A stretch of DNA of 64,000 bases from Carcharhinus longimanus (lineage: Eukaryota), in NCBI GenBank assembly GCA_030264375.1, contig JASCQW010000137.1, positions 19,575,462-19,639,461 on the forward strand, read 5' to 3'. Under the pieces are notes generated by a model. The model did no database searches, was not told the origin of the DNA, and saw only the letters and a program-made list of their open reading frames with translations. The translations under genes and the position numbers were made by a program. Shown here in pieces: positions 1-64,000 of the stretch. The stretch's first letter is position 1, and the number at the start of each line of letters is the position of its first letter.

Positions 1-461
1 GTATCACAGCTTGGTTTGGCTCCTGCTCTGCCCAAGACTGCAAGGAACTACAAAAGATTGTGAATGTAGCCGAATCCATCATGCAAACCAGCCTCCCATC
101 CATTAACTCTGTCTATACTTCCCACTGCCTTGACAAAGCAGCTAGCATAATTAAGGACCCCATGCACCCCGGACATTCTCTCTTCCACCATCTTCCTTCG
201 GGAAAAAGATACAAAAGTCTGAGGTCACGTACCAATGGACTCAGGAACAGCTTCTTCCCTGCTGCTGTCAGACTTTTGAATGGACTTACCTTGCATTAAG
301 TTGATCTTTCTCTGCAACCTAGCTATGACTATCACACTACATTCTACACTCTCTTGTTTCCTTCCCTATGAATGGTATGTTATGTCTGTATAGTGCGCAA
401 GAAACAATACTTTTCACTATATGTTTATAAATGTGACAATAATAAATCAAATCAAATCAAA
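1..461 (+). mobile_element. Rex1/Babar-type LINE 3' end
   Basis: Decayed RT C-terminus (ITAWFGSCSAQDCKELQKIV...HPGHSLFHHLPSGKRYKSLRSRTNGLRNSFFPAAVRLLN) followed by a 3'UTR and (TCAAA)n tail. Confidence 0.85.
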
Positions 462-793
462 TGTATTAGTATACAATGAAAAATATTGTTTCTTGTGTGC
501 TATACGGACAAAGCATACCGTTCATAGGGAAGGGAACGAAAGAGTGCAGAATGTAGTGTTACAATCATAGCTAGGATGTAGAGAAAGATCAACTTAATAC
601 AAGGTTCAAAAGTCTGATGGCAGCAGGGAAGAAACTGTTTTTGAGTTGGTTGGTACATGATTTCAGACGTTTGTATCTTTTTCCTAATGGAAGAAGTTGG
701 GAGAGATTATGTCCCGGGTGCATGGGATCTTTGATTATGCTGGCTGCTTTTCTGAGACAGCGGGAATCATAGACAGTGTCAATGGATGGGAGG
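462..793 (-). mobile_element. Rex1/Babar-type LINE 3' end, inverted relative to the preceding copy
   Basis: Reverse complement matches ~92-430 (e.g. aatggatgggagg vs cctcccatccatt). Confidence 0.8.
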
Positions 794-805
794 AATAAAT
801 AAAAT

Positions 806-1440
806 AAGGGGTAAAATTCTTAAGCACCTGCCGGAGCAGAAGGTCCTGGGTGCATAGATTATTGAAGGTGGCAGGAGAGGTGGAGAAGGCAAAGAATACA
901 ATACCTTGGGCTTTATTAATACGGCATAGAGAAGTGAGTACAGCTCTGGACACCATGCTATAGGAATGATGGGAATGCGCTAGAGAGAATGCAGAAGATG
1001 TTTACAAGAATAGTTCCAGGGATGAGAAACTTCAGTTATGAAGATAGTTTGGAGAGGTTGGGACTGTTTTCCTTGGAGAGAAGAAAGCTAACAGGAAATT
1101 TGACAGAGATGTTCAAGATCATCAAGGACTGTTGAGAGTAATTAGGGAGAAACTGTTCCTGCTCATAAAAGGTCAAGAATGAGAGGGTACAGGTTTAAAG
1201 TGATTAACAAAAAAACAAATATGTTGTGAGAAAAACAATTTTCACACAATGAGTGGTTCAAGTCTGGAATGCACTGCCTGGAAGTGTGAAAAGGAAGGTT
1301 AATTTGAAGCATTCAAGAGATAATTAGATGATTATTTGAATAGGACCAATGTACAGGAAAAAGGCATTAAGCCATGGTGCTTGTTTGGAGAGCTGGCACA
1401 GACACAATGGACCAAATGACCATTAAAATTCTATGATTCT
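806..1440 (+). mobile_element. CR1 LINE 3' fragment
   Basis: Typical CR1 ORF2 end (agagaatgcagaagatgtttacaagaatagttccagggatg) and ttctatgattct tail. Confidence 0.75.
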
Positions 1441-1989
1441 GTATATCTTGCTGTTGTTGGTTGTTGACCCTTTAGTCACGATGCACATATGCTATAGAAC
1501 TGCCTTGCTAAACATTTCTGTTTCTCCATTTCTCAAGTTTGGAAAACCTCCTCAGGCCCATTTCTTCAAGCGAGCTTTTGGTCTCTCCTTCCAGTACTTC
1601 CCTTTCTGGCTCAGCACCTTTTGGTTTCATCTATTTGTGATGTGTATATTTTTCATACAGACAGCCACAGATATTATGGAAATTCAGATTGCTTTGTTGT
1701 AACCCTAATGGACTGCTACAGGCTTCAGGCCTTTCCATTGCTTTGGTTGCTGCAGGGTCATTTTTTAGTGGTAAAAGCAGTTGTTATTTTTGCACAGAAT
1801 TGCTGCTGATGAAAGTTCCACACAGTGTTCTACTTCAGCCAGAGGCGGGGAGGGGATCTCCTCACGGTGCTCACTAATCTGTATTTGCATATAAATATGG
1901 GGATTTGGGGATTGGGATTACATCAGTTTTGGTTATTATTGCTGTTCTCCAAGCAAGTCAGAGACAGACATAATTGCAACTTGGGAATT

Positions 1990-2635
1990 TTTTAAAATTC
2001 ATTTGTGGGACATGGGTGTTGCTGGCTGGCCAGCATTTATTGCCCATCCCAGGTTGCCCAAGTGCAGTTGAGAGTCAATCACATTGCTGTGGTTTTGGAG
2101 TCGCATGTAGGCTAGGTAAGGATGGCAGATTTCCTTCCTTCAGGAACATTATTATTTATTTATTAGCGTCACAAGTAGGCTTACAATGCAATGAAGTTAC
2201 TGTGAAAATCCCTAGTTTGCCACACTCCAGCACCTGTTCGGGTACACTGAGCAAAGATTTAGCATGGACAATGCACCTAACCTGCATGTCATTCAGACTG
2301 TGGGAGGAAACCAGAGCACCCAGAGAAAACCCACGCAGACACAGGAATAATGTGCAGACTCCACACAGACAGTGACCCAAGCCAAGAATTGAACCTGGGT
2401 CCCTTGCACTGTGAAGTAACCACTGTACCACCAAGCTGCTCAAATTTTGAACCAGAGGGTTTTTTTGTGACAATCGACAATGGTTTCGTGGTCATCAGTA
2501 GATTCTTAATTCCAGATTTTTTTTATTGAATTCAAATTCTATCATCTGCCATGCTGGGATTTGGACCAGCGTCCCCAGAACATTAGCTGGGTTTCTGGAT
2601 GAATAGTCTAGCGATAATACCATTAGGCTATTGCC
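1990..2635 (-). mobile_element. tRNA-headed SINE with LINE-derived tail, interrupted by a V-SINE
   Basis: Minus-strand A-box TAGCCTAATGG (2630-2620) and B-box-like GGTCCAAATCC (2567-2557); head and tail shared with the element at 39877-42861. Confidence 0.7.
2151..2441 (-). mobile_element. HE1-like V-SINE nested in the older SINE
   Basis: tRNA head (ccaggttcaattc) and V core (gtctgcgtgggttttctctgggtgctctggtttcctcccacagtc) on the minus strand. Confidence 0.85.
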
Positions 2636-5059
2636 TAAATACCCTGGAGCAATGAGAGCTTTCATGGTAATGAGAAAGTCTTCTGCAATCTGCATAAGTG
2701 GAGTCTTCAATGCAGGTGGCAGTAATAATGTAACATGCTCAATAGCAGATTGCAATGATGAAAACCAATGTTGCATGACATGACTCACATGGGAGATTGC
2801 ANNNNNNNNNNNNNNNNNNNNNNNNNNNNNNNNNNNNNNNNNNNNNNNNNNNNNNNNNNNNNNNNNNNNNNNNNNNNNNNNNNNNNNNNNNNNNNNNNNN
2901 NCACATGGGAGATTGCAAGGCACACCGGGTTACTGAACTCCTCCCACTAAATAGACACCTTTCAATGTAAAGTACACAAAGGTAAGTGCTGCTCCTGAAA
3001 TAACTTGTGTGTTTGAAACTAAACTGCCTGGATTTATTTCTCATAAAGCCCAATATACTAGACCTTACTGTGTTCCAGGTGGTCCTCAGTGACCATTATC
3101 TCTGCTAACTCTTGCTGACTATGGATAAATATACTTTTATCCATTCTATATTTCCTTGTCCTTAATATTGTGTATTTGTCCTATAATGTATGTATCTACA
3201 CAGGTTCTTGAGGTAAGTGAGGATGGTAATGGTTAATGGCAAGGTATGTGATGCTGCTTGGGTGTGACTGAAGGCCTAATTCCTCTTGTTATGTGAAGAA
3301 TGTAGATGGTATATTATTAGGCTGTAGATTCTCAGCATTGAACATATATAACACAGAGATCAATAGTTTTTGAACGCTAAGGGAATTAAGGAATGGGGAT
3401 AGTGTGGAAGGGCGGAATTGAGGTAGGGACCAACCATAACTGTATAAGTAGCAGAGTAGATACAAAGGGCCGAATATATTACTCGGGCTCCTATTTCTCA
3501 TGTTCTTGTAATATGCACATTAATGTGGAAATTGTAGTGCCATTTATTTTCTATCAAGATGTACTTGTGGACTGGCTTCTTGATTTATCATTTGTCAATT
3601 TGGTATAAAGCAGCATTCTAACACTCTTCTGTTCTGCATTGTCTCAGTATCTTCTAAACTCTCCCTCTTGAATAAATAGGAAGTAAGTTTCATACAAATG
3701 GAATCAAATCCCTTCCATGCTGCATTTCCCTCTTTCATGTTTCTCCTTGGGAGCAGTGTTTACAGAAATGTTCATTGATTACCTTTTTGTACTTTTTAAA
3801 AGTGTGCAGTCCTCTGAGTGTTTGAGATCAAGTCCACTTTGTTAGTGACATATCACTGCTTGCTGTCTCCTTAGCAAGTTTGGTGTCGGTCTCTCATTGT
3901 ATTTGATATGCTTTTGTTACTCTAGTACAGAAATTAACAGCATTTGCCAGACATTGCTGTTAATCAGCCTCTTATCAATGGTAATTTCACCCTAAATTGA
4001 AGATGCCATAGCTGGATTAATATACCTCTTAATATTTATATCTGCTAATTGAAACGAGCTGATTGAAAAAATATTTGCCATGATTGGCTGTTTGATCTTC
4101 ATTGCCACTGACAAGATCTCTTAAATGTTGCAGAAACTGTTTCTTCAAGTTTCATTCTTCCTTGTTAATTATGTTTAAACATAGGCAGTTCTCCAAGTTT
4201 TAATTAGAAGATGGATATCAAGCTTTTTGTTTCTTAACAATATCGCACTACCGAACCTTGGCTTGTCTGAAACCACAGGAATTTTAAAAATTCTATATCA
4301 GATTTTTGGTGTAAATGTTATTTTGGAGTATATTTATGGCAATCTTTTCCAGAATATCAGGAATGTTTTGATGCTATATTGTGGCAACATATATAAGTGC
4401 TAGTTATAGTGATAATGAATGTTACAACCTGTCTGAAACAGAGGGCTGTTGACTAATAAAAACCACAGGCAGCCAAGTGTTTTTTTCATTCCCTTGAAAA
4501 ATATGGTGTAATAATCATTATTGCTATTACTTTAATATGGGCACTCAAAGAATGTGGCCTATGAAACACACAAATATCTCGCTGTTTCATTCAACTGGAT
4601 CTACTACTTGATAATAATAGCATTCTTTATATAAACAAAATATAATCTAAATTTTCATGTCCAGATTTACTCGTTTAGCCATTCGCTTTTCTATTGTAAA
4701 AGGCAGTGAGTGAAACTGAATTTGTTCTCATAGAGTATCATATTGCGCAATGTGATTCAAATTGGTCTCATACACCCAAATACGAGACTGTATCTCACAT
4801 TAGAGAACATTAAACAGCGATTTTAATTTGGGTCACAATTCAGCTGAGCATTAAGCCTGCATAACGTTCTCGATATGATGCACAGAAAGAATTTACTTCT
4901 GAGTCACATTTTACTATGAGTATTCCACCCAACTGATGTACATTATTTCTGATGTCAGTCCCAGGGCCTACTTAAAGTGGGGATGTACCTCTTAAAACAA
5001 GGTTGCATTCTTTACTTGGATTTTTAACTGGGCAACTCTTAGAATACATGTTACCTTCA

Positions 5060-6360
5060 GAGATGGGACGAAAGATCCTGTCTCTTTTCTGCTGCCTGCT
5101 TGGAAGCCCTAGAGGAACAAATGAATCAATTAAGGGGCAACTACTCCCCAGAAGCCAGAAAAATGGTCCCAAAATTACAATGAAGCTGACATGAATATAG
5201 GTGGCTGAGAGGGTGCCTCCGCATCACCCCAAATCCTGAAATCATTGCAACAAGAGATTCAATGATCAATTAAGAGCAAAAAGGGTGAGTACAGCTATTC
5301 ACCTTTCTACTTTTCTCAACACCACCTGGCAGACTTGGCAGCCTTCTCCCCAATCACTCTCAATGATTCCCTCTTTCTCACCCTTCAGCATACAATCACA
5401 ATGGCACATTGCAACACGATTTTTATCACTCCAAACCCACCCATCTTTTCCTTAGCTCCCTTCAAACCACGTACTGTCACTGTTCTCTTTTCACAGCCTA
5501 TCACTTGCACAAGCATTAATTACTTCCAGCGTTCCTTCCTCACATACACTTTTCCCATTATCTTCATAACATCCCATCCTCATTCCATCTTCCTTCTTCC
5601 CCATCTTTCAACACCTGCACTATATTCACAAGTTTTAAACATCTCCAATTACTTAGCGCTATAGAGAGGAATAAGATGGCTGAGGGGTTGGCATCATTAC
5701 TGTCCTCACCCATGCAGAGCAGGACACTGTGAAGTTTTGTGATTTAGACTGAGCCAGCAACATCAGAGAAAATGACAACATATCAGTATATGTTACTTGC
5801 AACCTCAGAAATGTGCTGCAGCTTCAAAGCTTCAAGCTTGATATTCAGTTATCCGCCAAGGTAATTTTCATCTGACAACTTGACTCTTGTCCCTTTACTT
5901 TTCTGGGTGCCATGCTGCAAGAGGAGGAGAATCCTCCTGTGGGTGCACCATCACTTGCTTCATTCCCACCCCTTGTCACCAGCCTGGACACTGGCATTCC
6001 ATATGGGTTACATAGTGAGCTAGATGGAGTTGCATATGGTAAAATACCATACATCAGTGAGCCGCAAGACTTACTGATGGCAGGGATGTTTTGAAATTCT
6101 GTTCCAGGAGGGGAACATAGACATGAAAACTTTTTTGACTCAGCCATGGAAAGAAAACTGCTGGCCTCACCCAAACAGAATTGTGACGTGTTGGAAGACC
6201 TGCCGAGTATCGTCAGTGCAACGGGTGAGAAATTGGAGGAGTCCACTTCCAGTCTTTGTGGCATCATCACAGATGGCATCGGCACTCTACAATCTAACCA
6301 CCGGGCATGATGCAGCCAGACTTTAGCACATGTCCATGTTTGCGTGAAGCAGCTTTGGTG
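5060..6360 (+). mobile_element. Degraded Harbinger/PIF-type Myb/SANT accessory gene remnant
   Basis: Broken frames give FSAACLEALEEQM, NHCNKRFNDQLRAKR followed by GTGAGT, a CT-rich intron-like tract, then ITVLTHAEQD; resembles Myb_DNA-bind_5/NAIF1-like proteins. Confidence 0.5.
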
Positions 6361-6584
6361 AAAGCTCAAATTCTGTCATGCAAATTCTGGACTGCAGTCC
6401 CAGCTTGGAGAAACAGATATGCACCTTGGAATAAGTGGTGGTTTGAACCGTTAGACATTTGGGAGAAGCTGCCTATCTTCCACAGCCTGCTCATCCGCAG
6501 ATTGGTGGAAATGATGACCACTACCACAGTGCATTTGGGAAAATATTTAGCACAGATGAAAATTTGTAACATGCTCACTCAACC

Positions 6585-6950
6585 TCTCAGTGGTTGAATG
6601 CTTTTCTAGTGAATAACTGAACCATATAGATTTGGAATGTCCCAAGTTTTCATCTTAGTGTGTGCTTGGATAACTGATCTTTGCAGTTGGGAGTGTGTCT
6701 GGGTTAGGGAGGATAAAATCAGCCAAATTCTTCACTTTTGATTGCTTGCAGCTCCAAGTACATTAGTTTAGACATTGAGTGACGGTTTCAGGTACAGCTG
6801 TACTAATCTCTTCCATCCACCTATTATGGTCAAATAGTCTTCTGATGTTCACTCTCAATACTCACAGATGCTTAATGACCATTTGAGCATCCCACTGAAG
6901 GGCAATCAAAATCCATGTCATTCTAATCTCACAGGAGAGAAGTGGGAAGT
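6585..6950 (+). mobile_element. Ancient tRNA-derived SINE (LF-SINE-like)
   Basis: Recalled motifs gggttagggaggataaaatcagcc and ggtcaaatagtct; highly diverged. Confidence 0.35.
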
Positions 6951-8522
6951 GGGTAAAACAATGACAAAATTGCAAAGGAATAAATCATCTTTCAGACCCA
7001 TTCGTTTTGTGTAATTGCTTCATATTAATCTCACGTTTCTACACTTTGGGGTTTTCTTATTGTCTATTTATATAATACTCCCAAACCTGAGTTCTATTTC
7101 CCTTTGATGTGTTTTTTGAATAATTGCAAACACACCAGGCTTGCTGCAAAGAGGGGGCAAAACAATTTACCACCAGTCCCTGTTGATTAATGGTCTGCTC
7201 GAAACCAGCTCAGGTAAAATGGAAATAAGAAGGGAATGAATTGGGATCACCCACATATGGAACTAATATGAACAGGCACAAGTTGTTACCATAAGTGGGT
7301 TTCCTCACATCTTCTCAAGTAAGATGACATTTGGCATCCAAATCGTCCAGCAAATTATAGCTGCATGTACATTGATGTGGTGTAATTTCACACTTCTATC
7401 GGGTTTAACACAGTAAGCTTTTATAAAAAATACCCAACTAATGACACATCATTTCCAGCAACACACATTGATACCCCGATTGTGTTTGAAATCTTCATTG
7501 TATATGGTGCAATGTTACCTATATTGAAAGGGAAGGACAGTATTAACCTTTGCATTTATTTATTGAATACAGTTGAAAGTAAAAGAAAATGCCCAGGTCT
7601 TAAAGTACAAACTACTTAAAATAATTGTCATGATTAAAGATTTCAGTGTGAATTATTAAAAATAAAGAAATGTTGCAAAGTAGGAGGCTACAGATATGAG
7701 TATAAAAAGAATAAAAAGAATAACAAACTAATTTCTGAAAAGAACATGGCAAAAAATGAGATCTAAAATAGAGATACTTCACGTTAGCAAGGACTCCCAC
7801 TTAAGATTAACCTTAGTCTATGAACAGTTATTTCTAAGCATTCAATTTTAGAGTAAATTGTTTCAGAAGTGCCTGTGAATAAGCCTTCATTGTTCTTTTC
7901 AGCTGCTATACCAGTAAGGTAAATTATTTTATGTCCTCATAGAGTGTATCCCATTAATCTTTCTCTTTAGCAATGGTTCATTATTTTTATGTATGAGATG
8001 ACATGCCAATAATGATTACCTCGAGACAAATATAAGTGTAGATGCCTCAGGAAGTTACAAAAGTTTTGTAGTACTTGTAGAAATGAATTCAACATTTACC
8101 TCTAGAACTAGAGAAACTCCAAAGGCATTGTTTCAGCAAATGATTCTATCAATAATAATGAGCTTTGAAAATTGCTTACAGATAGTGAGAAGTAGACCCA
8201 ATCTTTATTGAGGAGCGTGCTACTTTAACAACTTTGTCGGCTACTGTTACCATTCAGTTGTCCCAGTATAAACTATGTAAAAGGAAAATTATTCCTCCGT
8301 GCATGAGATGCAGAAAGGTTGTAACTGCATTTATGAAGGGAGGATTATGTTGCACCTAGCTTCCAGAGAAAGTCTACCCAATGATCACCTGAAGAAGTAC
8401 TCTCCAACCATTTTGAGCACAAGGTCACTTCTAGCATCAAAATGCAGCGCAAGATCTACTCTTAAAAATTTGACTTCACTGAAATCCTCCTAGATGTAGT
8501 TATGCATAACATTAAAATATTC

Positions 8523-10484
8523 TCAGTGTGACACCTGTGCTTGTACATTATCTGTGAGTGTTGTGAAGTCTGGGTTGTGGTTTGAGATGGATAGTCTCAT
8601 ACAATCTATCAGATGGGCATCTGTGAGATGAGTGCGACTCTTGAACTTGATGATTTTTACCTGGAAAAGCCAGAGGTATGTGGAATGAAAATAGGCCTTC
8701 ATCTTGAGTGCACACAATGTCAGAAGAGGATACTTCTCTCTATTTACAAGACCCCAAAAGCCTTTGCCACTTGACCTAGCTTTCAACTCTCATTTTGCAC
8801 GGTGATTATTTCCATGTCAAGCCCATGGCTTTGTTTGAACACCAGCTGAAATTTTGCTGTCCACTTGAAGACAAACTGAATAATTTGAGGCATTTGAGAC
8901 AAACATAATAATTTTGTTCCATCTTGTCTAACTCCTGAAATTGTCTGTTGAAATCCTTTTTCGGTTTGTTCAGGTGGTCAGAGAATTTATTTGGATGGAA
9001 CCCTTTCTCCTTGACCTGTTGGATTTTCTCCAGATTCGGGAAGTACTCAGTAATTTTGCTCTTTAACTGGGAGGACCACAGGCCCAGTTTCAACTTTAAC
9101 ACATTCACTGCACTGATCATGTGTGACCAGTCTCTGTCTCTCTCCTGCAGTTCACAGTTCAGCCCACTCAATTTTACACTTATGTCCGTAAGAGATGTCA
9201 AATCTAGCATAGCTCACCTCATTTCTTGATTTAAGAAAGCTGAAATTTCAGGGAGTAGATCTAAAAATCTCTGGAGGACTTCTCCTCGACTTAACCACCT
9301 CACATCTGCATAAAGGATTAGCTCACTATAGGTGGCATTAAGCTTTTCGAGTAACAATTTGAACAAACAATGTTGCAGAGTTCTGGCACAAATTAAGCTA
9401 ATGATCTTGACAATAATTGTCATTACATGAGAAAAATCAATAACTTTGTTCGCAAACATTTGTTGGTAAATAACACGGTGGTAATTGACAAAGAAGGGGA
9501 ATACAGCATCATTTCTACAAAGTGCAACCTGCACTGACACCCAGCATTGATGGTGCACCATCAGTAGTGATTGAAACCAGTTTCAATTTTAAATTTAGAT
9601 TTAATTTAATTTAATTTTAAAACCGTTTTCATTCGTTGTCCTCTTTTTGAGAGGCAAAAGAATGAGGAAGCCCTCCTTTCTTGTTGCATCTGTGAATGTA
9701 TTGCGAACAAAATAAAAAGCTGGGTCATATCAGTCATGTCTCTTGATGCATCAGACTGCAGTGAGAAACATTCACAGCTCGATAAGTCTTGGTGTATTTG
9801 CTGAGACACACCTTCGTACAATTCCACTCTTCTGGCCATTGTTAAAACATTAAGCAGCATGCTTCTGATGGCTGTCATAATTTCATCTTTGTTTTTAAAG
9901 TCTTTGAACAAGATGTCGACAGCAACCATAATAGCTTCCGTGATAACTTCGCCATTGATAAACAGTTGCTTATGTTTTGTCAGAAGATGGCTAATGCAAA
10001 AAGACACCTCTTTGCGAGCCTTGCCGTTAGCCACAGGTTTTCAAAAGAGCAATTGTTGAGCTTGCAGTATTCCCTTTAACTCCCAACTTTCTTTGTCTGA
10101 ATGGCACTGTTTAAAGAGAAATGTTCTTGAAATTTTACATGTGTTGTCTTGTGATGCCATTCCAAATTACCCTTTGTACTCAAGGCCAAACCCTGTTGAC
10201 AAATAAGACAAATGGTTTTGCCTTTAGCATTCATAAAAAGAAATTCACTTTCCCATTCCTGGTGGAAATGGTAGGTTTTTACCCTCTTGAAGCCCCTGGC
10301 ACCTTGCTCATTATTTTGTCTTCACCCAGCTGGGCCCACGTTTAGGCACCTGCAATCTGGCAGTCAATGAGCTGATTCGCTCATCATCACAAGAAGCCCG
10401 AGACTCATGCATTTTGGCAGTGGTTCAGCAGACAATGACAATCAAGTTTTTGAGACTCTGCAATTGACTATTTGGAGACCGCAT
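8523..10484 (-). mobile_element. hAT (Buster/SPIN, GTF2IRD2/EPM2AIP1-like) transposase pseudogene with one TIR-like end
   Basis: Collinear frameshifted pieces: KTYHFHQEWESEFLF..KTICLIC, FSLQSDASRD, YADVRWLSRGEVLQRF, LTDISVKLSGLNCELQ, LTDAHLIDCMRL..QAQVSH*; end at ~10484 reads ATGCGGTCTCCAAA next to tccTAaag. Confidence 0.88.
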
Positions 10485-11377
10485 TCCTAAAGTAAGGAAC
10501 TGAATATTTCTAATGTCCACAGACATTTCAAAATGGGCATTGATTTAATTATGTCACATCAGGTCCATGAAATATAGGATGTCACACATTGAGCATTTGT
10601 CCTGAAGAAAATGAGCACTTCAGACCTTTTTCCATTCAAAATAATTTCAAATAGGACTTTTACAGTCAATAGAAGAAAACTTCATCTCTTCATTCTTAGC
10701 TTGATTTGAACTTTCCCAGTAGCGAAAACTCATGTAACTCAATTTACCGCCCAATTCCATTTTGCAACTTACCCCTATTTCACATCTCACTCAGATAATG
10801 AAACCCATCACACATTATATAATCCACATATATTTATATCTCCCCCATCCTGCCATTGCAGCACAGATAAGTTTAGATAAAATTTGTGACTTAGATCAAA
10901 TTAATCATCATGTGTTACTGATAATCAGACTGATATTCATCTAGATGTATCAAGCAATTTGTGACAATGGTGAATAAGTGCAAAATGAAAAGGCTTAGCT
11001 GTGTATCGGATAACTGAATAATTAACTCATTTTAGTGGGATCCCTGATTTGTCATCTTCACAGATATCCCAACTTTCAAAATCCCATTCCAAAGATACAC
11101 TATAAGTATTGCCATTTCCATTGCTCCCTCCTTGTAACCCTGCTGTATGAACCATTCTACCCATGTTGAGATTCTCCAGGTATGTTTGTACGTTTGTGTG
11201 AAACATTTACTATCTAGATTCTAGAAGCCTAACAATCCTCTTAATGCTAAAACGTGTTATTCTCCAAATTTCTGAACTACTAATGAAACGGTCAGTTTCT
11301 AACATGATTAGAACTGGCTAATTAAGAGATTTGCCCACTTCTTAATAACATGGTTAATTTTCTTTCCATACTAATGA

Positions 11378-11654
11378 GGGCAACAAGGTGGCACGTTGGT
11401 TAGCACTGTTGCCTCACAGTGCCAGGAACCCGGATTCAATTCTCAGCTTGGGTCACTGTCTGGGCAGAATTGCACATTCTCTCCATGTCTGTGTGGGTTT
11501 CACAGTTCAAAAGACATGCAGATTAGGTGCATTGGTCATGCTATATTCCTCCTCAGTATACCCGAACAGGCACCACAGTGTGGCAGCTCAGGGATTTTCA
11601 CAGAAACTTCGCTGCAGTGTTAATGTAAGTCTACTTGTGACATGAATAAATAAA
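11378..11654 (+). mobile_element. HE1-like V-SINE
   Basis: A-box TGGCACGTTGG, B-box GGATTCAATTC, V core and AATAAATAAA tail. Confidence 0.85.
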
Positions 11655-11910
11655 GCTTAGAAAAGGGTTTTTTTTGTGCTGATTTGGACCTGCAATTATG
11701 ATTTTGCAATGTTTCTTCAGCAACTAAATAGCCACTTGATAGGCATAAATGTTGCTAAAGTTCAACAATTCAGCCCTGATGTGTGCAATAGTTTAAAAAC
11801 ATGTTTGAGTGCCAACAGTGAAGAAGGTTAATTCGGGCATGGGGCCTGCATATACTGGTAAGCATAATAAAGCAGCAATGTTGTGCCAAAATAATCCATT
11901 AATATTCAAA

Positions 11911-12625
11911 GGGCCAGATTTTGCTAGAGTGGGGTAACATATGGCATGCACTGTTAGTTGTTTGTGCACATTTACATGTTAAAAGCTTTTGCCTACTATG
12001 TTACTGGAAATGTGAACTGGTAATGGTGCATCAAAGGTTTCTGGGACTCTGATTAACAACAGACAGTGTATGTACTCAACCAATGGGATTTAAGGATTGG
12101 TAATTAAGCAGAGGAAGGATGGAGGAGGAGAATAATTTTGAATGGACAAATACAATATCAGGTCTTGATAGAAAGAAAGAGAGAGAAAGAGAAATAAAGA
12201 ATGGAGAAAAAAAGATGAAAAGGAAATGTAAGTTTATTTTTCTTAATTTGACATTTTCAAAATTACCTAAAACTTTTCACCTCATAAGTAATTAAGCTCC
12301 ACATGTATCTGTGCACTTTCTGGGCAAGAAGTGTTGATCGTTGTCATTAACAATGATTACATTGTTAAAAATATGCTTATGCTATAAGTACTAGACTTAA
12401 CTCTCTATGATGAGTTTAATGGAAAATGAATTTGTAAATACAGCAATTCCATGAAAACCTTTGACTGTTAAGCATGTCATGCTATTTTTTTAAAAAGAAA
12501 TGGAAGGGCAGAATTTCTGATGGTTCAGAATTTATAGGGTAAATGTTCCTTGACTGCCTGATTTGTACATTAATAATGGCACATGTTGTTCAGACACCGA
12601 TGTTTTTTTCAGTAAAATTTGTCCC
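11911..12625. mobile_element. Non-autonomous DNA transposon (Harbinger-like)
   Basis: Imperfect TIRs GGGCCAGATTTTGCT / AGTAAAATTTGTCCC (12 of 15 match). Confidence 0.55.
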
Positions 12626-12989
12626 ATTTAAGAGCTGGAAGAGTCAGAGCAAATCTTCAGACAAGGTCAAGCCTATCTAGATCATTTGGATGATTTGGCA
12701 GAAAGTCCAGAAATTGGAAACACAATCCCTATAGACAGGTTTATGATTTTGTTACAGAGGAAGCTATTATTGATTGGCAATGAGATTGTAGAAATTGGAG
12801 AATGTAATGAACAAAGTTAAAAATGCCTTTTTTATAAGTAGATTCTTGATTTTTGCATTTGCCATTTTTCTCACCTTTTACTAGCCATTTTAACTCTTGT
12901 TCAAATAGCAGGAACATTCTCAGCTACTGTCAACTGGCATCAATCACATTTTTTGCTATGGTCATTTACACCAGAAAATTCAAATCAGT

Positions 12990-13290
12990 TCATGATGTAC
13001 AAACAATACAGCTCAGGAATAGGCTCTTCGGCCCACCAAGCTTGCGACAATATGTGGTTTCTATCCCTCTGTTTGCCTCCTGTGTCTATCAAGATATGCC
13101 TTGAACATTGCTAATACCTCCTGCTTCTACCACCTCCACTGACAGTGTGTTCCAGGCACCCATCACCCTCTGTGTGAAAAACTTTCCCCATATGTCTCCC
13201 CTAAACTTACCTCCTCTCATCTTAAACCTGTTAAAAAAAAGTGCCCTCATGTCGTTGACCTTTCCATCCTGGGAAAAAACCTCTGACTAT
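12990..13290 (-). mobile_element. CR1 LINE 3' fragment
   Basis: ttccaggcacccatcaccctctgtgtgaaaaact motif of an antisense CR1 3' end. Confidence 0.7.
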
Positions 13291-13489
13291 GTAGGACAAT
13301 CAGGGAAATTCAGGAACTATTCTAAACATTGAAAGTAAACAAGTATTAAGTAAACAAAGCAACAGTTGGTGGTTGACTTACTAATGAATATAGTCAAGGA
13401 AAGAAGTCAAATAGTGACAGAGTAACTTTGTTCCCACGTGGATATACACTAAAACATGTTTTCTGAACTTCCATATTGGCAAGAACCAT

Positions 13490-13616
13490 GGGTGGGATTT
13501 TATGGTCTCGCTCGTCCCAAAACTGTAAAATCCCATCTGCGATCAACAAACCTTCGCATGGAACATCTCTCGCTCGCTACAATTCCCACAGTGGGCAAGG
13601 TAGTAAAATTCTGGCC
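13490..13616. mobile_element. ~127-bp Harbinger-type MITE
   Basis: TIRs GGGTGGGATTTTA / TAAAATTCTGGCC flanked by a 3-bp TSD CAT (13487-89, 13617-19). Confidence 0.75.
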
Positions 13617-13704
13617 CATAGGTGAGTAAAGTGCAAATCTGAAAAGCTCATAAGACACAAGTACAAATAACTGAATAACCATTTTCTGCGCTAAATTTCA
13701 CTGA

Positions 13705-13756
13705 TTAGAACATAGAACATAGAACATAGAACACTACAGCGCAGAACAGGCCCTTC
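13705..13756 (-). mobile_element. CR1 3' tail running into a gap
   Basis: (AGAACAT)3 followed by acagcgcagaacaggcccttc. Confidence 0.7.
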
Positions 13757-14067
13757 NNNNNNNNNNNNNNNNNNNNNNNNNNNNNNNNNNNNNNNNNNNN
13801 NNNNNNNNNNNNNNNNNNNNNNNNNNNNNNNNNNNNNNNNNNNNNNNNNNNNNNNNNNNNNNNNNNNNNNNNNNNNNNNNNNNNNNNNNNNNNNNNNNNN
13901 NNNNNNNNNNNNNNNNNNNNNNNNNNNNNNNNNNNNNNNNNNNNNNNNNNNNNNNNNNNNNNNNNNNNNNNNNNNNNNNNNNNNNNNNNNNNNNNNNNNN
14001 NNNNNNNNNNNNNNNNNNNNNNNNNNNNNNNNTTCTGATTCTAACTGGCTAATTAAAAGAATTAAGA

Positions 14068-14201
14068 AGCTTTGATAAAGGGTCATTTGGACTTAAAACA
14101 TCGGTCCTTTTCTCTCCTTACAGATGCTGCCAGACTTGTTGAGATTTTCCAGCATTTTCTCTTTTCATTTCAGATTCTAGCATCCGCAGTAATTTGCTTT
14201 T
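14068..14201 (+). mobile_element. Penelope-like repeat fragment
   Basis: tttgataaagggtcatttggacttaaaac...cagatgctgccagac...gcatccgcagtaatttgctttt. Confidence 0.65.
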
Positions 14202-14240
14202 AATTGGAATAATTCTCCCACTTTTCAGTTGTTACAGGGC

Positions 14241-15069
14241 TGTTACGATGGTTTTCTTAGTGTATTTAAAACTACTGTTCCCCTCAAGTAGACAGATAAA
14301 GTCACAGAGTGATTTCAAGATGATTTATTAAAAGAAGACCAAAGCAATAGGACTCCGAATGAAGTCATTCAGACCATTCAAAGTGAAAAATTCGAAACAC
14401 ATAAACAATTATAGTTTCAAGTCCAATTACAAGTAATTAGAACATATCAATAAGAGAATAGGAGTTATTTTTAACCAAACATAGTTATGAATTGAGGCTA
14501 CAACATATAAAAGTACAGTTTTTAAAACCAATCACAATTGCCTTACACTTGCTTAACTATAATATCAGTTGACGTAAGGTTTTTACTTGCCTCAATTGAG
14601 TATTGTTTTCCACTATCTTTTACGCATCCCAGCTGTGTCTGGGTATTAAACATGAATCATTACCTTGTTCAATGCATGATTTAAAGGCCTTCTCTCAGCA
14701 TTGTATCTTTCTCTCTTCCTTATCTGAAGGTTAGGTGTCTGGAACTAGCTGCTTACTATCCTGTATTTAAACATTGTGTAGGCTTTTGTTATTTGTCTCT
14801 GTTAATTGTTTTAGTGGACACAGTCATTAATATGACTATTATTTTCTCCATAGTTATCAGTATGGGTATTAATCTCCCTCATCAACCACTGTGTTTAAAT
14901 ATTTCCCATATTAAAGGGTGTTATAAGGTTTATTTATGCTGATTTCCTATCATCCAGTGCTCCCTTAAATTTTTACTGTTTTGTCAGGTATTGAATCCTT
15001 AAAACTTAACCAGAATGGGTAAACTATGTGGATTATCTTGTCTCCTTTAGGGGTTCAGGAACAATAACA
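14241..15069. mobile_element. Possible solo LTR
   Basis: Begins TGTTA and ends TAACA; TTTATT near the left end suggests a minus-strand polyA signal; no clean TSD. Confidence 0.35.
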
Positions 15070-15396
15070 TGTGCTATATATAGTCACCCATTGAGTAAAA
15101 TAAACTGGAGTGTGAGGAAGCACCATTAAAGTCAATATTCACATACAATATATTCAGGATGGTCTAACTATTAGGGAGAATTTGGGAACCCAAGCAGTAA
15201 TCAATCCAAAGATGGGTCCTTGAAAAGCATAACATTGCTAAATCCTAAAGCACTTACATTCATTGCTGCAGATCCAGAAGTGGAAAAGGCACTGGAAAGG
15301 ATCAAGGGAAGCAAGTAGATCATGGATTTCACCATATTTCAATGTAAATAAATTCTGCATATTATTACATTTAGAGAGTAGTTGCTTAAATCTATG

Positions 15397-15441
15397 ATCA
15401 CCAGCCTTTTGGCTTATCGTATCAAGTGTCTGGTTCTTATT
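15397..15441 (+). pseudogene. Degenerate 5' fragment of U2 snRNA
   Basis: Three collinear exact blocks of the U2 5' end: GCCTTTTGGCT (15404-14), ATCAAGTGT (15421-29), GTTCTTAT (15433-40). Confidence 0.55.
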
Positions 15442-15509
15442 TAAAAGTAGAGCTACTGAGGAAAAATGTTATTGCTTAATATGGATAAAAGGGAACGTTA
15501 GGTAATTGA

Positions 15510-15705
15510 CACAATAACAGCAAATGCTGGAAAAGCTTAGCAGGTCTGACAGCACCTGTGGGGAGACAATAGAGCCATCGTTCGACTCTAGATGATCCTT
15601 CATCAGAGCTGTCTGTGGGGAGAGAATAGAGCCAACATTTCGAGTCTAGATGACACTTCATTAGAGCCGTCCAGCTTCCAGCATCTGCAGTATTTTGCTT
15701 TTATA
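15510..15705 (-). mobile_element. Penelope-derived element with tandem minimal hammerhead-like motifs
   Basis: Two ~55-bp direct copies (15556-15609, 15613-15667) reading CTGATGA..GAAC and CTAATGA..GAAA on the minus strand. Confidence 0.7.
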
Positions 15706-16157
15706 TTAGGTAATTGAGTATTATATGGATGAATGTGTCTTTAAGGAAAAGCTCGTGTCACCTCTTAGGTCAACATGGCTCAAGTAAAGGATACAAGTAA
15801 CACCATATCTTATAGAACAATTAAAATAAATTGATTGAACCCACGGCGCAAAGGAAGAGGCTTGGCAACGCAGCTATCCCACATTCTTTGGGTGAAAAAA
15901 TGTGTTCAGGATGTTGCTTGCTTATTTGCCTGCTTGTTAATTTGTTTCTTTATGTATTTGTAAGTAATTCATAAGATCCCTGTCCAGTTTTTGACTGCGG
16001 AGAAAGTTTAAGTAATGTTAACCATATTCTCTTTCTGTTTAATTTGAGGGCCTACTTCTCTAATGCTGACAGTGAATTATTTCATAAAAGCACAAATCTG
16101 TATTCCAATTGCTGAACTAAATGTACTCTGTCTTCTTCCCCTCTATGTGTGCATGTG

Positions 16158-17311
16158 TGTTGTAAGAATTGTCTCTATTGAGGATTGAATTAAGGGTTTA
16201 TGAGTGGATTATATTGAGAGTGTGACTGTTCAAATGATTCTCTGTGAGGAGATTGACATTGTCGAATGAATTTGTGTACAATAGTTTGGAAGAATCTTTT
16301 ACCTTTATTTCGATGTACTGTAAAGAAAACATTAGTGTATAAAGTATAAGCAAAGATAAGAATTAAGAGAGATAATACGATTAGATACATAATTTGGTTT
16401 GTTTCAGAGGCATTTTCATATTTTGGGGGGAGGAGGTGATCTAACTGTTTCTATTCTGGATTATATTAAGGGTTAAGAAGAATTTTGGTTTCAATTTAAG
16501 CTGAATTGGGCTTTATGTTTGGTTGGTTTAGAATGCCTGTGTGTTTTCAAACAATGTTTGGACTTTAGAGCCTAGTGAGAGGTTCTTAGAAGCAAGAAAC
16601 CCCTGAAGTTGTGATGGAGAAAAATGGCAACTGAGTTATGCTCTGCTACAAAAGGAAAACTTGTTGCTTTTTTAAGAAATAAAATAATGTAATAAAAGCT
16701 GACCTGGAAGCTGCAGACATCCAGTCTGTTGTGCTTAACCAGAGAACTCAGTCTTGTCTGTTAAGAGAGAAAAAGGACTTCTAGAGAACTGAATAGGACC
16801 AAGCTCAGGAAAGAGGCAAAGTCTAGCAACAGAATGGGCACCAATGGAGTGTCTATGTGTGTCAGGCGGGTTGTGATGTTTAACCATCAATGATGCCTAT
16901 ACTTGGACCAGGAGTTCATATTGGTAGAAAGATACCATAGATCTGAGCTGTGGCCTGTGCAGCCAAATGCCTCCCGGACTATGAATGTTTAAAAGTCTAT
17001 CGGAGTGAAAGCCAAAGTAAAAAGTTAAGCTGGATTAAACCTGTTGAATTGAGTTGAAGGTAGAAGTTCATATTGTTTAGAATCATTGATGTATTTGTTC
17101 AGTGTTCCTTTTTATTCATTATTGCTTATTTGTTTTGTTGACGATTGCATGGCAAAGATTATTTCAATGCGTCAGTTTAATCTTGGAGACCTGATACATA
17201 TTTCCTTACACTTGGGTCTTCCATGCGTTACATTCTTTAAATGATTATGGCCCATCAAGCCAGTATATAAGTATTAGGCTTTCCAGTATTCTCATAGCCA
17301 GAGTCACAACA
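16158..17311. mobile_element. Solo LTR (~1.15 kb)
   Basis: Termini TGTTGTAA / TCACAACA (7 of 8 inverted match) with near-TSD ATGTG / ATGTC. Confidence 0.6.
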
Positions 17312-17385
17312 ATGTCCTTGACTTTTATTGAATCAATTTCCACTTCAGTATTCACAACAGAATGCTACTCAGATCAGACCCTCCA

Positions 17386-17425
17386 TGTGTACATGTGTGT
17401 GTGTGTGTGTGTATGTGTGTACACA
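17386..17425. repeat. (TG)n microsatellite
   Basis: Visible imperfect TG run. Confidence 0.9.
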
Positions 17426-17532
17426 TATAATTCATGTTATCACGGATCTTGGTTACACTTTTTGTCAACATTTAACATTAAAACCACTAACGTAAAACAT
17501 TTAGAATTAATGAAATACTACATTATATTACA

Positions 17533-18470
17533 GGGGCTATTCTCCGACCCCGCCGTGGCATTAGTAGATTGTATCAAACCCAGGGAATAGCATGCAGATC
17601 TTAAAGTCCATTTTGCAACCAGTGCCAGTTTATGAGCCTCTTGGCCCCTTCCTAATGGCATGAACTGGATCACACCCAGAAAGGGCGCAAGACTGACAGC
17701 TTATTTAAAGTAGCATTTACATATGCAAAGCCCATTCAAATCACAGCGCGCGGACTTTACCAGCCTTCGGATGCAATAATGGACAGAATCACTACTGGTC
17801 ATACTGGGGAGATTCAGAGACCACTGAAGCCCCCTGGGTGTTTGGGGGCATGGCCGGTGGTGCCCATCTAGCAGGGCCCAATTGGCACACTGGCTTTGCC
17901 TCACTGGCATACTGGTGATCTCCAGCAGTGGCCATAGGACACCCTAAAGTGGCTACCAGACAGCCTGGCAGTGCCAGTTGGGTACCATCATGGGTAGCTA
18001 CAAATGGGGGGGGCTCTGACAGGAATGTCATGAAGGCAGTTTTGATGGGGTGCACATCAGTGGTCCTGATTGGAGGTGGGAGGCATGTCAGGGGTTGGGC
18101 AGGGGACCCATTGAAGCTCCCGATGCCCTGATATTGGTGATCCAGTTGGGGGCAGGAGGGGGTGGGGTAGATGAATTTGCTACCGATGAGGAGGAGGTGG
18201 TCCTGATTCCATGGAATGAGGAGGGGATCTCCCAATGCACTCTGAGATCAGGGCACCCTTTTGAAACAGCGCCTGAGCACTCAGAAGCTGGCCTCACCAG
18301 CGTGTTTAGGCTTTGCTCCCCCAGTGCTGGTGGAAAACTCCCAACTCTCCAAAGAAGTGAGTGAGTATGCAAGGATTGTGGTTGCGGAGCTTGCCTGAGA
18401 GACTGATATGGATCACTCTATTATTCTTGCCCTTCTGACACTTCGAATTTTTTTTGTGAAAATTCCGCCC
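17533..18470. mobile_element. Harbinger-type non-autonomous element
   Basis: Termini GGGGCTATTCTCC / GAAAATTCCGCCC, related to the other MITE TIRs; GC-rich interior. Confidence 0.6.
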
Positions 18471-18576
18471 AAATGTACTTGTAAACATTTGCTTGTAACA
18501 ATATAGTTGCACTTTCTTGCTAGTACAAGGCTCTGTGAAATAAGTTTCTGAAATCTGCTTCCACTCCATAGGACAC

Positions 18577-18802
18577 AAGAACAGCTTCTTCCCTGCTGCT
18601 GTCAGACTTTTGAATGGGTTTACTTTGCATTAAGTTGATCTTTCTCTACACCCTAGCTAAGGCTGTAACACTAGATTCTGCACTCTCTCATTTCCTTCTC
18701 TATAAACAGTATGTTTTGTCTGTACAGCATGCAAGAAACAATACTTTTGACTGTATGTTAATACATGTGACAATAATAAACCAAATCAAATCAAAATCAA
18801 AA
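18577..18802 (+). mobile_element. Rex1-type LINE 3' end
   Basis: Near copy of 245-460 with (TCAAA)n tail. Confidence 0.85.
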
Positions 18803-18834
18803 AAATCATTAAAACAACAATTTGTGTATATAAT

Positions 18835-19043
18835 GGCCAGAATTCTCTGGCTGCTTATGCCAGCGGGATGCTCTGGTCCCGCTGGCAGTGCACCCCTGGC
18901 TGTGTGTTTCCTTGCAGCATGGAGTGCCTTCATTGGGAAATCCCCTCTACAACGGTGGAACTAGAGAAGCCCACTGCCAGTGAATGGCATGCTGCCTTCC
19001 ACTGCCGAGAAACACACGGCTGGGAAACCGGAGAATCCCACCC
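18835..19043. mobile_element. Harbinger-type MITE
   Basis: TIRs GGCCAGAATTCTC / GAGAATCCCACCC. Confidence 0.65.
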
Positions 19044-19045
19044 CT

Positions 19046-19311
19046 TGTAACATAAGGATCTGGCACATATGGGTTAATATGGGACTGAATATAGTACTAT
19101 CCACATAGTGATGTAAGAGTGCAAATGAAGTGCCTCCAAGATCATTGTGATGTTGGACAGAACTGTATGCAGACCTAACCTTGGAAACAGCTCTTAGCTT
19201 GAATCCTTTCCTCTATGTTTGCAAATAGTTCTAGTCTAGTAGTCAGCAAAGACGTGCAACTAACCTGCTAAACACTCTGAAGACTTTATCAAGCCTATTT
19301 TGCACACTACA
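19046..19311. mobile_element. Possible short solo LTR
   Basis: TGTA...TACA termini, ~265 bp; TSD not evident. Confidence 0.3.
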
Positions 19312-19314
19312 CAG

Positions 19315-19800
19315 AGCATTTTTAACACAGAAAAACACCCCAATGTGCTTGACAGTGGTGCAGTTAGAAAAAAATTGGATGTTAAACATGTTCAAAAAGG
19401 GTGGATTTTACAGACGATCTTAAAGGAAAAGGATGGCAGAGACAGAGGGGTGTAGTCAACTAATGTCCTCCAGTAGTCAACTGAAAGAAGGTAGGATCAG
19501 AGAAACAGAGTATTTGGGAATAGGATTATGAGGGTGGAAGAGATTCTAGACATAGATAGGGCAAAACCATAGAGGGATTTATATATGAGGATCAGAATTT
19601 AAAATTGGAGGCTGGTAAAGCTGATATGTGAACAGCATTTGGTGTGAGCTATTTTGAATGACCTGAAATTTACAGAGGATGAAGGATAGAAATTAGTGTG
19701 GAGCACATTGAAATTTGAAAATGACAAATGAATGGATGGGGTGTTAAGAAGCTGGTGACCTGAAGTAAGGGAGGAGGCGAGTAATGTTATGGAAGTCCAT
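19315..19800 (-). mobile_element. Old L2-like LINE 3' fragment
   Basis: Degenerate motifs such as gcaaaaccatagagggatttatatatgaggatcagaatttaaa. Confidence 0.45.
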
Positions 19801-20007
19801 AATTTGTTTGCTGTTCTAGTTGAAGGCGAGAGCGTGGAGACATTTGTGTGGAAGTCAGAGCTTACTTTTGCTCACCAAAATGATCTTGGAATAGTGGGTA
19901 GCTTTCACAGAGGAGAGTGAGGTCACACTCAATGTCACCCAACCAGATCTGATGTATACTAATACATCATTAGAATACTAGTACATGTGACAATTATAAA
20001 GCAAACC

Positions 20008-20712
20008 AGGTGTGTGTGCAAGCTGCATGTGTGTATGTATGGTGTGCAGTGTTCATACTCTGGTGTGTGTGCATGCTTCATGTGAATGGTGTGCAGGTTC
20101 ATATTGAAGTGTGTATGTGTTTTGCACGTGTATGGTGTGCAGGTATTGAAGTGTGTGCATGCTATGTGTGTGTGGTGTGCATGCTGCAAGTGTATATGGT
20201 GTGCAGATATTGAAATATAGGTGCATGTTGTGCAGGATTCATATTGAAGTATATGTGCAGGGTTCATATTGAGGTGTGTGCATGCTGCATGTACATGATG
20301 TGTAGAGTTCATATTGAGTTGCATGTGCATGCTTCATGTGTATGGTGTGCAGGTTTTGAGATGTGTGCACATGCTGTGTAGGGTTCATATTGAGGTGTAT
20401 GCATGCTGCATGTGTATGGTGTGCAGGGTTCATATTGAGTTGTGTGCATGCTGCGTGTTATGGTGTGCAGGGCTCATATTGAGGTGTGTGTGCATTCTGC
20501 ATGTATATGGTATGCAGGTATTGAAATGTGTGCATGCTGTGCAGGGTTCATATTGAGGTGTGTGCATGCTGTGCAGTGTTCATATTGAGGTGTGTGTGCA
20601 TGCTGCATGTGTATGCTGTGCAGGGTTTATATTGAGGTGTGTGTGCATGCTGCATGTGTATGGTGTGCAGGGTTCATATTGAGGTGCGTGTGTATGCTGC
20701 ATGTGTATGGTG
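20008..20712. repeat. Degenerate minisatellite, unit ~47 bp, about 15-16 copies
   Basis: Consensus approximately gtgcagggttcatattgaggtgtgtgtgcatgctgcatgtgtatggt, repeated. Confidence 0.9.
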
Positions 20713-20825
20713 TCCCCGTGTAGGTTCCAATGTGCACACAGCAGCAGGAGCTGGTGTGTAACATTTGCAGTGGCTGATTTGTGGTTGCTGCCCCTCCCCC
20801 ACCCGCAGTCCAGAGCGAGGCGGAT

Positions 20826-20833
20826 TGACGTCA
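20826..20833. promoter_or_regulatory. Palindromic cAMP response element (CRE)
   Basis: TGACGTCA within the CpG island upstream of the ATG. Confidence 0.75.
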
Positions 20834-21288
20834 GCAGCGCGGCTGGTTTCCGGTGGGGGTGACAGTGACTGAGGGAACTGCTCCTGTCGCAGCCGTTTCC
20901 AAACAGGCCTGCCAACGGACAGTTGCCGTCAGCTCGGCTTCGCCTCATCCGTTAAGCGGCGGAGGATCAGCCCCCCCCCCCGAACCCCGGTGGGGCCGTC
21001 NNNNNNNNNNNNNNNNNNNNNNNNNNNNNNNNNNNNNNNNNNNNNNNNNNNNNNNNNNNNNNNNNNNNNNNNNNNNNNNNNNNNNNNNNNNNNNNNNNNN
21101 CGGCGGAGGATCAGCCCCCCCCCCCCCCGATCCCCGGTTGGGCCGTCTTTATTTTTCTTCATATTATTTTTTTCGGGCGGAGAGTTTGGTGTCGCTCGGC
21201 TCGGCCGGGTGCCGGGTGAACTCGCCGTCGACAGTTTCTCCGGCCTATTTTTTTCTCTCTCTCCGAAGCGTCGACTGGGCGGCTTAAG

Positions 21289-21465
21289 ATGGCGGCGGCG
21301 GCGGGCAGCAGCGGGGAAGAAGAGCGCAGCCTGCGAGAGTGCGAGCAGTATGTCCACAAGCACAACATCCAGCAGGTCCTCAAGGACTGCATCGTGCAGC
21401 TCTGCATCGCCAGGCCCGAGAAACCCATCACCTACCTCAGGGAGTACTTCGAGAAACTCGAGAAA
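21289..21465 (+). CDS. PRKAR1A: PKA RI-alpha coding exon 1 (dimerization/docking domain)
   Basis: [59 protein letters not shown]; 177 nt; donor GTGAGT. Confidence 0.97.
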
Positions 21466-21537
21466 GTGAGTTTTAGGAGGGCGGCGGGCTTCATTTTTCT
21501 CCAAAGGAAACATGGAGTGGCCTTGTTTATGTCGGGG

Positions 21538-21650
21538 ATTTGATTTGATTTATTATTTGCATTGGGATACAGTGAAAAGTATTGTTTCTTGTGCGCTATA
21601 TTGACAAAACATACCGTTCATAGAGAAGAAAAGGAGAGAATCCAGAATCT
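21538..21650 (-). mobile_element. Rex1-type LINE 3' tail in intron 1
   Basis: (ATTTG)n followed by acagtgaaaagtattgtttcttgtgcgctata. Confidence 0.8.
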
Positions 21651-22639
21651 AGGTTTGAGGGTAAAACAATAATTGCCTCAGGAGTGTTAGGAACATCATG
21701 GTGTGGGATGATTGATGGAGATCCAATTTTAATGCCGACATTGGTGGGGGGGGGAGTGTCTCGTATATCTCGATGCATACATTTGTTGAGCCAGTTTGCG
21801 AAACAGAAACAAAGTGAAACCCTCGTTAAATCATTAACAGTGGACCATTGGCTGCTTCAACGTTTCTACGCTTGCATCCTGAAAAACATTTAAGGTGAAT
21901 ACATTCGGAAAAGTTAATATGATAACGCTGCCGCCCCCCCCCCCGCCCTTTTGAGAGCCCTCAGTCCATAGGAACTAAGTGCAGAAGTATGCATTCAATG
22001 CAACTCTTTTCTGTTTCTGAATCGCTCATTGATCTACAATAGTGGCCAGAGATTTGCATCAAATACAATGGAACATTGCATTTGAGGATCGTTGGTGAGT
22101 GAGTCATTGAAGTCAGGACTTTAAATAACTCATTAACTGTAGAAGTATAATTAAACCACTTTGTGTAATCCTGTGATTTAACAGTATTTTATTGGGATAT
22201 TATTCATTTCTATGCAGTCATAATCAGAATTTCCTCCTGTGACTTATCTTCCTGCCTCCCCACAGTATACCTTTTTAGAGTTCCCCCAAGGATCTATTCA
22301 TGACCCATCTTATTTCAGATCTACACACTTCCCCTTGTTAACATCATCTATGACATTAGGCTTTATATATACCTCTATCTCTTGACCACTGTGAGATCAG
22401 GTTGTACGGCTGGATGTTATCTAGCGAACGTATACGGATAAATCCTTGGGAATTTGAAATGTGCTGCAGGGGCAGGAAAAAAATGAGGAAATTCTGACTG
22501 AATAATGAGTTCATGGATAACTCCAATTTATTAGAATTATTCAAATCCTGTTAAAAGCACAAGACAGTATTTTAACTATGCTTCCATGACTCGAGAGCTA
22601 TGTAGCAGTCCTGACATTCAATCACTCATTCACCAAAGG

Positions 22640-23230
22640 CCCTTGTATGCAACATTTCATTTATTCTGTAACCTTTCCATCATCTACATCACACAAATCA
22701 GGAGTGTTATGGAATATTCTCCACTTNNNNNNNNNNNNNNNNNNNNNNNNNNNNNNNNNNNNNNNNNNNNNNNNNNNNNNNNNNNNNNNNNNNNNNNNNN
22801 NNNNNNNNNNNNNNNNNNNNNNNNNNATCAGGAGTGTTATGGAATATTCTCCACTTGACTGAGTTAATGTCCCTTCAAAAAATACTCAAATCTCAACCAA
22901 TTCAGGACAAAACAGTCCACCATCACCTTAAACATTCATACCTTTGCCACTCATGTTGCAGTGTTACCATCTGCAACGTGCCAAGACTTCTTTGACAACC
23001 CCTTCCAAACCTATGACCTTTACCATTGAGAAGAAGGACATGGGCAGCAGGTGCATGAGAACACCACCAACTGCAAGTTCTGCTTTAAGTAATGCACCGT
23101 ATTGGAAATATATCTGTTACTTCAATGTGGTTGGGTCAAATTCATGTATCGTTACTTGTCAGTAGAATGGGAGTACCTTCACATGGATTGCAGTGTTACA
23201 CTTCGTCTTAAAAGGTGGCATTCCCCAATT
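22640..23230 (+). mobile_element. 3' part of the CR1-like LINE family seen at 39877-42861
   Basis: LSIIYITQIRSVMEYSPL RT C-terminal motif. Confidence 0.65.
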
Positions 23231-25399
23231 GTCCAGTATTTCTGTTGACAAAAGATTTGTATACTTGGGAGAACAAAATATTTTAATTCTTTAAAAGTAA
23301 GAAAGAGAGAATTGACCAAAGTGGGCACCTTTGTCTTCAATATTTGCTTGTACTGTATATATAAGAATTAAACTTTGGACAGCAGACAGACCTCTGAAGT
23401 CTTTTAGGATTTGCCTATAATTNNNNNNNNNNNNNNNNNNNNNNNNNNNNNNNNNNNNNNNNNNNNNNNNNNNNNNNNNNNNNNNNNNNNNNNNNNNNNN
23501 NNNNNNNNNNNNNNNNNNNNNNCAAGTATATTCAGAAAAGTGGCAGTAAAATATTGCTTGCAAATAAAACTTGACTGGTCAGCATTTATTTCAAATTGTT
23601 TCAAATTTATTTTAAATGTCTATTTAAATTTACAGTCACCTGCAAAATTCAGCACACTTAATGACACAGTCGCTAAGCGATTTGTAACCTGTATGACTCT
23701 AATTTCTAGTGCCTGATGAAGACATTGCCTATGAGCTGCTCTTAGAAGTTACATTTATACCTGATGTACCACTAAATCATCTCACTAAAATCATCACACT
23801 TTTTAAGTTTGTTGTACCAGATGCCACTTGGTGGGTACATGGGTTTGACTACATTGATGCCAATGAGGTGTTTATTAATATGCTTAACAGAAATAGTGCA
23901 GATCCAACTGAGTGTTGTATATTTGCTGTTACATCAGAGCATTTTGTTTATAAACAAGTTGACTGCACAAAGTAAGTCAAATTTGCCAAAGAATTGGCTA
24001 TCACTGGAATAATAAAAGCATTACAAAATATTAATTTTGAAGTTATTTAAAATCAAGCATAGTTTTGGGACATTCTCAAGTAATAAGCACTTTGTTCAAC
24101 TATATAACAAATTCATTGGGAAATCTCCAAAAATTCCCATTTGAGTATGTAGTTAGCAGTACCAAGAGAAGACAGTGAAGTGGTATTATTGAAATTATAG
24201 TGGAATATCTTGACCAACTTTGGTCATTATAGCTCAAAACATGTAACTGTTGGGAAGTTGATTTGTCAAGATTTAAATTGAGTCATGAGGGGAAGCTTAA
24301 CAGATTGTTTACTTGTATCAGCAAAGGAATACTGATTTTGGAAAATTATTTTTTAAATGAACTTTTGGCACAAATTGGACCAGAGAAACATGTCATTGTA
24401 GATGATTAAGAAACTCAGTTATTGCAGTATACCTTCACACTGAGTTGGTAACAGAAATTGTCACAGGAGTGACTGCAAAACCCAAGGCCAAAGGGTTATA
24501 CTGATTATATCCGTTCTGATTGTGGATCACCTTCTGTCATTGAGAACTTCTGCAAATTAAACTTGTTATTTTTGAGTAGTTTGTAAATAAACTATAATTT
24601 ATTCATAGCTATCCTTTTGTGCAATATTGAATCTTAAAGATAAAGTTTTAATTTGAGCTCAAGATATAGCATGTGTTTACTGACAGTCAGCAATCAAAGG
24701 TTTACAATTTCCTGTGCTGTTTCCTGTTATTTGTCATGACAGCAAAGGAATTACTGTTTACCTGAACTCCTATTGTCCTGGATACTTTGAACACATGGTC
24801 AAATGTTCATTAATAGGAAGAACATGCCTTTTGAGAGCTAACTTGTGGCTTGTACACATGAAAAGTAAAATAAGAAGAGCCTGAGTTATAACAAATCAAA
24901 CTTAAATCAAAGTATCATTTAGCTGCAATGTAAAAATTCAAATTGCCGTTCAAGTAAATTGATGGAAACATTCTTGCACAACAATTCATGACAAGTGAAC
25001 AGTGATTTGGATCAGCGTGAGGCACAGATAATGATGCATGTTGGAAGACCAGTCCTAAATATAGGTGTTCATTCAAACTGAGCCACTTTTTACTGTTTGC
25101 TAGTTTATTTTTAAGTCACCTAGAATGTTGGATCAGAAATTTTGTCCCGGTTGTTTACTGTTACTTTAAAGTAGATGGCCTTAAAAATAATAGAAGCACT
25201 ACCTGTGACAAGATTCTGTAAATTTTACGGAACACTATTGTCAGGCTTAGATGAGATGATTCCCCCAGAAAACAGAGGCGCTCTAATCACAATTTTCCTC
25301 TAGCTAAAGACGTGTTGGAAACCTAATAATTAATCGTTATTTAAACGAGAAAGGGATAGGCCAAGTAGGTACAGGCCCGTTAATCAAACCTCTCCAATA

Positions 25400-26180
25400 A
25401 GGAAAATATTAGGAAAATCTGAGTGGCATAAATTATCACTTAAACAAGAAGATTAATCAAGGATAGTAAACATAGGTTTGCTCAAGGAAACTTATGTCCA
25501 GTTGCCTTGTTAAGGAGGTACCAAGAACGATCAGTGAGGGTTGTGCAATTGATGTAACTAGCCTACGTGGATTTTAGCAAGGCCTTTGACAAAGCCTTTG
25601 CATACTAGTCAGAAAAGTAAGTCATGGGATCCGAGGGAAAGTGGCAAGTTGGATCCAAAATTGATGCAGTGGCAGGACTCAAAGCAACTGGACTGGATGG
25701 CCATTCACATTGGGATTTAGCAGAATTCAATGTTGGGATTGTTTGATTTTTGTGGAACATATCAATAGTTTGGTTTTAAATGCAGAGGGAATGATTAAGA
25801 AGTTTGCAGATGATTTTTAGAAAATGCTTATAATTGGTGGGGAAAAATGTTTCGGAAAGATATCAATGAGTTGGGTAGGTAGGCAGAAAGTGTTGAATAT
25901 GCATTTGGGAAAGGCAAATAATGCAAGGGAATTTATGTTAAAGGGTACAATATTGAAAAGTGCAGAGGGAGATAGAGATGAACCTTGGGAGTGCATATTC
26001 ACAGATTCCTAAAGGTAGCAGGCCAAGTAGATCAGCTGGCTCTTTTCATTTGTTAGCTGAATCATACAATTCTAGCATAACATGTTTATATTCTATAAAA
26101 TACTAGGCCATAGCTAGAGTCCTACTTATAGTCCGATCCCTGTGTTGCACGATGGATGTGATTATCTAATGAGGATATAG
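25400..26180 (+). mobile_element. Decayed CR1 RT fragment
   Basis: gtggattttagcaaggcctttgacaaa (DFSKAFDK) and aagtttgcagatgat (KFADD). Confidence 0.75.
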
Positions 26181-26184
26181 AGAT

Positions 26185-26815
26185 TAGAAACTAAAAACCA
26201 TTTGGCCCTTCAAGCTTGTTCTGCCATTCGTTTTGATTATGGTTGATCAGCAAATTCAGTATCCTGATTTCTCCCCCCCTCCATCCCCAAATCCCTTGAT
26301 CCTTTTAGCCCCAAAAGCTATATCTAATTTATTCTTGAAATCAGACAATATTTTGGCCTCACCTATTTTCTGTGGTAGTGAATTCCACACATTCACCATC
26401 CTCTGAGTAAAGAAATTTCTCTTCTACAAGGATTACACCTTATCCTCAAAGAATGATCCCTAGTTCTGGACTCCCCCACCATTGGGAATATTCTTTCTGA
26501 ATCTACCCTGTCTTATCCTGATAGAATTTTATAAGTTTCAATGAGATCCCCTCTCATTCTTCTAAACTCAAATGAATATAAAATCCTAACCGGCTTACTC
26601 TCTCCTCATATGAAAGACCTGCCATGCCAGGAATCAGCCTGGTAAACCTTTACTGTACTCCCTCTATAGCACGTACATCATTTCTCAGATAAGTACACCA
26701 AAGCTACACACAGTACTCCAGGTATGGCCTCACCAACACCCTACACAATTGCAGTAAAACATTCCTATCCCTATATGCAAGTTCTCTTGCTATGAAGGCC
26801 AACACACCATTTGGC
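26185..26815 (-). mobile_element. CR1 LINE 3' fragment
   Basis: Minus-strand LAFIARELAYRDRNVLLQLCRVLVRPYLEYCV. Confidence 0.8.
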
Positions 26816-27754
26816 TTTGGAAGTGTTCTCAAGTTCTTAGAATGGGATTCAGTATTTCTAGCCCCTCTCCTCACTTTCACAGACCAATCCATCTCAGAAT
26901 CAGCATAGGAATTGGGAACATGGTGTATCCCTCTCCAATTCCAGATAACACAGACCAGAGAAAGATATCGAACACAGAGCGAGCTTCTACCACACTTTGT
27001 CATGAATCTGCAAAGACAGAGCTAAACAATAATTGAAACCACAATGTTTGGGTGTCATCTGCTTAAAGTTAATTGTGCTGTAACAAGATTTATTATTTGA
27101 AAGTGGAAGGGGACACAAGATGCAAAATGAAATTGTCCGTTTATGGTCCACTTGTTAATCTTGTGTATCCACACTGTCGGCACGGCAGTGGAAAATATCC
27201 AGACAAAGTTTTGATAGAAAACATTGAACACTTTTAATCAACTTTGTTGTATAACATCTTAACTAAATCAGCCTTGCTAAAAATGGTCACCTGACATACT
27301 ATTGGAAGTAGCAACAGTTATACTGTGGGAACCAATCTAAAACAAGGCAGCACAATGATGCGGCAAGTTGATGTATGATACACTGCTCTTTAAAATAGGG
27401 TTACTTATGGAGCTGTTTATATAGCCATCTATATAGCTGTACTTTCTGAGCTGTATGTACATCAGAGGGAATTCCAGGACTTTGACCTAATGCCCGTGAA
27501 GGAATGGCGGGATATTTCCTGAGAGGATAGATAGGCCTCACTTGAGCAACTCATCCGTACGTTGTCGTCTCCAGGATTTGAACTGGCTCAGAAACAAAAG
27601 TGCTTCCTATTTTACCATAGCCCAGTGTATATTTGGAGAGTGGGACCCTTCAACTCCAATGCATCATTTGCAACTTAAATGCAAAATCTACACTGGAAGC
27701 TTCAGGCCTGATCTTACCAATGCTCTGGGGTTGGGATGGGAGATCAGACAGATT

Positions 27755-28208
27755 TTAAAGCATTCTTTTACAGGATGTGGGCATCACTGCCAATGCCGAC
27801 ATTTGCTATTCATCCATAATTATCCTTGAGATTGCGGTGGTGAGCTGTGTTCTTGAACTGCTGCAGTCCATGTGCTGTAGATACACCCACAGTGCTGTTA
27901 GGAAGGGCATTCCAGGTTTTTGAAACAGCGGCACTGAAGAAATGGTGATATATTTTCACATCAGAATAGGGAACTTGCAGGAGGTGTTCTCATTCCTCTG
28001 CCGCCCTTGTTCATTGTGTTTGGAAGATGCTGTGGAAGGAACCTTGGTGGGTACCTGTGGAGCATCTTGTAGATGGTGTACACTGCGGCTACCACACATC
28101 AGTGGGGGAACAGGTGAACATTTAAGGTGGGGATGGAGGACGAATCAAGTGAGCTGCTTTGTCCTGGATGGTGTTAAGCTTCTTGAGTGTTGTTGGAGCT
28201 GCACCCAC
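27755..28208 (-). mobile_element. CR1-like LINE 3' end (same family as 39877-42861)
   Basis: AAPTTLKKLNTIQDKAAHLI on the minus strand plus the shared tail. Confidence 0.7.
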
Positions 28209-28329
28209 GTTTAAAAACCAATTTTTAAANNNNNNNNNNNNNNNNNNNNNNNNNNNNNNNNNNNNNNNNNNNNNNNNNNNNNNNNNNNNNNNNNNNNNNN
28301 NNNNNNNNNNNNNNNNNNNNNNNNNNNNN

Positions 28330-28665
28330 GGATATTTAATTGTAGTGTATAAAAGTTTGAGGTCCAAATAGAATGGATAGAAAGGACCTATTTCCCTTAT
28401 TAGTGAGGTTAATATTAATTTAATAGATTTGACAGATTAAAAATTTTGCCTGGAGGGTGATGGACCTTGAACTTATTGCTTGAAAGGGTGGTAGAAGCAG
28501 CAACCTCTCACTGCATTTTTAAAAAAAGCAATGTGGCTGTGCAGTTGATGTGCCATAACCAAAGTTGTGAACCCTAGGGTGCAAATTGGGATTAGGCTGG
28601 AATCTTTGTCTGGCACAGTTACAATGGGCTGAATGACCACCTCCTTTGATGATTTCTGTGATCTG
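28330..28665 (+). mobile_element. CR1 3' fragment
   Basis: atgggctgaatgaccacctcct tail motif. Confidence 0.6.
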
Positions 28666-28825
28666 GCTTCTTTTGATGGAGCCATAATTGAGTAACAGTA
28701 TTCTTGGTGGGAAGAAGTTGGTGAAAGCCATAAACTTCAAATTTGTCTGCCCTAGTCCTTCCCAAACTGTGAAAGCTTAAGCTGTTCAATATGAAAACAG
28801 ATATTCCAGCTTCTCAATAAAGGGA

Positions 28826-29625
28826 TTTTTTTCAATCATTCGTGAAGTGTGAACTCAGAGCCAAGGTCATAATTTATTATCCATCCTTATTTATCCTTGA
28901 GGAACCACCAGCATAAATTGCAGCAATCTGGTGGTGATACTCCATTGATATTGATAGGGAGGGATTTCTAGAAATTTGACTATAATGAAGGAACACACCT
29001 TATATTTCCAAATCAAGTTGATCTTTGACCTGATTATGTTCCCATCTGTTTGCTGTCATTGCCTTTTATGTAGTAAAAGTCACATGCATGGAAGGTGATG
29101 ACGGTTACTCCTAGAGCCACTTCCTTTTAATCATGTACCATTGTGCCACCATTGGGTGTCTTAAGCTGGTGCATTTGAACAAACCAGCAGATGGTGATGG
29201 ACTCTTTGCTAGCTGAAAGATATCATTTTGACTCAGTTTGTCAGACTGTTTGACAAGCCTCTAATGCCAAGGTTGTGCTGGTTGGCCTATGGTTTTATTC
29301 TTGTATTTTGTTGTAGCGGTTTAGCACCACTAGTAGCTTGCTAGGCTATTACAAGGGTTAGTTAAGAATCAACCGTGTTTGTCTGTCAGGAATCACAGGC
29401 CAGATTGAATAAGAATGGTTGATTTCTTCCCAAAAGAGCATTAGTGAACTGAATGGGTTTTGATGACAGTTTGCAAGTTACCTGGCCACCATTACTGCTT
29501 TTTATTCCAGTTTGATTTAATTAACTGAATTTAAATTCCCCAGTTGCTATGTTGGAATTTAAAGTCTCTGGATCATTAGGCAGTCTCTGAATTGCATGTC
29601 TAGTAACAACCATTATGCTACTCTA
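28826..29625 (-). mobile_element. ~800-bp internally deleted tRNA-headed LINE derivative
   Basis: Same tail (atttattatccatcc) and head (ctgaatttaaattccccagttgctatgttggaattt) as 1990-2635 and 39877-42861, more diverged. Confidence 0.55.
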
Positions 29626-29669
29626 CCTGTAATTCATACTGTCTGATGTAAATTGCAGAAAGTCTGCTT

Positions 29670-29835
29670 ATAACTGCATATTGGGTTACTGGAGTGATAT
29701 CCATCATTGTAGCCTGATGTTGAATTTGGATGGCTGTCAAGTAGAGGACCTGTTTGTTTAGACATAAAAGATCCTATGATGCTATTTGAAGAAAGCAGAG
29801 TTCACCAAATTGAGTGGTTCGTCTAATGGCTGTGA
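29670..29835 (+). mobile_element. DeuSINE (SacSINE1/AmnSINE1-like) fragment
   Basis: Deu core-like gacataaaagatcctatgatgctatttgaagaaagcagagtt. Confidence 0.55.
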
Positions 29836-30339
29836 GCCAATACAGGCACAAGGACTCTAACACTCTTTATCCTTTTAAAAGTAATTTATTTTGATCTGTG
29901 TTTTATGTGCTTTGATTTGTAAAGAGCTAGATAAATGCATGTATTGAGAATTAATTCAATTGCAGCACAGTGGTCAGGAAGAATGCCAATATTGATCAGT
30001 TAAGGTGGTCAAAGATGTTCAGTTGAGCATGTTACCATGATGACTACAGGGAAAGGTGATATGACAGTCCCCCAAATGACTCCTTTCCTGTTACAAAAGA
30101 TTTAATATTATTGCTCTTGGGTGCAAATTTATTTTCAGTATTGCTTTTTAAAGTTTAGAGAGAAATAAATGTTGCATACTGTAAAATATTGCTATATTGA
30201 CTAAATTGCTTCCCAGCAATTGGTTCCCTCTAACATGATGTATCACTTTACCATTCCCTTATTTTTAACATGCAATTTGAGTTAATTCAGTTTGCACGTT
30301 AGCTGAATCTACAGATAATTGGAATTATTGTATTTTTAA

Positions 30340-30745
30340 CATGTCTCTTTTTAGAAGGTAAAGCTGAGCATTGAATGAATTATGAGGAGAGATTATAAAA
30401 ACTAGAATTGTATTCCCTGAAGTTTAGAAGTTTGTGGAGTAATTTATCAAAACTTTCAAAATACTAAGGGAACAGAGGATGGATAGAGAAAAAAATATTT
30501 TGACTGGTTGGGGAGTCAAGGATGAGAGGGAATGAAATTAGGAAACACTCCACACATAAGGACATGGAACTGTATTTCACAACTGACAATGCTTCATGAA
30601 TTAATTTTAAATTTGTGATTGATTTTCTTTTAGTGAAAATGATTAGGGGATAAGGGGTGAAGGTAACCAGACCAGCTATTATCTCATTGAATGCAGAACA
30701 GGCTTAAAAGATTAAATGGATGACTATTATTCCTATGTTTCTATT
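30340..30745 (+). mobile_element. CR1 3' fragment
   Basis: ctagaattgtattccctgaagtttagaag ... tcctatgtttcta. Confidence 0.6.
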
Positions 30746-31204
30746 GCTTGTACTAAGGCAGTTTGTTTATTAAGAATATGAAAATTTATTTCACAGCATT
30801 CAATTTCTGAACATTTGGATATATAACCCCATGTTGATGGTGGGAGAATAGATTGAAAAAGATTGGATGGGATGACCAAATGCTTGGCTAGAGAGTTGGG
30901 TTTTTAGAATGAGGAAGAAAAATGACTTGAGTCCTGGCAATTCAGTGTTATGAATTGTTGATAGGTTTTAACTGTGCTGTAGGAGCTTGAGATTCCAAAC
31001 TTGGAAGACCTCTACAATGGGCTTTGAAGTTTCTGAGACATTTTAAACTACACAGTTGTTTTCAGAAGTTTTTTATTGTACTTTGCATCAAGCATGTGGA
31101 TTGCCAATTATAAGCTGGATCATAATTAGTATCAATTCAAAGAATCATGATAAATGTTTATATTGTGCAGACGTATAATGCTAAGCCTACTTGGGAAATC
31201 TGTC

Positions 31205-32165
31205 ATTTGTCTAATAGAGAAAGCAATGTTGGTTGTTGAGTTCTTGAATATTGATCAGTCCAGCAAGTCAAAGCAGTCCTGTTGGAGCTCATCTGTTGCC
31301 TCAGATCAACATTGCATGATTTTCTTTCTGATTCTCCCATTTTAGTTTCTGCTTGTGCTGGAAGCAGGAGCACCGACTTGTGGTCTGATTCGCTGAAGTG
31401 TAGAAGGGAGATAGTGATAGGCACGTTCGATGTTTGTGTAGCAGCGGTCAAAGATGTTGGGCCTCTAGTGGGACAGGCAATATATTGATGGTATCTTGAT
31501 AGGATATTCTTGAGATTGAAGTCACTACGGTCCTCACCAATTTTTGTGGATACACTATAGAATGCATCCGATACGGTAGTATCACAGCTTGGTGTGGCTC
31601 CTGCTCTGATCAAGACTACAAGAACTACAAAGGGTTGTGAACACAGCTCAGTTCTTGAATATTGATCAGTCCACCAAGTCAAAGCAGTCCTGTTGGAGCT
31701 CATCTGTAGCCTCAGATCAACATTGCATGATTTTCTTTATGATTCACCCATTTTAGTTTCTGCTTGTGCTGGAAGCAGGAGCACAGACTTGTGGTCTGAT
31801 TCCCATCCATTACCTCTGCCTACACTTCCTGCTGCTTCAGGAAAGCAGCCAGCATAATCAAAGCCCCTACATAGCCCAGATATACTGTCTTCCACCTTTC
31901 GTTGGGAAAAAGATACAAAGCTGAAAACAGGTACCAGTGGACTTGAGAATAGCTTCTTCCCTGCTGTCGTCAGACTTTTGAATGGTCCTACCATATACTA
32001 AACCAATCTTTCTCTTCACACTACCTGAAACTGCAATACTATATTCTGACTGTATCCTTTTCCTTTTCACCTATGTACTTCAGGAAGGACATGTTTTACC
32101 TGTATACTGTACAAGAATCAACACTTTTCACTATTTCAGTACAGCTGACAAATCAGATCAGTCAA
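31205..32165. mobile_element. Rearranged Rex1-type LINE: inverted endonuclease piece plus sense 3' end
   Basis: Minus-strand DFNLKNILSRYHQYIACPTRG and SDHKSVLLLPA; plus-strand RT end and tail from ~31525. Confidence 0.8.
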
Positions 32166-33289
32166 TCAAGCCTCAGAATATCATGTAACCTGGTTTGTGT
32201 TCTTGTGTGCTTGGCTTGTACAAAGATAGTAATCATATCTTTTTCAACATTAGAGAAGCCTGTGTCAAAGTTTTGTGCTTTTCTTTGCTCTTTCCTACAC
32301 ATGTAATTCAGTGTTTCCCAGTTGGGTCGCAAGATGAAATTTTGGGGTCGTGGGCTCTGGGGCAGCAATGCTTGCCATGGAGCACTGAATGAGTTGCAGC
32401 AGTCTTCAAGCTTCAGAATGAGGTCAAAGAGGGAGAAAAATTGAGAAGCATTGGTGTATTGTAACAATTTCTAATCTGGGAGGAGGAAGAACTATCCAAA
32501 TATTACTTAAAATGATAGACAATCATTTTCACAGAAGTCACATTTGTTTAATGATAGGGAATTCCAAGCCATCACATTTGTTTGTCTGTAACTGAAGGGA
32601 ATATTGGCCTGGAATTTCCTGACAATTTGCCTGAAACAATCTAACACCAACTTTCCAAGTGAAAAATAGTTGCACAGAATTCCCTTGATCTTTTACCCTG
32701 ATTCTGCACAATTGCTGAAACATAGCACCTAGCCCCAGTCAAATGACCAGATCTCAAGAATTTCCAGTATTTACACACTAGTTCTGAGCAGGTTGTGAAT
32801 GTGCCTAAAACGTTAGGTGCAGCAAGATCCAGTCATTTTTAAGAACTTTGATTTGAAATGGAAAGTTCTGTGGGCCGATGGCAAAGACCTGAGGATTGGA
32901 ACTGATGTATTTTTCAAAGAGCCAACGCAGACATCATGGGGTCAGTTGACTGTCTCCCATGTTCTTAGATTTGTGATTTTTAATTTTCTTTATCCCTGAA
33001 TCTTGTATAATAAAATGAAACCATCACTGACTAGAATGTTTACATTCTCTGACTTGTGCAAGTACAAATGATAACAGAAATCTTTCAATCAGTGAAGGTT
33101 TCAGAATTAAATCAATAAATATTCTCCGCCCCATTCTTAAACTGTTTTCTCTCAATGCCCTCATCTTGCAATTTGGTAAATACTTCACGTTAAATTTACT
33201 GATGAAGTATGTATTTGAAATTTGCTCTCTGGCTCTTTAACTAGATCAACTTTCTTGGATGTTTGAGTGCTACTGAAGAATATAAGCAT

Positions 33290-34580
33290 TGCAAATTTTG
33301 CACCCCTGATTTTTAAAAAATATAACGATAAGCTTGGTAAGTATGACTTGACAGTCATAGGAAAGCTACTGCATGATCAAGGAAAATATTAATTCCCACT
33401 TGGAGAAGTCTTGGTTAGTAACCACTGTGCATTTGCTAAATGCAAATTGAATCTGACCAACCTGATTGAGGTCTTTGATAAAATTAGAATGTTGGTGATG
33501 ATAGTACAGCAGATGTGAACTTTCAAAAGCCAGTTCATGAAGAGCTATGTAGCAGTCTTCTTTGGAAAACAGAAGCACGTGATGTTAACCGAAACAGTGG
33601 TAACTTGGCTTTGTAATTGGCTGCAGGATAAGGAGTCAAGAGANNNNNNNNNNNNGTTCCTCTGACTAAAGAGAAGTATGTAGTGGATTAATCCAGAGAT
33701 TGTTTGAATCATAGCTTTTCTTTATATAAATAAACAAATTCAAAGTTAATGAATGATTCAAAATTAAGCGACATGGTAAATAGTGAACAGCATTCACGAG
33801 GGCATAGACGTGGGAGGAAAGATTCTTAGTGGATGCAATTTAATACAAATAAGCGAAGTGTTGCACTTTGGGAAGAACAACATTGAGGGATAATATTATC
33901 TAGATAGTACTACTTCGAGTGGGTACAAGAGTGGAAGGACCAGTTATGTACAATCTCAAACCTTTGAAGGTGGAAAAGTAAGGTGATAGGATACTTGGCT
34001 TGGTAAATAGGGGCACTGAATACAAAACCTAAAGTCGTGCTAAGCCAACGAAAATTATTATGCTTATTTGTTTTCATTTTTGGGCACCACATTTTAGGAA
34101 GGATGTCAAGGACCTGAATAGGGTAGAGAAAACATATAATATGCTGATACTAGGGATGAGAGACTTCGGTTATGTGGAGAAATAGGAAAGTTGTGATTCT
34201 CCTTCAAACAGAGGAGGTTAGTTGGAGACCTAATAGAAGTATTCAAAATTGAAGGATTTTGGCATGGAAAGAGGGAGAGGCTGTCCTGGCAAATGGGCCT
34301 AAAGCCAAGGATCGCCATTAAAATAATCAGCAAAAGAACTGGAGGAGAAGTTAGATTTTTTTTTAAGAAAAGTTTAAGATCTGGAATACAGCAGTGTTAC
34401 TACTGTTCAAAACAGATTCCACAGGATGTTTCAAAAGCAATTGGATATGAATTTGAGCCTTAATTTGCAGGGTTATGGGGAGAAAGCGAGGTGTGAGATT
34501 AAATTAGACAACTCTTTCAAAGAATCAATATAAGCATGATGGACTGAGTGATCTACTTCTAGGCTGTAACATCTAATAAT
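33290..34580 (+). mobile_element. Decayed CR1 ORF2 fragment
   Basis: gactttcaaaagc-like motif, ttttgggcaccacattttaggaaggatgtc, and a 3' tail. Confidence 0.65.
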
Positions 34581-36000
34581 TTCAAAGATCAGTTAATGGA
34601 GTTGTCATGTTAAAATCCACGGTTTCTGAAGAAGTTGATGTCTTCAGGTTTTTAAAAAAACTGTAGCTACTTAAATTTAAGAAAAGACCATCTGTGAGTG
34701 AATTTAAATTGTTCGTTTATTAAAAAGTTTATTTTAAGAATTGGATCTTTCAGTTAGAGGTGGTAGGGTGAAGGTGCGAGTGAACAAATTTGCTTTGGTG
34801 CATTTTCAGTGATTTGGTTTTTGCCCATCTATCAGAGATATAATGACCCAGAATTTGCAGTGAAACTGTCAGTATTGGCTTGCATTGTACAGTGTAAAAC
34901 TGACTGCAATTTATGTATTCCACGAATGTGGAAATCTGGAAGTTGCTCTTCCGCAGGGTCCACTAGTGTAGTCATTGTGGTGGAACCAACACTGGCAGTT
35001 GTGTTAGTACTTCAAATTTAAGCTCCGCTCTCGCTTTTGAAAATGTTAAAATGTTGTTGAGTGAGGGAGAACTAACTTTTGAACATTATTCTAAGTTATA
35101 ATTACTACAGGAAATTTCTGTAGCTCTTTAAAAAAAAATTTTTATCATTCCCTATAGTTAATGTTTCCATGACTTTAAAATAACAGCTTCTATCTTAATT
35201 CAAAGAGTGTCCCCTAATCTTTATTTTGCTTTTTGTAATTTTGCTTTCTGTAAAATGGTTAATAAATGAATTATCCATCTAGAGTTTATCTGAAAATGGA
35301 ACATATGCAATAGCCACATTTTAAAAACCTTGTTAACTTTTGGCACAGGGATCTAACTGCCTGCAATGTTTACTATGCATTTTTTTTGTGGTAATCATAT
35401 CAACAAACTTTTCTGGTATCCTCTTTATTATGTAGTCATACATCTTCATTTTCTAATTATTTTATTTATTTTGACTATAGTTGACCTAGCTTAGTCTATT
35501 GTAATGTAAATTTATATGCGGTATCTGAAAATCAAAATGATTTGAAATTCAAAATGCAGTTAGCCCCGAGGGTTTTGGACAAAGAATAGTTGACCTGTAA
35601 TTGTACTCTTTACTTCCTCATTTGTGCTTTGAGAGAACTCTTCAGTCTGGCTGCTTGACTTGTTCGATGACATGACAGTTGCTGGAAGTCATAAATACCT
35701 AGTGATGGCACCAGATTGAAAGCTACATCCGAAAAAGACAGTGCTTCCTAAACTATTCTGTATGTGACCCCATTTTATTGCTTTTAAATTGATGCAACTT
35801 CATAGTGCATTCAAAAGGTCATTGGGAGGAATTGTAATGTCGTTTTGAAGACTGAATTTTGCCTAGATTGATTCCCAGCAACCGAGGGAGAAATTGCTTT
35901 TGCTTAAGGAATAATTGAATCATTCAGAGGCCATTCAATCCGTCGTGTTTGTGCTGAAACTGAGAGTAACATTTTTTTTCTTTATTTCTTCTCAAAAAAG

Positions 36001-36174
36001 GAGGAGGCCAAACAGATGCACAATCAGCAGAAATCAGGTTCTCGATCTGATTCGCGTGAGGATGAAATTTCTCCACCTCCACCCATGAATCCGGTAGTGA
36101 AGGGGCGTCGACGACGTGGGGCAATTAGTGCTGAGGTTTACACTGAGGAAGATGCTGCATCATATGTGAGAAAG
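36001..36174 (+). CDS. PRKAR1A: PKA RI-alpha coding exon 2 (linker, pseudosubstrate RRGAI)
   Basis: [58 protein letters not shown]; AG/GT flanks. Confidence 0.97.
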
Positions 36175-37321
36175 GTAGAAACAAATCCTATACAGACTAT
36201 ATTATGTTCAGAATAATTCCTTGACAGATAATTCACTGGTATTGTGTAAGCTCCCTTCCACTGCTTGGTTACTTCAGGTTGTATACTAGTTAATTATCAT
36301 TTCAAAGCAAGTTTCACAGATCATGCAGTGAAGTTACTTCTGAACTGTGACATTTGATTGTAAGACGAAGGGTAGAGTTTCAGTTAGTAATATCAGTCTC
36401 ATCCAGACAGGCACTGTTGGTGTAAAGGATTGGAGGAAGTTAACTGTAAGTGAGTAGTGCCTAAAAACACTTGTTTGTGTTCCATAAATTTTTATACTGG
36501 TTTGAAATTTAATTTAGCCGATCAGGAGAAAATTCTTTTTTATCCCATCCAAAAAAAACAAATTCAAATTATGGTCCCTACAAGAGAAACAAACAAGATC
36601 TAAGCTGACAAGATGAGGCATTGCACCCTATCTTGGGCTTGATTTGATGCTTTATCTTAGCAAAACACAAAGATACAATTTTTTTAAAGCTATCGGGCAA
36701 TACTTTTGTTGTACCTCATCGGCTACCCGATCATTGACTCTACCCCAGTGTTGGAGATCAATCTGCCTGATTGTTGACCCTCCCCTGCCAGATAAGTATC
36801 CTAATCAGGAGAGACCGACAAAATAGTCCATGCAGACTGTCAAAATTGCAAGATTTCTATCGCTGGCTGAAACTTTTTAAAATTACAATCATTTTCTTAA
36901 GTGNNNNATACTCGTGTGTCAATTTCAAAACTTTCAGTGCATCAAGAAATGCTTAATTTACTATGAAACCGACTAGTGTATACGGGATGCTACCAAATGA
37001 TTCAATGTAGATTCTGGTGTCGTTCTCAGTGCCTTTTAAATCGGATCAATCAAAGAGAATGACTGGATGCTTTTTTAAAATGCTCGACACCCTTAATGCA
37101 TTGAGTACTTTTTGATGGAAAAAGGAAAGCAAAAGGAAATCAATTGTGATTGTGCCAGTGCATTTTATGGAAACCTGATCTGTTGCCTGACCAACACAGT
37201 TTTGAAAACACTTTCCTTAAATTGTCCAAAACAGAAACTCTACTCAATAATATTTTACTATTTTAATCTTTTGTTCTCAGTTACCTATTAAAAGCAGAAT
37301 ATGCTTATTTTATAACTGTAG

Positions 37322-37414
<93 letters not shown>

Positions 37415-37574
37415 TGAGGCATTTCTGATGAGGTTCTAACTGATTGCAAAGATAATTTCCTTTGTTATAGAACTTATTCTTCTCCACGTTAGCTTCATTG
37501 ATTGAGTTGATTGAAACTCATTACTGAATCAAAAATCTTTGGGCTCAAGTTTCATTTTAGAATTATTTGCATAA

Positions 37575-37800
37575 ATATCCCTTCCTGCTCAGGTGGATAA
37601 ACAAAATCTTAACCCTGTTTGTAGAGAGATGGGCAATCTGGCCAATATTCTTCTTTCAGCTAAATCACATTACAAAGATTTGCTGGCTATTCATTTAATT
37701 TATCTTTATGCACCAACATAATACATTAAAAATAATTCAATTGTAGAAGCGTTTGAAATGTCTTTCTGATGATGTAGTCGCTGTATAAATGCAAGGTAGT
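37575..37800 (+). mobile_element. DeuSINE fragment
   Basis: ctcaggtggata...ctggccaatatt...gctgtataaatgcaag. Confidence 0.5.
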
Positions 37801-37959
37801 CTGTGTCGTGGGAGGGTCTTGAATGTAACAATGTATGTTAAGTCTTTTGATTTCCACAGCCTGCACCAAACGTGTCAGGGCAAATTGATTACTGACTAGA
37901 GACTACCCCAGGAATTTGTGATTAACTTGAACTTGGAAAAAATGCGATATTGAGTCATT

Positions 37960-39400
37960 TTAGAACCATAGAACATTACAGCACAGAAACAGGCCTTTTG
38001 GCTCTTCTTGGCTGTGCCGAACCATTTTTCTGCCTANNNNNNNNNNNNNNNNNNNNNNNNNNNNNNNNNNNNNNNNNNNNNNNNNNNNNNNNNNNNNNNN
38101 NNNNNNNNNNNNNNNNNNNNNNNNNNNNNNNNNNNNNNNNNNNNNNNNNNNNNNNNNNNNNNNNNNNNNNNNNNNNNNNNNNNNNNNNNNNNNNNNNNNN
38201 NNNNNNNNNNNNNNNNNNNNNNNNNNNNNNNNNNNNNNNNNNNNNNNNNNNNNNNNNNNNNNNNNNNNNNNNNNNNNNNNNNNNNNNNNNNNNNNNNNNN
38301 NNNNNNNNNNNNNNNNNNNNNNNNNNNNNNNNNNNNNNNNNNNNNNNNNNNNNNNNNNNNNNNNNNNNNNNNNNNNNNNNNNNNNNNNNNNNNNNNNNNN
38401 NNNNNNNNNNNNNNNNNNNNNNNNNNNNNNNNNNNNNNNNNNNNNNNNNNNNNNNNNNNNNNNNNNNNNNNNNNNNNNNNNNNNNNNNNNNNNNNNNNNN
38501 NNNNNNNNNNNNNNNNNNNNNNNNNNNNNNNNNNNNNNNNNNNNNNNNNNNNNNNNNNNNNNNNNNNNNNNNNNNNNNNNNNNNNNNNNNNNNNNNNNNN
38601 NNNNNNNNNNNNNNNNNNNNNNNNNNNNNNNNNNNNNNNNNNNNNNNNNNNNNNNNNNNNNNNNNNNNNNNNNNNNNNNNNNNNNNNNNNNNNNNNNNNN
38701 NNNNNNNNNNNNNNNNNNNNNNNNNNNNNNNNNNNNNNNNNNNNNNNNNNNNNNNNNNNNNNNNNNNNNNNNNNNNNNNNNNNNNNNNNNNNNNNNNNNN
38801 NNNNNNNNNNNNNNNNNNNNNNNNNNNNNNNNNNNNNNNNNNNNNNNNNNNNNNNNNNNNNNNNNNNNNNNNNNNNNNNNNNNNNNNTTGATATAGATGA
38901 CAAACAACAATGGACCCAGCACTGATCCCTGTGGCACACCACTAGTCACAGGCCTCCACTCAGAAGCGATCCTTCACTACCGCTCTCTGGTTTCTTTCAT
39001 TTGAGCCAGTGTCTAACCCAATTTACTACCTTTCCATGTATACCTAGTGACTGAACCTTCCTAACTAACCTCCCATGCGGTACCTTGTCAAAGGCCGTAT
39101 TGAAGTCCATGTAGACAATATCCACTGCCTTCCCTTCATCCACTTTCCTCCTTACCTCGAAAAACTCTAATAGATTGGCTAAACATGACCTACCAAGCAC
39201 AAAGCCATGTTGACCCTCCCTAATAAATCCCTGTCCATCCAAATATTTGTAGATCTTATCTCTTAGTACTCCTTCCAATAATTTACCTACTACTGACGTG
39301 AAACTTACCGGCCTATAATTTCCCAGATTACTTTTTGAGCCTTTTTTAAACAACAGAACAACGTGCGCTATCCTCCAATCATCCGACACATCAACCGTAG
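37960..39400 (-). mobile_element. Relatively young CR1 LINE (RT region) spanning a gap
   Basis: TSGVPQGSVLGPLLFVIYI; LFKKGSKSNLGNYRPVSFTSVVGKLLE; MDFNTAFDKVPH. Confidence 0.92.
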
Positions 39401-39876
39401 ATATTTTGCAGAGTATTTTGTGAGGTTTCTCATATTTTTACCTTTTTTGTGTTGACATCTAGGGACTTGAATTGCCGTTTTGATCTCACCTATTATTCCC
39501 TTCTCCCTTTGCAATCCCACTAATTAAGTCTCTCGGCCAGAAATTGTGAAGATAGTGATATATGGTTTCTACGGATACTCCTCAACAATGTTCCTTTTTT
39601 ATTTTGTACAGACTAAAATTTAAAAACTTGCTACCTTCAAATCTTTTTCTGTGGCTGCACAAACATGGTCAGTTAAAAGGAAATACTAGTGAGAGGTCTG
39701 CACACTTATTCCCAAGTTGCCGCCAGCTATAAAGCTGTGCAGCTTAGAGCAAATGTTGCTCCAAACTTTAAATGCTGTATTGTTCTGATAGGAATGGGTA
39801 CTAATGGGATGATAGCAAGATGAATTTTATTTCAACAGCGAGCTTAGCCTTCACTTCAGACCTTTTGACTGCTATC

Positions 39877-42861
39877 TTTTTTTATTAATTCATGGGACAT
39901 GGATGTCACTGATGAGACCAGCATTTATTGCCCAACCCCAATTGCCCTTAAAAGTAGTTGTGAGCTGCTACATTTACTGCTGCAGTCCATGTGATATGCA
40001 TACAAGCACAGTGCTGTTAGAGAGGGAGTTCCAGGATTTTTACCCAGTGACAATGAAGGAACAGCAATATATTTTCAGGTCAGGATGGTGTATGGGTTAG
40101 CGGGAAAGTTCTAGGCGGTGGTGTTCCCTTGCAAATTTTCCTTTTGGGTGGTAGTGGTTGTGGATTTGAAAAGTGTTGTACAATGAGTCTTGGTGAGTTT
40201 CTGCAGTGCTTCTAGATTGCACAGTGGTGGCAATATGTACATCGGTGGTGGAAAGAGTGAATGTTTCTGGGTGGGATGAAATTAAGTAACTGCTTTGCTC
40301 TAGATAGTGTCAAACTCGAGTGTTGTTGGAGTTGTATTCATCCAGGCAATTGGTGAGCATTCCATGGTAGATGGTAAACAAGAGTTACTTGCTATAAGAT
40401 TCCTAGTTTCTGACTTGTTCTTGTAGCTGTATTTAAATGGCTAGTCCAGTTCAGTTTTGTCAATGGTAACCCCCCCAAGAATGTTGCTAATGGATGTTCA
40501 GCAAAGCTATTGCTATTGAAAATTATGGGGTTTCTGTTGTTGGAGATGGTCCTTGCTTGGTACTTGGCATGTAAATGTTACTTGTCAGCCCAAGCCTGGA
40601 TATTGTCCAGGTCTTCCTGCATTTGGAAATGGACTGCTTCAGTGTCTGAGGGGTCACAAATGATGCTGAACATTGTGCAGTCATCAGCCACCATCCCAAT
40701 TTCGACCTTATGGTAGAAGGAAGACATTGATAGTAAAGCAGCTGAAGATTGAGATTGGGACACTACCCGGAGGAATACCTGCAGTGATGCCCTGGAACTA
40801 TGATTGATCTCCTAACAACCACAGCCATCTTCCTTTTGGCTAGGAATAGCTCTGATCAGTGGAAAATTTCCCCGATTCCCATTGACCTTGTATTGCTAGG
40901 GCTCCTTGATGTTACACTTAGTCAAATGTCAAGGGCCATCACTCATCTTACCTCTGCTGTTCAGCTCTTTTATCCATGTTTGAACTAAAGCTGAAGTGAG
41001 GTCAGGCAGTATCCATGTGAGTGTCAGTGAGCAGGCTGTTGCTCAGTTAAGTACAGCTTGATAGTATTGTTGAATGTCTTCTATCACTTTATTGATGTCA
41101 AGTGTAGGCTTTTGAGGTGGTAATTGGCTGGGTTAGATTTGTCCCATTTTCTGTGTACAGGACATATCTGGGCAATTTTCCATCTTGCTGAGAAGATGCC
41201 AGTGTTGTAGATTTACTGGAACACCTTGGCTTGGTCTGCTGCAAATTCTGGAGCACAAGTGTTCATTACTGTACCAGAATCTTGTCAGGGCTTGTAGCCT
41301 TTTCAGTATCTAGTGCCTTCAGCTGTTTCCTGATATCACAGAGTGAATGGAATTTACTGTAGTCTGGCATTTGTAATTTTGGGGACCTCTGGAGGAGGCT
41401 GGGATAAATCATCCACTTGGCATTTCAGGCTGAAGATTGTTGGAAATGTGTCAGCCTTATCTTTTGCCTTATGTGTTGGCTTTCTCATCATTGTTGGGGA
41501 TATTTGTGGAACCAGTGAGTTGTTTAATTGTCCACCACCATTCATGCCTGGATTTGATAGGACTGTAGAGCTTAAATCTAATGCTTGCTGCTTGTGCGGT
41601 TTGGCACGCTTGCTGCTTATAATCTGTGGCGTAGGTTCTCCAGGTTGACATTTCATTATTATGTATGCCTGGTGGTGCTGCTGCTGCTGACATGTTCAGC
41701 GCAGAGTGCAAGAGACCCAGGGTTGATCCCCAGCTTGGTGGTAAAGGTAGAGTAGTGGATATGAAGATAAGATTATGGTTGTGTATAATTCTGCGGCTGT
41801 TAATGGCCCACATAACCTCTGTTCAGTCTTGAATTGCTTGATCTATTATAAATCTATCCCATTTAGCACAGTAATAGTGGTACACAACAGGAAGGGTCTT
41901 GTCAATGTAAAGATGGGACTTTATTTCCACAAGGACTGTGTGGTGGTCACTCCTGGCCATACTGTCATGGACAGATGCATTCAAGTTGGTGAGGATGAGG
42001 TCAAGTACGTTTTCCTTTATTGATTCCTTCAGCTGCAGTTGTGTCCTTTTGGACTTGGCCAGCTCAGTCTGTAATGGTGCTGCCGAGCCACTCTTGGTGC
42101 TGGACATTAAAGTCCTTCACCCAGAGTGCATTCTGCACCTTTGTCACCCTCAGTGTTTCCCCCTCAAATGATGCTCAACATAGAGAAGTACTGATTCATC
42201 AGTTGAGAGGTAGTTTGTGGTAATTAGTAGGAGGTTTCCTTGCCCATGTTGGAGCTGATGCCATGAGACCTCATGGGCTCTGAAATCGATGTTGACGACT
42301 CCATGGTAACTCCCTTCTGATTGTATACCACAGTCCCATCACTTCTGATGGCTGTTTCTGGCTAATGGAACAGGATGTATCCAGGGATGGTGATTGTGAT
42401 GTTTGGGGCATTAAATATGATTCTGTGTATCAGGTTGTTGTAAACTGTGCACCAGCTCTCCCAATTCAGCACGTTCGTTAGCAAAGAGGTGTTTGCAGGG
42501 TTGATAGGGCTGAGTTTGCTCTTGTTTCCAGTGCTGAGGTCAATGCTGGGTGGTACATTTGCATTCCTTCCTTATTTGGTTTCCTTCCAGTGCTTTGATG
42601 AACTGAATGGCTTGTTAGGCCATTTCAGAGAGCATTTAAGAGTCATCTACAGTGTGCTAAAGTCTGGAGTGACGTGTAGACCAAACCAAGTAAGGATGAT
42701 TTTCTTCCCTGAAGTGAAACAGGTAGATTTTTATTACAATAGTTCCATTTCAGATTTTTATTGATTGAATTCAAATTCCACCATCTGCTGTGGTGGGATT
42801 TGAATCCGGGCCCCCAGAGCACTACGAGTCCAGTGACAATACCACAACACCTACTTCTGCC
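39877..42861 (-). mobile_element. Decayed CR1-group LINE (EN+RT) with a tRNA-like 5' head
   Basis: Endonuclease motifs TITIPGYIL, HEVSWHQ, NVLDLILTN, SDHHTV; RT MVADDCTMF, DLDNIQAWADK; head with B-box-like GGATTCAAATCC. Confidence 0.8.
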
Positions 42862-42889
42862 ATAGTTATGTTTGTTAAAATAATTCTGA

Positions 42890-43036
<147 letters not shown>

Positions 43037-43439
43037 TGAGATCAGTTGTGAGCAATCAAGCTCATCTTTTATGTTTGTGCCCCTGCTTGATGTAGTTCTA
43101 AATGTAAATATGGATGGAGTCAAAATGAAGATAGTTATGATTTTTAGGTTTTTCTCCGGACCAGCCCATGTTCAAAGGGATTCTTCTCATCAACCTTTAT
43201 CCACCCCAAGGTTTCGCCTCTATCCCAAGTTCTGCAGAGTGATACAATAGCTTAGTATTTTTCCCAGTTCTGTTCCTTACTGGGTACCTTCAAAATTGTG
43301 TAGCACCCTTTATCTTGGAATGTTTACTCAAAATAACTTTCAGATAACTCAAAGCACAACAGAAATAATAAATCAGGAAGAAGGAAGGATACAGGGATAC
43401 ATTTGAAAGAAAGTAACATTGATACACTTTAGTTATGAC

Positions 43440-44765
43440 TAGGAAGGGTGAAGTAGATAACAATCATTGGAATTAGGCCCTTTTCTATTTGTGCTGGCAC
43501 TCCAGTAGCATTCTAGCTCAATCCCACTTTCCAGCTCTTGGTTGGTTGCCATGAAGGTTGCCATGAAGCACTTTGAGTGCTTATCCAACTACCACTTAGC
43601 TGTAATGAGGGTTTCTATTATTTCAGGTTCAGGAGTAGCAGATCCTCTCCACCCTCTGGGTGAAAGTATTTTTCCCTCAAATCCCCTCTAAACTTTCCTA
43701 TATCTTAACTGCAAGGCATTTAGATCATAGAATCCTCCAGTGCAGAGGGAGGCCATTCAGCCCATCAAGTCTGCACCAACCACAATCCCTTTCCCTATAA
43801 CCCCATGCATTTAGTTAGTTCTCCTGACACTAAGGGGCAATTTAGCATGGCCAGTCCATCTAACCTGCACATCTTTGGACTGTGGAAGGAAACCAGAGCA
43901 CCCAAAGGAAACCCACGCAGACACGAAGAATGCAGACTCCACACAAACAGTAACTTGAGTTGGGAATTGAACCCAGGGCCCTACTGCTGCGAGGCAGCAG
44001 CGCTAACCACTTTGCTACCGTGCTGCTTGTTTATGATATGGACCCCTGGGGGTAATAGGACCACCTTATCGTTTCTATCTCCATCCTGTCTAATTTTATA
44101 CACTTCGATTAGTCTTCTGCTTCAAGAATAACAACCCTAGCCTGACCCACTCTTTCGTCACAACTAAAATTCTTCTGTTTAGGCATACTCCATAAATCTC
44201 CTCAAGACGCTCTCTGATGCAATCCGCTATCTTTCCTGTAGTGCAGTTCTCTAGCTGCGGCTTCCCAACTTACATTCTGTCTTTTTTTTTCAATAAAGAC
44301 AAGTATCCTGAATGCTTTTGTGAACAACTTATCTAACTGTTTCACCACCTTCAGAAATCTGTGTGCATGCACTCCAAATCCTCTGTTCTTCTACACCTCC
44401 TGGTATCCACCCATTTATTGTGGGTTTGCTCATCTTGCAAGCCTTCCCCAAAAGCATTATCTCCTACTTCTCAGATTGAACACCGTTGGTCCACCTGGTC
44501 CACTCACCAGGCTAGTCCATTGATATCATCTTGCATATTGAAGCTTTCTTTATCATGCACATAGCTAGTTTTTGTATCATCTACAAACTTGTAAGTCAAA
44601 ATCATTGATTAATGTCACAAAAATTAAGGGGCCTAGTAACAAGCCATGTGGAATCCCACAGGAAACAGCTGTCCAGTCACAAAAACCCCCATTAACCATT
44701 GATCTTTTCGACTTCCTTTGAGCCAGTTTTGGATCCAACTTGCCGATTTTCCTTGGATCCCATAA
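43440..44765 (-). mobile_element. Decayed CR1 fragment with a nested SINE
   Basis: CDWTAVSCGIPHGLLLGPLIF on the minus strand. Confidence 0.7.
43722..44026 (-). mobile_element. HE1 V-SINE with a CR1-type tail
   Basis: tRNA head and V core, plus atcatagaatcctccagtgcagagggaggccattcagcccatc tail. Confidence 0.85.
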
Positions 44766-44941
44766 AAGTAGGAGGAATTGAGGTGTGTAACAACCAGTCA
44801 TTGGGAAGAAAAAACGTAACCACTTGCGGAGGTGCAAATGATAAAATGAATTGCGTTACGGGAGCCAGTGAGGGGCAGCTATAGCCAAAAAGGATGCAAA
44901 GGCTTTAATAAAGGAGTAGACGAGATTTATTAAAAGGTAGC

Positions 44942-45071
44942 ATAAAAGCAAACTACTGCAGATGCTGGAAATCTGAAATAAAAACAAAATGCTGTATAAA
45001 CTCAGTAGGTTTGGCAGCATCTGTGAAGCGAGAAACAATTAAATTTTGACTCCATATGACCCTTCTACAGA
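44942..45071 (-). mobile_element. Penelope-like repeat fragment
   Basis: aaaagcaaactactgcagatgctggaaatctgaaataaaaac...tgacccttc. Confidence 0.65.
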
Positions 45072-45089
45072 CCCATTTTTATTAAAATC

Positions 45090-45500
45090 AGTACCTGGGA
45101 GGAAAAATCTCAAGTGGAGAAACTGGGTTGTCCTCCTTGGAACAGGGAAGGAAAGGGGGAGGTTTGTTAAAGGGTGTTCAAAATCTTGAAGGGTGGACTT
45201 GGTAATGTAAATAAACTGTTTCCGGTGGTAGGAGGGTCAGCAACCAGCAGGTGTGGATTTAAGAAAATTTACAAATTTAATTATGCAGGGAGTTGTTGAA
45301 CTCTGGAATTCACCGCATGAAAGGGAGATGGAAGCAAATGCAATCATTTTCAAAAGGAAATTGGATATGTATTTGCATGGAAAGTTTTCAAGCCTGAGTA
45401 CTGAGGGGGGAATGTAGGACCACTGGATAGACTTTTCAATGATCTGGCATAGATGGGCATGACGAATTGAATAGCCTCCTGTGATGTGTCACATTGATTC
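45090..45500 (+). mobile_element. CR1 3' fragment
   Basis: aactgggttgtcctccttgga ... gaattgaatagcctcct. Confidence 0.55.
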
Positions 45501-45818
45501 TCTTGAAAACCAGTGGGTGCCTTGAAAGGGGAAATGTATTTGTGGGTGGGAGAAAGCAGCTATTTAATTTCTTGTTCAGTGGATGAAGTGGTTTGAAAGT
45601 CAGAAATTTACTTTGAACTTTCCAGCCCAAACTTTTATTTCATGCTAAGAGTATTTCAAACTTGGTTGCTGTGAGGAGTGGGATGAGGCAGTGTTGAGGG
45701 TAGATAACTTGCTTTGGGGACGGGGAAGGAAGTTTTTTTAATCCTTAAAATAGATCTGAATTGTCATTGGGGTGTTATACTACAAAGTGGTTTTGACGGA
45801 GTTTCTCTGTTCCTGTAG

Positions 45819-45865
45819 GTGATGAAGGGGATAACTTCTACGTCATTGATCAAGGAGAGATGGAT
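45819..45865 (+). CDS. PRKAR1A: PKA RI-alpha coding exon 5
   Basis: DEGDNFYVIDQGEMD; 47 nt; donor GTAAGT. Confidence 0.97.
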
Positions 45866-46872
45866 GTAAGTTTGCAGGCTGCCCAATGACTCGGCATAAT
45901 ACAGTAGAGCCTATTTTTAAAATCTGAAACTACGGTTTCAAAATGAGCGTACAGAGGTACATCCATTGCATTGCATTATTGTTTTCTTCTTGGATGGATT
46001 TCTTCAATTTGGAGATGGACTTGTTGATATACAATAAATCTGGTGTCAAATTATTAACCGTACCAAAATGGTGGCATACAGGTGCAAAAATGTGTAAACT
46101 AATTGCTTATAAATATGACTTTGTGCTGTAGTCACATACAATTTCAGCAGCAACACATTGACAGAATAGCAGCTATGCTTTTTAGACAGTTAAGCATGAA
46201 AGATTGAAAATGTATTTTCCCCGCCCTAAAAGTATTCCTGTTGGTAAATAGTTTGTTTCTGGCTGAATGAAATGCTTGAGATGTATGAAACAGTGATCAA
46301 ATGTTGATGACAGTGATTCCCCCTTTTACAGAAGCATTCAGGATTTTCTGGGAAGTTGCTATGAGTCACTCATGTCACTTGATCACAAGTGTGATATAAG
46401 TGGTACAGCTGAGTATGTTACCATTATGGAGACTTTTATTATAGGTAGCATCTCTATTGCTTTGGTAACAATTATGTTTCTAGATTGCCAGTGTAAGTCA
46501 TAGATTAGGTACCATGATGATATCTAGTAAAATCCAGTTAGTTTTTTTTAAAAAAAGTGCCACTTCCTGCCATTCCAGCTTTATAAAAATAGACTGTGTA
46601 ATACTTTTCAGCAAGCTAGTTGGATGTTCAGATTTTTAAAAATGTAATTTTTCTCAATAGCAGTAGAACTTATGAAATGAGCTGAATTAATAATGGTGTT
46701 ATCAGGTTATTCCTTCTAAAATGTTTCCAGTAGAACTGAACAGGTTAATTCCATTTGTCTTTTGATATTGACACACTGCCTCATAACTGGTTTTTGAGAA
46801 GTTGAACTTCAGTATTGACAGTTGAAACTAATTTTAATTTGATTATTGTTTTGCTGCATCCTTTTGTTTTAG

Positions 46873-47085
<213 letters not shown>

Positions 47086-47559
47086 TGAATTGAATTATGT
47101 TAGGCTTTTATTGTCTTTTTTTAGTCAACACGTTTGTCACTGGAGTTTGTTAGTTGCAATAAAACCAAACAAATACTCCCTTTGTAATTCTTTCTGCACT
47201 CTATATATGTATGCATCCACCCCAAATGAAAAATCATTGATATTTACAGTGCAGAAAGGGGCTATTTGATCCAGTGTTGGCTTTTGGCTGGAGGAATCCA
47301 AAATTAATCATATAATTATCCTGTATTTTGCTCTGCTTCAAAACGTAGCCTATTTTCCCCTTTAAAGATGTAATGTTTTTGCACCAGTTCCCTGTGGCAA
47401 AACATGTAAATAAATGTCAACACCCTTCATACTGTATTTTCTTGACACCTTGTCTTGTGATTGTCCAATTGGAGGTAGTAGTATTTTCTTATTCACATTA
47501 TCAAAACCCATTATTTTACAACTCTGAAAAATTTTCAGGTTTCAATGATTGCTTCTGTC

Positions 47560-48400
47560 AATCTGGCAAAGTGGAACACAGGAACTACTGGGAAATCTCC
47601 TTATTCTCCATCTAGCCACCTTCTCCCAGTCTCTGAACTAATCCTTCCATAAAGCCAGTTATTTCTGAAAGCATTTTGACCAAACCATGAAATAGTGGAT
47701 GTGATTTTCACTGCTCAACAACGTCAAGAGAAATACCAAGAGTAACATCAACTACTCTACATAGCCTTCACCCATACATGACCTTCGTTATTCTGACAAG
47801 GTTTTTGAATCAATTAATTGAGAAGTGCATTGGAAGATATTGTCAAAGGCTGGCTGCCCAAAGAAATTCATAACATCCTCAGACACCTTTATGACAAGAT
47901 ATCAGTGACAGCCCTCACCAATGGAAATGAGACAAGAAATCTTTTGTGACCAAGATTGGAGTCGAGCAGGGAAGTGTCATTGCCCTCACCCTTTTCTCCA
48001 TCTTCAATTGCTACTACCCTTCACCTTTTCTAGAACAAGCTTCTCAGTGCAGTGAATATGGTCTACAGGATAGAGGAAAACGTTTCAACCTCAACCAGTT
48101 GAAAATCAAGAAGAAAATGACTCTGCTATTGCCCGTGGAACTTCAGTTTGCAGATGACATTGAGGAATGCAACATAGACATTAACACCTGGGAGACTGTT
48201 GCTCAGAAGAGACCTACTTGGAGGAACCTCCTGACTGAGGGGGGAACAATTCTTCTAGCACTGCTGACCACAAGACACAGCCCAGTAGTGGACATGAGAA
48301 AGGAATACCTGAGTGTTCACCTGGCAACACCTGCATGGTCAGAGATGCAATTTAGCAGCTGCACAAGGGCCCACAGGACCCATGATCAGTAACACTGAGT
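47560..48400 (+). mobile_element. RTE-clade LINE remnant
   Basis: GVEQGSVIALTLFSIF, ELQFADD, IDINTWETVAQKRPTWRNL. Confidence 0.7.
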
Positions 48401-48521
48401 TTCTTAGGTGGACAATCAATAATTGTTAGCAAGTGATTGCAGAAGGAGGAAGAGTGAAGAGAGTGCTTGTTCACAGCTAATTTCCACTTGTCACACCCTA
48501 CTATGCAGGGAGTGCACCTTT

Positions 48522-48735
48522 TATCATAGAATCATACTCCTTCTGCATTGCAGGAATTCTATGCACCACTCTCCCAACAGAAGATTCTATCCAGGCCCTA
48601 TCCNNNNNNCACCTGGAGGAAACCCACATAGGTACAGGGAGAATGAAACTCCACGCGGCCCCCTAAAGCTGGAATTGAATTTGGGTTCCTTGCTCTGTGA
48701 GGCAGCCATGCTAGCTACTGTCCCATTGTGCTGCC
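48522..48735 (-). mobile_element. HE1-like SINE
   Basis: cacctggaggaaacccacataggtacagggagaa and a tRNA-like head. Confidence 0.65.
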
Positions 48736-49336
48736 TCGTCTTTTTAATGTGTTTCCTATTTCCCAATGTTCTTGTGCTGAAGACCAAACCATGTTCTTAT
48801 GTTGCATTTAAGGTCTTAAAAAAAAACTTCAGAATTCACATTTGTGCCAACTTGTACATTAAACTCTTGTGGCCCTATTTATTATGAACCCAGCCATTGT
48901 AAGCTTGTTATGATAGGATTCTAATCTTCCGTTATTGGTGGGATTGTACTGCTTCTTATGTACCTCTCAGTTGTTTAGTTGGAATTGCAGTAAAGTTTGT
49001 CTGTTTCTCTGCTGTCATAATTGCTGCAATTTTGCTATTTCATTTGAAATAATACAAAAATGTGGTGAAATTATCACTTCACCACCTGACTGTCAATTTG
49101 CTTCACCTGAAAACTCTTTTTGTCTTGGCTTCGTGTGTACAACATCACAGTTGACTGCCTAGTATATGCAAAATGTACATGAGTTTGTAGTTGCCCTTTA
49201 AATACAGGTATTCTTTAAGTTATCTTTCCTATATACCAGTTCTGCTAAAGAATTACAATTTTAAATATTTTGAGCAAAATTGCTAAAAAGTGTAGCTGTT
49301 TAAAGTGTTGAATTATTAAAATGTTTACTTTTATAG

Positions 49337-49397
49337 GGAAGTACATTGAGAAAGAGAAAGATGTATGAAGAGTTTCTCAGTAAGGTCTCCATTTTAG
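49337..49397 (+). CDS. PRKAR1A: PKA RI-alpha coding exon 7
   Basis: GSTLRKRKMYEEFLSKVSIL; 61 nt. Confidence 0.97.
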
Positions 49398-49474
49398 GTA
49401 AGCAGAAAATGTATCCTTTGGTCTTCTATGTGCAAAAACTTGACCAGCACCACAGAATTTTAAAGCAGATTGAA

Positions 49475-49810
49475 GTAAGAAGTTGCATTCACATTTGAAA
49501 TAGTCCCAAAGTTCTTCAATCCATTTGCACACAGCAGTGTGGTACAAATAAGACTGAGATGTATGATTAGTTAATCTGTATTGATTGAATTCTTGGCTTG
49601 CACAAACTTGAATACTCCTGTTTGGAAAAAAGTGCCATGAGTTATTTTCCGCCGATCTTAACGGATAAGCAAGTACTCAGTTTAACATCTCATCTTACTA
49701 AAATACCTGTCCTGCTGCTTCTGTCATGGAACTGTACTGAATTTTTATTTTATCCCCACTGTGGATCGCTCTGTCTCTAAAGTGGGGTGTTCCTACCTAG
49801 AACTGACAAA
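49475..49810 (-). mobile_element. DeuSINE fragment
   Basis: ctcctgtttggaaaaaagtgccatgag...ctcagtttaacatctcatc, antisense Deu core-like. Confidence 0.45.
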
Positions 49811-50033
49811 AAAAACCTGTAAAATTTGCCACGGTGTATAGCCAAATTGTAATAACCGGGCAAAGCAATAACTTGAACAAGACTAGGGTTAATACTGTAC
49901 AGGGAGATTATGACGTCAGCATTTTGCAAGATTTTTGTAAATCTTATAAACCATTATACAAAGGCTTACAGATGAAGAAAAAAGCTTTTAAATTCATTTT
50001 GTTCAAAGTGTAAAGGGAAGTTCTTCCTTTCAG

Positions 50034-50155
50034 AATCTCTGGATAAGTGGGAGCGTTTAACTGTGGCTGATGCTTTGGAGCCAGTACAGTTTGAAGATGG
50101 ACAGAAGATTGTGGTGCAAGGAGAACCTGGCGATGAATTTTTCATTATTTTAGAG
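50034..50155 (+). CDS. PRKAR1A: PKA RI-alpha coding exon 8
   Basis: [40 protein letters not shown]; 122 nt. Confidence 0.97.
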
Positions 50156-50419
50156 GTATGAATAATTAAAATATAGGAAATAACCCATTTGAGAATGAAA
50201 TATTGCATGGACTAGCTGTCTGTTATGCTAGAATATATTTGTATGTCTTGTATGTCTACACTTACATTTATAGCCATTAAAGGAACGTGACCAATAGCAA
50301 TTTATAAATTTTGCTCATCCCAACTTTTTTCTTTTATGAAGATTGATGGATCCTTACACAAGTAATTTTCCTTTCTGCCACTGATTTTATTTTTGGTGCA
50401 TATTGTTTAAATTGTTAGA

Positions 50420-51400
50420 ATATCTAGGGAAAGTTGGAATAATTAAAATTCCAATGATTTCAAACATCAAAGAATTAGCAGAGCACAGATGTCTGAGGAC
50501 TGCAGTACTAGAGGAGGTTCCAGAGATGGGGGATGTTATGGCCATGGAAGGATTTGAAGACACTGAGAATTTTGTAATGGAAATAGTTCAGCCTGCATGG
50601 GTGATGGATGAATGCGACTTAGTGCAAGTTAGGACATGGGCAGAGTTTTGGGTGACCTCGCGTTTACATTGGATAATAAATACATGGGGAGCCAGGTCAG
50701 GAGTGCACTGAAGTAGTCATGCATGAGGATTTCAACAACAGGCAGAGGCAGGGGCGTTGGTGCAGATCTGTGCTCAGGAGCTCATTTTGGATTCAGGTAT
50801 GCCACCAAAGTTGGTTCTGTTTCAGACACCCAACGAGAAGAGGAATAGTGTCAATGGCTAGGAACATGAATTTCTGGTGTCCCACTGAACACTAGGGTTT
50901 ATCCTTTGTAATGTTTAGTTAGAAATGTTTCCCATCCTCTGAATGTTGGGACATCTAATCTGGCAATTTAAAGATGGGATTGGGTTGAAAGAAATGTTGG
51001 TGAGTTAGAACTTTGGTGTTGTAAGATTACATAGGAAAATGTTTTTTCAGATGATGTCACTGAGGGAAAGTATATAAATCAGAAAAAGGAGATAACTGTG
51101 GAAGTGGGAAAAGAAGCCATTGTAGATGAACTTTTGACCATGACTGGATAGATAAAGATGGAACCAGGTATATGTATGTCCACATCCACCCATCTAAATG
51201 ACAGTGACAAGGCTCTGGAGGAAAATGGCCTATGCCAGTGATTACAGACAAGTCAAAAATTGAGGAATATCTTTGTCACAGTCACATCAGCTGTCATTTC
51301 TTACTAAAGCTTGCTCTTTAAAGCTTGGTACTGTGGCAGGGCAAAAACGTAATTCCTGGTGATTTAAACATGGATTCCCAGAAAAATAATTGCGCACAGA
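50420..51400 (-). mobile_element. Old L2-like LINE fragment
   Basis: gacttagtgcaagttaggacatgggcagagttttgg and related antisense L2 motifs. Confidence 0.5.
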
Positions 51401-51714
51401 TTTTATTCTGAATTACTCAAATTTCCAGTGACCAAATTCCTCCTCCGTGTTTTCTTTAGTTTGAAAGTAGATAAGGTTACTTTATTGGTATTAAGAGCAA
51501 TAAATATATCCATAAGTCTGATCATTTTCACTTGCCATAAACTCCCATTGTCAAAAAATGTATTGCTAGAGATGTTTTGAAAAGTATTTCTTGTGGGGTT
51601 CACCTTCCAGTTCACCAAGATCAAAGTTTAGTATATTAGGTCATATAGGAATATACAGTACCATTTGTAACATTAATGCTTCAAATGTACTTTATATTAA
51701 AATTTGTGTTGTAG

Positions 51715-51796
51715 GGTACAGCAGCTGTGTTACAGCGCAGGTCAGAAAACGAAGAGTTTGTAGAAGTTGGAAGACTGGGGCCATCAGATTATTTTG
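51715..51796 (+). CDS. PRKAR1A: PKA RI-alpha coding exon 9
   Basis: [27 protein letters not shown]; 82 nt. Confidence 0.97.
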
Positions 51797-52182
51797 GTGA
51801 GTTTGTCATACCATAGAAATCTTTGGGTTTGATACCATAAGTGTTGTAATGAATGAACTTGTTTAAAAAAAAATCAAGGTAGCTGGGATTGATTTTTGTT
51901 CTTTAAAAACCAAAATGTTTCTCAATTATGTAGACCTTGGAACTGAGAATATTGGCTGCTAAACTGTGATTACTGACACTAACAGTAGGCTACTGAAGTG
52001 ATGTAGCTTCAGCACAGTTGAAGATTGTCTGACAAATAACAATTGGAATCAAACTTGATGATTTGCCTTGAATTTGTTATAGTAAAGCAGAGTAAATTCA
52101 CTTGGTCATGAAGAGCACAGGAACTTGGTTCTGTAGCTCATAAGTTTCAGTTTTTCAGCAGGGGATGGATTTGAAATGTTAA

Positions 52183-52371
<189 letters not shown>

Positions 52372-55300
52372 AATCCTCTCCTCCGCTGTAACATCTGCCA
52401 GAGCGAACTGCCTCATTTCTGTCTAAAATGCCGCTTTCTGTGGCAAGACCACCACCAGTCCCACAGCTTCCTATCCATCAGAGAAAGCATTCCCTTTGTA
52501 GAATTCAGTGCCACATTTGCTTTTGTGTCTTTCTCTCACTGCACCAGCTTTCTAGTCAATACAGCTTCAGTTAAGATTTTTTTTGCTTTGATGCTTGTGT
52601 GTAGAACCTTTCCCTTTGGTTCTTGTTTATAAAGATTAAAACTCTGCTGTTTTAAATAAAATGTAGTTGATACCCAGATAATTAAGCTTTGATTTGGTTA
52701 CATGAGCAGAGGATTTTTGAACCCTTTAGCTCGCTCTGTTTCAAGCGATGTTGTGCATTTGAGTTTTGGATCCCATGAATGTGTACTGATGGAAAATCTT
52801 GGGTTGTAGGCCCGACGGCTTCAAAATTATTTTCAAGACTGCTCAAACCCACGTGGGTTACTACAGAATGTGTTTATTCTAAAGTGGCTAGGATTGAAAA
52901 CACTTAAATATAAACATGCTCTGAAAATACAATTTTTGTTTAGATTCAAGGAGAAAACACCCAAATTGAGATGTTAGACTTTTTCATTGCATACGTTTTA
53001 GTTTTGAGATAATTGTTACATTTTAACCTTTTTGGAAACAATTTGTAAAGTATTTAAAGTTGAATTTTCTTTTATGTAGTTTTAGGTCTTGCTTAGTGAG
53101 GATCATATCGGCCTTGTGTGTTTTTTGCCAAATTTATTCATGTCACTCCATTTGCACATTTAAGTTGCATTCAGATGTTTTTACAAAAAAATGATAGCCC
53201 ATTTTAATTTTTGTCAGGAATTTCTGACTTGTATTTAGTAGTCTCCCAGTTATCAAAACTTACCCGCTTGTCTTTGTGCAGTGGTTGTGACAGCCAAATC
53301 ATTGCTTGAGAAAAGGTTAGTGTATGCTTGTATTGATTTACGTACAATACAAGTTGGTTTGTTTGGTACAAATAAAACAAGAAAATTGCAGCTACATTAG
53401 GACTTGTGATGCTTTGGTTAATGGGGTTTAGCTAAAGAGTCAACTTGTTACTTGGGCAGCCAGAAATCCTTTTGATGATCTGACCTTATTTTGATTAGCA
53501 CAGATTTTGGTAATGGTAGCGATTTTGTACAGATGCCCACTGCAAGATTTCTGCAATGTCAGTTCTAAGGCTGTATCAAAGCATGCTTTGAACGGAGAAT
53601 TAGTGGAGCCGTTTTTCATTTTGTTTCTCTTCCAAACATAACAGCAGCTGAATTCCAGTAACCTTGGGTGTAATTTGACTTGTACCAATAGTAACCTCTG
53701 AACTTTGTGTTGCTGAGTTTGGTTTTCTTTGGTGCATTTTGTTGGTTATGATGGAGCACTGCGTGGAGGTGTAATGTACCATTCCATTTCCAGCAACAAG
53801 GGAATTAGAATAGTCTTGCTCCACATGAACTGTGCTTTCTGCTGGGCAGTGAAGTTATTGGAATAAGTAGAAACTTCTGCAACCTAAATTGAGATGGATA
53901 TACAGTGTTGAATTCTGTAGGAATGGATCAACAGAGGAAGATATATTGGTTTGCTCTCTGCAGGCAAGAAATGTAACACATTCATTTGAAAAGCTTGTAT
54001 TAACTTTACTGACACAAAGTAAAAGTATAGATTTTACAGATCAGATTCAATTTATGATATTATGAAAATTATTGTCCTTTCATGGAGTAGGACAACAAAT
54101 ACTATCCATGTCAATTGTTGCTCTTTTCTAGACAAATGTAATTTGAAGTATCATCCTCAGTCAGTGGCAATCACACAATGAAAAGTTAGAAATACGATCG
54201 ATCTTGTGTAGATGTCGGTATTATATTGCCAACACTATCTGATTTTTAACGAATGACTTGAGTACAGCTATTGTGATAAAGTGACCCTGCTTGTGACCAT
54301 GAGAACCAGTTGATACAGACTAGATAACCTGTGGATTTACTCCCGAATTTTACACAGCGTTGCCTTTCAATTTGTTGCTGAGACAGAGCCAGTGAAAGGG
54401 TTGAAAAATGAAATTTTATGTATTAACCAGATGTAATTTCATTCCAAGGCAAAAAAAAGTAAACATTCCTTTTAGTAACAAGCCAGTACCACCATCACAG
54501 GTACTGGTACAGTGTGCGCTTGTACTTGACCAGCACTGGTAGCACAAGGTTGGGCGATGGCATCCCTAATTCCTCTGCAGTCCTGACCCAGCTTATAAAC
54601 TATCCACTGCTTCCTGGTTCTTATTAATAGCGCTGGACATGTTTACATATTAAGTAACTGTCCTGTGCTTAACTGGAGTGGTGCAAATGGTGTCTATTTA
54701 AATGAAGATTAATGGCTGACATTTAAGTTGGTGCAGTGCTTTTAGTACCCGTGTTATTTTGTGTTTAATCATAGTTGCACTTCCTTGCAGCTCACAGTAG
54801 CTGGCGCTGTTGTTCCATTATTGGCATACACCAGAGCTCAGCTGATATTGCACAAATATACACCCAGACACACTAGTAAAAGGCAGAAACCAAAAACTGG
54901 ATGTTTGATCCTGAACTAGCCGATGCATTGGCATTCTGAAATGTACCACAACAGCTTTTTAGTGAGGCATGACATGCAATTTTTTTTGAGGCTTTCAAGA
55001 AAGCAAGAAACTCATTCGCTGAGTCTTAATGACATTTCAGTATTTCACAGCTTTGTATTACATGTGCACTTATTTCACACACATTTTACAAATTCCACAC
55101 AGCTGTAATTAGATCAAATTATATTCATTATTCTATATAGAATGACTTAGACTAGAATAATTGCTTGGATTGTACAGCAAGCTAAAACTAAATTGCTCGG
55201 AGAGTTGGGTTGGACATAGGCTGTAGATTTTGCTCTGCAAGTATTGCATTTCCATGGAGAATTAAGCCAGATATAATATGCACTAATATTGCTAAGTGAG

Positions 55301-56465
55301 ATAAGTGAAAAGTTGCAAAATCACTTCACCTATCTCTATGATGCGCACAGTGCAAATGATTAAATGTAACTTGCATATTACTTTCAGTTTTTTCAGTGCA
55401 CTTCCCTTATGATGCTGTGTAGATTGGTGAAAATGCTTTTGTAAACATCTCTGGAAAAAATACTAGTTATGTGTTGAGGGCAGGATGACTTTCACTTGGC
55501 ATTGGCCAATATTCCATTTTATTAAGCAGTTATAGTAACTAAAGATTTGATTTTTGTTTGATATCCGATTAATGCCTCGAGTAATCGTGGAATGCCATGC
55601 CCAGTTCTTCTGGCTGTGGCAATGAATTGCATCTGTTGAGCTTTTTCTTAATTGAAGTCTGTAACTTAGACTTTTAATGCCTGATGGTGAATTGGAATCT
55701 ACTTCCTAATGAGAGCTATTTCCTGTTTCATCACTTTAAACTCCCTAGGAAATAAAGTCGAGAGTAAGCATGAAAGGTATTGGCCTAATTTATTTTGATA
55801 TTCCTGGTATAGACAAAATTAAGTCAGCTGCTGCTTATGGGAGGTGTCCTGTCCAGGTAGACCAGTATTTTGCACAGGTGAAATCTGGTACTTTGTTTAA
55901 TATTTCTGTTATCTTAGACAAATTGACTAATTAGGTGAATGTCATTCCTCAATTGAGTTTACCAGTATCATAAATTACCAGTAAGAGTGAGATTAATGCA
56001 GTATTCCAATAATTTTGAAACCATTCTCAGAAAAATCTTCCTACTGTGCCAACCCTGGCACCTAGCACATTGATTTTTGGCTTGCTGCACATTCTTAAGG
56101 TTTTTATTTACCTAAATGATTTTATTATAAAGCAGCTGATAATGAGTTTATTGAATAATCTGATGCAGTTGAAGCTTTAACTATTGTGTGCAATCAGAAC
56201 TGTACGTACAAACGACCACGGTTTGATGTAGTTTGCCTTAGCTATCTTATATGGGGATTAGATATCCTCAGCTAGCTTACCTACAAAACAAATTTGCAAA
56301 GTGAGAATACAGCGTGATAATATGTAGATTATCCAAGGACCATTTTTGTATTGTTCCCAATGACTGTATAAGATCAGATTTACTGTATGTGCTAAAATAA
56401 TCCTTTTGTTGTAGAGTGTCCTAATGACAGGTCAAGCAATAAAAGTTAATTCTTAAAAAGAAAAC
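52372..56465 (+). other. PRKAR1A: Probable long PRKAR1A 3'UTR with alternative polyA signals
   Basis: Repeat-poor, U-rich; AATAAA at 52655, 53371 and 56438; true end inferred only. Confidence 0.5.
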
Positions 56466-59379
56466 TGTTTTCTTCTCTTTGAACTGATAAAGCAGATGCA
56501 CAACAAAATTCCATTAAGATCTCTTTACAGTTTTAGATAAGTTAATTCTAACAAAACATGCCCCACCCAAGATAAATGTTGAGCCTTGTAATTTAATATG
56601 ATGGAACAAGAAACATATCAAGGTTTGCTGAATGTAAAGTTCCCTGCATGGATGGCATTGCTGCTTTTTCATGCAGCCTAACTTGGCTTGGTATGTTGAC
56701 TTGTTTTTGTTTGCGACTTGACTATGACTTGATTTCAACCATTACTTTAACTTGGCTTGTAATGTACGTTCCTAATATTTATTAATTAGTTTGTCAAAAT
56801 CTGATATGGAGTCATGCCCCATCTACTATTTTTTCCTCTTGGGTGCCACATGGTTTAGTTCCAAGGAATCAATAAATTTGGAGTAATCCTTAGTTCTGTC
56901 TCTCAGGGCTCTAATAGGATTTATTTGGATTTGATGTACTGTGGGTTGAAACTAATGGGAGAAATTCATTTGGCTGACGATTTGCTCAGCATTACTGCCT
57001 GCAAAGAAATAATCCCTATTTTCATATTTTTGGACTCCAGTAGCTAATATCCAATATTTCTTATCTCCAGATCGCTGTTGACATAACATTTTCAGGATAA
57101 TTTTGTGCTACCCATTCTTGGCACTGTCCTATTTAACTAGACATATTTTGGAATTTTCCAGTGAGGTTCCTGAATAGCTATAAAACCTTGATAGTGGCAC
57201 TGAGAATAAAATAAGGTGGAATTTGTTCCCTTAAACAGTTTTACCACCTTTGACTTTCAGACTGTCTCAAACCACATTCTTGGGTTTAATATGAATGTTG
57301 GCAGATGAACAGCAATCATGCTGTGAAGGTAATAATGACTGACAATTTCACAATGGACATCCCGATAGAAGAACTCAGACCCTATCCCAGTATGTTCAGT
57401 GTGCACATGCCAAGGTGATCCAGTTTGGATTTTTCCAAATTTCATTTTTCCACGTTAGCTAGATTGTAGAAAATTGAGCGCAGTCAAAAACACCTACAAT
57501 ATATTTAAATTGATCTGCATACATTCAATAATTAGTATGTTTTATTTTGTCCCACTTTTGTCTTGATTTATTTCCACCATATTTTGCTTTATCCACATTA
57601 ATAACGAAAACCGGTAAAACACTGTACTATAATTGTAACAGCAACTTTCCCACCAATGCTGGTGTTATAAATCTAATTATCTCTACCGGGAAATTATTTT
57701 GCTCCAACCAACTCAATATTCTCATTTTCTATTCAGCCACAATATGCAAAGAATTATATAGGAATGCACTGTCTTGTCTTTACCATTTCACCTGAAGACT
57801 TTGCTGAGTATAACAGCATGGAACATTGATTATATTCCATAAAATTGATAAATTATTTTTAAACTTGTTGCAGTTTGGGTTGGCAATTTTGTTTGTTTAC
57901 TGCCAAGAGAGACGAGCCAAATTCCTAAGTTATTTTTTTGCTCGATTTGAATAAAAGCATTAATAAAGGTTTACATTATATCCACTAGATTATGTCCTTC
58001 ACTGGAAGGTAGTGCTACTGAGCCACTTTGTAATGGGTATTTAAGTAAGAGTTTCATAGACTTGGAAAAATTTTATTAATATTTTGCTACAAAAATGTGG
58101 GCTACCTAAAGTCAATTTAAGAGCATAAACTCTTTGTCCTATTTCCTATGACAACAGTTTACTCCCTACGCAGCCCACTGCTCAACGAAGAAAGCCTTTG
58201 TCTCAAACCCCACAGATTTAAAAATCATCCAACACCTAGTTGGAACGTGTTTTTTTGAATAACCAGACATGCATTATCTTTTATTTGCTTGCAGGTTTAC
58301 AACTTCCATGTAAGATGCCTTGGGCAAAGTAGGTCCTTTAAGACAAATTTTGCTGAAAACACAGAACTCATATCCAAGTTTTGTTCTCCGGAAAACGTGC
58401 CCAAACAATCCTGAATTGTGGTGATGTGCAGTTGCTGTCTGGGTGGACTGTAATGAATGTTAATAGCTAAGTCTATGCCCAGGAGGGTGGAAAAAATTCA
58501 AGCTCTGATCCTTTGCTCCACTGCAGAGGTCACATTTGGACATAGGTGTGAACTTTTGCACTGCTTGTGGTGCTACTGCTTCCACGTTACTGTTAGGAAA
58601 TTTTCGAACATTGCCCAGTGATGACAGAATGACAAACTGTGATGCAATAAGGATGGTATCCAGCTTGGAAGCAATATTCCACCTGTGATTTATCTTTGTT
58701 TCACTTATGCTTCAATTAATTTTCTTTCTTTATAAAGACATTTGGTATGTCAGTTATTTATTAATAAGTTAAAGGACTATATGGAGCTCATTGTACTGTT
58801 TCTAGTTAGATTATCAGCTGAATGAGGAGCTTATTGTTCACTGCAGATGTACATACACTAAGAAGTACAACACACTCTTATGGGAAAAGAAAACTCCAGT
58901 TGGTCCTGTTACAATTCTAATTCTTAACATGGCTTTTTCTCCCATAAGATATGTCTCCTAATAACGCACAATATAAATGTGTATTTGAAATGTTTTATAT
59001 TATAAATATATATAGAATTGTGAGAATTTTTCAAATAGTATCTTGGGCATGAGTCCCATCTGGCCCTGCTGATTTCTATGCATTCCATGGCTTCATTTCT
59101 CACTATTGAGGAAAATGAATTTGGCTGCTAACAGCTGCAAATGTGAATGGGCCATGATTTATCTTGAGTTGAATCAGCAAATTCAAGGGAAAGCATTTCC
59201 ACAACAGAAAAAAATCCCTTGCAAGCCAATTTTTTTCTGAGCAAGGTTGTGTTTTAAAAAAAAATGCCTCATGGAATAGTAAATCAAGTTAGTGTTTAAT
59301 GATTAGCTCCGAGCTGTTGAGATGAATCTTCTCACCCATATTTTTTCCCTCAGTGTTTTCTGACATGATGAATATTTTG

Positions 59380-59541
59380 ACCTACCTTGCATTAAATTGA
59401 TCTCTCTACACCCTGGCTATGACTGTAACACTACATTCTGCACCCTCTCCTTTCCTTGTCTATGAATGGTATGCTTTGTCTGAATAGTATGCAAGAAACA
59501 ATACTTTTCACTGTATGCTAATACACATGACAATAATCAAA
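59380..59541 (+). mobile_element. Rex1-type LINE 3'UTR fragment
   Basis: Matches 285-445. Confidence 0.8.
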
Positions 59542-59864
59542 TGAGTTAATTTCTTGAATAGAGCATTGCAGGTGAATTTGACCACCTTGCTTTTTGTGAT
59601 GGTGTTTCTTTTAAATAGATTACTACTTAGATGGTTGTTTGCCCCCCGCCACCCCAATCATCAAATGCAGCAATAGCTCAAGGACAAATACGTATATTCT
59701 AGCTGCAGGATATTCACACAGGCCATTTAGACATCTGTTTTAGTGTTGCAGAGTCACCTTCAACTAACTGTAACCTTGTCCTTTTTCAGTACAGGTCTTC
59801 TGCATAGTTGGTATCTTTTTCCCCTGATGATCCAGTTGCTTATGACTAATGATGTGCAATTTTT

Positions 59865-60130
59865 GCTTGAAATACAGTTTTACATAGCACCTTGAATCTA
59901 GATAACCAGCTTAAGCTGTTTTACAAGTATTAGCAATCAAGATTTGACATTGAGCCACATGAGATATGAGGACACATGACCAAAAGTTTTAAGGAGCGCC
60001 TTAAAGGAATAGTGAGTGGCGTAGAGGCTTAGGGAAAGAATTCCAGAGGCTAAGGCCAAGGCAACTGAAAACACGGCCACCGGTGGCAAAGTGATGAAAA
60101 TCTGGGATGTTTAAAGAGATTTGAGTGGTA
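59865..60130 (-). mobile_element. L2-like 3' fragment
   Basis: ttacatagcacctt...tttgacattgagccaca...ttaaggagcgccttaaagga. Confidence 0.5.
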
Positions 60131-60850
60131 CACAGTACAAAGTAAATGAATGGCATTAGTTTTAAAATTGTCATGTAGGCTCATAAATAGTAATTCAAGA
60201 TGTTACTGAATTGGCATTAGAGAAATGGAAAAATGCCACAATTTGGCGGTGCCTTCATGTATACTTAAAGCTGCATAATTGCTTAGAACTCCTTGCGAAA
60301 AAAAAACCTGATGAATTATTTAAAGACCTGTAAATTACCTCAAGTAAGCGTAGAACTGAGTGCGTAATTGTTTGAAAAATAAATTGTAAAGAAATGTAGA
60401 TTTCACAGATTCGTTAAGTTGCATGTACTTGATGGGCATTCAAGTGAGTTTTCTTAATGAATGCTCTTGCATTCCTGTGTCCATAACCACATTTAAAAGA
60501 CTACAACTTTCCAAAACAGCTGGGAACTCTTACTCAAAAACATGTGAAAGATCTGCTGAATTATGCGCCCTAACTTCCCAGCTTATTTTTGTACTTAAGT
60601 TGTATTAAGATTACAAACAAAGTTCAATATGGACAATCCAAGTTATGCTAATTGAAAAGTAAAAAGTTAGGCACAAGTAATCAATGTTGGGGGAGGAGTG
60701 GGTATAATAAGCCAGGTTGGAATGCAGGAAGTGACTATATTGCTTGATGCAGCACTTAGCTGTGAAAGGCCACCGCACACAGTATATATGGTACTGGAGT
60801 AAATTGTCAAGTCTGTTGTATCAGAATCTTTAGAAGTTGTTCTTAAATGT

Positions 60851-61125
60851 CAGTTGTTAGCACTGCTGCCTCACAGTGACAGGGACCCAGGTTCGATTCC
60901 TGGTTTGGTCACTGTGCGAAGTCTACACATTCTCCCTGTATCTGCGTGGGTTTCTTCTGGGTGCTTTGGTTTCTGCCCACAGTCCAAAAGACATGCTGGT
61001 TAGGTGCGTTGACTGTGCTAAATTCAGTGTACCTGGAACAGGTGCCTTAGTGTGGTGATACGGGATTTTCACAGTAATGTCATTGCAGTGTTAAGGTAAG
61101 CCTACTTGTGACACTAATAAATAAA
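60851..61125 (+). mobile_element. HE1-like V-SINE
   Basis: B-box GGTTCGATTCC, V core, tail cttgtgacactaataaataaa. Confidence 0.85.
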
Positions 61126-62549
61126 CGCTACAATGTTCTGATCAGGCCACATCTGGCTATTGTGGTTATGCACAATTTTAGTTGTTTTGGCTGAAGTGTT
61201 CTAGGCCCAAGAGGTAATTCAGAATACAAGACTGGCTCCCCAACATTAATGGGGTTAGCTTTGATTAATTTAAGGATGGGCTGGAGCTTTTAAGGGCTGG
61301 AGCTTTTAAAGCCTGGGAGAAAAATTTTGCAGAGGGAACATAAGTAGACAGATGAAAGAAAGGTATGTACTGGAAAAGGGAGGATGAATCCAAGTTATGT
61401 TTACAGATGTTGCAAGGATAGTGAAAACTGAAGGCAAACATTCAAGTTTATGAAGGATAAATTTAGGACAAATCTAAAGAAGTTGGTAGAGACTGTCAGC
61501 AAGAAAGAGTGAAATCCTGATAGATTTTTAAAATTAACAAATAGATGCTGTAGGGATGTAATGGGGAAATATTAAGGTTGGCTTTCTGGGTGGATGAGGT
61601 CTAATTGGTCCACCAGCCTCATGATTTGTGTATCTAAAACAACCTGGATTTATCAAATGAATTGACTGGATCATAGACTGACATTGAATACAGATGTGGA
61701 AGCTCTCAAGATTTTTCTCAGAGGTATTTACCAAGTTCTGTGTCACATTTAATGGCATTAAGTCATGTAAATTAAACACAGGTCTCACTGCCACAAATTG
61801 AAGTCAATTCTTGTCTTTGTCCCTCTTTGCTTGAAGCCCAAGCTGTAGAAATTTGCAATCACTGGACATATGGCCAAAAGTGTAGGCCCTCATTACTTGT
61901 TCCTATTCTTGTCCAATTGATCACCTTTATATCATTAAGAAAATAATGAATCAACAACAATGGTGTCAGGAATTATTTACTCCTGTGTTGCTGTTGCTGA
62001 GAATATTTGAACCGTCTTGAAGCCAATTTCCCAGCCTACACTCCCTCAGCTGTTATAGTCGATCCATAAAGATACTGATTCTGTTCTTCACTATTTGAGA
62101 TGGCATTGCTAGTTATATTAAAGATCAATATCTTATGAATGATCTCTATGTACAGTTGTCATCTATTATTTCACTGAAAAGTGGATGATTTAATTACTTT
62201 CATTCTCTGATATAGGTAAGAAAAGAAGACAACAATATGAATCTGTAGGTTTTTTGTACCAGTATATCATTTTTCAAACCTTTTTAAATGGGTCATCTTT
62301 CCATTTTCAGGATCTGTCCCTGGAAAAACTTTGCCCAAAGTCCAAACAACATTTACAAATTCTCACCTGTCTACTTTAGGCTTCATTTGTCACTATTTCT
62401 GCTGTCCATCTGCTCAACCATTCCTTCATCTCACCTTTGCTCTTATCCCCAGCAAAATTCTTGCGCTCTCCCACCTTGGTTTACTCCCTCAAATTGAAAG
62501 GTGCAAACTTGACCATATTGGGCTCACAACTAGTTCCACATTGTCTTGC

Positions 62550-63120
62550 TAGAACACAGAATCAGAATGGTTACAGCACAGAAGGAGACCATTTGGCCCA
62601 TCATGTCCATGCTAGCCCTCGACAGGAACAATTCACCTACTGCCTCTCTTCTGTCCTTTCCTCGTTGCCCTGCACATTTTTCTTTTTCAGATAATGATCA
62701 AATTCCCTTTTGAAATTCTCAATGAAATCTGCCTCCACCACATTCTCAGGCAGTACAGTATGTTCCAGATTTTAACCATTCGCTGTGTACGTTTTTTTTC
62801 TCAAGTTACCATTGCTTCTGATGCCAGCTAATTAGGATGTGCCCAGTGGTTCTTGATTCCTCCACCAGTTGGAACACTTTCTCCCTATCCACTCTGACCA
62901 GACACCTCATGATTTTTAATTCCTGTATCAAATCTCGACCTTCTCTAAGGAAAACAGTCTCAACTTCTCCAATCTATCCATGTAACTGATGTTCCTCATC
63001 CCATGAAACTATTCTCATGATTTTTTCCTCCCCCTTTAATGCTTCACATCCTTCTAAAGTGCAACATACAAAACTGGAGGCAATGCAAGTTGAGGCCAAG
63101 CCAATGTTTTAGGGCTCATG
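62550..63120 (-). mobile_element. CR1 3' fragment
   Basis: agaatggttacagcacagaaggagaccatttggcccatc tail, antisense. Confidence 0.75.
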
Positions 63121-63208
63121 TATAAAGCCCAGGATACATGTGACAATAATAAATCAAATTGTCACAAATTTTGTGCCCCTCTCCAGACAAAGTCTCAAAT
63201 TAACCAAT

Positions 63209-63410
63209 AAAAATAGAAAACGTTGGAAATTCTCATCAGGTCTGGCAGCATCCGTAGAGAGAGAATAAAGCCAACGTTTCAAATTTGGATCACCTTAGAG
63301 CTCCTTCCAGACTCTCAATGACGGCTCTGTTGTCTCTCCACAGATGCTATCAGGCTGCTGAGATTTTCCAGCTTTTTCTGTTTTTCATATTCCAGTGTCT
63401 GCAGTAACTT
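63209..63410. mobile_element. Fold-back Penelope-derived element
   Basis: Left arm ggaaattctcatcaggtctggcagcatccgtagagagaga is inverted to right arm tctctccacagatgctatcaggctgctgagattttcc. Confidence 0.65.
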
Positions 63411-63559
63411 GAGTCTTGTATCAAATTGACCAGACTATTTGTAACCTCAGCATCCCGTTGGACCCAGAGCCAAGTATCTGATTCCATATCTTCCACTCTA
63501 CCTCTACTTTGCCCTTTATGTTGCCCTTTTCCTACCTGGGAGCTGAACAGAGACAGAGG

Positions 63560-64000
63560 TTAGGAGAGGCATAAATAGATCTGAGGGATTGGAGCGTGGC
63601 CTTTTCTACCTGCAAACTAATTAAGAAAGTAACTAACTAAATAACACAGGTAACACTGGCAGTACAGTGCAATGTTGCAGCTGTGGAACGTGGGGGCTTT
63701 TGCACGCCAAAGCAATTCAAGGCAAACACGTCTGCAGAAAATGTGTGGAGGAACTCCAGATCGGGATTATTGATCAGGAAGCTGAATTGCACAACATGAG
63801 AGAGGGAGAAATACCAGGACACATTGTTCCTCTTAGCATAGGGTTGGCTGTTTTGGCCAGCAGTGATGTGCCTGTGGGTGTGATAGGTAAAGGGACTAAG
63901 CAAACAGGAATGGAGGAGCCTCAGACTTTGCAATTGTCAGACAGATTTGAGGTTCTCAAAAAATATATGGCCGAAAGTGAGACCTGCAAGGCAGATAAGC
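63560..64000 (+). mobile_element. Decayed CR1 5'/ORF1 region
   Basis: Cys-rich gtacagtgcaatgttgcagc and cacgtctgcagaaaatgt (HVCRKC), then ttgtcagacagatttgaggttct. Confidence 0.5.

Follow-up and report, generated by a model that had tools for sequence, protein, structure and literature searches.

The window, i.e., the whole stretch of 64,000 nucleotides of Carcharhinus longimanus DNA analysed here, is eukaryotic, AT-rich and rich in repeats. An exon coding for a PKA regulatory-subunit dimerisation domain (Pfam RIIa, E 7e-12), presumably belonging to PRKAR1A, occurs at positions 21220-21543. The transposable elements dealt with below are collected in Table 1.

Table 1. Elements and their parts in the window (positions are those of the 64,000-nt stretch).
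Feature	Position	Strand	Remarks
Decayed, near full-length Zenon-type LINE	39877-42859	minus	~2985 nt; sequence match to Zenon consensuses
tRNA-like head	42796-42859	minus	A box 42852-42842 (3 mismatches), B box 42806-42796 (1 mismatch)
Inverted repeat, B box pairing with adjoining downstream sequence	42768-42806	minus	predicted by folding
Non-coding leader, common to the LINE and both short elements	42630-42795	minus	alignment
Six-codon upstream ORF	42615-42635	minus	ATGs at 42635 and 42623; stop in endonuclease frame
Apurinic-type endonuclease region, frameshifted	41829-42497	minus	tblastn of P0016, P0026, P0005 and P0034
Reverse transcriptase region, frameshifted	40370-41270	minus	tblastn of P0013, P0001, P0003, P0037 and others
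3' tail, common to the short elements	39877-39945	minus	alignment; possible stem-loop and A7 run (39883-39877)
~800-nt internally deleted copy	28826-29627	minus	LINE 5' ~570 nt joined near 29095 to LINE 3' ~300 nt
SINE-like element	1988-2637	minus	358 nt after removal of the nested insert 2155-2446
Nested copy of another tRNA-headed SINE, a common one	2155-2446	minus	four or more further copies in the window
3' fragment of the same LINE family	27762-28207	minus	70% identical to the main copy; 5' side meets an assembly gap
Further 3' fragment of this LINE family, older and lacking the terminal tail	22838-23215	plus	alignment
Short piece from the 3' region of this LINE family	27465-27519	minus	alignment

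The main element consists of a tRNA-like head, to which the head string quoted in the initial annotation maps (42843-42768, minus strand), followed by a non-coding leader, an endonuclease, a reverse transcriptase (RT) and a tail. This order, already proposed in that annotation, is borne out by the coordinates, the tblastn matches and the A7 run that ends the tail. Some 360 nt separate the 5' end of the LINE from the first endonuclease-like motif, near 42497, and this leaves no space for an ORF1, as had been claimed. All frames of the copy are broken; Pfam recognised no family in its three raw read-through frames, and word-indexed protein searches with frames from the window gave nothing at threshold. 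A phmmer search with one LINE frame against 1.84 billion proteins returned 33 matches at E ≤ 0.001, which together with five longer relatives tile the LINE collinearly in tblastn, the endonuclease from 42412 onwards and then the RT. Within the endonuclease region P0016 covers 42412-42165 (E 3.6e-18); a Pfam Exo_endo_phos domain is recognised on P0016, where it scores below the curated cut-off, and on P0034, and RVT_1 on P0013 (E 2.3e-17). The named relatives of the LINE protein come from manta ray and catshark (two of five matches). The stem-loop in the tail has no statistical support, and an alignment of four copies of the tail yielded no stable consensus structure.

By its sequence, the LINE is a dead copy of elasmobranch Zenon, a family of the CR1 group with a single endonuclease and RT ORF and an A-tail, which has already been catalogued by Stuart et al. 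2026 (PMC13343379). The collinear succession of endonuclease and RT without ORF1 corresponds to the single ORF of Zenon, and the published family and the element of the window have in common their 5' sequence, the endonuclease-RT ORF, the lack of ORF1, the A-tail and a length of about 3.3 kb (3244-3314 nt for the published consensuses, taking the longest family per species), with no structural differences between them. A 22-nt motif derived from the head in the window is found exactly in CarCar_Zenon-1 and RhiTyp_Zenon-1, with no other match in the first 400 characters of each cell of a table of 1,003 families. As judged by eye, all seven published elasmobranch Zenon consensuses (CarCar_Zenon-1, RhiTyp_Zenon-1, ScyCan_Zenon-1, HypSab_Zenon-1 and SquAca_Zenon-1 to -3, from white shark, whale shark, catshark, stingray and spiny dogfish, respectively) begin with this tRNA-like head, the leader of the LINE being collinear with each of them over the first 400 nt. 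Exact stretches of 19 nt and 25 nt are common to the LINE copy and the white-shark consensus, again by eye. No head was seen by eye in the first 400 nt of three other consensuses, two from hagfish and one from coelacanth, the start of the coelacanth consensus being given in lower case, i.e., with low confidence.

All Zenon elements are described as devoid of ORF1 and provided with a poly-A tail (PMC13343379), so that the absence of ORF1, rightly noticed in the initial annotation, is the normal condition of the group. The elasmobranch members account for 0.7-6.8% of seven elasmobranch genomes (Table S4 of PMC13343379), and intact ORFs are nearly nil (for example, 0 of 2313 white-shark copies and 1 of 1419 whale-shark copies; PMC13343379). 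They are stated to be absent from repeat repositories, yet to have been recognised in the whale shark genome (PMC13343379); a 'CR1-Zenon like LINE' is indeed named in the whale shark preprint 10.1101/443036. In the accessible text of PMC13343379 and of its preprint the terms tRNA, promoter and polymerase III do not occur, and neither accessible text describes short derivatives of elasmobranch Zenon.

Since all seven consensuses start with the head, the head-endonuclease junction, constant among these consensuses and the five species, is family-wide and does not result from a chance insertion. The opposite assumption, that a SINE inserted beside a 5'-truncated LINE or that the consensus software fused an abundant SINE to a LINE, is most improbable and already largely refuted. 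It could invoke the fact that the consensuses were built by automatic extension from RT seeds before being curated (PMC13343379), together with the lack of a target-site duplication framing the LINE copy, none of the four elements tested in the window having a convincing one. However, neither an A-tail nor a SINE 3' end separates the head from the endonuclease in the LINE copy, and the same junction occurs in a second genomic copy, the 800-nt element, as well as in five species. The adjacency is thus not peculiar to a single locus, nor did full-length copies with a normal 5'UTR and an ORF1 come to light, all seven consensuses being headed and Zenon being ORF1-less. With the head, leader and endonuclease contiguous in the second copy of the window too, the proposal that the head belongs to a formerly autonomous LINE has stood up well, and the fixation of the head on the autonomous Zenon family, taken as a purely structural statement, may be held with high confidence.

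The A and B boxes of tRNA-type promoters follow well-known consensus patterns, TRGCNNARYGG being the one used here for the A box. All seven consensuses fit this pattern, with variation at the degenerate positions only, and the B box is intact in six of them, the stingray consensus showing a 1-nt gap (both by eye). In five of the seven, a 5-bp stem with a 7-nt loop and AGT at the anticodon position can be discerned by eye, the loop reading CTAGTAA in four; this anticodon-arm geometry points to tRNA-Thr(AGU) as the most likely source of the head. The variable region of the consensus heads contains about 20 extra nt (by eye), and in the LINE copy some 17-18 nt are missing between the two boxes (partly by eye, against CarCar_Zenon-1). 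Neither the window as a whole nor the two decayed heads taken alone gave a tRNA gene in ARAGORN or a tRNA match in Rfam; the small-RNA matches listed by Rfam stay below the gathering scores and were treated as due to chance. The head motif had no match in the bacterial and archaeal genomes scanned.

Upon folding, the SINE head alone reached a z-score of about -2, and the fold of the whole LINE head is no better than that of shuffles (z -0.9). These structural data bear upon the idea, modelled on the 5' ribozymes of R2, RTE and Ingi, that the head acts as an RNA-processing signal, with an RNase P-type cleavage freeing the 5' end from a host read-through transcript. Ribozyme-defined 5' ends have been reported in other ORF1-less LINEs that make bipartite derivatives, and an ORF without AUG also suits an uncapped RNA. 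Nevertheless, the acceptor stem needed for such a cleavage is not evident by eye in the consensus heads, the predicted fold in two window copies pairs the B-box region with downstream sequence and forms no T arm, and what has been conserved are the DNA promoter boxes, which makes a processing function very improbable.

Apart from the LINE copy, the window contains two short elements, the head and tail of which had been recognised in the initial annotation as those of the LINE. Block comparisons (seven pairs, each against 300 dinucleotide shuffles) confirm this view: both elements map to the 5' and 3' blocks of the LINE only, and six of the seven pairs, among them all the head and tail pairs, beat all 300 shuffles. 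The LINE head matches the SINE head with z=16.6 and the head of the 800-nt element with z=15.9, the latter two heads match one another with z=16.2, and the LINE tail matches the tails of the SINE and of the 800-nt element with z=12.5 and z=8.8, respectively. The match between the LINE leader and the SINE part located 3' of the nested insert is marginal, since its score of 53 (z=5.5) barely exceeds that of the best shuffle, 52; the 800-nt element compared with this SINE part does not beat the shuffles (z=2.8).

In the 800-nt copy, the 5' part comprises the head, the leader and the start of the endonuclease. Its A box (29620-29610) is perfect, its B box has 3 mismatches and its head is of the Squalus consensus type. 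The copy thereby joins head, leader and endonuclease codons (tblastn of P0016, E 1.4e-4); in a DNA alignment the middle part alone scores 37 against 40 for the best shuffle, and the endonuclease codons are therefore recognised by the protein match and by collinearity. The 358-nt element links the head and leader, across a junction near 2060, with the final ~65 nt of the LINE. The A box of this element (2630-2620) is perfect, i.e., without mismatches, as had been announced, and is separated by 63 nt, a tRNA-like spacing, from a B box with 1 mismatch (2567-2557). Pairs of boxes of that quality number three on both strands of the window, the other two being located in or at the other SINE family. 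The head is of the Rhincodon consensus type, the tail is identical to the LINE tail at 52 of 66 positions, and the 5' part stops where the non-coding leader ends, just short of the upstream ORF. The terminal A-runs (A7 in the LINE, A7 in the 800-nt copy and A6 in the 358-nt SINE) are short, as expected for old copies. The microhomologies at the two breakpoints are short or imperfect, amounting by eye to about 5 nt at the junction of the 800-nt copy and to 8-9 of 11 nt at that of the SINE, figures that refer to decayed copies and come without a chance control. Each short form is single-copy in the 64-kb window, with one copy of the 358-nt type, and head profiles found no fourth Zenon-type head there. 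The possibility that the head is simply that of the common SINE of the window, which also supplied the nested insert and which we take to be HE1/V-SINE, was considered and rejected: all four such heads remain within the shuffles, whereas those of the LINE and of the 800-nt copy lie above every one of the 300.

The heads of the three copies belong to different types. The SINE head is identical to the whale-shark LINE consensus at 98 of 111 ungapped positions and has lineage-specific states in common with it, the head of the 800-nt copy has an exact stretch of 29 nt in common with the Squalus (dogfish) consensuses, and the head of the LINE copy is similar to the type seen in white shark and catshark (all by eye). 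As they match different LINE subfamilies, the short forms nest within the subfamily diversity of the LINE. Judging from these sequence affinities, the short forms probably arose by at least two separate deletions, each from whichever of the subfamilies was active, rather than stepwise or from an old independent SINE. The stepwise series leading from the LINE to the 800-nt and then to the 358-nt element was rejected, both short forms having different subfamily heads and different breakpoints; in this respect, the initial annotation, which saw a deletion series down to SINEs, has to be amended.

The nesting also bears on the inverse scenario, in which the 358-nt element would represent a SINE family of its own that borrowed its tail from Zenon, the LINE having taken its 5' part from that SINE. 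The 5' part of the 358-nt element does end at the leader edge, possibly an ancient boundary between SINE and LINE; CR1-Zenon is known as a partner of SINEs in bivalves, and the head needs a tRNA or a SINE as its source at some point. Yet, an old independent SINE is expected to fall outside the diversity of the LINE heads, whereas the 358-nt element shares lineage-specific states with the whale-shark LINE, the LINE and 800-nt copies matching other subfamilies (by eye). In addition, the 800-nt form retains endonuclease codons, so that deletion from a headed LINE does occur. A SINE origin of the LINE front end is accordingly considered improbable, and deletion from headed LINEs is retained in what follows.

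Derivatives of this kind have precedents. Zenon elements of moths, which are ORF1-less as well, repeatedly yield elements of 260-390 nt that combine their own 5' and 3' ends and show microhomology where these meet (PMC6740152). The initial proposal that SINEs are spawned by internal deletion stands as far as the two junctions are concerned, the kind of derivative being already known. Persaeus, a SIDE described by Wang et al. 2019, holds the 5' end of Zenon but neither tRNA homology nor a Pol III promoter, and is explicitly no SINE for that very reason (PMC6740152). The lepidopteran Zenon/Persaeus system thus resembles the shark case by its ORF1-less parent and its internally deleted 5'+3' derivatives, but the shark derivatives, in contrast to Persaeus, inherit A and B boxes from the LINE itself. 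Like SIDEs, both short elements of the window contain the 5' and 3' ends of a LINE only; unlike SIDEs, which are devoid of a small-RNA head and of a Pol III promoter, both possess a perfect A box. They arise like SIDEs and are built like SINEs.

The same end product, i.e., a tRNA head followed by LINE 5' and LINE 3' sequences, is known from Bov-tA, AfroSINE and SINE2_Gav. In these bipartite SINEs derived from RTE or Vingi, the tRNA head was added after the deletion, the parent LINE being headless (Kojima 2018, PMC5786205), whereas the shark parent LINE already bears the tRNA-like head. The accessible text of PMC5786205 names RTE, Ingi, Vingi and R2 as the only makers of ORF-less bipartite elements. 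However, a single sentence of that paper refers to RTE-1_DAn and related elements as LINEs with a tRNA-like sequence matching many SINE2 families; RTE-1_DAn differs from shark Zenon by its clade (RTE), its accessible description gives neither the place nor the role of that sequence, and this precedent weakens any claim to a first case. Searching the PMC5786205 supplement for motifs returned no match. Among cartilaginous fishes, the shark SINEs HE1 (the partner of which is HER1) and SacSINE1, together with the CmiSINEs, are also tRNA-headed and possess CR1-group tails; according to the available descriptions, they differ by having only their tails in common with LINEs and by their V, Deu or CORE bodies. 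CR1-Zenon of bivalves, too, mobilises SINEs through common tails. Three motifs from the window found no match in a full-text literature search, and neither a tRNA-headed Zenon nor its SINE is described in the literature searched, which was mostly open-access; Repbase or Dfam may contain an annotation.

Taken together, these observations are best explained by an internal Pol III promoter, an uncapped RNA with a non-canonical translation start, and SINE-like offspring released by single deletions, an explanation to which we assign a probability of roughly 55% as a whole. The native 5' end of Zenon would have been replaced by a tRNA-derived head of the SINE type, either before the split between sharks and rays or by spreading among them. 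A tRNA-Thr(AGU) would most likely have provided the head, and the fusion would then have propagated as an autonomous element. In P0034, a distant relative with 42% identity to P0013, the endonuclease motif is preceded by a Met and some 115 residues, a feature consistent with the loss of the native 5' end by the shark lineage when the head was gained. The A and B boxes of the head would most likely serve as the internal Pol III promoter of the whole 3.3-kb RNA. All elasmobranch consensuses start no more than about 10 nt before the A box, which is where Pol III would initiate.

Terminators of the T4 type, also raised in the initial annotation, deserve attention in this respect. No run of T4 occurs in the first 400 nt of any of the seven elasmobranch consensuses. 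In the LINE copy, four T4 runs are observed for 6.6 expected (P ~0.14) and no T5 run for 1.5 expected; the depletion is not significant in this copy or in any of the six stretches considered. Two of the four T4 runs of the LINE copy are covered by three other copies and, being absent from all three, look like the result of decay. The T-run pattern fits transcription by Pol III, which it may reflect.

RNAs made by Pol III are uncapped, normally short and untranslated, which speaks against the preferred explanation. The 3.3-kb RNA would be uncapped as well, and its translation would dispense with a normal AUG start: initiation could be internal or at a non-AUG codon, or ribosomes could reinitiate at, or read through, the short upstream ORF. 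An upstream ORF ending in the endonuclease frame was recognised by eye in three of the five species (white shark, catshark and stingray); in the other two an in-frame TGA occurs nearby, and again no ATG of that frame is seen within the first 400 nt (by eye). In the LINE copy, no in-frame ATG lies between the stop of the upstream ORF and the endonuclease motif. An ORF2 without AUG is also found in LINEs transcribed by Pol II, a further point against. To be counted on that side as well are the negative ARAGORN and Rfam results on the decayed heads, the acceptor stem not seen in the consensuses, the T4 depletion short of significance, the single copy of each short form in the window, the weak junction microhomologies, the statistically unsupported stem-loop of the tail and the lack of target-site duplications.

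The main rival reading of the same features accepts the head as fixed and denies it the function of a Pol III promoter: the 3.3-kb RNA would be made by Pol II, from a promoter internal to the leader or by read-through from the host, and the boxes would be of importance to the short derivatives alone, or through the structure they give the RNA. The need to translate an ORF of about 950 codons, the general view that LINEs are Pol II units (PMC5786205), the leader located 3' of the head, which seems by eye better conserved than the head among the seven consensuses, and the T-run depletion, which is not significant, all speak for it. Conversely, an A box kept in all seven consensuses, with changes confined to degenerate positions, is hard to explain for a mere passenger, and the consensuses all begin no more than about 10 nt from the A box, at the position of a Pol III start. 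Transcription by Pol II is consequently regarded as rather unlikely, and a Pol III promoter remains the preferred reading.

The Zenon protein would copy RNAs that end in the Zenon tail. As the 5' end contains the promoter and the 3' end the recognition signal, a single internal deletion, due to a template jump during reverse transcription or to microhomology repair, would suffice to give the full anatomy of a tRNA-SINE. Such a deletion probably occurred at least twice independently, in different subfamilies; both the mechanism of deletion and the amplification of the products are inferred. A more far-reaching statement would regard elasmobranch Zenon as an autonomous, protein-coding element that has captured a tRNA-Thr promoter, has its 3.3-kb RNA made from it by Pol III and needs neither cap nor AUG for translation, a design kept across sharks and rays, making up to ~7% of genomes and shedding true SINE families by single deletions; this statement is tentative, its chances lying slightly below one in two.

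The family itself, its lack of ORF1 and internal deletion in Zenon are already known. What appears to be unremarked in the literature searched is a family-wide head of the tRNA type on an autonomous vertebrate LINE, together with the birth of SINEs in one step that it would allow. In the usual model, a bipartite SINE results from the addition of a tRNA head to a deleted LINE (PMC5786205), and LINEs, as Pol II protein-coding units, are set apart from SINEs, as Pol III non-coding ones. A high-copy vertebrate LINE that already bears the head offers a one-step route to SINEs: as its front end is of the tRNA-like promoter type, a deletion of its middle yields a ready-made SINE. If true, this would represent a SINE-to-LINE-to-SINE cycle, the reverse of the usual model in which the head comes last, and the headed Zenon would provide a natural test of whether one Pol III RNA can be an mRNA and a template together. 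As regards annotation, shark fragments that carry the head can be called SINE or LINE arbitrarily. Pieces of elasmobranch Zenon are also found spliced into shark gene models.

In the head of the main LINE, the decayed tRNA-headed copy of Zenon type, the B box of the putative Pol III promoter has next to it, on its 3' side, a nearly perfect inverted repeat of its own sequence, the two forming a hairpin which also occurs in the 800-nt element, an internally deleted copy of the same family. This hairpin could mask the T arm of the tRNA-like head in the RNA, or could represent a scar of the fusion event. At the opposite end, the 358-nt SINE of this family possesses a T4 run immediately ahead of its A-tail, which could serve as a Pol III stop and is absent from the other three family tails compared in the window.

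A separate and common tRNA-headed SINE family, presumably HE1/V-SINE, is represented by at least five copies, and both the A and B boxes are perfect in the copy at 44017. The RT fragment adjoining an assembly gap belongs to a different LINE, sharing only about 27-36% identity over a long stretch with the Zenon-type proteins.

With respect to the host gene, two exons (Pfam RIIa) belong to a PKA regulatory-subunit gene, which we take to be PRKAR1A. The 800-nt element lies between them, antisense to the gene, while the main LINE, also on the strand opposite to the gene, is located 3' of both, probably in a later intron.

Features of the window (positions in nt)
Feature	Position	Strand	Remark
B-box hairpin, main LINE	42768-42806	-	
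B-box hairpin, 800-nt element	29520-29565	-	
T4 run, SINE	1994-1997	-	
Second SINE family	2155-2446, 11380-11654, 43839-44026, 48610-48720, 60851-61125		
RT fragment	38890-39437	-	
PKA-gene exons	21220-21543, about 36000-36200	+	
Palindromic 700-nt element	92-793		79% self-complementary
Its partial copies	near 18571-18795, 21537-21652, 31801-32134, 59375-59540		
Direct duplication, 153-nt	31239-31391, 31650-31802		97% identity
Stop-ridden frames	8806-10040	-	
Presumed DeuSINE-body-like stretch	about 29740-29830	+	just outside 800-nt element's head

Among the other repeats, the palindromic element and its partial copies resemble a MITE. The stop-ridden frames read, to our eye, like a remnant of a hAT-type transposase; Pfam gave no support for such a transposase in these frames.

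Pieces of the LINE ORF also occur fused into four predicted host proteins of the databases (P0008, P0021, P0037 and P0038), the host parts being TNFR-like, FERM and cystathionine beta-synthase-like. These fusions reflect either exonisation or gene-model errors.
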